64,000 nt of DNA from an uncultured Candidatus Rokubacteria bacterium (GCA_963758635.1 CAVWWD010000007.1:338946-402945), one strand, 5' to 3'; positions 1 through 64,000 are shown, counted from the first letter of the stretch. Translations and numbers: made by a program. Notes: a model not told the origin generated them from the sequence alone.

Positions 1-409
1 CGAGATAGAAGTACGCCCACTTGGCCCCGTTGCCCGCGTCTTGGCCGTCCTTGATGACCAGCACCAGATCCTCGAAGTTCAGCGAATCCAGGTCGACGAA
101 CCAGTTGCCGGCGTTCGAATTGTCGCCCGTGTTCTGCAGGGCGCCGTTGTTCGAGCCGCTGCCGTCATCATCGCTCTTGTCGATCAGCGTCCACGTGCCG
201 CCGAGCAGCGTGACTATCTCCCCTTCCGAGTCGTTGTTGCTGCCGGCGAGGCCGAGGCCGCAGCTGGTGGTCGTCTTCGCGCCGGTAATGAACGAGTCCG
301 GGTCTGTCGTGTCAACCGTGCACGTGGCGGCCTGGCCGACAGCCGCCCAGCCCAGCATGGCCAGGCTGGCCACGAACCCGAACGTCATGCCCCTTTTCAG
401 CAGTCCCAT
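1..409 (-). CDS. secreted hypothetical protein, N-terminal part (3' end runs off the left window edge)
   Basis: Own minus-strand translation. ATG at 409-407 follows a purine-rich stretch (aaaggggataggagag). The N-terminus MGLLKRGMTFGFVASLAMLGWAAVGQA looks like a signal peptide and is followed by Asp/Gly/Asn-rich sequence. The frame is open to position 1, so it is absent from the ORF track. Confidence 0.5.
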   Translation of the reverse strand, partial: MGLLKRGMTFGFVASLAMLGWAAVGQAATCTVDTTDPDSFITGAKTTTSCGLGLAGSNNDSEGEIVTLLGGTWTLIDKSDDDGSGSNNGALQNTGDNSNAGNWFVDLDSLNFEDLVLVIKDGQDAGNGAKWAYFYL

Positions 410-722
410 CTCTCCTATCCCCTTTTCTTCTTTTCGGTGTGACCGACGCAGGTGGCGTTCTCGGCCCGGCGGGGTGTAGGAGCAGGATGTGTGCCAGGGG
501 TCTCTGCGCGACACATTTCGCAAACTTGTCGGGCAGCGTCGCAGTTCGGTCCGGGGCTCTGTAAAGGTCTTGGAACAGATGGAGGTCGGAACCAACGAAT
601 TGCGGGGCGGTCGATCTGGAAATGTGTTGCCCACTGTGGCGAGACCCGGATCGGAAGAAGGAATCCTTTCTCGCGACGGGTTCGACGCGCTTCGAGGCAC
701 ACATGTGAGGAGGGCTCGATGG

Positions 723-1865
723 CTACAGACTGCGCCAGAGCTGGGCGGACGCCATGCGGGCGCCCTCGGCCATGGCCTTGAGCTTCTCCCACACGATCTC
801 CGGCTCCACCTGGTTGTTGGAGCGCGCGAAGGTGCCGAAGCCGCAGTCGCTGCCCGCGAGCACGCGCTCGCGGCCCACGACCTCCGCGTAGCGCACGATG
901 CGCTGGGCGACCAGCTCGGGATGCTCGATGAAGTTGGTCGTGGAGTCGACGACGCCGGGGATGAGGACCTTGTCCTCGGGGAGCTTGACCTCCTTGAAGA
1001 CCACCCACTCGTGCTCGTGGCGCGGGTTGGCGCCCTCCAGCGAGAGGCCCTGCGGCCGCGCCCGCAGCACGATGCGGACGATCTCGCGGAGCGGGACGTC
1101 GCGGTGGTGGGGGCCCTCGTAGTTCCCCCAGCAGAGGTGAAGCCGCATCCGGTCGGGCGCGATGTCGCGGAGCGCGTGGTTGAGCGCCTCCACGTTGGCC
1201 TCGGCGATCTTGAGCCACTCCTTGGTGGGCATCTCGGCGAAGGCGAGGTGCCGGCCCATGGCGAGGTCGGGGCAGTCCACCTGCAGCGTATAGCCCGACG
1301 CCGCGATGGCGTCGTACTCCTCCTTCATGAGGTCGGCGAGCCGCGCCAGGTACGCCTCGCGCGACGGGTAGTGCTCGTTGCGCAGGAAGTGGGCGATGAC
1401 GCCCGGCGAGGCCGCGGTCATGAACACGTCGGTGGGACGCGCGGCGGCGACGGCGGCGCGGAGATGCGCGATGTCCCGCTCGGGCGCGGCGCGGTCCTTC
1501 CACTCGATGGGGCCGGTGCACGAGGGGCGCGACACCGTGGAGCGGCCGACGCGCGCCGCCGCCGCGGGGAAGTCCCCCCAGTCGGCGCGCTGGGCCACGA
1601 CGCTCGTGCCGTCGAACCCGGTCATCCGGTGGCGGACGTAGGTCGAGTAGCCGACCTTGCCCTGCTCCCCGTCGTTGACCACGTCGACGCCGGCGTCCAC
1701 CTGCTGCTGCACGATCTCGGTGACGGCGCGGCGCACGCGCGCCTCGAACGCCGCGGGATCGGGCGCCGTGCCCGCGTCCAGGGCCTCCAGCGTCGTGGTC
1801 AGGTCGGCCGGGCGCGGCAGGCTGCCGGTGTGGGTCGTGAGGATACGGTCGGTGCTGAGCTTCAT
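723..1865 (-). CDS. cobalamin-independent methionine synthase (MetE C-terminal domain)-like protein
   Basis: Uninterrupted 380-aa ORF. The N-terminus MKLSTDRILTTHTGSLPRP and the length are typical of the MetE_C-like family. Confidence 0.8.
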   Translation of the reverse strand: MKLSTDRILTTHTGSLPRPADLTTTLEALDAGTAPDPAAFEARVRRAVTEIVQQQVDAGVDVVNDGEQGKVGYSTYVRHRMTGFDGTSVVAQRADWGDFPAAAARVGRSTVSRPSCTGPIEWKDRAAPERDIAHLRAAVAAARPTDVFMTAASPGVIAHFLRNEHYPSREAYLARLADLMKEEYDAIAASGYTLQVDCPDLAMGRHLAFAEMPTKEWLKIAEANVEALNHALRDIAPDRMRLHLCWGNYEGPHHRDVPLREIVRIVLRARPQGLSLEGANPRHEHEWVVFKEVKLPEDKVLIPGVVDSTTNFIEHPELVAQRIVRYAEVVGRERVLAGSDCGFGTFARSNNQVEPEIVWEKLKAMAEGARMASAQLWRSL

Positions 1866-1902
1866 GACAGGGTCTCCTTCCGGTCCGCGGGTGGTCCGGG
1901 CG

Positions 1903-3580
1903 TCAGGATGGGGTCGGGTTCGATTCGGCGAGGAAGAGCTCGCGCAGCCTGGCCTTCTGCGCCTTGTCGCCGTGGGGTCCGGGGGTGCGGGGCACGTCGG
2001 CCACGACGCGCACGGCGCGCGGCACCTTGTAGGACGCGATCTTGCCGCGGCAGTGATCGACCAGCTCGGCCTCGGTGGGCGCCTCGCCGGCCCGGGGGAT
2101 CACGTAGGCCACCGCCGCCTCGTTCAGCCGCGGGTCCGGCACGCCGATCACGAAGGCCTGCATGACCTTCGGGTGCGTCATCAGGTAGGCCTCGATCTCC
2201 GCCGGCGACGACCATGAAGTGGCTGATGCGGAGCGCCTCCCGGAGCCGGTTCCGGAAGATCGTGCGGCCATCCGCGTCGCGCCGCCCGAGGTCGCCGGTC
2301 TTGAACCAGCCGTCCTCGGTGAAGGCGGCGGCGGTCTCCTCGGGCTTGTCGTGGTAGCCCGGCGTGACGAGGCGGCCGCGAAACCACATCTCGCCCTCGC
2401 CGCCGGGCTCCACGTCTCGCCCCGTTCCCGGGTCGACCACGCGCACGTCCACGCCCTCCGCGGGCCACACGCCGGAGCGCGCGCGCTCCTCCACGGGCTC
2501 GTCCAGGTGATGGAGCAGGCAGAGCGCGTTCAGCTCGGTCATGCCGTAGGGCTGGTAGGCGTACGGCATCCCGAGGCGGCGCACGACCTCCTCGAAGAGC
2601 CCGTCGCGTCCACCGCCCGTCATGCCGATGCCGCCGGTGCGGAGCGCCGGCCGCGTCCGCCGCGCGAGGTCGGGATGATCGACGACGGCGATGGCCATGG
2701 CGTCCACCGCGTTCCACACGGAGATGCGCTCGCGCTCCATCAGGTGGAGCGCCACGCCCGCCTCGAAGGTGTCCATGAGGACGAGGCAGCCGCCGTGGGC
2801 GAACGTCGTCTGCGGGATGCAGAGGCCGCCCCAGGTGCCGGACAAGGGCAGGGCGTGGAGCACGCGGTCGTCGGGGCTCAGGCGGAGCACGCCGCCCGCG
2901 TGCCAGCCGTGCGGCACCGCGTTCCGGTGGGTCACGATCGCGCCCTTGGGGAACGAGGTGGTACCCGACGTGTAGAGGATCGTGAACGGGTCGTCGGCGC
3001 GGAGGAGGACGCCGGCCCGGACGAGCGCGGCCTCCAGCTCGTCGTCGTCGGCGTCGCGGAGCACGTCGGCCAGGCGGAGGCAGCCCGGATACGGATCGTC
3101 GGCGTCCACGATCACGCGCGCGAGGCGCGGGAAGCCGGCGGCGTCGAGCGCGCCCGGCTCCGCGCGCGCGAGCCCCGGCAGCACCTGGCCCAGCGTCTCG
3201 AGGTAGTCCACGGGGCCGAGGTGATCGGTGAGCAGGAGCGTGGTGGCGTTCGACTGGCGGAGGATGTACGAGAGCTCGTGGGCCTTGTAGCGGGGGTTGA
3301 GCGCGACTACGACCGCGCCGGCCAGCGCGCAGCCGTACTGGGCGAAGAGCCACTCGGGGCGATTCGGCAGCCAGACCGCGACGGTGTCCCCCCGGCCCAC
3401 GCCGAGCCCGATCAGCGCGCGGGCGAACCGCCGCGCCTCGCGCCAGAACGACGCGTAGGTGACGCGGCGGTCGGCGGCGACGATCGCCTCGCGCTCGGGC
3501 CAGCGCGCCGCGGCCACGGCGAGGAGATCCGCCGCCGTCGCGTCGATGAACGGGTTGCCCGTGGCCATGCGCCCGATCAT
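1903..3580 (-). CDS. AMP-dependent acyl-CoA synthetase/ligase, apparent 1-nt frame disruption near 2212
   Basis: ORF 1862..3664 carries LYTSGTTSFPKGA and WFKTGDLGRRDADG. The conserved C-terminus (SPAEIEAYLMTHP...ASYKVPR) lies in the ORF 1903..2271 frame. The junction reads ...RISHFMV|SPAEIE. Confidence 0.8.
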
Positions 3581-3651
3581 ACCCCGGCGTCCGGCCGGCG
3601 CTCGGACGAGGACGCCGGGCACTGGTGTCTGTTTCGGATGGAACCGTCGTT

Positions 3652-3772
3652 CCCTCTCCCCCAAAAAGGGGAGAGGGCAGGGTGAGGGGCGGTCGAACCA
3701 GCATGCGGAACGTCTGGCCGCGAGGTAGTGCCACCGACCCTCACCCCGGCCCTCTCCCTGGAAGGGAGAGGG
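3652..3772. repeat. pair of inverted REP-like palindromic elements
   Basis: Element 1 (3652-3689) is ccctctcccc-caaaaa-ggggagaggg followed by cagggtgagggg. Element 2 (3738-3772) is ccctcaccccgg followed by ccctctccc-tggaa-gggagaggg, which approximates the reverse complement of element 1. Both are intergenic, between the convergently ... divergently placed acyl-CoA synthetase and cca genes. Confidence 0.7.
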
Positions 3773-3846
3773 AGAGACGCGAGCATCGGCGCCTCAAATT
3801 GCGACACCGGACGGGGCGCTTGACCGTCGATGCCGCGCCCGCCACC

Positions 3847-5253
3847 ATGACGACCGTGAGCGAGCTCCGCCTCTGCATTGACGACGAGCGCGTGCTCGGC
3901 ATCGCCGCGGCCGTGCGCGACGCCGGTGGGCGCGCGCTGCTCGTGGGCGGTGTCGTGCGCGACGCCCTCGCGGGGGCGCCTCCGCCGCTCCGCGACGTGG
4001 ACCTGGAGGTCTACGGGATCGACGGCGAGCGGCTCCGGGCCCTCCTCGGCCGGTTCGGCCCCGTGAACGCCGTGGGCGCGGCGTTCACCGTGTACCGCGT
4101 GGGCGACATCGACGTGAGCATCCCGCGGCGCGACTCGAAGACCGGGCGCGGGCACCGCGGCTTCACCGTGACCGGCGATCCGACGATGACGGTGGAGGAA
4201 GCGGCCCACCGGCGGGACTTCACGGTGAACGCGATCCTCGCCGATCCGCTGACCGGCCGGGTGATCGATCCCGTCGGCGGCGTCGCCGACCTCTCCGCGC
4301 GGCGGCTCCGCGTGGTGGACGCGGCCACCTTCGGCGAGGACTCGCTCCGCGTGCTTCGCGCCATGCAGCTCGCCGCCCGCTTCGAGCTGACCCTCGACCC
4401 CGACACGGTGGCGGTCTGCCGGGCCGTCGCCCTCGACGACCTGCCCGCGGAGCGCGTCCAGGGCGAGTTCGACAAGCTGCTGCTGCGCGCGCGCCGGCCG
4501 TCCATCGGGCTTCAGGTGGGGCGCGACCTCGGCGTCATCGACGCTCTGTTCCCCGAGCTGGCCGCGCTCGTGGGATGCGCGCAGGAGCCCGCCTGGCACC
4601 CCGAAGGCGACGTGTGGGTGCACACGCTCCAGGTGGTGGACGTGGCCACCGGCCTGATCGACGACCTCCCGCGCCCGAAGCGGCTCACCGTGATGCTGGG
4701 CGCGCTCTGCCACGACCTCGGCAAGCCCTCGACCACCGAGCTCCGCGAGGGCCGCATCCGGTCATTTGACCACGAGGACGCCGGCGTGGCGCCGACGCGC
4801 GCCGTGCTGGACCGGCTGAACGTCCACACCCTGGACGGCTACGACGTGCGCGGGCAGGTGATCGCGCTGGTGGCCGATCACCTCAAGCCCGGGCAGTTCT
4901 TCCAGGCGCGCGATCGGGTCGGCGACGCCGCGTTCCGGCGCCTCGCCGTGCGCTGCGAGCTGGACCTGCTCTACCGGGTGGCGAAGGCCGACGCGCTGGG
5001 GCGGCGCAAGGAGGGCGCGCCCGCGCCCAGCGCCGAAGCCCAGGAGTGGTTCCTCGATCGGGCGCGGGCGCTCGAGGTCGCTAGCGAGGCGCCGCGCCCG
5101 CTCGTCCTCGGGCGGCATCTCCTCGCGATGGGGCTCTCGCCGGGGCCGCGAATCGGCGAGATCACCCGGAGAGTCTACGAGCTGCAGCTCGACGGCGCCG
5201 TGGCCACCCTCGACGAGGCGCTGGCGGCGGCGAGGCAGCTCGCCGAGAGCTGA
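3847..5253 (+). CDS. cca: CCA-adding enzyme / tRNA nucleotidyltransferase with HD domain
   Basis: Starts at the internal ATG 3847 (MTTVSELRL). Carries LLVGGVVRDAL...DVDLEV (PolyA_pol head) and GALCHDLGKP (HD domain). The upstream part of ORF 3625..5253 runs through the REP elements and was discarded. Confidence 0.75.
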   Translation: MTTVSELRLCIDDERVLGIAAAVRDAGGRALLVGGVVRDALAGAPPPLRDVDLEVYGIDGERLRALLGRFGPVNAVGAAFTVYRVGDIDVSIPRRDSKTGRGHRGFTVTGDPTMTVEEAAHRRDFTVNAILADPLTGRVIDPVGGVADLSARRLRVVDAATFGEDSLRVLRAMQLAARFELTLDPDTVAVCRAVALDDLPAERVQGEFDKLLLRARRPSIGLQVGRDLGVIDALFPELAALVGCAQEPAWHPEGDVWVHTLQVVDVATGLIDDLPRPKRLTVMLGALCHDLGKPSTTELREGRIRSFDHEDAGVAPTRAVLDRLNVHTLDGYDVRGQVIALVADHLKPGQFFQARDRVGDAAFRRLAVRCELDLLYRVAKADALGRRKEGAPAPSAEAQEWFLDRARALEVASEAPRPLVLGRHLLAMGLSPGPRIGEITRRVYELQLDGAVATLDEALAAARQLAES

Positions 5254-5327
5254 TCCCTCGCGGCTGATGTCGCGGTTCGCCCTGCCGGAAGCGCGGCGGG
5301 GCGGCAGCCCGAGTCGGGACGTGTCAT

Positions 5328-5356
5328 ACGTACGATACAGTTTGCAGTACGTACGA
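5328..5356 (+). promoter_or_regulatory. candidate antitoxin operator (direct repeat ACGTACGA x2, 21 bp apart)
   Basis: acgtacga occurs at 5328-5335 and 5349-5356 in a locally AT-richer stretch 35-60 nt upstream of the Phd-like antitoxin start. Each copy contains the palindrome tacgta. Confidence 0.35.
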
Positions 5357-5390
5357 CATGGCGGTAGCGTGATTCGCACGGGAGGCGATC

Positions 5391-5648
5391 ATGACCGATC
5401 CGACCAGGCTCACCGCGTCCAAGCTCCGCCAGAACGTGTACCGGATCCTCGACCAGGTGCTCGACACCGGCGTGGCCGTCGAGATCGAACGTCACGGGCG
5501 CCGGCTCCGCATCGTGCCCGCCACGGCCGGACGCGCTCCAGTCCGGAGCAAGCTGAGCCGGCTCAGAGGCCCGGGCCGCCGCCGCTACTTGCGCTGCGCG
5601 CCGGAGGCTCTCGTGCACATCGACTGGTCCCGCGAATGGCGGCCGTGA
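5391..5648 (+). CDS. Phd/YefM-type type II antitoxin
   Basis: 85 aa starting MTDPTRLTASKLRQNVYRILDQVLDTGVAVEIERHGRRLRIVP, a typical prevent-host-death fold start. It overlaps the downstream PIN gene start by 13 nt. Confidence 0.7.
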   Translation: MTDPTRLTASKLRQNVYRILDQVLDTGVAVEIERHGRRLRIVPATAGRAPVRSKLSRLRGPGRRRYLRCAPEALVHIDWSREWRP

Positions 5649-6026
5649 TCTATCTCGACACGCACGTGGCCGCGTGGCTCTACGACGGGCGGGCCGATCT
5701 CATCCCGTCGAGGGCGCGTGCCCTCATCGAGGCTCGGCCCGTGCTGGCGTCACCGATGGTCGTGCTGGAGCTCGAGTACCTGTTCGAGACCGGCCGCACG
5801 CGGGAGTCCGCCCGTACCGTCCTGCAAGGGCTGGGACGCGACATCGGCCTCCGGTTGTGCGACCTTCCGTTCGCCAACGTCGCCGGGGCGGCGGTGCGCC
5901 AGTCGTGGACCCGCGATCCCTTCGATCGGATCATCGTGGCCCAGGCGGCGGTCCGAGGCGCGCCCCTGATCACGAAGGATGCCGGAGATCCGCGCCCACT
6001 ACCAACGGGCCATCTGGGGGCGCTGA
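5636..6026 (+). CDS. PIN-domain (VapC-like) toxin, apparent 1-nt insertion near 5983
   Basis: Starts MAAVIYLDTHVAAWLY and includes ...DPFDRIIVAQAAVRGAPLITKDA. The conserved tail EIRAHYQRAIWGR-stop is in the +1 frame (stop 6024-6026). The printed frame instead runs on to 6226. Confidence 0.7.
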
Positions 6027-6043
6027 CCCAGGATCCTCGCGCC

Positions 6044-7659
<1,616 letters not shown>

Positions 7660-7663
<4 letters not shown>

Positions 7664-8682
7664 AGGCCCTTCCGGGGATCGAAGGCGTCGCGGATCGCCT
7701 CGCCGACGAAGACGAGGAGCGAGAGCGTGGTGGCGAGCACGAGGAAGCCGGTGAGGCCGATCCACGGGGCCTGCAGATTCGCCTTGCCCTGGGCGAGGAT
7801 CTCGCCGAGCGAGGCGGAGCCGGGGGGCAGCCCGAAGCCCAGGAAGTCGAGCGAGGTGAGCGTGGTGATCGACCCGTTGAGCACGAAGGGCAGGAAGGTG
7901 AGCGTGGCGACCATGGCGTTCGGCAGCACGTGGCGGAACATGATCACGCGGGTGCGCACGCCGAGGGCGCGCGCCGCGCGGACGTAGTCGAAGTTCCGGG
8001 CGCGCAGGAACTCCGCGCGCACGACCGAGACCAGCGCGGTCCAGCTCCACAGGAGCATCAGCCCGAGGAGCCACCAGAACCCCGGCTCCACCAGGCTCGC
8101 CAGGATGATCAGGAGGTAGAGCACGGGCAGCCCCGACCAGATCTCGAGCGCGCGCTGGAAGACCAGGTCGACCCACCCGCCGAAGTAGCCCTGGACGGCG
8201 CCGGCGGCGATGCCGATCACCGACGACGCCACGGTGAGGACCAGCCCGAAGAGCACCGAGATGCGGAACGCGTAGATGAGCCGGGCGAGGAGGTCGCGCG
8301 CCTGGTCGTCGGTGCCGAGCCAGTTCGCGGCCGACGGGCGCCCGGGCGCGGGCACGGTGAGCGCGTAGTTCATCGTGCGGTACGAGTAGCGGATCGGCGG
8401 CCAGAGCATCCAGCCCTTGTCCTCGATCAGCTCGCGCACGAAGGGATCGCGGTAGTCGGCGGGGGTAGGCAGCGCGCCACCGAAGGCCGTCTCCGGATAC
8501 GACACGAGGACGGGAACGAACCAGCGCCTGTCGTGACGGACGAGAATCGGGCGGTCGTTGGCGATGACCTCCGCGCCCAGGCTCACGCCGAAGAACGCGA
8601 GGAAGATCCACAAGGACCACCAGCCGCGGCGGTTCGCGCGGAAGGCGCGGAGGCGGCGCCGGGTGAGGGGGGAGAGCGCCAC
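7660..8682 (-). CDS. yejE: ABC importer permease (YejE-like)
   Basis: Intact 340-aa ORF. It has an N-terminal extension and then a BPD_transp_1-type core (LGTDDQARDLLARLIYAFRISV...). Confidence 0.8.
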
Positions 8683-8685
8683 CGG

Positions 8686-9792
8686 TCAGCCCTCGCGCCG
8701 CTCGAAGTCGATGCGCGGGTCGACGGCGACGTAGGTGAGGTCGCTCAGGATGTTCAGGAGCAAGCCGATCAGCGTGTAGATGTAGAGCGTGCCGAACATC
8801 ACCGGGTAGTCCCGGTTGATCGCCGCCTCGAAGCCGAGCAGCCCCAGGCCGTCGAGCGAGAAGATGACCTCGACGAGGAGCGCCCCGGTGAAGAGGATGC
8901 CGATGAACGCGGCGGGGAAGCCGGCGACCACGATCAGCATGGCGTTCCTGAACACGTGGCCGTAGAGCACCCGGCGCCGCGACAGGCCCTTGGCCCGCGC
9001 GGTCACGACGTACTGCTTGCCGATCTCCTCGAGGAACGAGTTCTTCGTGAGCATGGTGAGCCCGGCGAACCCGCCGGCGAGCAGCGCGGTCACGGGCAGC
9101 GTGATGTGCCAGAGGTAGTCCAGCACGCGCGCCGGCCACGAGAGCGACCGCCAGTCGGGCGACAGGAGCCCGCGGAGCGGGAACCAGTCGAGGAAGCTCC
9201 CGCCCGCGAAGAGCACCACGAGCAGGATGGCGAAGAGGAACCCGGGGATCGCGTAGCCCACGATCACCACCGCGCTCGACCACACGTCGAAGGCCGAGCC
9301 GTCGCGCACGGCCTTGGCGATGCCGAGCGGGATCGACACCAGGTAGACCAGCACGGTGGTCCAGAGCCCGAGCGAGATCGACACCGGCAGCTTCTCGCGC
9401 ACCAGGTCGATCACCGGCCGGTCGCGGAAGAAGCTCTGCCCGAAGTCGAAGAGCGCGTAGCTCTTCAGCATCTTGACGAAGCGCTCCACCGGCGGCCGGT
9501 CGAAGCCGTACATGCGCTCGAGCTGCCGGATCAGCTCCGGGTCCATCCCGCGCGCCCCGCGGTACTGGCTGGCCGGGTCCGAGGCGGTCGCGGCGCGCGG
9601 CGCCTGGGGAGCGTCGCCGCGCGCGCTGCCGCCGATGCGGGACGTGGGGTCGCCGCCCGCGCCCTTGATGCGGGCGATGGTCTGCTCCACCGGCCCGCCG
9701 GGCGCGGCCTGGATGATGACGAAGTTGACCAGCATGATGCCGAAGAGGGTAGGGACGATCAGGACCAGGCGCCGGAGGACGTAGCCGAGCAT
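8686..9792 (-). CDS. yejB: ABC importer permease (YejB-like)
   Basis: Intact 368-aa ORF starting [37 protein letters not shown], with the long periplasmic insert typical of YejB. Confidence 0.8.
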
Positions 9793-9799
9793 CGCGCCC

Positions 9800-11649
9800 C
9801 TACCTCGCCTCTCCCCGCCGGGCGTCGAGCGCCGCCGCCTTGGCCGGGTCGATCCACCAGCCGTCGAAGCCCAGGGAGTAGCGCGGGGTCACCCGCGGCC
9901 GCCCGAAGCGGTCCCAGTAGGCGAGGCGGAAGCCCTGGAAGTGATAGTGGGGGACCGCGTAGTGCCCCCACAGCAGCACCCGGTCCAGCGCGCGCGTCCG
10001 CGCGATCAGGCCCGCTCGGTCCGGCGCGGCGACCACCAGGTCGATGAGCGCGTCCACCACCGGGTCCTTGATGCCGGCGAGGTTGCGGCTGCCGGGCACG
10101 TCCGCCTTCTCCGTCGACCAGAAGTCCCGCTGCTCGTTGCCCGGGGACAGCGACTGCCCCCACACCGTCACCGTCAGGTCGAAGTCGAAATGGTCGAGCC
10201 GGTACTGGTACTGCGCGGCGTCCACCGTGCGGACGCGCGCGGCCACGCCGAGGCGCTCCAGGTTCTTCACGAACGGCAGCGCGATCCGCTCGAACGAGGC
10301 GTCGTCCACGAGGATCTCCAGGCTCATGGGCTCGCCCGTCCGCGCGTTCACCAGGCGCTGGTCCCGCACGACCCAGCCCGCCTCCCGGAGGAGGGCCAGC
10401 GCCTCGATCACCCCCGGGCGGATGAAGCCGGAGCCGTCGGTGGTGGGCGGGCGGTACTCGCGCGTGAACACCTCCTCGGGCACGCGGCCGCGGAAGGGCT
10501 CGAGGACGGCGAGCTCCTCGGGGCTGGGCAGGCCGCGGGAGGCGAGCTCGGAGTTCGAGAAGTAGCTGGCCGTCCGGGTGTAGGCGCCGTAGAAGAGGTG
10601 CGCGTTGCTCCACTCGAAGTCGAACGCGTGGGCGAGGGCGGCGCGCACGCGGCGGTCCTGGAGCACCGGCCGCCGCGTGTTGTAGACGAACCCCTGCATG
10701 CCGGTGGGGATCTCGTGGCGGATCGTCTCCCGGCGGATCAGCCCCTGGCGGAGCGCGGGGCTGTCGTAGCCGCGGGCCCAGGCCTTGGCGGAGTTCTCGT
10801 CGCGGAAGTCGTAGGCCCCGGCCTTGAACGCCTCCAGCGAGACGGTGGAGTCGCGGTAGTAGTCGTAGCGGATCACGTCGAAGTTGAAGCGGCCGACGTT
10901 GACGGGCAGCTTCGCGCCCCAGTAGTCGGGCACGCGCCGGTAGGTGATCGACCGCCCGGGATCGACGGACTCCACCCGGTACGCGCCGCTGCCCAGCGGC
11001 GGCTCGAGCGTGGTGCGGTCGAAGGGCCGGCGGCTCCACGCCGCGCGCGAGAGCACCGGCATCTGGCCGGTGATGAGGGCCAGCTCCCGGTTGTCGCCGG
11101 GGGCGAACGTGAAGCGAACCTTGCGGGGCCCGAGGGCCTCCACCGACGCCACCTTGGCGTAGTACGCGCGGTAGAAGGGATGTCCCTTGGCGCGGAGCGT
11201 CTGGAACGTCCAGACCGCGTCGTCCGCGGTGACCGGGGTCCCGTCGTGGAACCGCGCCTCGGCGCGCAGCGTGTAGGCGACCCAGGAGCGGTCCGCGGGC
11301 AGCTCCACGCTCTCGGCCAGGAGCCCGTACTCGGCGAACGCCTCGTCCGACGAGGCCACCGTGAGGGTCTCGAAGACGCCGCCGATGCCGACGGCGGGCA
11401 CCCCCTTCAGGATGAAGGGATTCAAGTTGTCGAAGGTGCCCGACGGCGGCGAGCTTGACGAGGCCGCCCTTGGGCGCGTCGGGGTTCACGTAGTCGAAGT
11501 GGCGGAACGACGGACCGTACTTCAGGTCGCCGTACATCGACAGCCCGTGGCTGACCGAGGGGGCCGGGGGAGTCTTCTGGGCGAGCGGCGGGGACGGACA
11601 GGAGCGCGGCGAGGGAGAGCGTTGCGACGAGGACTCGTATGGCTCCCAT
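9800..11649 (-). CDS. yejA: extracellular solute-binding protein (YejA-like, family 5), 2 frame disruptions in the N-terminal 70 aa
   Basis: The signal peptide [22 protein letters not shown] is in ORF 11422..11688. [40 protein letters not shown] is in the ORF 9759..11537 frame. The remaining 541 aa are in ORF 9800..11425. Junctions are near 11582 and 11440. Confidence 0.8.
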
Positions 11650-11684
11650 CCCGATCGCTCGAGCGCGGAGGGCGCTGGACCGGC

Positions 11685-11867
11685 TCAAGCCTGGGGCCGG
11701 GGCGGCGCCTTCTTCGCCTCCTCCTTCATGTAGCGCTCCATCGCCTCCATGAGGAGGCCGAGCGCTTCCTTCTCGGTGCGGCCGGTCGCCGTCACGTTCG
11801 GGTAGGCCACCGCCATCGCCTTGAACACGCCGCCCTCCTCCGCGGTCAGCTCGACCTCGAATCTCAT
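11685..11867 (-). CDS. small HicB/UPF0150-like protein
   Basis: 60 aa from the internal ATG 11867: MRFEVELTAEEGGVFKAMAVAYPNVTATGRTEKEALGLLMEAMERYMKEE. This pattern resembles HicB-family antitoxins. No HicA partner was seen. Confidence 0.45.
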   Translation of the reverse strand: MRFEVELTAEEGGVFKAMAVAYPNVTATGRTEKEALGLLMEAMERYMKEEAKKAPPRPQA

Positions 11868-11884
11868 CCGGCCCCCGGTCCGGC

Positions 11885-12346
11885 CTACGGCCGGCTCTTG
11901 GCCTCCTCGATGAGCTTGCCCAGGCGCGAGCCCGAGCGGACCGGCTCGACGAAGAGGATGTGATCGGCGTTGAGGATCAACGTGTCCGGCTCGTCGGCGC
12001 CGCGCTTCGCCAGCGACTCGACGGCCTTGCCCCCCTCTCCCGGCTTGCTCTGGAGCGTGTAGATGTCGGAGAGGACGGGGAAGGCCGAGTCGAGCTTCTC
12101 GAGGCGGCCGACGAACACCTGCCCGCTCGTCAGCGTCACCGCCTGGTAGCGCGTGGTGATCGCCGCGCCACCCGCCGCGGCCTGGGGCGGGCGTGATGGG
12201 CCGGCGAGTATCAGCCCGGCGAGGAGGCCGATCACGATCCCGGCCGCGAGCCCGACCAGGAGGAAGACGTACCGGCGCCGGCGGCGGGCGTACCGATCGC
12301 TCGGCCGCATCCGCCTGGACTGCTCGATCACCGCCTCGGTCGCCAT
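11885..12346 (-). CDS. membrane-anchored hypothetical protein
   Basis: 153 aa with an Arg-rich N-terminus, one TM helix (YVFLLVGLAAGIVIGLLAGLILAG) and a soluble domain. I recognised no family. Confidence 0.5.
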   Translation of the reverse strand: MATEAVIEQSRRMRPSDRYARRRRRYVFLLVGLAAGIVIGLLAGLILAGPSRPPQAAAGGAAITTRYQAVTLTSGQVFVGRLEKLDSAFPVLSDIYTLQSKPGEGGKAVESLAKRGADEPDTLILNADHILFVEPVRSGSRLGKLIEEAKSRP

Positions 12347-12474
12347 GTCGCCTCTCGGGTCGTCTGGACCCGGCGCAGGCGCCTGGTCCGTGCGGCGATC
12401 TTAGCACGCGGCCTTCCGGGCCCTGGCAGGGCGCGGCGGATCCGTCGCGCCCTGGCCGCGCGGCTCGTGAGCCC

Positions 12475-12544
12475 CGCGCATCAGACTCATACCGAGCGGT
12501 GGGACTGTAGAGGCCCGTGGCGGTTACCGTATTCTGCGAGGGTC
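12475..12544 (-). repeat. 70-nt intergenic element, copy A (3' of the MATE gene)
   Basis: 65/70 identical to the reverse complement of 16035-16104. It lies 15 nt after the MATE stop codon. Confidence 0.85.
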
Positions 12545-12559
12545 ATTCGTCGCGGCGGG

Positions 12560-13960
12560 TCAGGAGCGGGAGGGGCGCCGCCAGGCGCCGGCGCGGATCG
12601 CCGCGGCGACCAGGCTCCCGAAGACGACCATGGCGAGGGCGACGGCGAGGAAGAGGCCGGTGAGGCCGGCCCCGAGGTAATGAACGACCAGCCATCCGCC
12701 TCCGCCGGCCACGATGAGGCGCGCGAAGCCGGCAATCAGCGGCCACGCGAGGCGCCCGGCGCCCTGCGAGGCGAAGTAGAGCGCCAGCCCGAGCCCGAAG
12801 AACGCATAGGTGGGGCCGACGATCCTGAGGCACACCGAGCCCGCGGCGATCACCTCGGGATCGGCGGTGAAGAGGCCGATCCACGCGGCGGGGAACACGG
12901 CGGCGGCAAGGCCGATGCTCCCCGTCACCATGCCGGCCAGCGCGGCGCCGGTCCACGCGACGCGCTCGGCGCGCTCGCCGCGGCCCGCGCCGACGTTGGT
13001 GCCCACCATCGGCACGAGCGCCGACCCGAGGCCGAAGACGAGCGGGATCTGCAGGTACTCCAGCCGGGCGGCGAGGCCGTAGCCGGCGAGGGCCGCGGCG
13101 CCGAACGAGCCGACGAGCCCGGTGAGCAGCACGATCGTGAGGTTGGTGAGCACGGTGTTGAGCGAGCCGGGCGCGCCCACGCGCAGGATCTCGCCGAAGA
13201 GCCGGCCCCGGAACCGCACGCCGGCGAGGGACAGCCGCACCAGGCCCCGGCCCGACGCGAGATAGCCCAGGAGGACGAGGGCCCCGAGCCCGAACGAGGC
13301 GACGCTGGCCGTGGCGGTGCCCGCCACGCCGAGCCGCGGCAGGGGGCCCCACCCGAGCACCAGGCCGGGGGAGAGCAGGCCGTACATCACGCTGGCGCCC
13401 AGCGCCACGCCGGCGGGAAGGGCCATCACGCCGGTTCCGCGCACGACCGAGGCCGCGGTGTTGAAGAGCCAGTACGAGGCGGCTCCGCCGAACACGACGG
13501 TGGAGTAGGTGACGGCCGCGTCCAGCACCGGGCCCTCCGCGCCCATCGCCCGGTAGAGCCGGGGACCCAGCGTCCACGCCCCGGCCGTGAAGAGCGTGGC
13601 CATGGTGAGCGCGATGACGAGGGCGTGCACGGCGAGGAGGTCCGCGTCACCGCGCCGGCCGCTGCCGAGCGCGCGCGCCACCGCGGCGGCCACGCCGCCG
13701 CCCATGCCGCCCGCCGACATCGTCTGCATGAGCATCACGAGCGGGAAGACGACGGCCACGCCGGCCAGGGCGGGCGCGCCCAGCCAGCCCACGAAGTACG
13801 CGTCGAGCGCGCTGACCGCGGCCTGCGCCACCATGACGAGCACGTTCGGCGCGGCGAGGCGCAGGAGCGTGGGCGTGATCGGGCCGTCGAGCAGCAGGCG
13901 GGTGCGGGCGGCCATCGCCCCCGGAGGGGCCGGCGGCGCGAGCGCGGCAGGGGTGGCCAT
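12560..13960 (-). CDS. MATE family efflux transporter
   Basis: Intact 466-aa ORF with about 12 TM segments. It carries LLRLAAPNVLVMVAQAAVSALDAYFVGWLG, a typical MatE N-terminal motif. Confidence 0.85.
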   Translation of the reverse strand: MATPAALAPPAPPGAMAARTRLLLDGPITPTLLRLAAPNVLVMVAQAAVSALDAYFVGWLGAPALAGVAVVFPLVMLMQTMSAGGMGGGVAAAVARALGSGRRGDADLLAVHALVIALTMATLFTAGAWTLGPRLYRAMGAEGPVLDAAVTYSTVVFGGAASYWLFNTAASVVRGTGVMALPAGVALGASVMYGLLSPGLVLGWGPLPRLGVAGTATASVASFGLGALVLLGYLASGRGLVRLSLAGVRFRGRLFGEILRVGAPGSLNTVLTNLTIVLLTGLVGSFGAAALAGYGLAARLEYLQIPLVFGLGSALVPMVGTNVGAGRGERAERVAWTGAALAGMVTGSIGLAAAVFPAAWIGLFTADPEVIAAGSVCLRIVGPTYAFFGLGLALYFASQGAGRLAWPLIAGFARLIVAGGGGWLVVHYLGAGLTGLFLAVALAMVVFGSLVAAAIRAGAWRRPSRS

Positions 13961-13993
13961 ACGTGAGTATGAAAATAGTAGTGACTATGGAAA

Positions 13994-14500
13994 TTGTCAA
14001 GTCCGAGCCCGGCGGCTATACTGGGCGCCGTGACCAAGCGTTACGGCCAGGCCTGCCCGGTGGCCAAGTCCCTGGAGCTGGTGGGGGACCGGTGGACGCT
14101 CCTCATCGTCCGGGACCTCCTGGGCGGCACGCGCCGGTTCCAGGACCTCGCGGCCTCGCAGAAGGGCATCGCGCCCGCCATGCTGTCCGACCGGCTCAAG
14201 CGCATGGAGCGCCACGGGCTCGTGACGCGCGAGTTCTACTCCGAGCACCCGCCCCGGGCGCGGTACACCCTCACCGAGCGGGGACGGGGACTGGGCTGGG
14301 TGGTCGGGGCTCTCGCGGCCTGGGGATCGCAGCACGTGTTCAAGCAGACGCGCATGGTCCACGCGGACTGCGGCCACGAGATCCAGCTCGGCTACCACTG
14401 CCCGGCCTGCGCCACGCGCATCCCCGGCGCCAGCGTGAAGCTCGATCGAGTGCCCCCGCGCGCGAGGACCCGGGCGCGCCCGGCTCCCGCGAAGGGCTGA
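13994..14500 (+). CDS. HxlR-family transcriptional regulator with a Cys/His-containing C-terminal extension
   Basis: CPVAKSLELVGDRWTLLIVRDLLGGTRRFQDL is the HxlR signature. There is an extra tail, ...HADCGHEIQLGYHCPACATRIPG. The true start may be the GTG at 14030. It is divergent from the MATE gene across an AT-rich 35-70 bp spacer. Confidence 0.8.
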   Translation: MSSPSPAAILGAVTKRYGQACPVAKSLELVGDRWTLLIVRDLLGGTRRFQDLAASQKGIAPAMLSDRLKRMERHGLVTREFYSEHPPRARYTLTERGRGLGWVVGALAAWGSQHVFKQTRMVHADCGHEIQLGYHCPACATRIPGASVKLDRVPPRARTRARPAPAKG

Positions 14501-14555
14501 CGGCGCCACTGCGGCCCTCGGGCCGGGTGTTATCATTCGGCAGAGCCGCCCCCCC

Positions 14556-15035
14556 ATGTTCGATATCGGCCTGCAGGAGCTGGTCCTCATCTTCGTCATC
14601 GCCCTCCTCGTGTTCGGTCCGAAGAACCTGCCGCAGCTCGGCCGCTCCCTCGGCCGCGCCATGCGGGAGTTCCGGAAGGCCAGCGATGAGTTCAAGAGCA
14701 CGATCGAGACGAACCTGCAGATGAACGAGATCGACCCGCCGCCCACCCTCCAGCCGGCCGGCAACGTCCCGGCGCTCCCGCTCGAGACGCCCGCCCCGGC
14801 CGCCACTGCCGAGCCGGTCCTGGACCCGGAAGGGGCGTCGGTCGCCCAGGAAACGGCGTCGCCGCCTGGAGAGCCGTACGTGGCCCAGCGCGGAGCTCGG
14901 CTCTTCCACGGCAGGGAGTGCGGGTGGCTCAAGAAGGTGTCCGAGGCCGACCGGGTCTACTTCAAGCGCGTGGCCGAGGCCCGGGAGGCGGGCTTCGTCA
15001 ACTGCCCGGCCTGCGACCCGTGGGAGCCCACGTAA
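14556..15035 (+). CDS. tatA: TatA/E-family translocase subunit fused to a C-terminal Ada-like Cys-rich metal-binding motif
   Basis: The N-terminus MFDIGLQELVLIFVIALLVFGPKNLPQLGRSLGRAMREFRKA is canonical TatA. The C-terminal 45 aa read LFHGRECGWLKKVSEADRVYFKRVAEAREAGFVNCPACDP. Confidence 0.75.
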   Translation: MFDIGLQELVLIFVIALLVFGPKNLPQLGRSLGRAMREFRKASDEFKSTIETNLQMNEIDPPPTLQPAGNVPALPLETPAPAATAEPVLDPEGASVAQETASPPGEPYVAQRGARLFHGRECGWLKKVSEADRVYFKRVAEAREAGFVNCPACDPWEPT

Positions 15036-15090
15036 AATTTTTTTGGCTTGCGATCCTCAACGGGTGTTGACTATTATCATGTTGAGTTGA
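15033..15090 (+). promoter_or_regulatory. candidate lexA promoter with palindromic operator (TCAAC-N4-GTTGA plus two further GTTGA copies)
   Basis: An A4T7 tract (15034-15044) may be an UP element. -35 is TTGCGA at 15048-15053; after an 18-nt spacer, -10 is TATTAT at 15072-15077. The palindrome tcaacgggtgttga (15057-15070) sits in the spacer, and gttgagttga follows at 15081-15090. The lexA ATG is at 15146. Confidence 0.45.
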
Positions 15091-15145
15091 TTTGGGCAGG
15101 TCCCGGAAGCGGTAGCGAGATGGCGAGCGCACAGGGGGAGACCGA

Positions 15146-15775
15146 ATGAAGGAGATGACGGCGCGGCAGCGGGAGGTCCTGGCGTTCGTCCGGAGCTTCA
15201 TCGAGCGTCACGGGGCCCCGCCCACGGTGCGGGAAATCGGAGAGCGCTTCGGCTTCACGGCGCGCGCCGCCTTCGACCACCTCCGGGCGCTGGAGCGCAA
15301 GGGCATGCTCCACCGCCGGGTCACGGACAAGCGGGTCTCCCGCACCCTCGTCCTGTCGGACCGCACGCCGGCGCGGCGGCCGGCCGTCCGCGAGATCCCC
15401 GTCCTCGGCCGCATCGCCGCGGGCACCCCGCTCTACGCCGAGGAGAACCGGGAAGACTCCATTCCCGTGCGTCCCGAGTGGTTCGCCCGCAAGGGCGAGG
15501 ACCTGTTCGCCCTGCGCGTGCGCGGCGACAGCATGATCGACGCCCACATCATGGATGGGGACCTCGTCCTTGTCCGGCGCCAGGACTCGGCGCAGCCCGG
15601 AGACGTGGTCGCCGCGCTCGTGGACAGCGAGGCCACGGTCAAGCGCTTCTCGCGCGACGGCCAGTCGGTCGTGCTGCGCCCCGAGCACCCCACGATGAAG
15701 CCGATCGTCGTCGCCCCGGGAAGCGCGGACTTCAAGATCCTCGGCAAGGTCATCGGCCTCATTCGCGGCTTCTGA
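15146..15775 (+). CDS. lexA: LexA repressor
   Basis: 209 aa starting MTARQREVLAFVRSFIERHGAPPTVREIGE. It has an AG cleavage site (RIAAGTP), the S24 peptidase motif LRVRGDSMIDAHI, and ...ATVKRF. Confidence 0.93.
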   Translation: MKEMTARQREVLAFVRSFIERHGAPPTVREIGERFGFTARAAFDHLRALERKGMLHRRVTDKRVSRTLVLSDRTPARRPAVREIPVLGRIAAGTPLYAEENREDSIPVRPEWFARKGEDLFALRVRGDSMIDAHIMDGDLVLVRRQDSAQPGDVVAALVDSEATVKRFSRDGQSVVLRPEHPTMKPIVVAPGSADFKILGKVIGLIRGF

Positions 15776-16034
15776 GGGAGACGCACCATGCGGACGCTCA
15801 CGACTCCACGCACTCGCCACGGACGCTACGCGGCTCGCCGCCCGAGACCGGGCGCGCGCCGGCCCCGGCCGCTCGCTCGGCTCTACCTGGGAGCGCGCCC
15901 GCGGCGGCCGCTCCTCGCCCCCCGGCCGCACCGGACGGCGCCGGTGTCCGCGGTCCGGGAGTGGCTGGGCGGCGCGGCGATGGTGCTCGGGGTGGTCTCC
16001 TGGGGGGTCGTGCTGACGCTGCTCGCCGGCTGAC

Positions 16035-16104
16035 GACCCTCGCAGAATGCGCTAACCGCCACGGGCCTCTACAGTCCTACCGCTCGGCCTGAGTCTGATG
16101 CGCG
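16035..16104 (+). repeat. 70-nt intergenic element, copy B (inverted relative to copy A)
   Basis: gaccctcgcagaatgcgctaaccgccacgggcctctacagtcctaccgctcggcctgagtctgatgcgcg. It lies between the convergent ends of the lexA-side genes and the HD-GYP gene. Confidence 0.85.
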
Positions 16105-16136
16105 AGGCTCTCGAGCCGGCGCGACGAGCGGGACGG

Positions 16137-18044
16137 CTACGACTCGGCCAGCCGCTCCCAGGGCTTGACCGCGATGAACAGGTCGAGCAGATCCGCGTCG
16201 ATCGCCCCCGCCTTCCGCTCGAACCCGAGGATGTCCAGCGCCTTGTCCACCGGGACCGCCGCCTTGTACGGGCGGTCGTGGGCGGTGAGCGCGTCGAAGA
16301 TGTCGGTGATCGTCATCATCCGCGACTGGATCGCGATCGACGTGCCCTGGACGCCCTCGGGGTAGCCGCTCCCGTTGAGCTTCTCGTGGTGCGCGCGCGC
16401 GATGTCCGGGATGTTCCGCAGCTCGCGCGTCCAGGGGATCTGGATCAGGAACTGGTAGGTGTGCACCACGTGCGACTGGATCTGCCTGAACTCCTCGGGG
16501 GTCAGGCTCCCGCGCTGGATCGACAGCATGCGCGCCTCGTCGGGCGTGATGACCGTGGCGGCGGTGCCCCGGTGGTCCACGAACGGGATGAGGGGCAGCT
16601 GCTGGATCCGCGCCGCCACGTCCTGCGGCAGCACGCTCGGCTCGTTGGCGGACACCACCGCGGCCAGGTGCTCGTCCAGCTCGCGCAGGAGCTTCTCGAT
16701 CTCGCGGTCGTGGATGGCCAGGCGCTCGGCGGCGCGCCCCGGCCCCTCGCGGAGCGCGACCTCGAGCTTCTCGCGGGTCAGGCGCAGCTCCACGCCCCGC
16801 TTCATCAGGTCCACGCGCTGGCGGATCAGATCGAGGTGCTGGGGGAAGAGCTTCTTGGCCTTGACGAGGACCTCTTCGCGCACGCCGACCTTGCCGAAGT
16901 CGTGGAGCAGCGAGGCGTAGCGGATCTCCTTCATCTCGTCGGCGGAGAAGCGCACCGCGCGGAAGGGCGCGTCGTCGGCGCGGTCGACGGCGGTGGCGAG
17001 GGCCACCGTGAGGTCGGCCACGCGGAACGAATGGCCGGAGGTGGTCGGATCGCGCGACTCGATGGCGGTGACCGAGGCGCGGACGAACCCCTCGAACAGG
17101 GTCTGGATGCTCTCGAGCAGCCGGCTGTTCTGGAGCGCCACCGCCGCCTGCGAGGCCAGCGACTCGGCCAGGCTCATGAATCGCTCGGGATAGGGGACGG
17201 CCTCGCGCTCGATGGCCGCCGCGGAGGGGAAGCGCCGGTTGCCATGGCGCTTGCAGTTGATGAGCTGGAGCACGCCGATGGTCTGCCCCGCGGGCGTGCG
17301 CATGGGCACCACGAGCATCGACTTGGTCCGGTAGCCCGCCTGCTGGTCGAAGGACCGGTTGATGCGATAGAGCGCGCCCGGCGGCGGGCGGTAGGCGTCC
17401 TGCAGGTGGAGGACCTCGCCGGTCAGGGCCACGTGCCCGGCCACGCTCTCCTCGCTGATCGGAATGGTGAACTCGCGGAACGGCACGCTCACGAAGTCGT
17501 TCTGGGTGAGCTTGAAGCGGAGCTGCGGATCGCCCTCCTCGGGCTCCTCCGCGAGATAGATCGAGCCGGCGTCGCTGTGCGTGATCTCGCGCGCCTTGGT
17601 GAGGATCATCGTCAGGAGGGCGTCGGTGTCCCGCTCCGCGGAGAGCCGCACGCCGATCTGGTTCAGCTCCTCGAGCTGCTGCTTCGTCTGCTCGGATTCG
17701 CGGGTGAGGCGCCCGTGCTCGAAGGCGTTGTCGAGGGCGCGGGCGAGGATGAACGGGGCCACCGGCTTCGGCAGGTACGCGTAGCAGGTCGTGGGCCAGC
17801 CGTCCGGCCCGGACGCGGCGGTCACGAAGGCGAGCACCGGCGCGCCCTGGAGCTTGCCGGTCAGCTTCGAGACCAGGTCCGGAGGGTCGTGATCCAGGTC
17901 CACCACCACCGCCTCGGGATCGTCGGCGCGCCGGCGGAGCGTGTCCGCCTGGGAGAGCGGGTGGGCCTCGAAGCCCTCGGGGAGCCCGTGGGCCACCGGA
18001 CCTGCCGGAGAGCCGTCCGGATACCACACGAGCTGGCGCAACAT
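16137..18044 (-). CDS. GAF-domain / HD-GYP-domain signalling protein (putative c-di-GMP phosphodiesterase)
   Basis: Intact 635-aa ORF. The central region is GAF-like. LLHDFGKVGV and HHEKLNGSGYP are HD-GYP signatures, split by a roughly 100-aa insert. Confidence 0.85.
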   Translation of the reverse strand: MLRQLVWYPDGSPAGPVAHGLPEGFEAHPLSQADTLRRRADDPEAVVVDLDHDPPDLVSKLTGKLQGAPVLAFVTAASGPDGWPTTCYAYLPKPVAPFILARALDNAFEHGRLTRESEQTKQQLEELNQIGVRLSAERDTDALLTMILTKAREITHSDAGSIYLAEEPEEGDPQLRFKLTQNDFVSVPFREFTIPISEESVAGHVALTGEVLHLQDAYRPPPGALYRINRSFDQQAGYRTKSMLVVPMRTPAGQTIGVLQLINCKRHGNRRFPSAAAIEREAVPYPERFMSLAESLASQAAVALQNSRLLESIQTLFEGFVRASVTAIESRDPTTSGHSFRVADLTVALATAVDRADDAPFRAVRFSADEMKEIRYASLLHDFGKVGVREEVLVKAKKLFPQHLDLIRQRVDLMKRGVELRLTREKLEVALREGPGRAAERLAIHDREIEKLLRELDEHLAAVVSANEPSVLPQDVAARIQQLPLIPFVDHRGTAATVITPDEARMLSIQRGSLTPEEFRQIQSHVVHTYQFLIQIPWTRELRNIPDIARAHHEKLNGSGYPEGVQGTSIAIQSRMMTITDIFDALTAHDRPYKAAVPVDKALDILGFERKAGAIDADLLDLFIAVKPWERLAES

Positions 18045-18209
18045 GCCGGGGAGAGTATGATCGGCGCGCCGAGGCTGTCAACCACGGTCTGCGGTTGTTT
18101 CCACGGCCCTTCCATATGCGTTTCCGCTCGCCTTCGGCTCGCTGCGCACTTCCACTGCGCCGGTCTTGACCGGGAGCCGGACCGCGTGGTTTCCTGGGGC
18201 TCCGCGCTC

Positions 18210-19601
18210 ATGGACAAGGTCATCGCGTCACCGGAGCAGGCGGTCGCGGACATCCCTCACGGCGCCACCGTCGCCATCGCCGGGTTCGGCGTCGGCCACC
18301 GCTTCGCCTCGAGCCTCCTGCTCGCCCTGCGTAACCAGGGCACGCGCGACCTGTGCCTGGTGTGCAACTCCATGGGCGGGCCGGGCGAGGTGCGGGGGCA
18401 GATCCTCGCCGAGAACAAGCAGGTGCGGAAGCTGATCGTGTCCTTCTCCGTGCGCCCGGGCGTGCCCACGGCCGCCGAGGAGCAGATCGCCGCGGGCGAG
18501 GTGGAGGTCGAGCTGGTCCCGCAGGGCACGCTGGTCGAGCGCTGCCGCGCCGGCGGCGCGGGCATCCCGGCCTTCTACACGCCGACCAGCGTCGGCACGC
18601 TCCTGACCGAGGGCAAGGAGATCCGCGAGTTCGACGGGACGCCCTACGTCCTCGAGCGCGCCATCCGGGTGGACTACGCGCTCCTGCGCGCGCATCGCGC
18701 GGATCGCGCCGGCAACCTGCAGTTCCGCGGCGGCAGCCAGAACTTCAACCCGAGCTTCGCCAAGGCCGCCCGCGTGGCCATCGTCGAGGTGGACGAGATC
18801 GTGGACGCAGGCGGGATCCCGCCCGAGCTCATGGACCTGCCCGGGATCTTCGTGTCGCGCGTGGTCCGGAGCACGTACCCGATCGACATGACGAACCTGC
18901 GGCGGCCGGCGCGGCGCGCCGCGGACACCCCGCGCGTCTACCTCGGCAAGCCGGCGCTGACCCGCGAGGGCATCGGCCGGCGCGCCGCGGGGCTCATCAA
19001 GGACGGTAGCTACGTGAACCTCGGGACCGGCATCCCCACGCAGGTGTCGAACTACCTGGGCCACCGCGACGTGACGCTCCACGCCGAGAACGGGATCCTC
19101 GGCTACGGCGAGATGGTCTCGGGCGACGACATCGACCTGGACGTGTACAACGCGGGCGGCCAGTTCGTGGCGCTGCGGCCCGGGGCGTCGTTCTTCGACA
19201 GCGTCACCTCCTTCGAGATGGCCCGGAGCGGCCGCATCCACGCGGTCATCCTGGGCGCGTACGAGGTGGACGAGCACGCCAACGTGGCGAACTGGAGCAC
19301 GCGCGACCGTGCCCGGGGCGGGATCGGCGGGGCCATGGACCTGGTCGCGGGCGGAGCGGAGCTCATCATCGTGATGGAGCATTGCGACAGCAAGAACCGG
19401 CCGAAGCTCCGGCGGACGTGCACGTATCCCCTGACCGGCGCCGGGTGCGTGGACTAGGTCGTGACGGACCTGGCCCTGCTCCACCGGGTGGACGGCCGGT
19501 TCGTGCTCGAGGAGGTGGCGCCCGGCTTCACCCCGACCGAGGTCCTGTCCCTCACGGAGATGGACCTCGTCGTGGCCCCGCACGTCCGGAGCATGGTGTG
19601 A
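18210..19601 (+). CDS. 3-oxoacid CoA-transferase, fused A+B subunits, with an in-frame TAG at 19455-19457
   Basis: The A part starts MDKVIASPEQAVADIPHGATVAIAGFG. The B part carries ...YVNLGTGIPT...ENGILG. After the TAG the same frame continues with conserved VVTDLALLHRVDGRFVLEEVAPGFTPTEVLSLTEM and reaches a TGA at 19599-19601. Confidence 0.85.
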
Positions 19602-20482
19602 CGATCCCGCGGGTCTCCACGGGGGTTCCGAAGCTCGACGCGATGCTCGGCGGCGGGCTCCTGCCCGGCACCCTCACCGTCGTGTACGGCGCCACCGGCA
19701 TCGGCAAGACGCACCTCGGCCTGGCCTTCGCCGGCCACGGCCGCGCCGCCGACGGGAGGGCCGGGATCATCTTCGACATGAACGCTCGCGGCGACTCCCA
19801 GCAGCACCACGCGTACGCCGAGCGCCTGGCCGGGTGGTCCCTCGGGCGGTGGACGCACGCGGTCACGCCCATGGCCGATCCGTTTCCGTCGCCCGCCGAG
19901 ATGCAGGCGCACTACTGCGGCGCGCTGCCGTGGGTCGGCAAGCTCCGCGACTACCAGGTGCCGACGACCGACGGCATGGAGTTCGACTGGAACTGGAAGG
20001 CGGTCTACAACCACGCGCTGTACACGGTGCGGCCGTTCGTGTACTTCCACCTCGGCGCGGGCTCCCGCCGCATCGTGGTGGACGGGATCGAGCCGATGGA
20101 CGTGCCCGCCGACTACATCCAGCCCTACCTCTTCGACCAGCTCTACCGCACGGTGATCCATCGCGACAGCGAGACGCTCGGCATGGAGATCTGCATGCCC
20201 GTCTGGAAGCACCGGGCGTTCATCGACGCGCACTGCTACGACCACGCGGCGGTGACGACGATGCTGCTGGTCACCACCGAGGAGACCCCGCTCGAGCACC
20301 TGCTCGCGCGCAAGGTGGCGGCGGGCGACATCGGGGCGGTGGCCAACACCATCGTCGTCCTCGGCAGCGAGCGCGTCGGCAACCGCCTGGGGCGCTTCGT
20401 CTGCGTGGTCAAGCACCGGGGCAGCGCGATGAGCGACGAGATCGCCGAGTTCCGCGTCACCGAGCAGGGACTCGTGCTCTGA
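19598..20482 (+). CDS. KaiC/RecA-superfamily ATPase (single domain)
   Basis: The GTG at 19598 overlaps the CoA-transferase stop (GTGTGA). It carries PRVSTGVPKLDAMLGGGLLPGTLTVVYGATGIGKTHLGLAF (Walker A) and ...VVKHRGSAMSDEIAEFRVTEQGL, a KaiC-like tail. Confidence 0.65.
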   Translation: MTIPRVSTGVPKLDAMLGGGLLPGTLTVVYGATGIGKTHLGLAFAGHGRAADGRAGIIFDMNARGDSQQHHAYAERLAGWSLGRWTHAVTPMADPFPSPAEMQAHYCGALPWVGKLRDYQVPTTDGMEFDWNWKAVYNHALYTVRPFVYFHLGAGSRRIVVDGIEPMDVPADYIQPYLFDQLYRTVIHRDSETLGMEICMPVWKHRAFIDAHCYDHAAVTTMLLVTTEETPLEHLLARKVAAGDIGAVANTIVVLGSERVGNRLGRFVCVVKHRGSAMSDEIAEFRVTEQGLVL

Positions 20483-21348
20483 GCGCGGGCCGCGCCGCGC
20501 TCCCCGCGGGCGCGATCCTCGAGCGCCGGCGCCGCGAGCGCTTCCGCCACGCGCCGCGGTTCCGTGTGCGCTCCGAGCAGGGCGCGCTCGGTTTCCTTGA
20601 AACCGTCGGGCTCTGCTCCACCTTCCACCGCTTCCCGGAGGGCGTGGCCTGCCTCTGGGAGGCCGTGGCCGGGCGCGCGCGCCCGCGCTGGCCGCGGCGA
20701 TCCCACCACGACCCCGGGATCGGGCTCACGTGGAGCCTGAAGGACACGCTGCCCGCCCGCCGGCTCGTCTACTACGGCAAGCTCCTGAAGGGCCGGCCCA
20801 TGCTGGTCGCGCTCGACCTGTTCCCCGCCTTCTACGCGCTCACGCGGGGCCGGCAGCGCGCGCGGGACTACCGGGCGGAGTACGAGGCGGGCCGGCTGTC
20901 CATCCAGGCCCGGCGGCTCATGGACAGCCTCTCGCGGGAGCGCCCGCAGTACACGCGAAGCCTGCGGGCGGAGAGCTTCATGCTGGGAGCGGAGAAGACG
21001 CGCGAGTTCGAGCGCGCCATGGCCGAGCTGCAGCAGGGCCTGTGGATCGTGAAGATCGGCGAGCGCTACGAACCGAGCTTCTCCTACCGCTGGGACCTCC
21101 TGGAGCGGTGGCTGCCGGGACCCGTGGCCGAGGGCCGCCGGCTCACGCGCGCAGCCGCCATCGACCGGCTGGTCGGTCGTTACCTGCGCGGCGCCGGGCA
21201 CTCGACGCCGGGGCGCCTGGCGCGCCTGTTCTCGCTGCCCGTCGCCGAGGTGTCGGCCTCGCTGGCCCGGCTCGAGGCCGCCGGGCAGGTGGCGAGCGAC
21301 GTGACCGTGGCCGGGTGGCCAGGCCGCCACGTGGTGAGCCGCGAGTGA
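20479..21348 (+). CDS. winged-helix (HTH_42 / YcaQ-AlkZ-like) DNA-binding protein; start uncertain
   Basis: This is the tail of ORF 19834..21348. ALGFLETVGLCSTFHRFPEGVACLWEAVAG...LVYYGKLLKGRPMLVALDLFPAFYAL resembles YcaQ-family proteins. No ATG lies near the 5' end, so a CTG or GTG start is assumed. Confidence 0.5.
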   Translation: MSAGRAALPAGAILERRRRERFRHAPRFRVRSEQGALGFLETVGLCSTFHRFPEGVACLWEAVAGRARPRWPRRSHHDPGIGLTWSLKDTLPARRLVYYGKLLKGRPMLVALDLFPAFYALTRGRQRARDYRAEYEAGRLSIQARRLMDSLSRERPQYTRSLRAESFMLGAEKTREFERAMAELQQGLWIVKIGERYEPSFSYRWDLLERWLPGPVAEGRRLTRAAAIDRLVGRYLRGAGHSTPGRLARLFSLPVAEVSASLARLEAAGQVASDVTVAGWPGRHVVSRE

Positions 21349-21385
21349 CGCGCCGAGCGGCGCCGCCGCCCGGGCTGGCCTCGGC

Positions 21386-21414
21386 TTGACACCCCGGTGG
21401 CCGATCCTTAGAGT
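21386..21414 (+). promoter_or_regulatory. candidate sigma70-type promoter for the SBP gene
   Basis: TTGACA (21386-21391), then a 17-nt spacer, then TAGAGT (21409-21414). A GAGGAG RBS sits 5 nt before the ATG at 21476. Confidence 0.5.
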
Positions 21415-21475
21415 AAGCGCACTTTTCGACTCCGGATCCCCTGGTCGATCAATCGCTTCGACGCGAGGAGGCACT

Positions 21476-23032
21476 ATGCGTTCTTTCCACCTGCGGCTCG
21501 CTCTGATCGCCGTTTTCGGCCTGCTCATCGGGTCGGTCGCGCTCGCGGACGCGCAGCCGAAGGGCACCGTGGTGGTGGCCCAGGGCGTCGATCCCACCAC
21601 GCTGGACCCGCAGAACCACCAGGAGACCCCGGCGGCGAACCTCGCCATCAACATGTTCGACACGCTGCTCGAGCGCGACGCCGACCTCAAGATCGTGCCC
21701 GGCCTCGCCGAGTCGTTCAAGAACGTGGCGCCCACGGTCTGGGAGTTCAAGCTCCGCAAGGGCGTCAAGTTCCACAACGGCGAGGCGTTCGACGCCGAGG
21801 CGGTGAAGTTCACCGTGGAGCGCATCGCCGACGCCAAGCTGAAGCTCCGCGGCGCCACGCCGTGGGCGCCGCTCAGCCACGCGGAGGTGGTGGACCCGTA
21901 CACCGTGCGCATCCACACCAAGGCGCCGTGGCCGATCCTGGACACGAACGTCACCACGCTGCCGATCCTGGCGCCCAAGTACTACCGCGAGAAGGACTTG
22001 GCCCACGTGGCCCGGAACCCCGTGGGGACCGGGCCGTTCAAGTTCGTGCGGTGGGTGAAGGACGACCGCATCGAGCTCCAGGCCAACGAGCAGTACTGGC
22101 GCGGCGCGCCCAGGGTGAAGTCGCTCGTCTTCCGGCCCATCCCCGACGACGCCGTGCGCGTGGCCGCGCTCCAGAACGGCGAGATCGACGTGGCGGTCAA
22201 CATCCCGCCGCACCTGGCGAACATCATCGCCAACCACCCGCGGCTCTACCTGACGACCGCGCCGAGCGTGCGGACGATCCAGCTCATGTACTACACGCAC
22301 CAGTTCGACGCCCAGCACAAGCTGGTGGGCGCCTACCAGGGCCCGGTGGCGGACAAGCGCGTGCGCCTCGCCATGAACCACGCCGTCGACGTGGACGCGA
22401 TCATCAAGGAAGTGCTGGACGGCAAGGGCTTCCGCGTGGCCACGATGCTCACGGCCAACCACTTCGGGTTCGACCCGCAGCTCAAGCCCATCAAGCAGGA
22501 CCTGGGGAAGGCCAAGCAGCTCCTCACCGAGGCTGGGTTCCCGGGCGGCGTCGACATGGTCCTGAACGCGCCCCAGGGCCGCTACGTCCGCGACAAGGAG
22601 GTGGCGGAGGCCGTGGCGGGGCAGCTCACCAAGGCGGGCATCCGCACCACGATGCGTTCGCACGAGTGGGGCAACTACCTCAACAACATGGCCTACGTGC
22701 ACAAGGCGGGGCCGGTGTGGCTGATCGGCTGGGGCACGACGACGTACGACGCCGAGACCGTCTACGTTCCCCTGTTCCGCTCCGGGAAGATCCTCGGCAA
22801 CTACCACAACGCCGACTTCGACGGCATGGCCGACGAGGCGCAGAAGATCATGGACCCGCGCAAGCGCCTCGAGCTCTACCACAAGATGAACAAGCTCTGG
22901 ATCGACGACGCGGCCGCGATGCCGCTCTACCAGCAGATGGACCTCTACGGCGCCACCAAGCGCATCACCTGGAAGGCGCGCGGCGACGAGCGCATCAAGG
23001 GCTTCGACATGGCGGCGAAGGAGGGGAAGTAG
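21476..23032 (+). CDS. ABC transporter substrate-binding protein, family 5 (peptide/nickel type)
   Basis: Starts at the internal ATG 21476: MRSFHLRLALIAVFGLLIGSVALADAQPKGTVVVAQGVDPTTLDP. The gene is full-length and intact. Confidence 0.85.
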   Translation: MRSFHLRLALIAVFGLLIGSVALADAQPKGTVVVAQGVDPTTLDPQNHQETPAANLAINMFDTLLERDADLKIVPGLAESFKNVAPTVWEFKLRKGVKFHNGEAFDAEAVKFTVERIADAKLKLRGATPWAPLSHAEVVDPYTVRIHTKAPWPILDTNVTTLPILAPKYYREKDLAHVARNPVGTGPFKFVRWVKDDRIELQANEQYWRGAPRVKSLVFRPIPDDAVRVAALQNGEIDVAVNIPPHLANIIANHPRLYLTTAPSVRTIQLMYYTHQFDAQHKLVGAYQGPVADKRVRLAMNHAVDVDAIIKEVLDGKGFRVATMLTANHFGFDPQLKPIKQDLGKAKQLLTEAGFPGGVDMVLNAPQGRYVRDKEVAEAVAGQLTKAGIRTTMRSHEWGNYLNNMAYVHKAGPVWLIGWGTTTYDAETVYVPLFRSGKILGNYHNADFDGMADEAQKIMDPRKRLELYHKMNKLWIDDAAAMPLYQQMDLYGATKRITWKARGDERIKGFDMAAKEGK

Positions 23033-23047
23033 CCCGGCGCCGACGCG

Positions 23048-23287
23048 TCAGGCCTTCGGGCGGGGGAGCGAGGGCGGCGCCTTCCGGCGCTGGCGCAGGA
23101 AGCCGATCACGGAGAGGCCGATCAGGCCGGCGCCCAGGAGGATGAGGGTGCCGGGCTCAGCCACCGGCACCACGGCTTCCGTGGCACGGGCACCCACGCC
23201 ACGGAATGGGGCCGGCAGGTCGAGCGCAGAGAGCGCCACCAGTCCGACCACGAGGCCCCCGATCCCCAGCGCCTTGTCCATCTCCAT
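23048..23287 (-). CDS. small PEP-CTERM sorting-domain protein
   Basis: 79 aa from ATG 23287. The C-terminus VAEPGTLILLGAGLIGLSVIGFLRQRRKAP shows the P-E-P-like motif, a TM helix and a basic tail. Confidence 0.7.
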   Translation of the reverse strand: MEMDKALGIGGLVVGLVALSALDLPAPFRGVGARATEAVVPVAEPGTLILLGAGLIGLSVIGFLRQRRKAPPSLPRPKA

Positions 23288-23558
23288 CGTCCTCCCGTGA
23301 CAGAATCGAACCAGCTTCCTGGGGTGCAAGAGCTGCACCATTTGACCACAGGCGGGCGGACCTCGCGGTCGTACCGACGGACGCTCAATCGGATCACGTG
23401 TTTGGGCCCGGATCCGGCCCCGACTACCCCGATCGGATCCAAACGACCCGTTGCCAGTTGTGTAAGCACGGCCGACACTCGCGCACAGCGTGCACACCCG
23501 GCGTGTCACCCTGACATCCTGGACGTGACGCCCCGGGAGTGGCCGCACACTTCGTTCA

Positions 23559-24011
23559 GGAGGTCTCGATGAAGCACGCGTGCTCGTTGCTGCTCGCGGC
23601 CCTCATGCTCGCCGCGCCGCTGGCCGCGGCGACGGCTCCCGCGGGCAAGGTCGTCATCGCCCAGGGCGTGGATCCGTCGACGCTCGACACCCAGAACCAG
23701 CAGGAGGCTGGGGCACGCCGACCATCGACGCCGAGACCATCTACGGCCCGCTCTTCCGGACGGGCAGCAACCTGGGCAATTACCACAACCCCGACCTCGA
23801 CGGCATGGTGGACCAGGCCCAGTCGATGATGGACGAGAAGAAGCGCCTGGAGATCTACCACCGCATCAACAAGCTCTGGGTCGAGGACGTGCCCGCCGTG
23901 CCGCTCTACCAGCAGGTGGACCTCTACGGGGCGAACCGCCGCCTGGCGTGGAAGGCGCGCAGCGACGAGGTGATCAAGGCCTACGACATGAGCCTGAAGG
24001 ACGGCAAGTAA
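23559..24011 (+). pseudogene. family-5 SBP paralog with an internal deletion of about 1.2 kb and a frame change
   Basis: The N-terminal 49 aa (MKHACSLLLAALMLAAPLAAATAPAGKVVIAQGVDPSTLDTQNQQE) join at 23706/23707 to the C-terminal about 100 aa (GWGTPTIDAETIYGPLF...AYDMSLKDGK) in another frame. Both ends are collinear with the intact paralog at 21476..23032. Confidence 0.85.
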
Positions 24012-24065
24012 CCGGGGCCGCTTCGACGCTGCGGTCAGCCCCTACGCGCGATTCCTCCTCGCGCC

Positions 24066-25125
24066 TCAGCGCGCGGCGTATCCGTTCCCGGCGTCGGGGC
24101 CTATCCACTTGCGGTGGTTCAAGTCGTAGCGAAAGCCGACCGCCGTGAACGGTAGCCGCAAGTTGTCGAAGACGGCGTGCAGAGTGTAGCCCCACCACGT
24201 GTTCCGTCCCACTCCGAGATCGTCCAGGATCACCTTCAAGTTGAGACCGATCTCGATTCCGACTTGGCGCTCTTGCAACCCGGGAAGCCCGTGCGGATAG
24301 CCCTTCGTCCCGTAGGTGAGCGACACGAGCAGGTAGCGGAGCGGGCCGAGGTTGATGCCGAGCCGGCGGCCCACTCCCGCGACGTGGAGATCCGCCGTGT
24401 AGATCTCGGTCGAGTAGTCTCGCCCGGGGGCTTCGACCGCGCAGCAGACATCGTGCTTGGGGGGTGGAAGGACAAATCCGTGCCGGAATCCCACGAGATC
24501 GTCGAGCTCCAGCGCCGAGATCAGCGCGGCCGCGCCGACCCCCAGGAACGTCCATGACGAGGTCTTCCCAGGAAAATCCGTAGACGTTTTGACCGTCACC
24601 GATCTCGAACACGAGGCCGGTGAGCGTGGCCAGGCCGGCGCCCATCAAGATCGAATCGCGCCGGGAGAATCCCATCACGCCGTAAAGGTTGGCGAGCTCC
24701 TTGGTGATGATCGCGTAGTCGACGAAGTGAGAGGCCTTGTCGGCCCCACCCACGTACGTGTCGCGGCCGAAGAAGCCCTCGTTCGTCCAGTGATAGCTCA
24801 CTTGGGGGGTTTCGAGGAATGTGCTCATCGACCCGCCCGCGATGACGCCGGCCGCGACGAGGGAGGCCCAGAGCCACTGCTTCTTTTCGTACCCCGCCCA
24901 CGTCGTCCCGGTCGACGACTCATCGTCCGGTATCGGCTCGGACCCGTCCGCGCCATCGAGACGGAACTCGGAGCACGTGGCCGGTGCGTCCTCGCTCAGG
25001 AGACGCAGGGGCTGGCAGCGAGATCGAACGGAGCTTTCCGCGCCCGACACGATCGACCACCCGTCGGTGGTGAAAGCGTTGGCGGACTCCTGCGCGGCGA
25101 GCGCGCGCGGGAGGAGCAGGAGCAA
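24066..25125 (-). CDS. hypothetical exported/outer-membrane protein (DUF2279-like N-terminal half), 1 frame disruption near 24555; 5' end uncertain
   Basis: ORF 23974..25125 supplies ...HWTNEGFFGRDTYVGGADKASHFVDYAI...GFSWEDLVMD. The sequence continues in the ORF 24066..24599 frame as FLGVGAAALISALEL...FRYDLNHRKWIGPDAGNGYAAR. A signal-peptide-like RRALVLGILLLLLPRALAAQ extends upstream of the listed start. Confidence 0.5.
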
Positions 25126-25578
25126 GATGCCGAGGACGAGAGCCCTTCGGTCCAGGGATCTATCCCCGATTTCCGCTCAGCCCGGTCTGTGTCGTCAGCG
25201 TGCTGGTCATGCCGGCGCCCTGGCCCCGGCTCTCTGACTCGACAGCCGAGTTCTACCCCCGAGAAGGCGGTGCCCGCCCGAGTGAGCGGCATGCTATGCG
25301 AAACACAGCGCCACCGTCAACCGGCCTGGCGGGCCGAGCTGGATCCGCGCTGACGACGCCTCGTGATGCCCGCCCGCTCGCGAGCCGATCCAATGAGGGC
25401 GCGGCGGCGCCGGGCTCGGGAGGAGCGGGGCCGGGGCTCGGCCCTGGCCTCGCGGAGGTCGCCGGGGCTCACGATGTGGCAGCGATCGAGCAGCGATCGA
25501 ACACGCTGCGAACGGCGGGCACGACAGGCTCGGACGCGATTGACATGGAGAGCGTGAAGTCTTACGATTCGCCTACAT

Positions 25579-25653
25579 GCGGCCGTAATTCAGTGGCAGA
25601 ATGCCAGCTTCCCAAGCTGGACGTCGCCGGTTCGAATCCGGTCGGCCGCTCCA
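25579..25653 (+). tRNA. tRNA-Gly (anticodon CCC), CCA encoded
   Basis: Cloverleaf folded by hand. Acceptor is gcggccg/cggccgc, D arm attc-agtggca-gaat, anticodon arm ccagc-ttCCCaa-gctgg, T arm gccgg-ttcgaat-ccggt, discriminator U, then CCA. Confidence 0.93.
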
Positions 25654-25667
25654 ATCTAATCAAGGGG

Positions 25668-25905
25668 TTACGGGTGCAGGCCCCGTAGCCCCCTTGGACT
25701 TTCTGACGCGGAGCCGTCCTGCCGGGTGAGGTTCGGGATGAACATGGCGTAGTGCCGGATCACCATCTCGTCGGTCGTGTGGCCCTACCGACTTCGTCGC
25801 GGCCAAGGCGCTTCTCAAGGCGTTGCGGTAGTCTGCGTTCCCCGGACTGTTTCCGAAGACGGCTCCATCCAAAGTTCGTCGGTGCAAGTCCGACTTCCGC
25901 GACCA
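25668..25905 (-). pseudogene. decayed 3' end of a tyrosine-recombinase (phage integrase family) gene
   Basis: The minus-strand frame ending at TAA 25668-25670 reads GHTTDEMVIRHYAMFIPNLTRQDGSASE, which is the integrase C-terminal pattern GH..(M)...Y...PNLTRQDGSA. Upstream, in another frame, SDLHRRTL is weakly HxLRH-like. No N-terminal part is present. Confidence 0.4.
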
Positions 25906-25989
25906 GACGAAGGTCGCGGAATCGGGCGCCTTCGTGTTCTCGGGCGGACTGTGGATGCCCCGGGCAGATCTCGGGCACCGGGCTCGCCC

Positions 25990-26250
25990 TCAGAACTCGT
26001 GCAAGTGCACGCGCGGCGTCGTCCCCGCGTACTCCGTGCGGACGACCCCGCGCTTCTGGAGCGGCGGGACGACCTGCTCCACGAACGGGCCGACGTAGCC
26101 CGGCCAGATGCCCTGGCGGATCGCGAAGCCGTCGCCGCCGACGGCGCCGATCGTCTCCGCCAGCTCATCGGCGACGCGCTCCGGCGTTCCGATGTACGGC
26201 TTCGAGTCGATGCTGACCTTGAGCGTGGCGATGTCTCGCAGCGTCGGTGT
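25990..26250 (-). pseudogene. C-terminal fragment of an LLM-class (NtaA/DszA-type) flavin monooxygenase
   Basis: The last about 86 aa of ORF 25990..26691 read IGTPERVADELAETIGAVGGDGFAIRQGIWPGYVGPFVEQVVPPLQKRGVVRTEYAGTT. No upstream TIM-barrel part is present. Confidence 0.6.
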
Positions 26251-26450
26251 CCACACCTTGCCGCGCGGCCCACCCCATCCGCCGCTGTCCGCGAACCGCT
26301 TGCTGTCCTTCACCATGAAGTCCACGTCGTGCAGGGTGCCCGGCGCCATCGTATTGGCGAAGGGCTCGTGCTTCTTCGGGGTCCAGTGAATCTTGGCCAT
26401 CTTGGCGCCGTCGGGGAACGGCTTGCCGTTGCCGGGAATGCCGGCCTGGG
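26251..26450 (-). pseudogene. fragment resembling the cytochrome P460 family
   Basis: The same ORF reads GKPFPDGAKMAKIHWTPKKHEPFANTMAPGTLHDVDFMVKDSKRFADSGGWG, fused in frame to the LLM fragment. No signal peptide or heme-binding part is present. Confidence 0.45.
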
Positions 26451-26725
26451 GGCCGGAAGGTTGAACTCTGCGGCGAAGGCGGGGATGTCGATGACCTTTC
26501 CGTAGCCGTGGGAGGGAAACGCGGTGCCCACGAAGACGCGCAGCAGTGCTGGTCCTCAGTCTCCCGGTCGCCTTCGAGCAGCGACAACTCGTTCTCAATC
26601 TCACGGCCGGTGTCGTTTTATTCACCCTCCTGGTCATGGGTACAACGGTCGGTCGTCTCGTTCGCACCCTGGAAGTGCGATGATCAGTCACACGGGGCCG
26701 CGGGCGTCGATCTCCGGGCCCGCAG

Positions 26726-28567
26726 TCAGTTCATGCCTACGTGCAGCCGGAGGATGCGGCGCACCTCCTCGATCGTCCGGGGATGGCCCTGGGTGGAGTG
26801 GCTCGACGGACGCACGACGAGCTCGGACTCGACCCCCTCGATGTGGGCGCTCGAGTACGCCACGACGCCGTCGTCGAGCTTCTCGACCGGCCCCTCCCCC
26901 TCGACCGCGATGATCGAGTGAGCCCTGATGGAGGGCGCCACGGGGACGCTCTGCAAGCCCTGGATGAAGTTGTTGCGTGGCGACATGTTGTCGACGGCCG
27001 ACGGAACTATCGCGGGTCCCCTCACGGCATCCGCATTCCGGATGAGCTCCGCCCGAATCCCGGTGAGGGCGGTCGGCAGCGTCACGAGCCACCGGATGAC
27101 GTTGGTGATGACCTCGCGTGCCGCGATGAAGCTCCCCCGGTGCGGGGTGCAGATGAACACCACGCGGGAGACCCCGGGGAGGGGCTCGACGAAAAGCCCC
27201 CGCTGCAGGAGATCGCGGGACGCGTCGGACAGCTGGAGGTCGGCGAGCGGCTTGCGCGCGACGGCGTTCCAGATCCGATCGCCGCTGCTGATGGCCTGCA
27301 TCTTGACCAGGAGGCCGCCCTGGCTGTGCCCGATCAGCACCATCCGGCGGAGGGCCGGGTCCTTGCCCTCGGGGTCGAGCTGCGCCAGCGCTCCGGTCAG
27401 CGCCTCGCGCAGCCGCAGCGCGGACAGCGCGACGGGGGCGCCGGAATCGTACTGGAAGAACCAGAACTGGTAGCGGCTCCGGATCTCGGGGTCGGCCAGG
27501 AGACGGTTGAACATCTCGGCCCAACGGACCACGCTCGACTGCGTGCCGTGCACGAAGACCACCGGGATGAGCCCGGGCTTGTACGGGGTCGTGGAGACTA
27601 GCGGCGGCCGCTCATAACCGGCGAGCCGGCCCAGGAACCCGAACGTCTCGAGCCGGAAGATCGGTATGCCGGTGAAGGTGTGGGCCAGCGCTGCCGTCGG
27701 CTCGCTCTCGAGCGGCACGCGCTCGCCGGCGATCGAGACCGACTCCGCGTCCCAGGCCAGGTGGAGCTCGAGCGCGGCCGTGAGCGGCCGTCCCTGCACG
27801 AGGGCCTGGCGAGCCTCGGGGATGCGGAGAAGGGCGGTCGCCGAGACCTTCAACCGCGGCGCCACGAGGTCGCCCGGCCTCGAGGCATCGATGAGCCGGG
27901 TCGACGCGGCGAGCGGGGTCCCGAGGCCGGACCAGCGGTATCGCATCGCCATGCCTTCCACTTTCAGCTCCGCGATGGGAATGAACCCATACAGCTCCCG
28001 GTTTCCAGCCCGCAGCGAGGATCGGTCGAAGGTCACCTCCAGCGGCCCGAACGGCAGCGTGAACGCGCCCCCGCGCGGGACGAATTCGGCACCGTCCTCC
28101 GACGCAAGGCCTCCCGCGAGCGCCCAGTTGTACAGGTCCGCGGCGAGCCGAAGGCGCGGGTCGAAGCGCCCCGGTTCTTTGCCTGTCCCTTCGGGGAACA
28201 GGAACGCGTAGGCGTACACCACTGCGGCGAGCTTGTACTCGGGTTTGGCCGCGGCCTGCCCGTGGAGGAAGGCCAGCTCGGCGAGGGCGAGGAGCAGGTC
28301 GGGATCCCCGCCCGTCCGCCGCATGGACCCGTGAAGCTCGGCCAGGGCTTCCTCCGGGCGCGCCCCGAAGGCTGCGAAAAGTCCCTGCTCGTAAAGTACG
28401 TTGCGCGTCTCCCAGCTCGGCTCACCCGTCGTGACGGCGCTCCGGGTGAGGTCGGCCTGGACGACCTTCGGATCGACGCGCGTGGCGCTCACCGGGCCCC
28501 CGCAGGCGGCCAGGGCCATGCCGAAGGCGGCGAGAACGACGATGCGCAGGTGTCGTGTCGTCTTCAT
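26726..28567 (-). CDS. lipoprotein with C-terminal alpha/beta-hydrolase (esterase/lipase-like) domain
   Basis: Intact 613-aa ORF. The lipobox is LAAC. It carries VVFVHGTQSS and the nucleophile elbow GHSQGG. Confidence 0.75.
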   Translation of the reverse strand: MKTTRHLRIVVLAAFGMALAACGGPVSATRVDPKVVQADLTRSAVTTGEPSWETRNVLYEQGLFAAFGARPEEALAELHGSMRRTGGDPDLLLALAELAFLHGQAAAKPEYKLAAVVYAYAFLFPEGTGKEPGRFDPRLRLAADLYNWALAGGLASEDGAEFVPRGGAFTLPFGPLEVTFDRSSLRAGNRELYGFIPIAELKVEGMAMRYRWSGLGTPLAASTRLIDASRPGDLVAPRLKVSATALLRIPEARQALVQGRPLTAALELHLAWDAESVSIAGERVPLESEPTAALAHTFTGIPIFRLETFGFLGRLAGYERPPLVSTTPYKPGLIPVVFVHGTQSSVVRWAEMFNRLLADPEIRSRYQFWFFQYDSGAPVALSALRLREALTGALAQLDPEGKDPALRRMVLIGHSQGGLLVKMQAISSGDRIWNAVARKPLADLQLSDASRDLLQRGLFVEPLPGVSRVVFICTPHRGSFIAAREVITNVIRWLVTLPTALTGIRAELIRNADAVRGPAIVPSAVDNMSPRNNFIQGLQSVPVAPSIRAHSIIAVEGEGPVEKLDDGVVAYSSAHIEGVESELVVRPSSHSTQGHPRTIEEVRRILRLHVGMN

Positions 28568-28607
28568 TGGGCGGCCCTCGTGAGCTCGCGGGTCACCGCG
28601 CCAACCA

Positions 28608-30014
28608 TCAGAACCGCACCTGGAGGCGCAGGCCCGCCACCACGGCGGTGCCCGTGTCCTCGAGTCGTCCCGACGAGCTCAGGTTCTTTGTCAGCGTGGG
28701 CTCGACGATCTGCAAGTCCGCGGTCACGTTCAGCCATGGCGTGATCGACGCGCTGTAGTACATCTCGATCGCGTCCTCACGCTCGAGGCCGAGCCGGAGC
28801 TGCTGCCGCAGGAGCACCAGGAAGGTGCCGCTGAATTCCGTGCGGGCCCAGCCGATGCCGAAGGTGTCCCGCGGGCGGCCCGGGATCGCGCCCTTGCCGC
28901 CGATCCCCATGCTGTAGCTGTACTTGACCGGGTTGACCTCGCCGTCAGACGCGCCGAAATTGAAGAAGATCCCGATGCCCCGCGTGCGATCGCCCCCGGG
29001 GTGCCAGAAGTACTGGTCGAAGCCGTAGAACATCGCCCACGTGCTGTCCTTCCGGTTGGCGGGCTGGACCGGCACGAGCAGCTCCGGAAAGAACCGCTCG
29101 AGGATCCGCCGGAGCACCGGGCCGGGATCGCCGAGCCGCGGGAAGCGCTCGGTCAGCAGGAAGCGCCCGAGGTTGGTCGGGTCCTGGGTGAGGGAGAGGC
29201 GCTCCTTGTTGCTCCACATGGCCCCCGCCCGCTGAGTGCCCCGGAGGCCGAAGGGAGTGATGGCCACCTGGGCCGAGGCCACGACCATCACGCCATCGTC
29301 GAACGCGTCGGTCACGTCGTTGTTCATGACCGTCCCGCTCGGATCGAGCACGAGCGCCGACAGGATGACCCCCTCCCACGGCAAGACGACGAGGCCGCCT
29401 CCGTACGCCGAGATCGGCACGAGGACGAAGCTCATCGGCAGGCCCAGCCCCGTGTTCAGGAACTGGGTGCGATAGTTGCCGGCGAACTCGCCGGCGCCGG
29501 CGTCGAGAGTGAAGATCTTGCCGGCGACCAGGCCGAACTTCGGACTGAGGAACTGGGTGAAAGTCGCGTGCATGAGGCCGGTGCTCGGCTGGTTGGGGTC
29601 GGGATAGAGCAGAAAGGTATTCACCGGCACCACCGCGCCGGAATCAGCGAACACGCTCTCGCCGAAGCTGCTGCTCGCAACTACCTTCAGGAACCCGCCC
29701 GGCCAGAGACCGAGCTTGCCAGTGTCGACGTTGAGCGTGTACTCGGCGTTGCCCCAGAACTCGGCGCCCGTGTCTCGGCCGCCGCTGAGGACGGCCTGCG
29801 GGGTCAGGATCAGGTCGACGTCGAGCACCACGCCCTTCTTGCCGAGCTCATCCCGCACTCCGCCCCAGCTGCCGGTGAGGCGCGGACGGGACCAGAAATC
29901 CCCGCCCCACGTATCGGGCACCGCAACCGGCTGGGCGGGCCCCGACGCCGGCGCACCGAGCACTGCCAAGACGACCGCTGCGGCTACGAGCGCCAAGAGC
30001 ATCGGCGATCTCAT
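28608..30014 (-). CDS. OprB-family carbohydrate-selective porin
   Basis: Starts at ATG 30014: MRSPMLLALVAAAVVLAVLGAPA, then ...WGGDFWSRPRLTGSWGGVRDELGKKGVVLDVDL..., and ends ...GLRLQVRF. The start overlaps the upstream stop (ATGA). Confidence 0.75.
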   Translation of the reverse strand: MRSPMLLALVAAAVVLAVLGAPASGPAQPVAVPDTWGGDFWSRPRLTGSWGGVRDELGKKGVVLDVDLILTPQAVLSGGRDTGAEFWGNAEYTLNVDTGKLGLWPGGFLKVVASSSFGESVFADSGAVVPVNTFLLYPDPNQPSTGLMHATFTQFLSPKFGLVAGKIFTLDAGAGEFAGNYRTQFLNTGLGLPMSFVLVPISAYGGGLVVLPWEGVILSALVLDPSGTVMNNDVTDAFDDGVMVVASAQVAITPFGLRGTQRAGAMWSNKERLSLTQDPTNLGRFLLTERFPRLGDPGPVLRRILERFFPELLVPVQPANRKDSTWAMFYGFDQYFWHPGGDRTRGIGIFFNFGASDGEVNPVKYSYSMGIGGKGAIPGRPRDTFGIGWARTEFSGTFLVLLRQQLRLGLEREDAIEMYYSASITPWLNVTADLQIVEPTLTKNLSSSGRLEDTGTAVVAGLRLQVRF

Positions 30015-30910
30015 GCGCCCTTCTGCCAAGTCTGCGTCCAGGCGATCCCGAGCGCCCAGAAATTGGTCCCGGTGCGGCTGTAGACGCCGGTGCTGCCGAA
30101 GACCTTGATCGAGTTGTACCGATTCATCGGTAGGGCGATGGTGAGGCCCAGGCGAACGTTCTCCTCCTTGTCGCCCTTGTCGCCGTCCACGATCGGGCGT
30201 CCCCCGGCATAGTAGGTCGCATCGAGCGCCCCCCACAGCCCGGCCCTGAACTCGTAGACGAGGTGTGCCTGCAGCGAGTAGAGGGGCTCCTGCTCCAGCG
30301 TCTGGCCGCCGAGGAAGTCGTCGTTCGCGGTGAAAAAAGTCGCCGCCGCGGTCATCTCGAGCGTGAAGCGGTCCAGGGCCTTGGACACTCCGACCTCCGG
30401 CCTGATGGACCAGCGATTCGTGCCGATGTTCAGGAGCTTGTCCGAGTCGTACTGGCCGAGGGGCGGGGACACCTCGAGGCCCACTCCCACGATGAGGTCC
30501 TGCTCATAGCCGCCGAACTCCGCGAGGGAGAGGGCCGGAGCCCCGTAGAGATTGACCGAGAACCGGAACCTTGGATCGGCGAGGCCAGACACCTGACGCT
30601 CCCGTTCGTGGCCGGCGAGCTTGGCGCTCCCCGAAGCGCGGGCAAAGGGCACGATCACTCCGAGCTTCCCCGACAGGCCCCAGACATCGAGCGCCCGCAC
30701 GTAGGCGAGGAAGCCGGCGTGAGTCTGCACCTCGGCATCTGTCAATGGGGACGACTGGCTGAAGGCGACGTTGCCGTCCGTGTAGCCGTAGCCCGCGATG
30801 ACGAAATTCATCCCCACCGGGGTGTTCACGTAGGAGCGCGGCTCGAGCTCCTGCCCGTCCGCGCGCCGGGCAGAAATCGCGACGCTGGCCAGGACGAGCG
30901 CCATCGTCAT
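30011..30910 (-). CDS. outer-membrane channel of the MetA-pathway phenol-degradation-like (PF13557-type) family
   Basis: MTMALVLASVAISARRADGQELEPRSYVNTPVGMNFVIAGYGYTDG is the typical N-terminus of this barrel family. It ends ...GIAWTQTWQKGA. Confidence 0.7.
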   Translation of the reverse strand: MTMALVLASVAISARRADGQELEPRSYVNTPVGMNFVIAGYGYTDGNVAFSQSSPLTDAEVQTHAGFLAYVRALDVWGLSGKLGVIVPFARASGSAKLAGHERERQVSGLADPRFRFSVNLYGAPALSLAEFGGYEQDLIVGVGLEVSPPLGQYDSDKLLNIGTNRWSIRPEVGVSKALDRFTLEMTAAATFFTANDDFLGGQTLEQEPLYSLQAHLVYEFRAGLWGALDATYYAGGRPIVDGDKGDKEENVRLGLTIALPMNRYNSIKVFGSTGVYSRTGTNFWALGIAWTQTWQKGA

Positions 30911-31025
30911 CCAGGACAACACCGGCGACGCCTTGACAGGGATCCGCGCGCGACCCCTCACTCCCGGCCGCGACCCCCTGGCGGACGGGCCTGGGCGAGT
31001 GCCGCCCCGGCCAACGGCAAACTGG

Positions 31026-32120
31026 CTAGTATCCCGGAGGAGGCGGTACCGGCATGTAGACCACGCCGCTACTGCCATACCCTGCCGTGTACCAAGTCGG
31101 GCCGCACTTGTAGTAGGGCACGCCGCTCACCGGTATCGGCGCGACGTTGCAGGGCGGCGCGACGGGCGGGGGTGCCGCGGCGGGTGCCGGCGCGGCGGTA
31201 ACGACCGTGGTCGTCGGCGCCGGCTGGCTCGCCGCAGCGACGGCGACGCCCGTGACCATCGCGCCGGCCACGAATCCCGCGGCGGCCTCGTTGCTGTCCC
31301 AATTCGAGCAGTTGGAGCAGCCGCTGCTGGAGTATGAGCTGGAGCTGGAGTATGTGGAGCTGACGGACTGCTGACGCGTTGCCTGGGCCGACTGCGAGCT
31401 GGACTGCATCTGCGTGGCCGTCTGTTCCCGGCTGGCTTGCGCGCCGGTCGCCGTGGACTGCCGCGCGGCCTGATTCTCGCTCGTGCTTGCCTGGCGCCCG
31501 CTCTGATTCTCGCTCGTGGTTGCCTGCCGCTGGCCCTGGGACTCCTGCCGGCCTTGCTGAGCCGAGGACTGCGCCTCGCTGGCCTGACCCTGGCGCTGGC
31601 CCTGGCTGGCAGCAGCCTGTTGCTGTGCGCCGGCAGCGCGTTGACCGCCTCCCTGCGCGGCGCCACCGCCGGCAGCAGCCTGTTGCTGTGCGCCGGCAGC
31701 GCGTTGACCGCCTCCCTGCGCGGCGCCACCGCCGGCAGCAGCCTGTTGCTGTGCGCCGGCAGCGCGTTGGCCGCCTCCCTGCGCGGCGGCACCGCCGGCA
31801 GCAGCCTGTTGCTGTGCGCCGGCAGCGCGTTGGCCGCCTCCCTGCGCGGCGGCGCCGCCTCCGGCTCGCCCTCCGCCTTGGGAGAACCCCCCGCCGGATG
31901 CGGAACCACCGCGCGAGAAGCCGCCCTCACCACCTCCGCCGTGGGCACCGCCCCCACCACCTCCGCCGTGAGCGCCGCCCCCACCACCACCGCCGTGAGC
32001 GCCGCCCCCACCGCGACCACCGCCGCCACGTTGCGCGAATGCCTCACCAGCCAAGCTCACCATGAATACCGCCGCCACGACGATCGCCGCCGCACCGCGC
32101 CACCATGAAGGGATCTTCAT
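31026..32120 (-). CDS. secreted low-complexity Gly/Gln/Ala/Ser-repeat protein with a conserved Cys/Tyr/Pro C-terminal module
   Basis: 364 aa starting with the signal peptide MKIPSWWRGAAAIVVAAVFMVSLAGEAFA. It has GGGGGGAHG x3, AAQGGGQRAAGAQQQAAAGGG x4, a Ser/Gln tract, one TM-like stretch, then CNVAPIPVSGVPYYKCGPTWYTAGYGSSGVVYMPVPPPPGY. The start overlaps the upstream stop (TAATG). Confidence 0.7.
   Translation of the reverse strand: MKIPSWWRGAAAIVVAAVFMVSLAGEAFAQRGGGGRGGGGAHGGGGGGGAHGGGGGGGAHGGGGEGGFSRGGSASGGGFSQGGGRAGGGAAAQGGGQRAAGAQQQAAAGGAAAQGGGQRAAGAQQQAAAGGGAAQGGGQRAAGAQQQAAAGGGAAQGGGQRAAGAQQQAAASQGQRQGQASEAQSSAQQGRQESQGQRQATTSENQSGRQASTSENQAARQSTATGAQASREQTATQMQSSSQSAQATRQQSVSSTYSSSSSYSSSGCSNCSNWDSNEAAAGFVAGAMVTGVAVAAASQPAPTTTVVTAAPAPAAAPPPVAPPCNVAPIPVSGVPYYKCGPTWYTAGYGSSGVVYMPVPPPPGY
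31608..31859. repeat. tandem repeat, 4 x 63 bp (in-frame, inside CDS 31026..32120)
   Basis: The unit is ggcagcagcctgttgctgtgcgccggcagcgcgttgaccgcctccctgcgcggcgccaccgcc. Copies start at 31608, 31671, 31734 and 31797, with 0-4 substitutions per copy. Confidence 0.9.
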
Positions 32121-33031
32121 TACTTGGCTCCTTTGCCCGCGGAAGACTTGCGGGCGGCCGGAGATACACGCGGAAGCTGAGCCGCAAACGCGACTTTCTG
32201 CGCCCCGTCCGGCGGCGTCGCGGAGAATGTCGAGTCCTCGATCGCGGGCGCGAGGTTCCAGTCGGAGAACTGCGCCCAGAACTGCGGCTCGCCCTTGGCC
32301 TTGCCGTAGGTGATCACGACGCGCTGGGGCAGTGGCTGGTCACCGTCGGTCACCCAGACCTGGAAATCGACGGTGTCGGTGCGCGCGGCGAGGTGATGGG
32401 ATGGAGCGCCGTGGACGCTGGTTCGCTCGACGTAGTCGATCGACCGCAATCGATCTCGCATCTCCGCGGGGAACTGGCTGACCAGCATCACCGCGAGCGG
32501 CAGACGCATGCCCAGATCCTTCACGAAGTGCACGATGCTGTCGTCGAGGTTGCCGGGTTGCGGCGCGGTCGCATAGACGTTGCGCGTCGCATCGACGAGC
32601 ACGATCTCCTTGCCGCTGAACACGGTCAGCGTCTTGACCCCGTCGCTGCGCTCGCCCTCGAGGCGCAGGCGGTCGGGCCGGCTCAGGATGACTTTGCGGA
32701 TCTCGGCGAACTCGATCTTCTGTCCGGACGCCTGCACCGCGTCGTACCCGGCACGCAGGCTGACGCTGAGGCGCTGCGTTCCGCCGACGAACTCGGCCAT
32801 GCGCATCAGGATGGCGCGCGCCTGGGCTTGCGACTCGGTGACGGCGGGAGCGGTGGGAGCCCTGGCCACGGGCGCGCTCTTGGTCGGCGCCGCTTGCTGT
32901 GCCGGCGCCGGGTCCGCGGCCGCCAAGGCCACCAGGGCCACCACGAGCATGATCCTCAAGGCGAGGCGACACGTGTCAGGGATTGTACTCATTCGCTTCC
33001 CCCTCATCGGGCGCGGCAGGCCCTTATCCAT
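32120..33031 (-). CDS. DUF2092-like (LolA-fold) periplasmic protein
   Basis: 303 aa with a signal peptide, then AILMRMAEFVGGTQRLSVSLRAGYDAVQASGQKIEF...FQVWVTDGDQPLPQRVVITY, as in DUF2092 proteins. The start may be an internal Met (MSTIP...). Confidence 0.6.
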   Translation of the reverse strand: MDKGLPRPMRGKRMSTIPDTCRLALRIMLVVALVALAAADPAPAQQAAPTKSAPVARAPTAPAVTESQAQARAILMRMAEFVGGTQRLSVSLRAGYDAVQASGQKIEFAEIRKVILSRPDRLRLEGERSDGVKTLTVFSGKEIVLVDATRNVYATAPQPGNLDDSIVHFVKDLGMRLPLAVMLVSQFPAEMRDRLRSIDYVERTSVHGAPSHHLAARTDTVDFQVWVTDGDQPLPQRVVITYGKAKGEPQFWAQFSDWNLAPAIEDSTFSATPPDGAQKVAFAAQLPRVSPAARKSSAGKGAK

Positions 33032-33165
33032 GGTGTAGCACGCGTACCATTCTTCGGTCGGCTTTGTCTATCGCGACGCCCGTGGCCGGAGTGCTGACCG
33101 TCACCCGCCCATGGGACGATCTGCGCCCATCGGGCAGCACGCCCATTGCCACCTTGACATCCGCT

Positions 33166-35022
33166 TCATTTAGGGCGCTCACCGTCCCGCATCGCTTGGG
33201 GCGAGCCGGTCGGCGGGAAGTCCAGAGTGCCGCGCAAGGCGGCGCGACGCTCCGGGCTGAACTCGGGGAAGGGCAGGGCCTGCTGCGCACGGAGGGCCTC
33301 GATCGCGGCGCTGGCCTTCGCGGCGTCCGCCGGCGTGGGGCCGCGGTCGCGTGCGAGGTAGATTGTCTGGGAAGGGGACGCGAGCCCGGTTCCGGCCTCG
33401 ACCACGAGGTCGACGATGCGCAGCAGCAGATCCTCCTGGATGCCCAGGAACTCATCCCAGTTCCGCGTGGTGACGTACGCTCGGATCTCGATCTGGATCG
33501 ACGCGCTGGCGAGCTCCACGAACCGGACCCGGACCTCGTCGTCGCCGACGCGGGGGTGCGCGAGCAGCATCTCGCGCAGCCGGATCAGGACGAGGCGCAG
33601 CTGGTCTGGTGTCGTCTCGTCGCGCAGGTCCAGCCGCTTGAGGAACAGCATCCGATCCCGCTGGCTGAGATTGATGATTGCCATCTGGGCCAGCTCGGCG
33701 TTGGGGATCGTGGTCAATGTCCGATCGGGCCCGCGGATACGGGTCGAGCGGAGGCCGATGGACTCGATCACGCCCATCTTGTCCCCGTACTGGCACACGT
33801 CGCCGACGCGCACCGGCCGGTCCGCGAACAGGTTGAGCGTTCCCAGGAGATTGCCGAGCGTGCTCTGGGCAGCCAGCGCCACCGCCAGGCCCCCGATGCC
33901 GAGTCCTGCCACGATGCCAAAGACGGGCACGCCGAGCTCGCTGGCGCCGTGCGCAATCAGGACGGCCGCGGCCACGAGCCCGACGACGCCGGCGCCGAGG
34001 CGCAGCAGGTTCGCGTCCAGGCTCTCGTTGGGAATGCGCGGGGAGCTGATGATCCACTCGGCGACGAGCATCGCGGCGAGGTACGCGCCCCACGCCGCCG
34101 ACAGGTACCGGGCGATCGCCAGCGTGTCCTCCAGGACCTCGGCGGCGTCGCCCTGGAGGTTGATCTGGAATCCGATGAAGAAGCGGAGCCAGAGCGCCAG
34201 GAGGAACACGACCAGCGGCACGACGAGGCGACGGAGGTAGGCCACGGAGGGAGAAACGTCCTGGCCGCGGGACCGCGTCGAGCGGCGGAGCAGGAGGACC
34301 GCAACGACACACAGGAGGGTAAGCAGCAGGGCCGCGACGAGCTTCCACATGGCGGTGTCCAGAACCGGGCGGCGCGACCACGCGGGCAGCGCCGCCACCA
34401 GGCCCCGTGGAATCCACCACCCGGTGGTCTCCAGCGCCATGAGCCGTGGCGAGCCCAGCGGCATCGGGCGGAGGAACGGCAGGTGCTCCACGGCCGAGTA
34501 GAACTCCTCGATTCGCGCGACGGTCTCGGCGCTGAATAGAAACTCGCCGGCCCGAGGGCCGGTGGCGATCCGGGCGATCGTGATCTCGGTGCCCGGGATC
34601 GTCCATCGATCGCGGTGGGTGTCCGGCGTGAACGCCGTCGCGTCCGGCACGTCCTCGAGCGGCGGGAGCTCCAGGCGCGCGAGCACCTCCCAGAGGAGAT
34701 AGAGGGCCTGCCCTCCGCGCTGCCGCACCGCCGCCGGAGGCAAGGCGCTCAGATCCATCACCCTGGCCGCGCGATCGCGGACCCGAAGCAACTGGACGGC
34801 GGTATCCCGGCTGGGCGCCGCGCGGTACGCCGTCACCGACTCCTCGAACTCCGGGACCACTCCGAGGAAGCTCGCCAGGGTGGCGCGCGGGCTCGACGTG
34901 TCGAGCGGGGCCAGCGGGTGACGGCCCGCCGGCGCTCCGGCCCCTTCTACGCCGGCGGCGCCAACGCCCAGCCCGAGCGCACCGACCAGGACCAGCAACC
35001 GACGTAGGCACGTGCTCAGCAT
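33166..35022 (-). CDS. mechanosensitive ion channel (MscS family) with a large periplasmic N-terminal domain
   Basis: Starts at ATG 35022 (MLSTCLRRLLVLVGALGLG). The MscS core reads LGNLLGTLNLFADRPVRVGDVCQYGDKMGVIESIGLRSTRIRGPDRTLTTIPN. The gene is intact. Confidence 0.85.
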   Translation of the reverse strand: MLSTCLRRLLVLVGALGLGVGAAGVEGAGAPAGRHPLAPLDTSSPRATLASFLGVVPEFEESVTAYRAAPSRDTAVQLLRVRDRAARVMDLSALPPAAVRQRGGQALYLLWEVLARLELPPLEDVPDATAFTPDTHRDRWTIPGTEITIARIATGPRAGEFLFSAETVARIEEFYSAVEHLPFLRPMPLGSPRLMALETTGWWIPRGLVAALPAWSRRPVLDTAMWKLVAALLLTLLCVVAVLLLRRSTRSRGQDVSPSVAYLRRLVVPLVVFLLALWLRFFIGFQINLQGDAAEVLEDTLAIARYLSAAWGAYLAAMLVAEWIISSPRIPNESLDANLLRLGAGVVGLVAAAVLIAHGASELGVPVFGIVAGLGIGGLAVALAAQSTLGNLLGTLNLFADRPVRVGDVCQYGDKMGVIESIGLRSTRIRGPDRTLTTIPNAELAQMAIINLSQRDRMLFLKRLDLRDETTPDQLRLVLIRLREMLLAHPRVGDDEVRVRFVELASASIQIEIRAYVTTRNWDEFLGIQEDLLLRIVDLVVEAGTGLASPSQTIYLARDRGPTPADAAKASAAIEALRAQQALPFPEFSPERRAALRGTLDFPPTGSPQAMRDGERPK

Positions 35023-35158
35023 GACGATCCGCTCCTCATGCTCGGGCCGCGCACCGCCGCGGGGCACCAGACCCGGCCCTCTTCCGGTCGAACATCCCGT
35101 GGTTGTTGGCCTTGGCTGTCCAAGAGCTTCTCGTCCCCCAGTACGGCGACGGCGCCGG

Positions 35159-36223
35159 TCAGTTGGCGGGAATAGTCACTATGGGCAGCTGCTTGCCGCC
35201 GGCTTCCAAGGAGTTGAACAGAATCGTGACGGCGGCGAGCGTGGTTTTCGAGGCGAGGTCTGCCCGGTCAATCCAGAACCACAGGCCTTCGTATGAAACC
35301 GCCGCAAAGGTCAGCTCTGGCTTCTTCTTCCCGCTGTGGACGACGAACCCGTGCGGCACCTGGGAGGTATCCAGGGCAATGGCCGTTCCATCGGTCAAGT
35401 GACTCTGCTGAACTCGAACGCCCGCCCCGAGCGTGACCAGAATTTGCAGCAAAGAACGCGTCCGGATCCCCACCACCCCGGGGTCTGGCGCGCGCGTGGC
35501 AAAGATGACACGTACCCGATCGAGTGCGGCAGGAATGCCCAGCAATCTTCTCAGCTCGGCCATCTGTTCAGTCGGCCCTGTTGTCGAAGGATCGATTGCA
35601 TGGAACCGCACCCAGATTTCAGTGTGGTCCGCCTGCTTCAGGATTTCTGCTTCAATGGCCCGCGCCTCCTGGAGGGTACGCAGGATCTGGAGCAGTTTCC
35701 CGAACTCGGGATCACGCGGTCGCAACCGACCCGCATAAAGACTGTGATTGTGATGCCCTTCAATCGACTCAGCGGCCAGACCCAGGATGAAGTCGGCGGG
35801 TGTTCCGCCCTGGATCGCAAAGATGAGCGCATCGAGCGGCACCGGGCCCATCAGATTTCGCGTAAACCTCTCGCCCGTCAGCGGCGAATAGGAGATAGTC
35901 GGACGATCCGTGAACCTGCCCGACCCACCAGCGCCCACGAACGTGTCGCCGCGCAGGGCCTGGGGCGAGAACTGGCCATTGAGACTCACGCCTGCCTCGA
36001 GGCTGTAACCGCTGACGACAGACACGACTTCCAGAAAGGCGGGCGCGTCCGCATAGCGCGACTTCACAATGTTCAACAACAGTTGTTCCTTCCAGGAATC
36101 CCCAACCGCGATGGTGTAGTGGAGCCGGTCACGCTTGACGAAGCCCGGCCCGACGGACGAACAGGCCGAAGCCAAAGGAACCAGTATCGCGAGGAGCAGG
36201 ATGACGATAGAGTTGGGCATCAT
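35159..36223 (-). CDS. hypothetical lipoprotein
   Basis: Starts at ATG 36223: MMPNSIVILLLAILVPLASAC (lipobox). 354 aa, with visibly lower GC than its neighbours. I recognised no family. Confidence 0.6.
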   Translation of the reverse strand: MMPNSIVILLLAILVPLASACSSVGPGFVKRDRLHYTIAVGDSWKEQLLLNIVKSRYADAPAFLEVVSVVSGYSLEAGVSLNGQFSPQALRGDTFVGAGGSGRFTDRPTISYSPLTGERFTRNLMGPVPLDALIFAIQGGTPADFILGLAAESIEGHHNHSLYAGRLRPRDPEFGKLLQILRTLQEARAIEAEILKQADHTEIWVRFHAIDPSTTGPTEQMAELRRLLGIPAALDRVRVIFATRAPDPGVVGIRTRSLLQILVTLGAGVRVQQSHLTDGTAIALDTSQVPHGFVVHSGKKKPELTFAAVSYEGLWFWIDRADLASKTTLAAVTILFNSLEAGGKQLPIVTIPAN

Positions 36224-36821
36224 GACGCGGCCGACTCCAGGCGACAGTGATTTCCCCGTGAGCACACCGCTGCGCTGTGGGCGGTACCGACCTGAAGGTC
36301 ACGCTTCTCCATCAGGAGTTCCTCCGTGGGGTCCTCCGGGTCAAAAACCGTGGCCGGGTGGATGATACCTCCAAGTCGGGGGGGGCACGAGCGGAGCTGC
36401 GGCGGGCGGGGCCCGACGTCACCCCGAGGTGGTCAGTCGGCTTTGCCGGGAACCACGCGGACGTCGGCGGTCGCAGCCCGGATTCGGTGACGTTGGGTCC
36501 GACGGCGTCCCTCGCGCGAGGAGCAGCTTCACGCACGGCGAAGGCGCGGCGAGCTCGACTCTCTCGCCGCGGAGCCGGCGCAGCGTCGCGACGCCCACCT
36601 CGTCGAGTGAAACGAGCCCGGAGGGATGGCGACGCCGATTCGGGCCAGCGCCCTGACGACGTGGCCGTCGTCCAATACGACCAAAGTCCTATCCGGTCGA
36701 CGACGGTCAAGCGCTAGGATTTCTCGCGTGCCGAGAGGCAGCTTCTCATGGCGGCTGCAGCGATACCGTCTGCGTTCGTGACTTGCGGTGCCCGCGGACC
36801 TGAAAAGGAGGAAGAATCCGT

Positions 36822-37511
36822 ATGAAGGCGTTTCCCGCACTGGCGGCAGTGATGCTCTTGCTCGGGGTGGGCTGCGCCACGACGGTGCAGCGAACGGTCG
36901 AGCGATCGCCGGCCATCTGTGGATTTCTGGGGGCGGAGGTCTGCGAGCAGCTCCAGCCGGGCGAACGGGAGCAAGCGGGTCTGCGCTACGTGAACCCCAA
37001 GGGCATCTTCACCCAGTACGACAAGGTGATGGTCGTCGTGGTTGGCTTCTTCGCAAGTGATTCGTCCAAGGTGCCTCCCCAGGATGAGCAGCGGCTCACG
37101 AACCTTCTCTACAAGAGTCTCCATGAGGCGCTGGTCAAGCGGTATCAGGTGGTGGACGAAGCCGGTCCCAAGGTGATGAAGGTCGAGGTTGCGCTCCTCG
37201 ACGCCGAGGCGGCGACGGCAGGGGCCCGCTCGGTCACGATGGTGGTCCCCCAGCTGCGTGTGCTCGGCACTGGCTACGCCGCCGTGGCGGGAAGATACCC
37301 ATTCTCCGGCGAGGCCTCGGCCACCGTCAAGGTTTCGGACTCCATGACGGAGCAGATCCTCGGGGCCGGCGCGGATCGCCGGGCCGGGGGTGGATCGGCC
37401 TCGGCCGCCGCCCAGTGGCAGTGGGGAGATGCCGAAAACGCGATCAAGCTCTGGGCCTCGCGGCTCGCCGACGGAATGTATGCATACACCTCGGGCGAGA
37501 AGAAGCCGTAG
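36822..37511 (+). CDS. DUF3313-like lipoprotein
   Basis: An AAGGAGG RBS precedes the start. MKAFPALAAVMLLLGVGC is the lipobox. FTQYDKVMVVVVGFF...LHEALVKRYQVVDEAGPKVMKVEVAL is the pattern of DUF3313. Confidence 0.65.
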   Translation: MKAFPALAAVMLLLGVGCATTVQRTVERSPAICGFLGAEVCEQLQPGEREQAGLRYVNPKGIFTQYDKVMVVVVGFFASDSSKVPPQDEQRLTNLLYKSLHEALVKRYQVVDEAGPKVMKVEVALLDAEAATAGARSVTMVVPQLRVLGTGYAAVAGRYPFSGEASATVKVSDSMTEQILGAGADRRAGGGSASAAAQWQWGDAENAIKLWASRLADGMYAYTSGEKKP

Positions 37512-37623
37512 CGAAGCGAATGGCACGCCAGTACGGCCGAACGGTTCGCCATCGGATTCAAGTGAGACACGCAGGCACGGGATGCGAGATCCCGCGGCGG
37601 AAGCGGGGACGAGGAGATCGACG

Positions 37624-38136
37624 ATGCCGCGACTGAAACTGGCAAGGCGGACGGCGCTGTCGATCATCGTGGCGCTGGCCTGGACGGCCATCGGCGAGGC
37701 GCAGCAGATCTTCGTCTATCCCCAGCGTGGGCAGAGCCCGGAGCGGCAGCAGCGCGACCGTTTCGAATGCCACCAGTGGGCGGTGCAGCAGACGGGCTTC
37801 GACCCAAGCAATCCCCAGGTGGCCCAGGCCCCTCCGCCGTCACCGCCCCCGCAGGGTGCGATGGGCGGGCCCTCGGCGGTGCGGGGCGCGGCGGGTGGTG
37901 CTGCCGTCGGCGCCGTGGGCGGCGCAATTGCCGGAAACCCCGGCAAGGGCGCCGCGGTCGGCGCGGCCACCGGAGGGATGATCGGGGCGATGCGCAAGGC
38001 GGACCAGCAGGCCAAGACCCAGCAGCAACAGCAGCAGGCTCAGGCCGCCCAGCAGCAAGCCATGACGCAGGGGTCCTCGTCCTACAACCGTGCCCTGAGC
38101 GCCTGTCTGCAGGGCCGCGGCTACACCGTCCAGTGA
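37624..38136 (+). CDS. glycine-zipper / Gln-rich secreted protein
   Basis: Starts at ATG 37624 (MPRLKLARRTALSIIVALAWTAIGEA). GAAGGAAVGAVGGAIAGNPGKGAAVGAATGGMIGA forms the glycine zipper, followed by a poly-Q tract. Confidence 0.65.
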   Translation: MPRLKLARRTALSIIVALAWTAIGEAQQIFVYPQRGQSPERQQRDRFECHQWAVQQTGFDPSNPQVAQAPPPSPPPQGAMGGPSAVRGAAGGAAVGAVGGAIAGNPGKGAAVGAATGGMIGAMRKADQQAKTQQQQQQAQAAQQQAMTQGSSSYNRALSACLQGRGYTVQ

Positions 38137-38145
38137 GGTGAGGCG

Positions 38146-38551
38146 ATGCGCAGACTGATCGTGATCGGCCTCGTCGTCGCGGGCAGCGTCGGTCCTTTCG
38201 AGGCTGGTGCCGCGGTTCCCGTCGACGGATCGACACCGCTGCTGTGCGCGGTGACCGAGGTGCAGGAGTGCGAGCCCGGAGGCGCCTGCCAGCGGCGCAC
38301 TCCGGAGGCAGTGAATCTCGCGCCGTTCGTCCGGGTCGACGTCAAGGCCAAGCGGCTCGGTAGCGATCGATGGCAGCCGGACGGCGCCGATCCAGGAGGC
38401 GACCCAGGTCGACGGCAAGCTGATCATGCAGGGCGGGCAGGAGGGGCGTAGCTGGGGCGCCGTGATCCTGGGAGAGACCGGGAGGTTTTCCGCAGGCGTC
38501 GTGGACCACGAGGTCGGGTTCCTCATCTTCGGCGTGTGCACGACGCCGTAG
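38146..38551 (+). CDS. small exported hypothetical protein, 1 frame disruption near 38355
   Basis: MRRLIVIGLVVAGSVGPFEAGAA...VRVDVKAKRL is in ORF 38146..38451. The sequence continues in another frame as AIDGSRTAPIQEATQVDGKLIMQGGQEGRSWGAVILGETGRFSAGVVDHEVGFLIFGVCTTP-stop (38549-38551). Confidence 0.5.
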
Positions 38552-38871
38552 GGTGGCCACGAGAACGTCGACCCACCCTCTTTCTGCTCGCGGCAGTCAC
38601 GGGGCATGGCCGGCAGGGTCAGGGTGTGCCGGGGTCATGGCGTGCCGCGCGCGGGGTCCGCCAACCCCGCCCGTGCCCGATGACTCGGAGCCCGCGCGCG
38701 ATCACTATGCCCCGCTCGCCTTCGCTCAACGCGAACGGCCGAACGGGCTTTCCCGGTCCGCTGCCGGGGCTCGCGGAGAGCCGCTGGAGAGCACACTGGA
38801 CCGGGCGCGACGTCCGCCACCCCAGCGGCGGGGGCGTGGATCGTTCCTATCCGCTCAGGCCGCCTGGTTCC

Positions 38872-40326
38872 TCATCCTGCCGTCCGCCGAATGCCGATGC
38901 GTCGAACGACCAACCGATAGGCGAGAGCGGCGATCCACACGGCTGCGACCAGAACCACGACCAAAATGATCAGCCGCGAAAAGGCGAAATCCACGAGTGC
39001 GCGCATGTCGGCCACCGTGCGGTGGGCCAGGTCGCTGACCTGGGGCGCGCCCGCGTTGAGCTGAACCATCAGCAATTCGAGCTGCCTCGCCGTCGCGGCA
39101 AATTCGCGCGCGGCGTTCGCGTAGTCGGCGATGTCGAACGGCTTGGCAGGTATGGCAGGCGCAGTGGACTCCTCCTTGGTCTTGTCGAACCGACCGAACA
39201 GCGAATCGATGCCGCGTAAAGTGCCCTGCAGCGAATCGAATGTCGCGGTTCCGGCTTCGAGTGCGCCTCTGAGCTCGCTGACCAGCGCCAACATCTGCTG
39301 CTGCCGCGCCACCATTTCCCGCATGAATTGACTGATCACGGCTTCACGCTCACGAGCCACCAGGTCTGGAAGTTGCCCAGCGACCCGCATGAATTGACTG
39401 ATCACGGCTTCACGCTCACGAGCCACCAGGTCCGGAAGTTGCCCAGCGACGTTGCCCACCGCCTCCGCTGCCAGGCTGACACGATCCACATCCTGCAGCG
39501 CGTCTCGTGTCTCAGGCATGCTAGCGATCTGATACGTGAGGCGTTCGACCTGCATGTCGAGCAGTCTGGGTGCACGTTGCAGGTAGTAGATCGTGCGCTC
39601 GGCGAGATTGCGCGTCTGGGCGATTTCCCGGACGGCCGGATCGAGGTTGCTCAACGGGTCGATGCCGACCAGCGAGAACAGGCTACCGCTCGATTTTGAC
39701 TCGCCAGGTCTCGGGCGACCGACCGCGCGGGCGAAGTCCCTGAAGTAAACGTACGCCACGGCGCGCACATGGGGATTCTTTAGGCGCCATTCCTCGATCA
39801 CCTGGCGCAACTGCTGAATCTGCCCTTCGGTCAGGACTTCGGACGCGAGCGCCCAGGCACCAGGTTCCAGATTGCGGTGCGCATCCCGGAGTGGCGCGGC
39901 GCGCTCGCCGTATTTCTCTTGAATCCACGAGTCCTCGATGACCATTCGACTCAAAGTGGCAAGCACCACCATGTCGAGCGCGTTGGTCACGGAGTTGGGG
40001 CCTGTGGCAATCGTATAGGCAGACGTCACCTGAGACAGTCTCCAATTCTGGGCGACCAGCCGCTCCGCAGCATCCTGCGTCTCCGTCTGAAAGCGTGTAA
40101 TCGGTCCGCTGATTCCTTCCGCATATTCGTCGGCAAAACGCATGACCTTGAGCTGTAGCTCCTGCAGCTTCGTGGCCTCGGCCTCGTCTTCTGCGCCAGT
40201 CAGCTTGCTGATCATCGCGCAGCCAGACAATCCCGTGACACTTGCCGCCAAGAGTAAGCTCGCGACCAGCACGGGCCTCAGACATCGCCGCGCAAGTATC
40301 GACACTAGCTTGGGCTCGCACTTCAT
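38872..40326 (-). CDS. hypothetical lipoprotein with coiled-coil-like body and a C-terminal TM anchor
   Basis: Starts at ATG 40326: MKCEPKLVSILARRCLRPVLVASLLLAASVTGLSGC (lipobox). The C-terminal helix is LIILVVVLVAAVWIAALAY. GC is lower. It contains a 22-aa exact tandem duplication. Confidence 0.6.
   Translation of the reverse strand: MKCEPKLVSILARRCLRPVLVASLLLAASVTGLSGCAMISKLTGAEDEAEATKLQELQLKVMRFADEYAEGISGPITRFQTETQDAAERLVAQNWRLSQVTSAYTIATGPNSVTNALDMVVLATLSRMVIEDSWIQEKYGERAAPLRDAHRNLEPGAWALASEVLTEGQIQQLRQVIEEWRLKNPHVRAVAYVYFRDFARAVGRPRPGESKSSGSLFSLVGIDPLSNLDPAVREIAQTRNLAERTIYYLQRAPRLLDMQVERLTYQIASMPETRDALQDVDRVSLAAEAVGNVAGQLPDLVAREREAVISQFMRVAGQLPDLVAREREAVISQFMREMVARQQQMLALVSELRGALEAGTATFDSLQGTLRGIDSLFGRFDKTKEESTAPAIPAKPFDIADYANAAREFAATARQLELLMVQLNAGAPQVSDLAHRTVADMRALVDFAFSRLIILVVVLVAAVWIAALAYRLVVRRIGIRRTAG
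39319..39450. repeat. tandem duplication, 2 x 66 bp (65/66 identical), in frame
   Basis: The unit is ccgcatgaattgactgatcacggcttcacgctcacgagccaccaggtc(t/c)ggaagttgcccagcgac. It encodes VAGQLPDLVAREREAVISQFMR twice. Confidence 0.9.
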
Positions 40327-40469
40327 CCGACTATCCATCCCCGGCTGAAATCGATCTCCCCGTGTGCTCTGCCGAGAGTTGTGCATCGCCTCTTGAACAG
40401 TCTGTCACGGAAATCATCTGCGCTGATCGCGATCTCAGCGGACAACGTCGGCGCCACGCTCGCGACGTT

Positions 40470-40615
40470 CACGCATGGCGGGGACCGCCCAGTCGAAACA
40501 AGACGCGAATTCCTACGACGTTGAACTGCTCGTCAACCTCAAATCGCGAAGACCCTCGGGCTGACGATCCCGCCGTCGCTCCTGGCGCGGGCGGATCAGG
40601 TGATCGAGTATGTGT
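40470..40615 (+). pseudogene. C-terminal remnant of an ABC_sub_bind (BMP-type) substrate-binding protein
   Basis: The reading is ...DRPVE...[11 protein letters not shown], then a frameshift, then [20 protein letters not shown]. This matches the stereotyped tail P-V-E-x-P-T-K-F/[30 protein letters not shown]. No N-terminal part is present. Confidence 0.6.
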
Positions 40616-40743
40616 CCGCCTATAGGACCCTTGGGTCCACTCCGAGCCACCCGCGCTCCCGTTCACGTAGCTACAGTATGGGATACCGGCACTACGATCA
40701 CTCCCGATATGCGGGCTGACCGAGATCAATTCCACCATTCCTC

Positions 40744-41787
40744 TTAGACTCCAGGCCAGAACGAGAAAAGTCGCTCGACGAACCAGAAGGCTGCCATCGT
40801 TCCGATGACGAAGGTCGCAGCCGGACGCATCAGCGCGCTCCAGTGGGCGGGAATCGGGAGACGCCGCACCAGCCCACGGAGCGTCAACATGGCCGCGATG
40901 AAGCCAAGCTGCCCGGCCTCGATGCCCACATTGAAGGCGAAGAGCGCGGGTGGAACATCGCCTTGGGGCAAGCCGATATCGGCCAGTGCGCTCGCAAAGC
41001 CGAAGCCGTGCAGGAGTCCGAACGCGAACGCCACAAGCCAGGGCCACTGCGCGGTGAGGCTGCGCTCGCCTCTGCGCTGCCGCGTCATCTCGCACGCGAG
41101 CAGGAGGATGCTCAGCGCGATGCTCGCCTCCACCGGTGGGCCCGGTACGTGCACGACACCCAGCGCCGACAAGCCCAGCGTGATCGAGTGCGCCAGCGTG
41201 AACGCGGTCACCGTCGTCACCAGCTTCCGCACGTTCCGCACGATCAGGATGAGCGCGAACACGAACAGCAGATGGTCATATCCGAGCAGGATGTGCTCGA
41301 CGCCGTGCAGGACATAGGCACTCGCCACGGCGATGGCTCCGCGCGCGGTTGGAATCACGATCCACGGCTGCGACGGATGGACGAGCGTCGTGGAATGCGC
41401 GCCATCGCGTGTTTCGACGCGCACGAGCACGTCAGTGATGGTGCCTTGCAAGCCGACGAACTCCATGCGCTTGCCGCCCAAACCGCCGGGCACGGCGATC
41501 AACCTGCGTTCGACGACCGAATCGGACAGCTCGTACAAGCCCGGGTTGGTGACGTTGGTGGCGCCATCGGGTAGCTGCAGCACCACGGGCAGCCGCATGC
41601 CGGAGACCACCGGCGTTCGCCACACGACGTCGAAGCGGTCGGGCGCCGTCTCGGTCAGCGCGAGATACGCCGGACGCGCTTCGTGAGCGTTCGCATGAAG
41701 GGCGTCCGCGAGCAGCATCAGGATCACCAGCGCCACCAGCGACAGCATCGCTTCGAGTGCGCGAACGGGACGCGATCGAGCGTTCAT
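40744..41787 (-). CDS. HupE/UreJ-family membrane protein with an N-terminal periplasmic domain
   Basis: Starts at ATG 41787 (MNARSRPVRALEAMLSLVALVILML). It carries HGVEHILLGYDHLLFVFALILIV and ...GLLHGFGFASAL. The start overlaps the upstream stop (ATGA). Confidence 0.8.
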   Translation of the reverse strand: MNARSRPVRALEAMLSLVALVILMLLADALHANAHEARPAYLALTETAPDRFDVVWRTPVVSGMRLPVVLQLPDGATNVTNPGLYELSDSVVERRLIAVPGGLGGKRMEFVGLQGTITDVLVRVETRDGAHSTTLVHPSQPWIVIPTARGAIAVASAYVLHGVEHILLGYDHLLFVFALILIVRNVRKLVTTVTAFTLAHSITLGLSALGVVHVPGPPVEASIALSILLLACEMTRQRRGERSLTAQWPWLVAFAFGLLHGFGFASALADIGLPQGDVPPALFAFNVGIEAGQLGFIAAMLTLRGLVRRLPIPAHWSALMRPAATFVIGTMAAFWFVERLFSFWPGV

Positions 41788-42692
41788 GGCCTCGCAGGAG
41801 GAGCCGGCGCGGAGGTCTCGTTGTGCGCGCGGGACAGCGGCGGCAACCGCACCTCGTAGCGCGCCTTCATCACGTCGAAGGCGCGACGCCGCGCTTCCGA
41901 CCTTTGATCCTCCATCCACGCCGCCTGGACCTCGGCCACGATCTCGTCGAAGGCTGGAACGCGACCGGGCGTCGCGGACGTGACGAGCACCAGATGCCAA
42001 CCGAGGCCCGACTCGATCGGCCCTTGCCACGTGCCGACCGGCAGCTGGCGCACGGCCCCGGCGAAGCGACTGCCGAAGATGGCTGCCACCTGCTCCGCCG
42101 TGCGATCGGCGTAGTGGTCCTGGAACATGAACGCGTCGCCGATGGCCGAGAGCGAGGGTGCATCGGCGGGCGTACCGCCGAGCCTGACAAGCGCACGCGT
42201 GGCGTCCTGCTGCGCACGATCGCCACGGCGGTCCGGGGAAAAGTACAGGTGTCGGAAGGAACGGCGACCAGGGTCCGCGAACCGCGTGGAATTGCGCGAA
42301 TACCAGGCGCGGAGCTCCTCGACCGAAGGATTGCGCACGGCCGAAAGGTCGTCGGCCAGGAACGCCATCTTCTGCGCCAACCGGCGCTTGATGATCGTGT
42401 CGCCGCGCTCGAGGCCGAGCGCGAGCGCCTCGCGGTAGAGGATCTCCTCGCGGACCCGGCTCTCCACGAGTCCTTGCAGCTCATCCTGCGTCGGCGCCCG
42501 ATGCCACTGCGCCGTCCACACGATCTCGAGTTGCCGCACGTCGGCGGCGGTCAGCTCGATGCGGTTGCCCTCGACCTTGGCCGGCCGCTCGGGATGGACG
42601 AGCCGGTAGCCCGCGAACAGCAACGCGCCAACCACGATGAATTGCAACAGCGGCTCGCCCAGCGCGCGCCTCAGCACGGACATCGCGCGCAC
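41784..42692 (-). CDS. parvulin/PpiC-type peptidyl-prolyl isomerase-like periplasmic protein
   Basis: 302 aa with an N-terminal anchor (LLQFIVVGALLFAGY). It carries ...SFRHLYFSPD... and ...WQGPIESGLGWHLVLV. Confidence 0.6.
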   Translation of the reverse strand: MRAMSVLRRALGEPLLQFIVVGALLFAGYRLVHPERPAKVEGNRIELTAADVRQLEIVWTAQWHRAPTQDELQGLVESRVREEILYREALALGLERGDTIIKRRLAQKMAFLADDLSAVRNPSVEELRAWYSRNSTRFADPGRRSFRHLYFSPDRRGDRAQQDATRALVRLGGTPADAPSLSAIGDAFMFQDHYADRTAEQVAAIFGSRFAGAVRQLPVGTWQGPIESGLGWHLVLVTSATPGRVPAFDEIVAEVQAAWMEDQRSEARRRAFDVMKARYEVRLPPLSRAHNETSAPAPPARP

Positions 42693-44969
42693 TCATTCAA
42701 CGTCGTAGTTGGCGTACCCGAACTCGTTACTGCGGGCCGCGACGTACTTGTCGCCCACCTTGTAGAGAGTCACCTCGAACGGTGCGCCCGCGATCGTCGT
42801 CACGATCTTGCCACCGCGGATCTCGTACTGCGCCGGCGACCCGAGCTCGCCGCTGTGTAGCACATCGCCGATCTGACCGGCGCGCGGCTGCTTGCCGTCG
42901 ACACTGAGGATAAGGCGCCGCCCGTCGGATCCGTAGAGGATCTCGAAGCGCTGCCCCGTCACCGTGTTCCGGATCTTGAACGTCTTTCCGACGATCAATT
43001 GCTTCAATTGCGCGTCATCGAGCGCGGCGGCGCCCTGTTGCTTCAACTCGGCAACCGTCGTCCCAGGCTTCGCGGCTTTGCGCGCTTCGTCGCTGGGCGA
43101 ATACCAGATCGGAGACGTCCAAGCACGATCCTGAACCGCCGCTGGAACGTTGGCCGGCGGCGGGACACCGAGCTTTTTCGCGTCGTACGTCGTCCAGCGC
43201 GGCGTCGGAATCTGCAGAACCCGGGCATAGTAGAACGCGAACTGGCTCGGATCGAACTCGGGGTCGGTCCAGACTGTCTTCAACTCAACGGCGCCGATCG
43301 TGTTCGAATACGTCGCGTTCTTGATATCTACCGTGTTGGCCACCGGCGGCAGCTCGGCCTCGCCGCGCCGAACTCGGGTGTCGGATATTCTGGCGCCGCC
43401 CTTGACCGCGCGATTGCCGGACCAGGCGACGTTGTAGATCTTCTCGAAAATCTGGCCGTTGCGGGTCCATCCCTTGACGATCTGAATCCGGTCGAGATTC
43501 GCGTCGTCGGGGTCCTTGACGGCCTGTACGATGAACGTCGGCGCCTTCGATTTAGCCGCCGGCAGATCGCCGCCCATCGGAACGCCGTTCGCGTACCCGG
43601 TCCTGACCCAATCCTTGCGTTGCAGGACGCCGGGCGCGAAGTCCCAGCCGCCGAAGAAGCGCACTTTGATGCGCACGCCGCTGGTCGCGAATGTCTCCTT
43701 GCGCTGCATGGCGGCGAAGATGGCCTCGCGTGTGTTCTCCTCGGCCCACACTCCGCCCAATCCGGACGTGGCAAACCTGTCCGACGCCATACCGGCATGC
43801 TTCTCGCCGCTGAGTCGGCCTTGCGGCGTGGCATCGAGCAGGGCGTGCCCGCCGAAGAAGTTCGATTGCGTATACGCCATCGCGGTGGCGTGCGTGTCGC
43901 TCGCGCCCACGAGGCCGAACCTGTACGGGTTGTAGCCGCGCGCGTCCTGCATCGCCAGCCCGTTCTGGTACGCCTCGCGAATGTAGCTGCCATGCAGCCG
44001 GGGCGCACGGTCGATGCCGCCCAGCAGATATTCCAGGATCTCGTGCCGGGCGAACTCGTCGTTGGGCGACAGCGCCGGATGCGTTTCCGATGCGCCCTTG
44101 AGCTGCTGCATCTCGGACAGCGGCTCGTTGTTCACCCGGGATTGCGCCCACGCGGCATCGATCGGCCGGCCCTTGCCGTCGACTTCCAGCGGAAACATCA
44201 CGCCATCGGAGAGGTTCGCGTTATGCGAAATAGCGAGCAGCTCGTTCCCGGCCTTGCGCTGGGCATCCATCCAGGACCACAGATCCTCCGGGTGCGTGGA
44301 GTCGATCGCGGTAAACGGCACTGTCGGAATCTTCTTCGAATCCTTGAAGATCACGTTGCGGTGCAGGTTGCGATTGTCGGGCGTCGAACTCCATTCGTAC
44401 GCAGCGAAGGTGGTGAACTTTCCGGGTTTGTAGAACTTGTCGGCAATGTCGGCGACCCGCCTCCAGACAGAGCCTGCGACCTCGGGGTTTACGAGCTCCT
44501 TGATCGGTTCGTTCTTGAGGATGGTAGTGGCGAGGAAGAGATAGACCTTCTGGATATCGTCCTTGCTCTTGACGGTCAGCTGTCGTGCGATCGGCAGCTT
44601 GCTCAAGTCCGACTGTGGATCGTTGGCGAGACGGACGGTGCCCATGTATTCCGAGTGATCCGTGACGGCCGCGAAATCGAGCGGACGCTTCAGCTGCACC
44701 ATGTAGCCCGCGGGATGGCGGATCGGCTTGCCCAAGGCGAACTGGTACGCGTCCTCGGGACCGGTCAGCGTGTTCCCGAAGACGTACGCATCGAACGACC
44801 AGCTCGTATGGATGTGTGTCTCGCCGAAGAACACGTCGCGTAGCGGGTTCCCTTGCGCGCAGGCCAGCATCGGCGAAGCACATACGCTCGCTCCTACCAA
44901 TGCAATGACGAGTCGTCGCAGCGCGACACGATGTGCGCCGCCGGCAGCCGAAAGGTTCCTGTCGATCAT
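42693..44969 (-). CDS. DUF3604-family exported protein (PHP-like metal-dependent hydrolase fold predicted)
   Basis: Starts at ATG 44969. It has a signal peptide, then RDVFFGETHIHTSWSFDAYVFG...AAVTDHSEYMG...AISHNANLSDG...GASDTHA. The 758-aa gene is intact. Confidence 0.7.
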   Translation of the reverse strand: MIDRNLSAAGGAHRVALRRLVIALVGASVCASPMLACAQGNPLRDVFFGETHIHTSWSFDAYVFGNTLTGPEDAYQFALGKPIRHPAGYMVQLKRPLDFAAVTDHSEYMGTVRLANDPQSDLSKLPIARQLTVKSKDDIQKVYLFLATTILKNEPIKELVNPEVAGSVWRRVADIADKFYKPGKFTTFAAYEWSSTPDNRNLHRNVIFKDSKKIPTVPFTAIDSTHPEDLWSWMDAQRKAGNELLAISHNANLSDGVMFPLEVDGKGRPIDAAWAQSRVNNEPLSEMQQLKGASETHPALSPNDEFARHEILEYLLGGIDRAPRLHGSYIREAYQNGLAMQDARGYNPYRFGLVGASDTHATAMAYTQSNFFGGHALLDATPQGRLSGEKHAGMASDRFATSGLGGVWAEENTREAIFAAMQRKETFATSGVRIKVRFFGGWDFAPGVLQRKDWVRTGYANGVPMGGDLPAAKSKAPTFIVQAVKDPDDANLDRIQIVKGWTRNGQIFEKIYNVAWSGNRAVKGGARISDTRVRRGEAELPPVANTVDIKNATYSNTIGAVELKTVWTDPEFDPSQFAFYYARVLQIPTPRWTTYDAKKLGVPPPANVPAAVQDRAWTSPIWYSPSDEARKAAKPGTTVAELKQQGAAALDDAQLKQLIVGKTFKIRNTVTGQRFEILYGSDGRRLILSVDGKQPRAGQIGDVLHSGELGSPAQYEIRGGKIVTTIAGAPFEVTLYKVGDKYVAARSNEFGYANYDVE

Positions 44970-45074
44970 CCTTGCCCTCCACTTGAAGAACACCGGCGAC
45001 ACTGCTGCAGGCCGCGCATGCGATCTACGAGACGATGACGCGGGGCCAAGGGCCCGTTCCCGCCCGGACATGGA

Positions 45075-45240
45075 CGGCAAGATCGTCTACAATATCCCGC
45101 CGGCCGTCAAGGCCTCGATCGACGAGATCGTGAAGACGTTCGTGGAGACGCTGATCCTCATGCTTCTCCACGCTGTCGCGCGCGCGGTGCGTTCGTGTCG
45201 CTCCGGCAGACCGACCGTGGTGCCGAGTCGAGATCGAGCA
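45075..45240 (+). pseudogene. internal fragment of an RND (AcrB-type) efflux pump
   Basis: KIVYNIPPAVKASIDEIVKTFVETLILMLL...RSGRPTVVPS matches the AcrB region ..SI.EV.KTL.EA..LV.LV...FL...RATLIP. Only about 55 aa are present and it is isolated in an intergenic gap. Confidence 0.5.
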
Positions 45241-45262
45241 GTGCGACATCGGGCTCGCGCGC

Positions 45263-46489
45263 TCAGGCGTTCGTGTCGGCCTCGTCGGGCATCCGCCCGA
45301 CTAAGGCTACCCCCAGGCAGAACAGCAGGATGCTCGTCACGATCAGGGAGAAGATCGCCGGAGGGAACTCGGGACCGGCGATGCCGTAGTGCACGGGGAG
45401 TGCCGAGAGGACCCCTGCCGCCAGCCCGCGTGGAACCGCGACAGTCAGAAGCCAGGATTGCTTTCTCGATAGACCCAGGCCGAGCGTCGCCAGCCCGACA
45501 GCAGGGATGCGTGCCGCCACCAGGAGCAGCGCAGGGACGGCGCCGAGCAGAATCAGTCGGGGTGAGGTCGGGAACATCAGGCCGATCAGCACGAAGAAGA
45601 ACGACTTGATGAAGAAGCTCATCTGGTCCTGCATGGTGCGAGCGCTCTGGTCGTTCACGAACGCCTGCGCGTCTGCACCGGGGATGAGCCGAGGCACGAG
45701 CGATGAGGCGTTGCCTAGCAGGAGCGCGGAGGTGAGCACGGCCATGGCTCCACTGCCATTGAGGTGGGAGGTCACCCCGTACACGAGCAGCATGGCGGCG
45801 AGGAAGGCGGTGTAGGCATGCGGATTGTTCCGGAGAGCCGGCACCACGGGAAGCAACGCCGCCGCCCCGAGCGCGCCCACGCCTACGCCGACCCCGAGCT
45901 CTCTTGCCAGCGCAAGCAGTGGTCGCGATAGGGAGACGCCCCCGGTGACGAGCAGGTCGACCAACACCATGGTCAACACGACCGACAGAGCATCGGTGGA
46001 GGCGGACTCGACCTCGAGCAGCCTGGCCACCCGTGGGTTGACCTTCCCGCCCGCGGTGGTGGGCATGATGATCAGGGAGCAGACTCCGCCAACGATCGTC
46101 CCAGCGATCAGCCACGCCAGCAACGGAGCAGGCCTCACAAACCCCATCGCGGTGACCAGCCAGAGCCACAGGCAGACGGCGGTGACGGAGAAGCCGAATC
46201 CCGCCAGGCCCAGGAGCAGCCCTCGTGGTCCGGCGGCGGCCACGTCCGCCAGCCGCAACCGCGAGGCGCCGCCGGAGAGGATAATGGTCAGCGCGACGGC
46301 GCCGAACAGCGGCACGGCCGGCTGGAGGAGAGTCGGGGAGACGAACTCGAACACGGGCCCGGCCAGGACTCCGGCACTCACCAGCCAGAGAACGTCCGGA
46401 ATGCCCGTACGCGAGAAGACGAACTCCCCCATCGCCCCCAGCAGCAGGACGACCGCCACGATCTCCAACACCTGGGCGATTGAGTCCAT
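45263..46489 (-). CDS. cation:proton antiporter (Na+/H+ exchanger family)
   Basis: Starts at ATG 46489 (MDSIAQVLEIVAVVLLLGAMGEFVFSRTGIPDVLWLVSAGVLAGP). It has about 11-12 TM segments and is intact. Confidence 0.75.
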   Translation of the reverse strand: MDSIAQVLEIVAVVLLLGAMGEFVFSRTGIPDVLWLVSAGVLAGPVFEFVSPTLLQPAVPLFGAVALTIILSGGASRLRLADVAAAGPRGLLLGLAGFGFSVTAVCLWLWLVTAMGFVRPAPLLAWLIAGTIVGGVCSLIIMPTTAGGKVNPRVARLLEVESASTDALSVVLTMVLVDLLVTGGVSLSRPLLALARELGVGVGVGALGAAALLPVVPALRNNPHAYTAFLAAMLLVYGVTSHLNGSGAMAVLTSALLLGNASSLVPRLIPGADAQAFVNDQSARTMQDQMSFFIKSFFFVLIGLMFPTSPRLILLGAVPALLLVAARIPAVGLATLGLGLSRKQSWLLTVAVPRGLAAGVLSALPVHYGIAGPEFPPAIFSLIVTSILLFCLGVALVGRMPDEADTNA

Positions 46490-46589
46490 TGCCCCCTCAA
46501 TCGAGCTGGTTTCCCGGCACAAGGGTTGCGGATTCACGGGGCTGCACCCGCATCATGGTCGTGAAGCCGGCTCCGTTGTCAATGGACGC

Positions 46590-47255
46590 GGTAGCGAAAC
46601 CAGGCCCGAGGCTTCCTTGCGTGAGACGGCCGAGGACGAGTTCGCGGCGCGTGACCTCGCGGCGTACGCCGTGTTCCTGCGCCAGACGCCGTGGTACGCG
46701 TATCCGTTCGGCCCGCGCGTGGCGGCGTTCTGGCGCGAGACGCCCTGGCGCGGCGGGGACCTGCTCCGGAAGCTGGAGCGGCGCGTCGTGTTCACCCTGG
46801 AGTACGGGACGAAGGCGATCTACGGCTGGCTGATCGGCCAGGCCTCGGCGAGCGCGCTGGGGCTGGCGGACCAGGAGATCCGGACGGTGGTCGTCGGGCT
46901 CCAGGCGTCCGACGTCGCGCGCGACCCGCGGATCAAGGTGGTGCGCGAGCTCGGGGCGGGGAGGACCCTCGTCGTGACGCCGCGGTACCGGGCCTACACG
47001 GAGGTGGTGGTCGGCCTCGCCCGGCGCGGCAGGGATCTCGCGGAGATCGCGGGGAACCGGCGCATTCTCATGACCGTCCAGACGCCGTCGGCTCTCCCGG
47101 CAGTGCCGGGCGCGCAAGAGATGTTCGCCGTGCCCATGCAGTCCGGGGCCAGGCATCGTCGCGTCGGCCTCGACGTGCCCGTGGCAGACCTCGCCTCGGC
47201 GATCCGCAGCCTGGAGGCCGCCAAGGTGACCGTGGAGCACCTCTATGACTACTGA
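46590..47255 (+). CDS. hypothetical protein (5' end uncertain, probable frame disruption near 46615)
   Basis: The tail of ORF 45825..47255 (ETAEDEFAARDLAAYAVFLRQTPWYAYPFGPRVAAFW...VEHLYDY) looks like coding sequence. The only nearby ATGs (46556, 46590) are in a different frame. Confidence 0.4.
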   Translation, partial: GSETRPEASLRETAEDEFAARDLAAYAVFLRQTPWYAYPFGPRVAAFWRETPWRGGDLLRKLERRVVFTLEYGTKAIYGWLIGQASASALGLADQEIRTVVVGLQASDVARDPRIKVVRELGAGRTLVVTPRYRAYTEVVVGLARRGRDLAEIAGNRRILMTVQTPSALPAVPGAQEMFAVPMQSGARHRRVGLDVPVADLASAIRSLEAAKVTVEHLYDY

Positions 47256-48972
47256 CCGGCGCTCGGCCCCGGAGCGCGTGCCCTCCGTCTCGCCGGGCCG
47301 CGGCGGGCACGCAGCCCGCGCCCGCGGCACGCTGTTGGCGCTGCTCGCCGCGCTGTCCGCCGCCGGCTGCTCCACGGCCGTGCCAGCGGCTACCGAGCCC
47401 GTACACGTGAAAGTACTCGCCATCAACGACTTTCACGGCAACCTGAAGCCGACTCCGGGCATCCGCATCAAGGACCCCGCGGACCCGAGCCGGACCACCC
47501 TGGTCGCGGCCGGCGGCAGCGAGCATCTCGCGACGCTGCTCGGAGAGCTCCGGGCGAAGAACCCCAACCACATCTTCGTCGCCGCGGGCGACCTGGTGGG
47601 CGCCACGCCGCTCCTGTCGGCCCTCTTCCGCGACGAGCCCACTATCGAATCGCTGAGCCTGATGGGGCTCGAGGCCAGCGCCGTCGGCAACCACGAGTTC
47701 GACAGGGGCACCCAGGAGCTGCTGCGTCTGCAGCAGGGGGGCTGTGACGCTCCCGGGGCGTGCAAGGGCCCCGCCCCGTTCACCGGGGCGCGGTTCACGT
47801 ACCTGGCCGCCAGCACCGTGGTCACCGCGACGGGTCGGACACTGCTCCCCGCCTACCACGTGAAGCGGTTTCAAGGCATCCCGGTCGCGTTCGTCGGCCT
47901 GACGCTCAAGGCCACGCCGCACGATCGTGGTGCCGGACGGTGTGCGCGGTCTCGAGCTTCCGCGACGAGGCGGAGACCGTCAACGCGCTGGTGCCCGAGC
48001 TCCGGCGGCAGGGTATCGAGGCGATCGTGGTGCTCATCCACGAGGGCGGCCGGCAGGAGGGGGACTTCAACGAGTGCCAGGGGATCAGCGGGCCCATCGT
48101 CGACATCGTGCGGAAGCTGGACAAGGCCGTCGACGTTGTGGTGAGTGGACACACGCACCGCGCCTACAACTGCCGGATCGACGGCCGTCTCGTGACCAGC
48201 GCCGACCGGTACGGGACCGTGGTGTCGGAGATCGACCTCGTGCTGGACCCGAGGACCCGCGACGTCGTCAGCGCACGGGCACGACAACGTGATCGTGCGG
48301 ACGACCCTCGCGAAGGATCCCGCGCAGACCGCGCTGATCACCAACTACGAGCGGCAGGCCGCGCCGCTGGCGCGCCGCGTGGTGGGCTCCGTCGCCGAGC
48401 CGCTGTCGAGCGCCGCGGCGCCAAACGGCGAGAGCGTGCTCAGCCAGGTGATCGCCGACGCCCAGCTCAGCGCCACCCGCGCGCTCGGCGCGCAGGTGGC
48501 GCTGATGAACCCCGGCGGCATCCGCGCCGATCTGGGCCGGACCGGCGACGGGGAGGTCCGCTACGAGGAGCTGTTCGCGGTGCAGCCCTTCTCCAACCAC
48601 CTGGTGACGATGACGCTCAGCGGGGCGCAGCTCATCGCCCTCCTCGAGCAGCAATGGGTGAATCAGCCTTCCGGCGGCCGCGTGCTGGGCATCTCGCGAG
48701 GGTTCAGCTATGCGTGGGACGCGCAGCAGCCGGCAGGCCGGCGTATCGTGCCCGGGAGCGTGATTCTCGACGGCCGGCCGGTTGCCGCCGATGCCCGGGT
48801 GCAGGTCACGGTGAACGGCTTCCTGGCCGGAGGCGGTGACAACTTCTCGGTTCTCACCGAGGGCAGGGATCGGCAGACCAGCATGGTGGACCTGGAGGCG
48901 CTGGAGGCTTACCTGAAGGCGCATCCCCGCCTGGCTCCAGGGACGCTGGACCGTGTCAGGAGACTGAATTGA
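47245..48972 (+). CDS. bifunctional metallophosphatase/5'-nucleotidase lipoprotein, 2 frame disruptions (near 47925 and 48285)
   Basis: LSAAGC is the lipobox. It carries AINDFHGNL, GNHEFD and SGHTHRAYN, with a C-terminal 5'-nucleotidase domain (NPGGIRADL...). The sequence spans three successive frames (ORFs 47245.., 47760.., 48289..48972). Confidence 0.85.
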
Positions 48973-49237
48973 GCTCTTCTTCCCGCTCGAGCACCGCCCG
49001 TACTACGTGCCGCTCGCCCTGCCCGGGGACGACGTCACGCCCGAGCGGTTCGTGTGCTTTCGCTTCGACGGGGCGCGGGGCCTCTACATCCATCCGAACG
49101 TCTGGCACGAAGGCGTGTTCGGCCTGCACGGCACGCAGCGCTTCTTCGACAAGCAGGGCGCCGTGCACGCGCGCGTCTCGGTGGACTTCCCGCGAGAGTT
49201 CGGATGCCTCCTGGAGGCGCCGATCCCCGCGGTCTGA
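48971..49237 (+). pseudogene. C-terminal fragment of a ureidoglycolate lyase (AllA-like) gene
   Basis: ELFFPLEHRPYYVPLALPGDDVTPERFVCFRFDGARGLYIHPNVWHEGVFGL is collinear with E. coli AllA residues about 75-160 (QAFIPMKG..FVVVVALGDD..LRAF...G.GVNYHRNVWHHPLF). The N-terminal half is missing and the frame starts inside the upstream stop codon. Confidence 0.6.
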
Positions 49238-49250
49238 GGGCCCTGGCGCT

Positions 49251-50252
49251 TCAGGAGCCCGCGGGGGCGGGCGACACCGGGTAGGGGCCGCCGGCGAACG
49301 TCCGGGGATGGTAGCCCTTCGAACCGACGGCGCGCGCCAGCGGGCTCCGCGGGTCGGCGTTCGCTTTCAGCCGGTCCAGCACGGTCCGGAAGTCGTGGCG
49401 CGGGCGCCAGCCGAGATCCCTTCGGGCCCGCTCGTTCACGTACACGCGGTCGATGCCGGGGAACATCCGCCAGCCCCGCCGGGCGTACTCCGCCTCGTAG
49501 TCGGGGACGCGTCTGGCAAGGACCGCGGGCGCGTGCCCGCGGAGCTCGGCCAGGTCCTCCGTCGCGAACGGGGTGGTCGCGCTGACGATGTAGCGGCCGA
49601 ACCCGATGGCCGGCGCTCGCTCGAGGGCCAGGACGTGCGCGGCCACGACGTCCTCCAGGTCCACGCGCCGGTTGAGGTACTCGTTGGCCTTCACGTTGTC
49701 GTCCGCGTAGGCCTCCCGGATCTCCCGGTCGTCGTCGGCTTCTGGAAAGAAGCGGGAGGTCCGGAGGACGAGGCACGGCAGCCCGTGATCCCGATGGAAC
49801 AGCTCGCACAGATCCTCGGCTGCCGCCTTCGTCACGCCGTAGATGTTCCGAGGGACCGGACGCACGTCCTCGGTGACCCACGCCGCGGGCGCTCCCGCCG
49901 CCGGGCGGAGCGCCCCGCCGAAGACGCTGGTCGTGCTCGTGAAGACGAACGCGCCGACGCCCGCCGCGACCGCTTCCTCCAGGAGGCGTAGCGTGCCCGC
50001 AACGTTGGTGGCGACGAAGTCCTCCCTGGCGTGGGTGGCCACGTGGGGCTTGTGCAGCGTGGCCGTGTGGAGGACGGCGCCCACGCCGTGCATGCCGCGC
50101 CGCACGTCCGATCGGATGCTGATGGATCCGATCGTGCTCGTGAAGGGGGAGGGCGCGACGTCCAGGCCGACGACATCGTGGCGCGCCTCGCGCAGGGTGC
50201 GGACCAGCGCCTCGCCGAGATGCCCCGAGCTCCCCGTGACCAGGATCCGCAT
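49251..50252 (-). CDS. NAD-dependent epimerase/dehydratase family protein
   Basis: Starts at ATG 50252: MRILVTGSSGHLGEALV (Rossmann GxxGxxG). It carries the YGVTK catalytic motif and is intact. Confidence 0.85.
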   Translation of the reverse strand: MRILVTGSSGHLGEALVRTLREARHDVVGLDVAPSPFTSTIGSISIRSDVRRGMHGVGAVLHTATLHKPHVATHAREDFVATNVAGTLRLLEEAVAAGVGAFVFTSTTSVFGGALRPAAGAPAAWVTEDVRPVPRNIYGVTKAAAEDLCELFHRDHGLPCLVLRTSRFFPEADDDREIREAYADDNVKANEYLNRRVDLEDVVAAHVLALERAPAIGFGRYIVSATTPFATEDLAELRGHAPAVLARRVPDYEAEYARRGWRMFPGIDRVYVNERARRDLGWRPRHDFRTVLDRLKANADPRSPLARAVGSKGYHPRTFAGGPYPVSPAPAGS

Positions 50253-50402
50253 GATGGTTCCACGGCCTGAAGCCACGATGGATGCAAGGGCGCGCGGGCG
50301 CAAGCGCGGGGACGATCCGCGCCGCTGGGGGCTCGGACAGCGTGAGCGGGCGGGGTCACGAAGATCGCGGTCCGCGCGCATCCCGCGATCTAGAATTCTC
50401 GG

Positions 50403-51026
50403 GTGCTGGGGCGTCCGCGTGAGATCGGTCTGGCGGCCGTCGTCGTCGGCCTGGTCCTGGCCGGCTGCGGCCGCGGCGCGCCCGCGCCCACCGTGACCCG
50501 GATCGCCACGCTCGAGCCGGTCAACTCCGCGGGGGGCTTCGTCGACACCCTCGCGCTCGCGCCGGACGCGTCGCTGGTGGCCACGGGCGAGCGCGGCGGG
50601 CAGATCCGTGTCTGGCCCACGAACGGTGACGCCGCGCCGGCGCCGCTCGGCGGCTACCGGCAGGCCGTCGCCGGCCTCGCCTTCTCTCCCGACGGCCGCC
50701 TGCTCGCCTCGCTTGGACGCCACCGCGAGAGCGCGCTCAGGCTGTGGCGCGCCCCGGATCACACGGGTCCCGCGGCGTGGACGGAGGCGGCGTCTCTGCC
50801 CGTGGGCCGCTGCCTGGGGCTTCGCTTCGATGCGTCCGGGGCCCGCCTGGCGGTGCTGTGCGAGAGCGAGGTGCTGATCGTGGACGTGGCGTCCGCGCGG
50901 GACGTGTTGCACCTGCCGAACCCGCACCGCGAGGCGCTGACCGCCTTCGATCTCTCGGCCGACGGTCAACGGCTCCTGGTGGCAAGCCACGACGGCGACC
51001 TGACGGTGCTCGCTCGTGTAGCGTGA
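50403..51026 (+). CDS. WD40-like repeat lipoprotein
   Basis: VVVGLVLAGC is the lipobox. Repeats of the type GGQIRVWP, LAFSPDGRLLAS and ALRLWR are present. Confidence 0.55.
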   Translation: MLGRPREIGLAAVVVGLVLAGCGRGAPAPTVTRIATLEPVNSAGGFVDTLALAPDASLVATGERGGQIRVWPTNGDAAPAPLGGYRQAVAGLAFSPDGRLLASLGRHRESALRLWRAPDHTGPAAWTEAASLPVGRCLGLRFDASGARLAVLCESEVLIVDVASARDVLHLPNPHREALTAFDLSADGQRLLVASHDGDLTVLARVA

Positions 51027-51073
51027 GAGTGAGCGTCACGCATCACCACACACGAACGCACAGGAGAGCGGCC

Positions 51074-51559
51074 ATGATGAACGCAGAGCCTCAGAGGGAA
51101 CACAAGTGGCTGGAGAAGCTCGTGGGCGAGTGGACGTACGAGACGGAGGGCGTGATGGAGCCGGGCAAGCCCGCCGAGAGGTGCGGGGGCACGGAGCGCG
51201 TGCGGTCGCTCGGGAGCCTCTGGATCGTCGCCGAGGGACAGGGAGAGATGCCGGGCGGCGAGGCGGCCACCATGCTCATGACGCTCGGCTTCGACCCGGA
51301 CAAGAAGCGCTTCGTCGGCACCTGGGTCGGGTCGATGATGACCCACATGTTCGTCTACGACGGCGCCCTCGATCCGGCCGAGCGCGTACTCGTGCTGGAG
51401 TCCGACGGCCCCTCGATGGCCGGCGACGGGACGATGGCCCGATACCGCGACGCCATCTCGATCGAGAGCGACGACCACCGCGTGCTGACCTCGAGCGTGC
51501 GGGCCCCGGACGGCACGTGGCAGCCGTTCATGACCGCGCACTACCGGCGGAAGAAGTGA
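51074..51559 (+). CDS. DUF1579-domain protein
   Basis: Starts at ATG 51074: MMNAEPQREHKWLEKLVGEWTYE...RFVGTWVGSMMTHMFVYDG... Confidence 0.65.
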   Translation: MMNAEPQREHKWLEKLVGEWTYETEGVMEPGKPAERCGGTERVRSLGSLWIVAEGQGEMPGGEAATMLMTLGFDPDKKRFVGTWVGSMMTHMFVYDGALDPAERVLVLESDGPSMAGDGTMARYRDAISIESDDHRVLTSSVRAPDGTWQPFMTAHYRRKK

Positions 51560-51618
51560 CCGCCGAGGCGGTCGCGGCAGCCGGTCGGCTCCCGGGCCTC
51601 GCGGCGCCGCGGGGCTCA

Positions 51619-52065
51619 TCAGCGGCGGCTCAGGGTCTCCGGTGACACGCGAAACGGGTTGACGACCCGCACCGGGCCCAGCATCGAGTCGTCCTGTAGA
51701 TCCTCGGTGAGCAGGTAGGCGCAACCCGCCACCTCGGCCGCGGCGGCGATCAGCGAGTCCCACCACGAGAGCCGGTGGCGGTCCTGGATGCGCCACGCGC
51801 CCTCGAGCACCCGCGTGTCGATGGGAACCGGCCGCCACGGAAGGAGCGACCGTACGACCTGGCGCGCCGCCGCGCGGTCGAGGCCGGGATCCAGCTTCTC
51901 CGTCACGGTCACGTAGAACTCCTGGAGGACCTGATAGCTCAGCCGGCCCTGCCGCGTGTTCCACAGGTGCGCCATCCAGCTGGCCGCCTTCCTGTGCTTG
52001 TCGAGCTCCGCGGTATCGCGGCTGTAGACGAGGACGTTGGTGTCGACGAAGACGTCACCGGCCAT
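51619..52065 (-). CDS. vapC: PIN-domain toxin (VapC family)
   Basis: 148 aa. It starts FVDTNVLVYSRD, carries ...SWWDSLIAAAAEVAGCAYLLTEDL, and is intact. It overlaps vapB by 11 nt. Confidence 0.8.
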   Translation of the reverse strand: MAGDVFVDTNVLVYSRDTAELDKHRKAASWMAHLWNTRQGRLSYQVLQEFYVTVTEKLDPGLDRAAARQVVRSLLPWRPVPIDTRVLEGAWRIQDRHRLSWWDSLIAAAAEVAGCAYLLTEDLQDDSMLGPVRVVNPFRVSPETLSRR

Positions 52066-52291
52066 AGAGGTCGGCTCGCTTCGGGTATCGGGTCGTCGGC
52101 TTCCGGAGCTTCCTGGCCGGGCGCGCCAGGTACTCGCGCCGCGCCACCTCGTAGCTCTGCTCTTCGTGCATCTTCTCGCGCAAGAGTTCTCCGACCAGGC
52201 GCGACATGCTCGTGTCCAGTTCAGCGGCCCGGATTCTCGCCCACCGGGCGACGTCCTCGTCGAGGGTGATCGTCACGTTGCGCAGGCTCAC
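52055..52291 (-). CDS. vapB: ribbon-helix-helix antitoxin (VapB-like)
   Basis: Starts at GTG 52291: VSLRNVTITLDEDVARWARIRAAELDTSMSRLVGELL. A direct repeat agtgtag x2 (52298-52304 and 52314-52320) just upstream is a possible operator. Confidence 0.7.
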   Translation of the reverse strand: MSLRNVTITLDEDVARWARIRAAELDTSMSRLVGELLREKMHEEQSYEVARREYLARPARKLRKPTTRYPKRADLYGR

Positions 52292-52361
52292 TGAGGAAGT
52301 GTAGCACGAAAACAGTGTAGATATGCAGAGCGCGAGCGGCTCCACGGGGGCGGCGGCCCGG

Positions 52362-53251
52362 TCAGTAGAGTGAGTCGCGCGTCTGCTGCGCGAGCCGCGC
52401 CCGCAGCCGCTCGTCGATCTCCTGCTGGATGTTCTGGAGCGCCGAGGCCACGAGATGGCCGACCGCGGTCAGCGCCACCTCGGCCTCGGACTTCTCGGCG
52501 GTGATCATCGCGCGCTCGTTCCGCGCGAGCAGGAATCCCGCGGGCGCGTCGCCCTTGCCGGCCAGCGCGACACAGAAGGCGGCGGTGTCGAGCGCGCTGC
52601 TCGAGCCTACCTCGAGCGACAGCGTCCCCGCGAAGCTCGACGCCTGCGGTCCCGCCGCGGCCACCTGAGCCATCTCGTCGTTGAACACGTTGTAGACGTA
52701 CGCGGCCGCCGACCACTCGCCTTCCAGGTGCAGGATCAAGCGGTGGAGCACGGCGGTCAGGAAGCCGGCCTCGTCCTCGTACCGCCGCGACGTGAGGTCA
52801 CCGACATCGTAGAGGAGCGCGACCAAACGGGACGAGCGCCGCAGCCGCTGGGAGAGGATGCGCAGCAGCTCTACGACGAGGCCCACGGCCAGCCACTGCT
52901 CGAGCATCGGCCCGCCCAGGACGAAGAGGGTCGTATCCGTGTGCGCGACCGCTCGCGCCGAGCGCGGCCGGTTCTCGATGAGGGCCATCTCCCCGAGGAC
53001 GTCGCCGGGCGACAGGACGGCCAGCTCGGCGAAGCCGCCCGCCTCCACGCGCTTCTCGATGCGCACCCGCCCCACGGCGAGCAGGAACATCGCGTCGCCC
53101 GGGCGTGCCTTCCTCGAAGATCAGGCCGCCCGCCGGGACGGTCTGCACGACGAGGATGCGCGCCAGCTCCTCGATCTTGGCGTCCGGCGAGGTGGCGAAA
53201 CAGCGGGAGCGCGCGGAGCTGGCCGACCCGCTCCCGCGTGTCGTCGGTCAC
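52362..53251 (-). CDS. cyclic-nucleotide-binding domain protein with a C-terminal GAF-like region, 2 frame disruptions (near 53190 and 53098)
   Basis: LRALPLFRHL | PDAKIEELARILVVQTVPAGGLIFEEGTPG | DAMFLLAVGRVRIEKRVEAGGFAELAVLSPGDVLGEMALIENRPRSA is spread over three frames. The remainder is in ORF 52362..53090. The GTG start at 53251 is tentative (see findings). Confidence 0.7.
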
Positions 53252-53282
53252 GGCGCGCTCCGCCCGGCCCGGCGGCCGGCCA

Positions 53283-54394
53283 TCACACGCCCCGCCATCC
53301 CGCCGGAGACCGGAGAGCAGCCGCACCTGGTCGGGGTTGTGAGCCTTGGCCAGGGCTACGCGGGCATCGACCAGCCCGCTCTTGATCACCTCGGCCAGCG
53401 ACCGGTCCATCGTCGTCATCCCGAACTGTGCGCCGGTCTCGATGGCGCTGTAGATCGTGTGGGGCTTGCCCTCGCGGATCTGGTTCGCGATGGCCGGCGT
53501 CACGACCATCAGCTCCCGGACGGCCACCCGCCCCTTGCCGTCCCGGCGCGGGAGCAGGAGCTGCGCGATGACGGCCCGGAGGGAGTTCGCGAGCTGGACG
53601 CGGATCTGGTCCTGCTGGCGGGCCGGGAACACGTCGATGATCCGCGCCACCGTCGAGGGGGCGTCCTGGGTGTGCAGCGTCCCGAAGCACAGGTGACCGG
53701 TCTCCGCGGCGGTGACGGCGAGGCCGATCGTCTCGTGGTCCCGCATCTCCCCGACCAGGATGATGTCCGGATCCTCCCGCAGCGCGGCGCGGAGCGCGTT
53801 CGGGAACGACTTCGTCGTCTGTCCGACCTCACGCTGAGTGATGATCGATCGCTTGTCCTCGTAGACGAACTCGATCGGATCCTCGATGGTCAGGATGTGC
53901 TCGGAGCGGGTGCGGTTGGCGCGCTCGATCAGGCAGGCCAGGGTCGTCGACTTGCCCGACCCGGCGGGCCCGGTGACGAGGACGAGGCCGCGCGGGAGCG
54001 ACGCCAGGTCGAGCATGGCGGGCGTGAGCCCGATGGCCTCCGGGTCCGGGATGTCCACGCCGATGACGCGAAGAGCCGCCTCGACGCCGTTCCGGCTCAT
54101 CAGCACGTTGAGGCGGAAGCGCGAGAGGCCGTGCACCTCGTACGACCAGTCGAGCTCCCAGCTCTCCTCGAACCGGGCCCGCTGATCGTCGGGGAGCATC
54201 GAGTAGATCAGCGCCTGGGCAGCCTCGCGATCCAGCGCGGGGAGAGACGGGTCGATCGCGACGATCGTGCCGTTCTTGCGCATCATGGGCGGCCGCCCGA
54301 CGCGGAGGTGGATGTCGCTGCACCGCTGGTCGACAGCCGCCTTGAGGACCGTCACGAGGTCCACGGCGTGGCGTCCGGGGCCGACGGCGCTCAC
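53283..54394 (-). CDS. pilT: PilT-family type IV pilus retraction ATPase (copy 2); 3' end not defined by a stop in frame
   Basis: The GTG at 54394 overlaps the upstream stop (GTGA). It carries GLVLVTGPAGSGKSTT (Walker A), ILVGEMRD and HLCFGTLHT. The printed frame has no stop until 52871, so the end given here is approximate. Confidence 0.8.
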
Positions 54395-55530
54395 CGTCCG
54401 GTCGCTCCGGTGGACGTGCTCGGAGACGCGACGGCCCGGGCATCCGCGAGCCCCTGCGTCTGCAGGCGGATCCGCAGGTCGTTCGGGTTCGGGCTGACGG
54501 CCAGCGCCTCCTCCACGGAGATTGTCCGGGCCGTGAGGTGCGCGAGGAGCGCCTGGTTGAGGGACTGCATCTTGTAGAACGTGGCCGAGTCCTCGATGGC
54601 CTTGCCGAGCGCGCCGATCTTGTCGTCCTCGATGAGCTTCTGCACGGTCGGCGTGTTGATCATCACTTCCTGCACGGCCACCCGGCCCGGCCGGTCGGCG
54701 CGCTTCACGAGGCGCTGGGACACGACGGCGAGGAGGCATTTCGCGAGCTGCATGCGGGTCTGGTGCTGGCTCTCGGGCGCGTACGCGTCCAGGATCCGGT
54801 CGATGGACTGCTTGGCGTCGTTCGTGTGCAGGGTCCCGAAGACCAGGTGGCCCGTCTCGGCCGCGCGGAGCGCCGTGCTGATGGTCTCGGCGTCCCGCAT
54901 CTCGCCGACCAGGATCACGTCTGGATCCTGGCGCAGGGCGCGGCGGAGCCCCTCCGCGAACGCACGGGTATCGGCGCCGATCTCACGCTGGTTGATGACG
55001 CCGAGGGCATCCTCGTACACGAACTCGATCGGGTCCTCCAGGGTGACGATGTGGACCGGCCGGTGTCGGTTGATGTGGTCGATGATCGCGGCGAGCGTCG
55101 TGGTCTTGCCGGACCCCGTGGGGCCCGTCACCAGGAACAGCCCCTGCGGGCGAAGGGCGAGCTCCTTCAGGATGGCCGGCGCGCCCAGGTCGTCGAGGCT
55201 GGGTACCTTGGCCGGGATGAGGCGGAACACGGCGCCGGGCAGCCCCTTCTGGAAGAAGGCGTTCCCGCGGAAGCGGCCCAGGCCCGGGACCGCGAACGAG
55301 AAGTCCAGCTCCTTGTCACGCGTGAGCGTGGACCGCTGATCCCCGTCGATGACGCTGCCGATCAGGCGCTCGACGGCCTCTGCCGCGAGCACCGGGCGCC
55401 CGCCCATGGGGACCAGGTCGCCCTGAAGCCGCATCATGGGGGGCCGGCCGACCTTCAGATGGAGGTCGCTCGCCCCCCTCTCGGCGAGCGTCTGCAAGAG
55501 CGCGGACATGGTGGTCGACCCGTCTTCCAT
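54391..55530 (-). CDS. pilT: PilT-family type IV pilus retraction ATPase (copy 1)
   Basis: Starts at ATG 55530 (MEDGSTTMSALLQTLAERGASDLHLKVGRPP). It carries GLFLVTGPTGSGKTTT, ILVGEMRD and HLVFGTLHTNDA, and is intact. Confidence 0.85.
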   Translation of the reverse strand: MEDGSTTMSALLQTLAERGASDLHLKVGRPPMMRLQGDLVPMGGRPVLAAEAVERLIGSVIDGDQRSTLTRDKELDFSFAVPGLGRFRGNAFFQKGLPGAVFRLIPAKVPSLDDLGAPAILKELALRPQGLFLVTGPTGSGKTTTLAAIIDHINRHRPVHIVTLEDPIEFVYEDALGVINQREIGADTRAFAEGLRRALRQDPDVILVGEMRDAETISTALRAAETGHLVFGTLHTNDAKQSIDRILDAYAPESQHQTRMQLAKCLLAVVSQRLVKRADRPGRVAVQEVMINTPTVQKLIEDDKIGALGKAIEDSATFYKMQSLNQALLAHLTARTISVEEALAVSPNPNDLRIRLQTQGLADARAVASPSTSTGATGR

Positions 55531-55633
55531 TCGTGTTCCCTCGAATGCGCCCGCGTCGCTTGAGGAGCACGCGGTGGGCACGGTCCAGCCATCGATACCA
55601 TACCCCGGCGGCGGGCAACAGCCGAGCGCCCGC

Positions 55634-56161
55634 TCACCTCTGGCCGGACAGGATGCGGAAGGCCTCCACGATCTGCGGCACCTGATCCGGACGGATCCCC
55701 GACTCGGGCATCCGCTGCATCCGCCGGATCGTCGCCACCTGCTGCGTCGGGGTCTGGAGCACGAGGCGGCTCAGCACCGCCTCGGTGTGGCAGCGGGTGC
55801 ACTGGAGCATGGTGAGCGAGGCCTGGATGACCTGGAACTCCTCGGCGGGGATGTTCGCCCCGGGGTGCGTGCTCATGCGCGCGATCGTGTCCAGGATGGG
55901 CTGGCGCTCCCAGCCGAGCGCGGCGGCGAACCGGCGGTCGGTGTGGCACCGGCCGCAGCGCTGGTCGAGGATCTGCTGGATGCGCAGCGGGCGCAGCGCG
56001 GCCACGTCGTCCTTGGTGACCAGGCGGTCGGGCAGCGCGCGCACCTCGTTCCGCACCACGAGCAGCTCGCTGATCAGGAACAGGGTGAGGACGAGGTTGA
56101 CCGCGACGACCAGCGCCAGGACGAAGGCCAGCCGGGAGCTCAGGCCGGAGGGGGCCGTCAC
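55634..56161 (-). CDS. membrane-anchored diheme c-type cytochrome
   Basis: The GTG at 56161 overlaps the NrfD stop (GTGA). It has a TM helix (LAFVLALVVAVNLVLTLFLI) and two CXXCH motifs (CGRCH, CTRCH). Confidence 0.65.
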   Translation of the reverse strand: MTAPSGLSSRLAFVLALVVAVNLVLTLFLISELLVVRNEVRALPDRLVTKDDVAALRPLRIQQILDQRCGRCHTDRRFAAALGWERQPILDTIARMSTHPGANIPAEEFQVIQASLTMLQCTRCHTEAVLSRLVLQTPTQQVATIRRMQRMPESGIRPDQVPQIVEAFRILSGQR

Positions 56162-57333
56162 GAGGCGGCCTGCGCGACGGGGCCCGCCGGCGCGCGGGAG
56201 GCCTCCGGCTCGAGCGGAGGCTCCGTGTGGATCGGGAGCCACCGTACCAGGTAGATGTACGCGAGGATCATCCCCGCCATCGCGCCCACCGAGATCAGCA
56301 CCTCGGTGGGGGCCGGCCGGTAGCTCTCCCAGCTGTGCACCTTCATCGTGAGCACCGCGGCGTTGAGCCGATTCAGCACCACCCCGACGACGACGCACGC
56401 CGCCGCCCCGCACATCGCCCACTTGCGGTGCTCCACGTCGGGCATCAGCAGGAGGGCCAGCGGGACCAGGAGCCCGACGAGCATCTCGAGCCAGAACCAG
56501 CGCGCCTCGAACCCGAACGAGAGCGCGGCGTCGCCCACGCCCCGGTAGAGGACGTCGCCGATCCGGAGCGCGAGGTAGGCGGCGACCAGCACGGTGAGGC
56601 CGCGCGCGAGGCTCCGCAGCACGTCCATGCGGGGCTGCAGCCGCAGGAAGTGCGTGGCGAGCGTGTGCTCGACGATCATCACCGCGGGGCCGGCCATGAT
56701 CGCCGAGAACAGGAAGAACACGGGGAGCAGCTCGGAGTGCCAGAGCTCGTGGACCTTGGTGGGCAGCAGCAGCAGCAGCGTGCCCAGCGAGGACTGGTGG
56801 AGCGACGAGAGCGACACGCCGGTGATGACGATCAGGAGGTACACGGCGTTGATGCGCCGGACCGGCCAGTGCCATCCGAGCTTGGCGAAGACGAGCGGGC
56901 TGAATTCCAGCACGAGGACCGTGGTGTAGGCCACCGCGCAGAGCGCCACCTCGTACATGGCCGAGGTGGGGGCCCAGGACAGGAACACCATCCAGATCAT
57001 CCACGGCCGGCCGAGCTCCACCATCAGCACCGCGGCGTAGGTGACGTACCAGAGGAGGCCCACGAGGAGCGCGGCGCGCACGATGTGACGCAGCCCCTTG
57101 ATGTCGAAGATCTCGCCCGCCGCGGCCATGGTGAAGCCCACGCCACCGAGCGCGATCCGCGTCAGCATGTCGAAGCCCACCCACCATCCCCAGGGGTACG
57201 CCTGGTTGATGTTGGCGATGGTGGCGAGGCCCGTGGCGAAGCGGACGATGGTGGCGACCACGGCGGCCAGCACCAGCACCCACAGGGTGCCCAGGACCGG
57301 CCACGGCCAGCGCGGCCGCTCAGTGGTCGTCAT
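56158..57333 (-). CDS. NrfD/PsrC/HybB-type integral membrane (quinone-interacting) subunit
   Basis: Intact 391-aa ORF with about 10 TM segments, starting MTTTERPRWPWPVLGTLWVLVLAAVVATIVRFATGLATIANINQAYPWGWWVGFDM. It overlaps the beta-subunit gene by 14 nt. Confidence 0.75.
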   Translation of the reverse strand: MTTTERPRWPWPVLGTLWVLVLAAVVATIVRFATGLATIANINQAYPWGWWVGFDMLTRIALGGVGFTMAAAGEIFDIKGLRHIVRAALLVGLLWYVTYAAVLMVELGRPWMIWMVFLSWAPTSAMYEVALCAVAYTTVLVLEFSPLVFAKLGWHWPVRRINAVYLLIVITGVSLSSLHQSSLGTLLLLLPTKVHELWHSELLPVFFLFSAIMAGPAVMIVEHTLATHFLRLQPRMDVLRSLARGLTVLVAAYLALRIGDVLYRGVGDAALSFGFEARWFWLEMLVGLLVPLALLLMPDVEHRKWAMCGAAACVVVGVVLNRLNAAVLTMKVHSWESYRPAPTEVLISVGAMAGMILAYIYLVRWLPIHTEPPLEPEASRAPAGPVAQAAS

Positions 57334-58134
57334 GCTCCTCGTGCTCGTCGTGGGCCCAGAAGCGGAAGCGGCGCTTGACGATCATCGCGATGACCGCCAT
57401 CGTCACCCACACCGTGCCGAAGATCTTCGGCGTGAAGTGCAGGAGCTTGCTGGTGATGACCGGCGGCGCCTTGTCGGGCAGGTTCGCCGGATAGCCGAGC
57501 TTCTCGAACGGGACCGACGAGAGGTGCAGGACGGAGGTGCCGCCGACCTCGTCGAGGCCGTAGATGTGGGGGATGTAGTGCCGAGGCGCGCTCGCGATGC
57601 GCCGCCGCGCCTCCTTCACCATGTCGTCCCGGTCGCCGAACGTGATGGCGCCGGTCGGGCACACCTGCGCGCACGCCGGCTGCTTGCCCACCTGGATGCG
57701 ATCGGCGCAGAACGTGCACTTGTGGATGGCGGGCACGACCCGGTCGTAGTCGAACTTCGGCACGATGAACGGGCACGCCTGCATGCAGTACCGGCAGCCG
57801 ATGCAGCGCCACGAGTTGAAGACCACCGGCCCGTCGGGGGTCTTCGTGGAGCGCCGTGGTCGGGCACGCGGACGCGCACGCCGGATCGAGGCAATGCATG
57901 CACAGCAGGCGGCCGAACACCCAGTCGGGATGCCCGTTCGGGCCGGCCTCGACCCCCGTGAAGGTGATCACGGTGTAGTTGTTCGGGTCGAGATCGCGCG
58001 GGTTCTGGTAGCCCGGCGCCGGCGAAGAAGGTCGTGTCGTCGCCGGGGAGATCGTTCCACGCCTTGCACGCCACCATGCAGGCCCGGCACCCGATGCACC
58101 GGGTGTTGTCCTGGATCATCGCCTTCAGCGCCAT
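57320..58134 (-). CDS. formate dehydrogenase beta (4x[4Fe-4S] ferredoxin) subunit with a C-terminal TM helix, 2 frame disruptions (near 58010 and 57838)
   Basis: MALKAMIQDNTRCIGCRACMVACKAWN | YQNPRDLDPNNYTVITFTGVEAGPNGHPDWVFGRLLCMHCLDPACASACPTTALH | DGPVVFNSWRCIGCRYCMQACPF...CTFCADR...CAQVCPTGA is spread over three frames. Both junctions lie at G or C runs. Confidence 0.8.
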
Positions 58135-61100
58135 CAGGCGGCCCCCTTCCGGCGGACGTCGCACGAGGAACGCCTTGAACTCCGGGATCATCGTGTTGGC
58201 GTCGCCCACGTGCGGCGTGAGCACGTTGGCGCTGTCGCCCTTCGCGAGGCCGAGCCAGCCCCAGTGCCACGGCACGCCGACCTGGTGGATGATCCGCCCC
58301 GTCACCCAGAACGGCTCGAAGCGGTCGGTCACGAGGGCGTAGGCCTCGTACGCCCCTCGCGCGCTCTCCACGATGACCCGGTCGCCGTTGGCCACGCCCT
58401 TCACCCTCGCCAGGTCGCGTCCGATCTCCACGAAGGCGTCGGGCATGAGGCCCGACGAGCCACGGCATCTTCCGGCTCATCGCCCCGGTCTGCCAGTGCT
58501 CGGACACGCGATACGTCGTGGCCACGATCGGGAAGCGGTCCGGGCTCGCCGATGGCGTCCAGCCCGGGCGTGTTCCACACCTTGATCGACGGGGTCGTAC
58601 TGGACCGAGGACATCGGGTTCTTGATCGGGCTCTCCACGGGCTCGTAGTGCTCGGGGAAGGGGCCGTCGGCCAGGCCCGGCGCGAAGAGGTCGGCCCGCC
58701 CCGAGGTGGTCATGATGAACGGGGTCGATCGCCTCGCGGCGGGCCGCCGCCGTCCGGCACGTCGCCTTCCCACTTCTTGTCCGCCGCGTTCCAGCGGATG
58801 ACCCAGCGCCGCGGGTTGAACGGCTGGCCGGCGGGGGAGATCGACGCGCGGTTGTAGAGGATGCGGCGATTCGCCGGCCACGCCCACGCCCAGCCGGGAT
58901 AGAGCCCGATCTTGTTCGGCGCGTCCGTCGGGTCGCGGCGCGCCGCCATGTTGCCCTCGTCGGTGTACGAGCCGCAGTAGAGCCAGTTCCCGGACGCGGT
59001 GGAGCCGTCGTCGCGGAGCTGGGCGAAGGCCGGGACCTGGCCGCCCGCCTTGAAGGCCCGCCCGTCCGCCGCGGTCACGTCCTTCAGGAAGCGGCCGTTG
59101 ATCTCCTTGGCCACCGCGTGCACGTCGGCGTGCTCCGCGCCGTAGTCCCAGTGAGGTGCACGATGGGCTCGGGCCGCGCGCCGCCGCCGGCGTACGCCTT
59201 CTTCAGGGCTCGGGCCAGGCAGCGTCAGGATGTCGGTGTCGGGCAGGGACTTGCCCAGAGGCTTCGTGGCCGCGTACCGCCACTGCATCCAGCGCCCGCT
59301 GTTGACGATGCTGCCTTCCTTCTCGACGGCGCCGGCGGCGGGGAGCAGGAACACCTCGGTGCGGATGTCGGCGGGCTTCACGCCGGGCCGCTTCCAGTGG
59401 GCGTAGCTCTCGTTCTCGAAGAGGTCGGCGGCGACCATCCACTCGAGCTTGTCGAGCGCGACCCGCGCGAAGGTGGAGTTCGGCCCGCCCACCGCGGGGT
59501 TCTGGCCGAAGCAGAAGAGGCCCTTGATCTGCCCCGCGTTACATGGCCTCGAACAGCGCGATGTGCGAGTAGCCCGCGCCCTGGAAGCCGGCGCCGAGCT
59601 TCGGGAGGTAGTCGTAGGCGAAGCCGTTGGCCGCCGTCGCGTGATCGCCCCACCACGCCTTGAGCAGGCTCACCAGGTAGGCGGGCGTGTGCTTCCACCA
59701 GTTGGCCGCGCGCGCGTCGATGGCCACGGGGACGACGCGGCGGAGGTAGTCGTCCATCGTCCGGTCGGCCTGGACGGGCATCTTCATGTAGCCGGGCAGG
59801 CTGTCGAAGATGAGGCCCTGGTCGGTCGAGCCCTGCACGTTGGACTCGCCGCGCATGGCGTTGATCCCGCCGCCCGCGATCCCGAGGTTCCCCAGGAGGA
59901 GCTGGAGGATGGCGTAGGACCGGATGTTCTGGGTGCCGTGCGTGTGCTGGGCGGTGCCCATGGCGTAGAGCCACGTGCCGGCGCGGTCGGGGGCGAACGT
60001 GGAGGTGAAGTGGTCGCAGACCCTCGCGTACGTCTCGGGCGGCGTGCCGGTGATCGCGCACACCGCCTCCGTCGTGTAGCGGGAGAAGTGCTGGCGCAGG
60101 AGCTGGAGCACGCAGCGCGGATGGCGGAGCGTCGGGTCCTGCCGGGGGCGGCCCTGCGCGTCCACCTCGAAGGCCCACGTCGACTTGTCGTAGCGGCGGG
60201 CCACCTCGTCGTAGCCCGAGAACAGCCCGTCCTTGAACTGGAAGTCCTCCCGCACGAGGTAGGACGCCGTCGTGTACGCGCGCACGTACTCCCACTGCAC
60301 GCGGTCGTGGGTCAGCGCGTAGTTGATCATGCCGCCCACGAACGCGATGTCGGTGCCCGAGCGCATCTTGGCCCAGACGTCGGCGATGTGGGACGTGCGG
60401 TTGAAGCGGGGATCGACCTGGAGCACGATGGCGCCGCGCTCCTTGGTCTTCCGGATCCAGTTCATCGCGATCGGGTGGTTCTCGGCGGGGTTGCCGCCCA
60501 TGATCATCACCACGTCGGCGTTGATCATGTCCACCCAGTGGTTCGTCATCGCCCCGCGTCCGAGGGTGGCCGCCAGACTGGCGACCGTGGAGCTGTGTCA
60601 GATCCGGGCCTGGTGCTCCAGGTAGACGATGCCGAGCGCGCGCATCAGCTTGGCGAGGAGGTAGCACTCCTCGTTGTCGAGCGCGGCGCCGCCCAGCGAG
60701 GCGATCGCCTCGGTCCGGCTCACGACGGTGCCGCCCGCCTCGAGCTGGAAGGTGGCGTCGCGGGTCGCCTTCACCCGCTCGGCGATGCGCGACATCATCC
60801 AGTCCCAGGACTTCTCCTCCCACCGGTCGCTCCCGGGCGCGCGGTAGAGGGGGACCTTCAGCCGAAGCGGGTTGTTCGTGACCTGGGCGGCGGCGGCGCC
60901 CTTGCTGCAGAGGGTGCCCTCGTTGACGGGGTGGTGAGGATCCCCCTCGATGCTGAGGACCTTGCCGTCCTTGACCGACACCACCTGACCGCAGCCCACG
61001 CCGCAGAACGGGCAGACCGTCGTGGTCTCCTTGGCCCCCGCCGTCTTCGGGGCGGGGACGGACGCCGCCTCGGCGGGGTTCGGAACCCCGACGGCGCCAC

Positions 61101-61155
61101 CCAGAGCCCCGATCTTGCCGATCGAGCCGAGGAACTGCCGACGTGTGGGGGCCAT
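58134..61155 (-). CDS. Tat-exported selenocysteine-containing formate dehydrogenase alpha subunit (Mo/W-bisPGD), about 7 frame disruptions in the C-terminal two thirds
   Basis: MAPTRRQFLGSIG is the Tat motif. CPFCGVGCG is the N-terminal FeS site. EHQARI-TGA(60598-60600)-HSSTVASLAATLGRGAMTNHW continues in the same frame, which is the classical FdnG/FdhA Sec site. Later conserved blocks lie in ORFs 59539..60549, 58710..59492, 58477..58887, 57968..58525 and 57616..58446. Confidence 0.85.
60568..60586 (-). other. candidate SECIS hairpin
   Basis: The RNA GGUCGCC-AGUCU-GGCGGCC forms a 7-8 bp stem including one G-U pair. It starts 11 nt 3' of the in-frame UGA. Confidence 0.45.
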
Positions 61156-61166
61156 CAGAAACCTGC

Positions 61167-61448
61167 CTACTTGCCTCCCGGATACTCCTTCAGCCAGCCC
61201 GCGTCCACGTCCTTGGCCTTGCGCTTGTCCTTCTCCGCGAGCAGCCACTTGCCACGCTCGTTCAGGTCGTCGGCCTTGTACGTTTCCTTCTTCGGCATCG
61301 CCGATGCGTGGCAGTACTGGCAGTTCTGAGCGGGCATGCCCGCTGACTTCGCCTTCCCCACGAGCGGCGGGCTCGCCGCCGCGGGGAGCGTGGAGAGCGT
61401 CAGCACGGCACCCGCCACCATCGCGCTGATCATCGTCGTCCGGATCAT
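61167..61448 (-). CDS. small exported monoheme c-type cytochrome
   Basis: 93 aa with the signal peptide MIRTTMISAMVAGAVLTLSTLPAAA and a single CQYCH motif. It ends 11 nt upstream of the fdh alpha start. Confidence 0.65.
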   Translation of the reverse strand: MIRTTMISAMVAGAVLTLSTLPAAASPPLVGKAKSAGMPAQNCQYCHASAMPKKETYKADDLNERGKWLLAEKDKRKAKDVDAGWLKEYPGGK

Positions 61449-61520
61449 CGAGTGACCTCCTCGCCCGGGCCACCTCGGCCTCGGGCTTCTGTCGACAGGG
61501 TCATGGGGGCCCCGGGGTCA

Positions 61521-63766
61521 TTAGAAGCGGTACCCGAGCGTCACGGCCAGGATGTGGGCCGTGTAGTCCTTGATGTCGTTGCCGAGCCAGAGCGAGCTGA
61601 CGCCGGGGACGAACGGGTCCAGCTGGTCGGTCCTCCAGTTGCTCTTCTCGAACACCTCGAACGCGTAGGAGAGCGTGGCGTACCACTTCTTCCAGAAGTG
61701 GTACCGCACGGCGGCGTCGAGCCGGAACATGCTGTCCTCGGTCGCCGGCATGCGCTTGCCCTGGGCGGTCTGCTGCTGCGAGACGCTGCCGCTCGTCACC
61801 GCGCCGGGGTTTCGGGTGTGGAGCTCGCCGAGGGCGTACTCGTAGCGGGCGCCGAACAGGAAATCGAGGACGCCGGGGATCGCGATGGCGCGGAGCCCCA
61901 GGTGGAACGCGTGGATCCGGTCGGCGTTCACGGTGATCCAGTCGAAGTCGGGGAACATCGCGGGCGGACGTTTTCCACGGGCCGGCTGCGCGAGACCTGC
62001 TTCTGCATGATCGACTCGTAGTTGTAACCGGCGGTCACGGCGAGGCGTTCCGACGGCGCCCACGTGAGGTCGACGCCGGCCGTCCAGTTCTCGCCGCTCT
62101 GGAGCCCGAGCCTCGAGTTGTAGTAGTCGTCCATCCGGTAGCTGCCGGTGAGCGCGGCGGTCAGCCCGTCGAGGGGGGTGAACTCGAGCATCACGTCGAC
62201 GCGCTGGCGATCCCGGTCGGACTCGTCCAGCTTCCGCAGGAGCGGCGACTGTCCCTGGGAGATCTGCGCCTGCTCCAGCTCCTCGAGCACGATGTGGGAG
62301 AGGCGGGCCGTCGTGTCGTACTCGTCGATCCGCCGGAACGACGGCCGGTAGGTCAGGCGGGCGACCAGCCAGTCCCACGGGCGTGACGTCCACCGCGGCC
62401 CGGACGAAGTACTCGTCGCTCCGCTGGACCTCGCGCCGGTCGCTCCGGTCCAGCCGCTCCCACCCGCCCCCGAGCCCGGCGGCCACCAGCGACCCGAAGC
62501 GCCAGCGGGCGTCGCCGTCCACGTTGTGCCGCGTGTACGGGTAGCGGGGCACGTTGCCGGGCTCGGTCACGAGCGTGCGGTCGCTCGTGACCGAGCCCGG
62601 CAGGACGAACTCGTCGGTCATGTCGTTGAAGTCGAAGAGGCGGTACTTGAGCGTCAGGGCCAGGGGGGGAAGCGGGCGGCTCGTGACGTTCGCGTTGAAC
62701 GTCGTGACGCCGACCACCCCTTCCAGGCTCTTCTTGCGGAAGCACGAGCACGGGCGAGGCGAGCCCGGTGTTGATCGTGTGCGGCAGGAAGTCCTGGTCC
62801 TGGAAGCGCAGGCTGTAGGTGAAGTTCCCGGTGATGCGCGTGCGCCAAAACGGCAGCGAGACGCCGCCGGCGATGTTGAACGTGTGGGCGCTGTTGTCGG
62901 GGGCGAGCGAGGTGCGACCCTCGGTCGGGCCGCCGCCGTCACCGGCGCAGCCGAATGCCGGCGGGAGGCCGGCGGGCGAGGCGCTGAGGCCCGAGCACGG
63001 GTTCGCCGAGACCACCCCGTCCAGGTCGTTCGTGAACAAGGAGAAGCGCATACCCCATGGTGAGCTGCCACGTTTCCCGGCTGATGACGGCGCGCAGCCG
63101 GAGGTCGTGGACGGTCTGGTTGATCGGCTCGAGGATCTCGTAGAAGTTTCCGCCCGGCGACCCGAACGCCATGCCCAGGGGGCGATCGCCGGACTTGTAC
63201 GTCCGGTTGTACTCGGCGATGAGGTCGATGTCGGGGGTCGGCGTCAGCTTGAAGGAGATCTTCGCCTGGTCCCAGCGGGTGGCGACCTCGTCCAGCTCGG
63301 GCGCCGCGTTGTGCTTCTCCAGGGTCGGGCGGGGAGTGGGCAGGTCGAACACGCCGCGCGGCCCCTCGGTGGCGAGGAAGCGGGCGTTCGTCGAGAACGT
63401 GTGGGGAATCTGGTTCCACTCGAAGGACCCTTCCCAGAGACCGAGGCGCCCGGCGCCGAGCGAGTACTCCTGGTCCTTCTGCCCCCACTTCGAGCCGCCC
63501 AGCTCGAAGAAGAGCTGCTGGTCGATCGTGGACAGCCGGAGGTCCAGATGGTCGAGGAACGGCCGATTCGCGGGGAGATCCCGGTACTCCTCGAACTTCG
63601 CGCTCTCGCTCCTGGACGGCTCGCCGGGGAGGAGGCGGAAGCCGGCTTCGGCCTCGCCTTCCAGCACCCAGCTGCCGCCGAGGACGGTCTGCGCCGAGAC
63701 GACGCGGGGCATCGACAGCGCCGAGAGGAACACCAGGACGAGGCCCGCGCGTCTCATGGTCTTCAT
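61521..63766 (-). CDS. MtrB/PioB-family-like outer-membrane beta-barrel, about 4 frame disruptions
   Basis: ATG 63766 follows a GGAG. It has the signal peptide MKTMRRAGLVLVFLSALSMPRVVSA. ...SAKFEEYRDLP... is recalled as typical of decaheme-associated OM proteins. It is about 745 aa, ends ...AHILAVTLGYRF, and sits immediately 3' of a decaheme gene. The pieces lie in ORFs 62939..63772, 62353..63051, 61521..63488 and 61928..62290. Confidence 0.6.
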
Positions 63767-63776
63767 GGGCACGCTC

Positions 63777-64000
63777 CTATCGGGTGAAGGCGTGGCCCGA
63801 CGGATGGTTCGTCCCGTGAATGATCGCGTGGCAGCTCAGGCACGAGCGGCCCATCGTGAACTTCAGGTCACCGGTGGCGCGCCCGTAGGGGCTCGTGGGA
63901 TGCCGCGTCTCGACGTGGCACTGCTGGCACAGGCGAGGCGCGTTCAGCGTGAGCATCTTGGCGTGGTTGCTGCCGTGGGGGTTGTGGCAGTTGACGCAGC
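63777..64000 (-). CDS. DmsE/MtrA-family multiheme c-type cytochrome, C-terminal 74 aa (5' part beyond the right edge)
   Basis: Own translation: CVNCHNPHGSNHAKMLTLNAPRLCQQCHVETRHPTSPYGRATGDLKFTMGRSCLSCHAIIHGTNHPSGHAFTR-stop. It has three CXXCH motifs and the MtrA-like terminal CH..(I/V)HGSNHPSG motif. Confidence 0.7.
   Translation of the reverse strand, partial: CVNCHNPHGSNHAKMLTLNAPRLCQQCHVETRHPTSPYGRATGDLKFTMGRSCLSCHAIIHGTNHPSGHAFTR

Follow-up and report, generated by a model that had tools for sequence, protein, structure and literature searches.

An MtrAB-type outer-membrane conduit beside a selenocysteine formate dehydrogenase module in an uncultured Rokubacteriales bacterium

A respiratory gene string of an uncultured soil bacterium of the Rokubacteriales (Methylomirabilota) joins two modules: an MtrA/MtrB-type electron conduit of the outer membrane and a periplasmic selenocysteine formate dehydrogenase (FDH). 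Of this string, the stretch of DNA analysed here (64,000 nucleotides, the window) takes in the downstream two-thirds; the names carried by homologues of its barrel protein are those of Rokubacteria/Methylomirabilota. In this locus known modules are arranged in a new way, and their linkage is recurrent but facultative. An FDH placed behind an outer-membrane conduit suggests, although it does not prove, that the bacterium may burn formate with extracellular minerals as the electron sink.

Checking of open reading frames and translations between positions 55634 and 64000 of the window gave seven genes, collinear on the minus strand (Table 1). They run from the tail of an MtrA/DmsE-type decaheme cytochrome through an MtrB/PioB barrel, a 93-aa monoheme cytochrome and a Tat-exported, selenocysteine-containing FdhA to an iron-sulfur beta subunit, an NrfD-like membrane subunit and a diheme cytochrome. 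Spacing is tight. The gaps are 4-10 nt between the mtrA stop and the mtrB start, 72 nt between mtrB and the monoheme gene, and 11 nt between the latter and fdhA, after which the genes overlap by 1 nt (fdhA/beta), 14 nt (beta/nrfD) and 4 nt (nrfD/diheme). A scan of the window found no terminator-like site on the coding strand inside the seven-gene string, and the genes may well be co-transcribed. An earlier sequence-only reading of this DNA had described the seven same-direction genes with their short gaps and overlaps. All seven frames are where it placed them, and every one of its family assignments is borne out by profile scores and motifs.

Table 1. Features of the gene string, in window coordinates
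Feature	Position	Strand	Remarks
MtrA/DmsE-family decaheme, 3' end	63777..64000	-	last 73 codons, hemes 8-10, TAG stop; cut by window end
MtrB/PioB-family outer-membrane barrel, ~750 aa	61521..63772	-	signal peptide, C-terminal LGYRF; TIGR03509, PF11854
Secreted monoheme cytochrome c, 93 aa	61167..61448	-	CQYCH, Lys-rich; intact ORF; no curated family
Periplasmic selenocysteine FDH alpha, ~1004 aa	58134..61155	-	Tat signal TRRQFL; UGA 60598-60600; TIGR01553
SECIS-like hairpin	60566..60597	-	8-bp stem from 15 nt after first base of UGA; apical loop with G and U
Iron-sulfur beta subunit, 270 aa	57320..58134	-	HmcB/HybA best; four CxxCxxCxxxC-type motifs; C-terminal TM helix
NrfD-family integral membrane subunit, HybB-like, 391 aa	56158..57333	-	PF03916 72 bits; NF008133
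Membrane-anchored diheme cytochrome c, 175 aa	55634..56161	-	N-terminal TM helix, CGRCH, CTRCH; no curated family

The window carries 14 single-base-indel frame breaks in the 8.3 kb of these genes: four in the barrel (near 63046, 62734, 62380 and 61956), eight in fdhA, where eight of nine single-base indels shift the frame over a long stretch, and two in the beta gene, both insertions (near 58017 and 57846). The window proteins were therefore read across frames. So many indels could mean that the breaks are genuine pseudogenising mutations and the locus is dead, a possibility that the sequence-only reading had raised, but we find this scarcely credible. None of the breaks occurs in the short-read contig L057, where the genes are intact; the long-read locus L061, whose DNA is 98% identical to the window, shares none of the window's indels and has its own private set, its mtrA copy being frame-broken as well. 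Identity holds across every break, at 81% of protein sequence over the full length of the barrel (against the intact barrel of the contig P0001, spanning all four breaks) and at ~97% of DNA for the FDH part (against L057). Similar breaks are found in unrelated genes of the window (near 6724, 11433, 47924, 48272 and 53100) as well as in L023, L028 and L056, which are likewise long-read MAG loci. By these comparisons, the 14 frame breaks stem from errors in the assembly.

The conduit genes come first in the string. What the window holds of the decaheme, 73 residues with three CXXCH motifs, matches positions 192-258 of the 258 in TIGR03508 (E 9e-17), and also PF09699, in a profile search, and is 74% identical to the MtrA tail of locus L001. 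Full-length relatives have 319-342 aa and ten CXXCH. The orthologue in L057, also with ten, reaches 258.9 bits on TIGR03508 (cut-off 192.2), and a full-length relative is homologous to Shewanella MtrA (6R2Q_A) across all ten hemes (243 bits), in keeping with the proposed DmsE/MtrA kinship of this cytochrome. The MtrB/PioB assignment of the barrel stands: after frame repair the protein has 750 aa and scores above the cut-offs of both TIGR03509 (258.1 bits against 240.05) and PF11854 (298 bits against 23). Its N-terminus, MKTMRRAGLVLVFLSALSMPRVVSAQ, is a signal peptide and its C-terminal LGYRF an aromatic beta-signal. The barrel gene lies directly 3' of the decaheme gene, and this pairing is kept in all 20+ relative loci with upstream sequence. 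Within 10 kb of the conduit in the P0001 contig, L001, L002, L057, L058 and L059, no gene of the MtrC/OmcA family (TIGR03507, PF22113) was found; the only PF22113 marks in these neighbourhoods are faint ones on cymA-like and mtrA genes, and the TIGR03507 matches are sub-threshold. The predicted conduit is of the Mto/Pio type, in which the MtrB/PioB barrel encloses an MtrA-type decaheme and a surface cytochrome of the MtrC type is lacking.

Beyond the end of the window, intact relatives carry the genes for a PAS-LuxR regulator, for a tetraheme cytochrome of the NapC/NirT family (CymA-like) and for a 69-aa membrane protein, followed by mtrA. L061, the near-identical locus, has this same upstream set. 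The tetraheme gene (four CXXCH) stands two genes upstream of mtrA in four relatives (the P0001 contig, L057, L061 and L001); its family call rests on PF03264, as the protein stays well short of the NCBIfam cut-offs for NapC/NirT and NrfH. It had been suggested from the window that the FdhAB-NrfD module and the diheme take the position of CymA, but these four relatives, with their NapC/NirT tetraheme, do not support this. In L045, where the order is regulator-monoheme-mtrA-mtrB-fdhA, the 1.2 kb upstream contain no NapC/NirT gene.

For the monoheme cytochrome, a profile search gave no Pfam or NCBIfam match, and a search for homologues returned 236 proteins of 91-123 aa, all unnamed or "hypothetical", in which CQYCH, P52, K54, W68 and W85 are invariant and a second conserved histidine is absent. 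Against solved cytochromes in the PDB, MtoD included, single-sequence and profile searches gave a best E of 0.4, and the AlphaFold model (pLDDT 52) is too poor for structure comparison. In the relatives' loci the gene is always within or adjoining mtrAB/FDH clusters, at varying positions: the window has it between mtrB and fdhA, L001 in front of cymA and L044 in front of fdhA, and in L031/L036 it comes after the diheme gene. The assignment of this protein to the MtoD position therefore agrees with its place in the window, but finds no sequence match among solved cytochromes and does not extend to the other positions in relatives. In Sideroxydans, the gene for the periplasmic monoheme PmcA adjoins that for ImoA, a NapC/NirT protein, and PmcA links ImoA to MtoA (PMC13390432). 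This precedent matches the order monoheme-NapC/NirT-mtrA-mtrB of L001 and counts for the chain proposed below, in which the monoheme is likely a periplasmic shuttle.

The FDH genes form a fixed four-gene module of FdhA, beta, NrfD-like and diheme subunits. The two pieces of FdhA score 859 and 418 bits on TIGR01553 (cut-off 814), and the protein matches D. vulgaris W/Sec FdhA (6SDR) at 1144 bits and E. coli FdnG (1KQF) at 931 bits. Its TRRQFL, CPFCGVGC, U-H and RGESNVQG motifs align with those of both enzymes, the arginine in RGESNVQG being kept. The selenocysteine UGA lies within EHQARI-U-HSSTV and is followed by a SECIS-like hairpin, a consensus fold of eight relatives in which two compensatory pairs, changed on both sides, keep the stem. 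The beta subunit, with 16 cysteines in its four cluster motifs and no signal peptide of its own, scores best as HmcB (256 bits) and HybA (245 bits). The membrane subunit aligns with positions 19-373 of the 377 in the HybB model NF008133 (260 bits) and with HmcC (221 bits), and a crude hydropathy scan gives it at least eight hydrophobic segments; it is presumed to hold the quinone site. The diheme gene is directly 3' of nrfD in every locus with upstream sequence, and from this gene order and the start/stop overlap its product appears to be the fourth subunit. The diheme family numbers 77 proteins, with both CXXCH, M96 and HPGA invariant, and resembles class-I c domains only faintly (PF10643 E 1e-4, 3A9F E 0.09).

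How firmly are the two modules tied? The order is conserved with all genes intact on the 134-kb P0001 contig and in L057, and the FDH module lies directly after mtrB in at least seven distinct loci (window/L061, L057, P0001, L001, L023, L045 and L056), whose barrels are 98% identical to that of the window or P0001 at the closest, and roughly 52% and 35% at the most distant. The gene between mtrB and fdhA is the monoheme, a PAS-LuxR regulator or none, depending on the locus; in L001 the regulator stop overlaps the fdhA start. Relatives thus keep the FDH genes beside the conduit genes, as anticipated. The link is nevertheless not the dedicated one that had been proposed. Most mtrAB loci in a GTDB scan are without FDH, and four informative FDH loci are without mtrAB. 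In L040/L041, for example, the module stands beside frdAB, aspA and a C4-dicarboxylate carrier, and in L064/L065 beside nrfH-nrfA and fumarate reductase. Clearly, each module works without the other. Between the window and L057, mtrAB DNA is ~80% identical and both flanks 95-98%, the monoheme travelling with the FDH flank; by this measure of sequence identity, mtrAB and FDH have different histories. Their occurrence apart in many genomes and these differing histories would also suit a mere accident of genome arrangement, with no functional or regulatory tie. We regard this as improbable, since the two modules adjoin repeatedly in the same orientation, no more than ~120 nt apart, in loci with barrels only ~35-60% identical and with differing intervening genes; by our own estimate, two ~5-kb modules would come to lie together by chance with a probability far under 1% for any one multi-megabase genome.

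We propose, at about even confidence, that the parts make up one chain, leading from formate to the menaquinone pool (and/or c-type cytochromes) and on through the NapC/NirT protein, the monoheme and MtrAB to an external acceptor. The Tat-exported FdhA would oxidise formate in the periplasm. Its electrons would reach the HybB/NrfD-like subunit by way of the four clusters of the HybA-like beta subunit and there reduce menaquinone, with the membrane-anchored diheme as a possible second exit toward periplasmic cytochromes. A CymA/ImoA-like quinol dehydrogenase, the NapC/NirT protein, would then move electrons from the pool (and/or c-cytochromes) to the monoheme and MtrA. Beyond the outer membrane the final acceptor may be Fe(III), Mn(IV) or humics. 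The modules would be kept adjacent for co-expression and not as a fixed supercomplex. It is above all the direction of electron flow that we infer. The sequence-only reading had offered two directions, and formate-driven outward transfer fits the neighbourhood better than does CO2 reduction driven from outside. Where the FDH module is away from mtrAB, it adjoins electron-accepting respiratory genes, which fits a donor module beside terminal reductases. With formate/CO2 at about -430 mV and menaquinone at about -80 mV, formate oxidation is also downhill.

The conduits without MtrC, MtoAB and PioAB, have been characterised as electron-uptake, Fe(II)-oxidising systems, and this speaks against an outward chain. 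Rokubacteria PioAB homologues have been read in the same way, and a network analysis puts Rokubacteria next to PioA/PioB (PMC10654088). The string may accordingly hold two electron-input modules: a Mto/Pio-like one taking up electrons from Fe(II) or minerals into NapC/NirT and quinones, and the FDH as an independent second donor, both serving O2 or nitrate respiration under shared regulation. This is a possibility to be taken seriously, although we rate it clearly below the outward chain. The two-component architecture agrees with it (none of the relatives examined has an MtrC/OmcA-type gene within 10 kb), as do the published network placement and the composition of monoheme, NapC/NirT, decaheme and barrel, which is that of the Sideroxydans Mto cluster (PMC13390432); moreover, Rieske/cytochrome b and an ACIII-like module flank the conduit of L059, an arrangement like that of Fe(II) oxidisers. 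On the other hand, the other neighbours of the FDH module are terminal reductases, not donor systems. Conduits of the MtrAB family are also reversible in vitro and in vivo, and Mto parts carry current in Shewanella (PMC13390432), so the architecture alone does not set the direction.

It is rather unlikely that quinones are bypassed, with the FDH diheme feeding the monoheme and MtrA directly and the FDH-NrfD-diheme module, not CymA, as the inner partner, which comes closest to the originally proposed link. The diheme always comes right after nrfD with start and stop overlapping, but loci without a conduit close by carry it just as well. A bypass would suit the monoheme gene, which some loci have on the side of the conduit and others on that of the FDH, and which goes with the FDH flank in the comparison with L057; it would also suit L045, with no NapC/NirT gene in the 1.2 kb upstream. 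Against this, such a gene is present in the closest relatives of the window. A periplasmic FDH with a cytochrome subunit has a precedent in Desulfovibrio FdhABC3. The NrfD subunit, however, argues for quinone coupling, and the diheme, if a His/Met class-I cytochrome, may be too high in potential for feeding MtrA. Very unlikely, in our view, is the reverse chain, in which the FDH would use electrons taken in by the conduit to turn CO2 into formate, driven by proton-motive force acting through the HybB-like subunit. The alpha subunit is indeed closest to D. vulgaris W/Sec FdhAB, a good CO2 reductase, and Hyd-2 of E. coli, with its HybA/HybB subunits, can run in both directions in coupling to the proton-motive force (PMC8076601). 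But electrons would have to climb ~350 mV from quinol to CO2, the formate would arise in the periplasm, and the FDH module's other neighbours are electron-consuming reductases.

The locus can be compared with several known systems. The Mto cluster of Sideroxydans lithotrophicus ES-1 (pmcA-imoA-mtoD-mtoA-mtoB) and R. palustris PioAB likewise have a decaheme and a barrel and no surface MtrC, and in the former the cluster also encodes a tetraheme of the NapC/NirT family along with a small monoheme of the periplasm (PMC13390432); here the NapC/NirT gene is seen in relatives. As described, these clusters have no adjoining FDH, whereas the window locus has one. It also differs in being without a HiPIP, in the extra 69-aa membrane protein and PAS-LuxR regulator (of the relatives), and in a monoheme without detectable sequence similarity to solved cytochromes. 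In Shewanella, quinol and a NapC/NirT protein relay electrons from formate to Mtr, the same chain as proposed here, and to our knowledge its fdh genes are not adjacent to mtr. MtrA is homologous over its ten hemes, and the barrel, although in the MtrB family, matches Shewanella MtrB (6R2Q_B) only weakly (E 8e-8). MtrC/OmcA has no counterpart here, and the anchor of the Shewanella FDH is a cytochrome b, in contrast to the NrfD subunit and diheme c of this locus.

The sequence-only reading had taken the inner partners of characterised conduits to include no molybdoenzyme, which overlooked one described case: in DmsEFAB of Shewanella oneidensis, an MtrAB-type conduit (DmsE, DmsF) is encoded beside a molybdopterin enzyme and its FeS subunit (PMC9732548). 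DmsAB is an extracellular terminal reductase without a membrane subunit, whereas the enzyme here is an FDH, an electron donor, and its TM-tailed beta, NrfD subunit and TM-anchored cytochrome predict that it is tied to the inner membrane. The same three features argue against an anchorless extracellular molybdoenzyme of the DmsEFAB type.

Among formate dehydrogenases, D. vulgaris W/Sec FdhAB and E. coli Fdh-N are closely related in the alpha subunit, sharing Sec-His, the active-site arginine and Tat export. The former is soluble with a small three-cluster beta, unlike the four-cluster one here, and the anchor of Fdh-N is the diheme cytochrome b FdnI. An Fdh-N of the E. coli type (FdnGHI) was rejected, as the beta subunit reaches 178 bits on the FdnH model TIGR01582 (cut-off 334) and the membrane subunit is NrfD/HybB-like, not a cytochrome b. 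A formate:quinone oxidoreductase, FqoABC, has been named but is uncharacterised (Calisto & Pereira 2021, PMC8076601); its FqoC, known from Actinobacteria, Chlorobi, Chloroflexi and Crenarchaeota, has 8 TM helices, while HybB is predicted to have 10 (PMC8076601). The FdnG-like alpha, four-cluster FeS protein and heme-free NrfD-like anchor resemble FqoABC, the comparison with FqoC being by description only, but the alignment of the present membrane subunit spans the whole HybB model (10 TM type) and the fourth, diheme gene is always there. For the beta and membrane subunits the closest known proteins are HybA/HybB of E. coli Hyd-2 and HmcB/HmcC.

The seven genes at 55634-64000 are collinear on the minus strand, and to judge from their sequences all parts of the string belong to known families. 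The family assignments of the sequence-only reading hold in the HMM searches run after frame repair, although the beta subunit stays under the FdnH cut-off (178 bits vs. 334) and is nearest HmcB/HybA. The repaired barrel scores 258 bits with TIGR03509 (cut-off 240) and 298 bits with PF11854, the cytochrome tail in the window aligns with the final 67 positions of TIGR03508, and FdhA scores 859 + 418 bits with TIGR01553 (cut-off 814). FdhA is most similar to the W/Sec enzyme of D. vulgaris (1144 bits), followed by that of D. gigas and then E. coli FdnG, and keeps the Sec-His pair and the active-site arginine. The hairpin found 3′ of the UGA codon is preserved in relatives by two compensatory pairs. 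The beta subunit has four cluster motifs with 16 cysteines and a single TM helix at its C-terminus; the membrane subunit is of the NrfD family, with HybB nearest. Promoter and terminator scans of the locus gave counts no higher than the shuffle expectation.

Features of the window and of relatives' loci (L-numbers and P0001)
Feature	Location	Strand	Detail
mtrA stop to barrel start		minus	4-10 nt gap
Barrel to monoheme		minus	72 nt gap
Monoheme to fdhA		minus	11 nt gap
fdhA/beta		minus	1-nt overlap
beta/nrfD		minus	14-nt overlap
nrfD/diheme		minus	4-nt overlap
UGA codon of fdhA	60598-60600	minus	
mtrA-mtrB cassette comparison	window 61521-64000; L057 1900-5400; L061 6500-9950		
Frame switch, double ABC ATPase	~6724		
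Frame switch, solute-binding protein	~11433		
Frame switches, 5′-nucleotidase	~47924 and ~48272		
Frame switch, cNMP-binding gene	~53100		
PilT/T2SSE-type ATPase genes (two) and cNMP-binding gene	52362-55581	minus	
PIN-domain gene	51619-52065		
Small gene upstream of PIN gene	52055-52345		
Region without strong third-position G+C signal	34921-40996		~6 kb
ORFs of unknown function in that region	35159-36265; 36822-37511; 38872-40386		
tRNA-Gly (CCC)	25579-25653		Rfam
NapC/NirT-family tetraheme	relatives		232 aa, 4 CXXCH, PF03264
69-aa membrane protein	relatives		two helices
MtrA	relatives		319-324 aa, 10 CXXCH
Monoheme gene	window clade		between mtrB and fdhA
Monoheme gene	L001, L002, L006, L016, L058		5′ of NapC/NirT gene
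Monoheme gene	L045		5′ of mtrA
Monoheme gene	L044		5′ of fdhA
Monoheme gene	L031, L036		3′ of diheme
Response regulator and monoheme gene	L045 150-1506		
Fumarate reductase neighborhood of FDH module	L040/L041 1-5000		
nrfH-nrfA and fumarate reductase genes around FDH module	L064 2448-4509, 10610-15148		
Conduit and flanking complexes	L059 2134-8894, 14486-21691		
Barrel-tree position 1	window, P0001, L057		one clade
Barrel-tree position 2	L001		inside sister clade; its other members without FDH
Barrel-tree position 3	L045		separate clade

Frameshift-tolerant, protein-guided alignment reveals single-base indels in the genes for the barrel (four), FdhA (eight, frame-changing) and beta (two). 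Placed to the base by DNA alignment with a relative, those in 55634-64000 are mostly one-base insertions outside homopolymers. The sequence-only reading had allowed that genuine breaks would mean a dead locus, but the breaks are consensus errors. In L057, a relative's locus from JGI short reads that matches the FDH part of the window at about 97% DNA identity, every gene is intact. The long-read contig L061 matches window 51188-64000 at 98% identity, and the two have no single-base indel in common, each carrying its own. As the indels are private to each assembly, a dead locus is rejected. When G+C by codon position is modeled across the entire window, frame switches of the same type appear within unrelated genes (see the table), which likewise argues that the breaks are not real. 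No drop in protein identity was seen near the breaks, and fragmented matches occur also in three long-read MAG loci (L023, L028, and L056).

Homologues of the barrel are found in Rokubacteria/Methylomirabilota MAGs and in soil metagenomes, in agreement with the window G+C of 70%. The nearest relatives are a 134-kb contig (barrel P0001, 81% identity), L057 (barrel 77%) and L061 (98% in DNA). From these three we infer the genes beyond position 64000. Their common order is a PAS-LuxR regulator, a NapC/NirT tetraheme, a 69-aa protein, MtrA, the barrel, the monoheme and fdhA-beta-nrfD-diheme. With TIGR03508 (cut-off 192) the MtrA of L057 scores 259 bits, and its match to Shewanella MtrA (6R2Q_A) spans all ten hemes at 243 bits. 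By this order, a CymA-like gene almost certainly lies directly beyond position 64000. The proposal that the FDH module fills the CymA position thus falls, since in the closest relatives that position, upstream of mtrA, is not vacant. No MtrC/OmcA-type gene was seen within 10 kb in any relative, which makes the conduit one of the two-component Mto/Pio type.

How regularly are the FDH genes found beside the conduit? The question was approached from both sides: from the conduit with one genome per GTDB species, which gave 27 barrel loci and was followed by tblastn, and from the FDH by searching metagenomes with the diheme, which gave 26 loci. On the FDH side, mtrAB lies directly 5′ of the module in L045 and L056, and is not directly upstream in L034/L035, L040/L041, P0266's contig and L064; the informative FDH loci number seven with a conduit and four without. 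On the conduit side, the FDH module comes next after the conduit in L001/L005 and L023 with a PAS-LuxR gene between them, whose stop overlaps the fdhA start. The same regulator is found downstream of mtrB in L004, L006 and L028, which have mtrAB and no FDH, and is therefore part of the conduit module. More distant barrel loci are mostly without the FDH module, and near several of them lie molybdoenzyme modules of other kinds or complexes resembling bc1 or ACIII. In a neighbor-joining tree of the barrels, FDH-linked loci occupy three positions. The linkage is recurrent: it is kept across deep divergence with varied intervening genes, and is repeatedly absent too. The expectation that relatives keep the two together is thus borne out in seven FDH loci but not in the other four, nor in most distant barrel loci. 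In Rokubacteria-type L059, the conduit lies between a Rieske/cytochrome b complex with multiheme cytochromes and an ACIII-like module (Mo-pterin-like, FeS, NrfD and cytochromes c).

In the metagenome scan the diheme gene follows nrfD immediately in all loci with upstream sequence, so that FdhA-beta-NrfD-diheme is a fixed four-gene unit. Because it occurs with or without a nearby conduit, the diheme is part of the FDH rather than of the FDH-conduit link. The 77 proteins of its family share an N-terminal TM helix and a pair of CXXCH motifs, with an ...M..PG...-type segment after each motif. There are faint matches to class-I domains, e.g., PscC, and sequence and profile searches of the PDB gave chance-level matches only. 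The structure model is acceptable (pLDDT 78); Foldseek against the PDB returned nothing below E 0.88, probably due to the dominant long TM helix. For this membrane-anchored, fixed fourth gene of an NrfD-type FDH we found neither a curated model nor a described function, and the literature, as far as covered, yielded no description of it as a fixed FDH subunit.

The monoheme is more mobile, its gene being found at five places relative to its neighbors (see the table). None of its 236 homologues carries a family or a name. The invariants are CQYCH, P52, K54, W68, and W85, with no second conserved His or Met among the homologues. Its AlphaFold model, from a 36-sequence alignment, has a pLDDT of 52, and sequence and profile searches of the PDB gave chance-level matches only; homology to MtoD or PmcA did not emerge. 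The gene order of L001 replicates the pmcA-imoA-mtoA-mtoB logic of Sideroxydans, where recent work showed that PmcA, rather than MtoD, joins ImoA to MtoA (PMC13390432). The monoheme thus represents a small cytochrome family that travels with conduits, for which no curated model or described function was found. In L045, a NarL-type response regulator gene and the monoheme gene stand ahead of mtrA.

In the best-supported model, the menaquinone pool would be the meeting point of the two modules. The FDH complex would be a Hyd-2-like arrangement, with FdhA replacing the hydrogenase, that reduces menaquinone; the NapC/NirT protein would take electrons from menaquinol, and the monoheme would deliver them to MtrA within the barrel. 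The complex is related to the uncharacterized 'FqoABC' noted by Calisto and Pereira (PMC8076601). Alternatively, FdhA-beta-NrfD-diheme could be an as yet undescribed four-subunit formate:cytochrome c/quinone oxidoreductase, with diheme, monoheme and MtrA forming a periplasmic wire from formate oxidation straight to extracellular acceptors. L045, unlike the window's close relatives, has no NapC/NirT gene in the 1.2 kb upstream, which keeps this direct route alive, but we consider it improbable. If true, such a wire would be at work in a soil lineage that is abundant and uncultured, and in reverse, driven by proton-motive force, it could pass electrons from outside the cell to CO2. An extracellular FDH after the DmsEFAB model is rejected, as the enzyme has membrane anchors.

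For the meeting at the menaquinone pool, hints at the direction of flow come from FDH modules away from mtrAB, which adjoin electron-accepting respiratory genes. In L040/L041 these are the flavoprotein and FeS subunits of fumarate reductase, with an aspartase/fumarase-class lyase and an anaerobic C4-dicarboxylate carrier also beside the module. In L064/L065, nrfH-nrfA is upstream and cytochrome b, frdA, fumarase, frdB and a dicarboxylate carrier are downstream. Formate is the classical donor for fumarate reductase and nrfHA systems in enteric and epsilonproteobacterial respiration. The CymA-like/MtrAB set beside the FDH would, by analogy, act as terminal reductase of extracellular acceptors. 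Thermodynamics favors the same direction, formate oxidation, since electrons would have to climb about 350 mV to get from quinol to CO2. Against outward flow, however, the characterized MtrC-less conduits are from Fe(II) oxidizers, and in a 2023 survey the PioAB homologues of Rokubacteria were taken for conduits of that kind (PMC10654088).

Rokubacteriales are widespread but uncultured in soil and groundwater, and their energy metabolism is inferred from genomes only. Their PioAB/MtoAB-like genes have so far been taken as a sign of iron oxidation. The recurrent pairing of conduit and periplasmic FDH, probably co-expressed, provides a concrete alternative. Fermentation in wet soils commonly yields formate, which Rokubacteriales may oxidize by passing the electrons to minerals or humics. 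Both parts have been noticed before, the PioAB homologues of Rokubacteria (PMC10654088) and NrfD-anchored FDHs (PMC8076601). The remark that no described system of this composition was known stands in part: in the papers searched we met no FDH described as linked to an MtrAB-type conduit, an absence that partial coverage of the literature leaves unproven, but dmsEFAB is an earlier case of a conduit beside a molybdoenzyme, albeit of opposite logic (PMC9732548).

The window and L061 differ from L057 in one further respect: only mtrA-mtrB is divergent, at about 80% DNA identity, both flanks being 95-98% identical. The breakpoints fall in the intergenic region between the 69-aa gene and mtrA and, downstream, at the mtrB stop. 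The outer-membrane pair thus looks like an exchangeable allelic cassette within one population, a pattern compatible with recombination as well as with diversifying selection on a surface-exposed structure.

After the diheme, on the same strand, the window continues with a tandem pair of PilT/T2SSE-type ATPase genes and with a cNMP-binding gene, a neighborhood kept in P0001's contig and L061. In P0001's contig the diheme is followed by genes for a PIN toxin pair, two pilT-like ATPases and a cNMP-binding protein, which the window shares in a slightly different order. The window's PIN-domain gene overlaps a small upstream gene resembling a toxin-antitoxin partner; in P0001's contig this pair (DUF6364 + PIN) stands between the diheme and the pilT genes. 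A tRNA-Gly is the sole RNA gene that Rfam found in the window. An rRNA operon, suspected in the region at 34921-40996 from its lost GC3 signal, was not among the Rfam matches. This region, with its three ORFs, lacks the strong third-position G+C signal found elsewhere in the window and may be acquired DNA.
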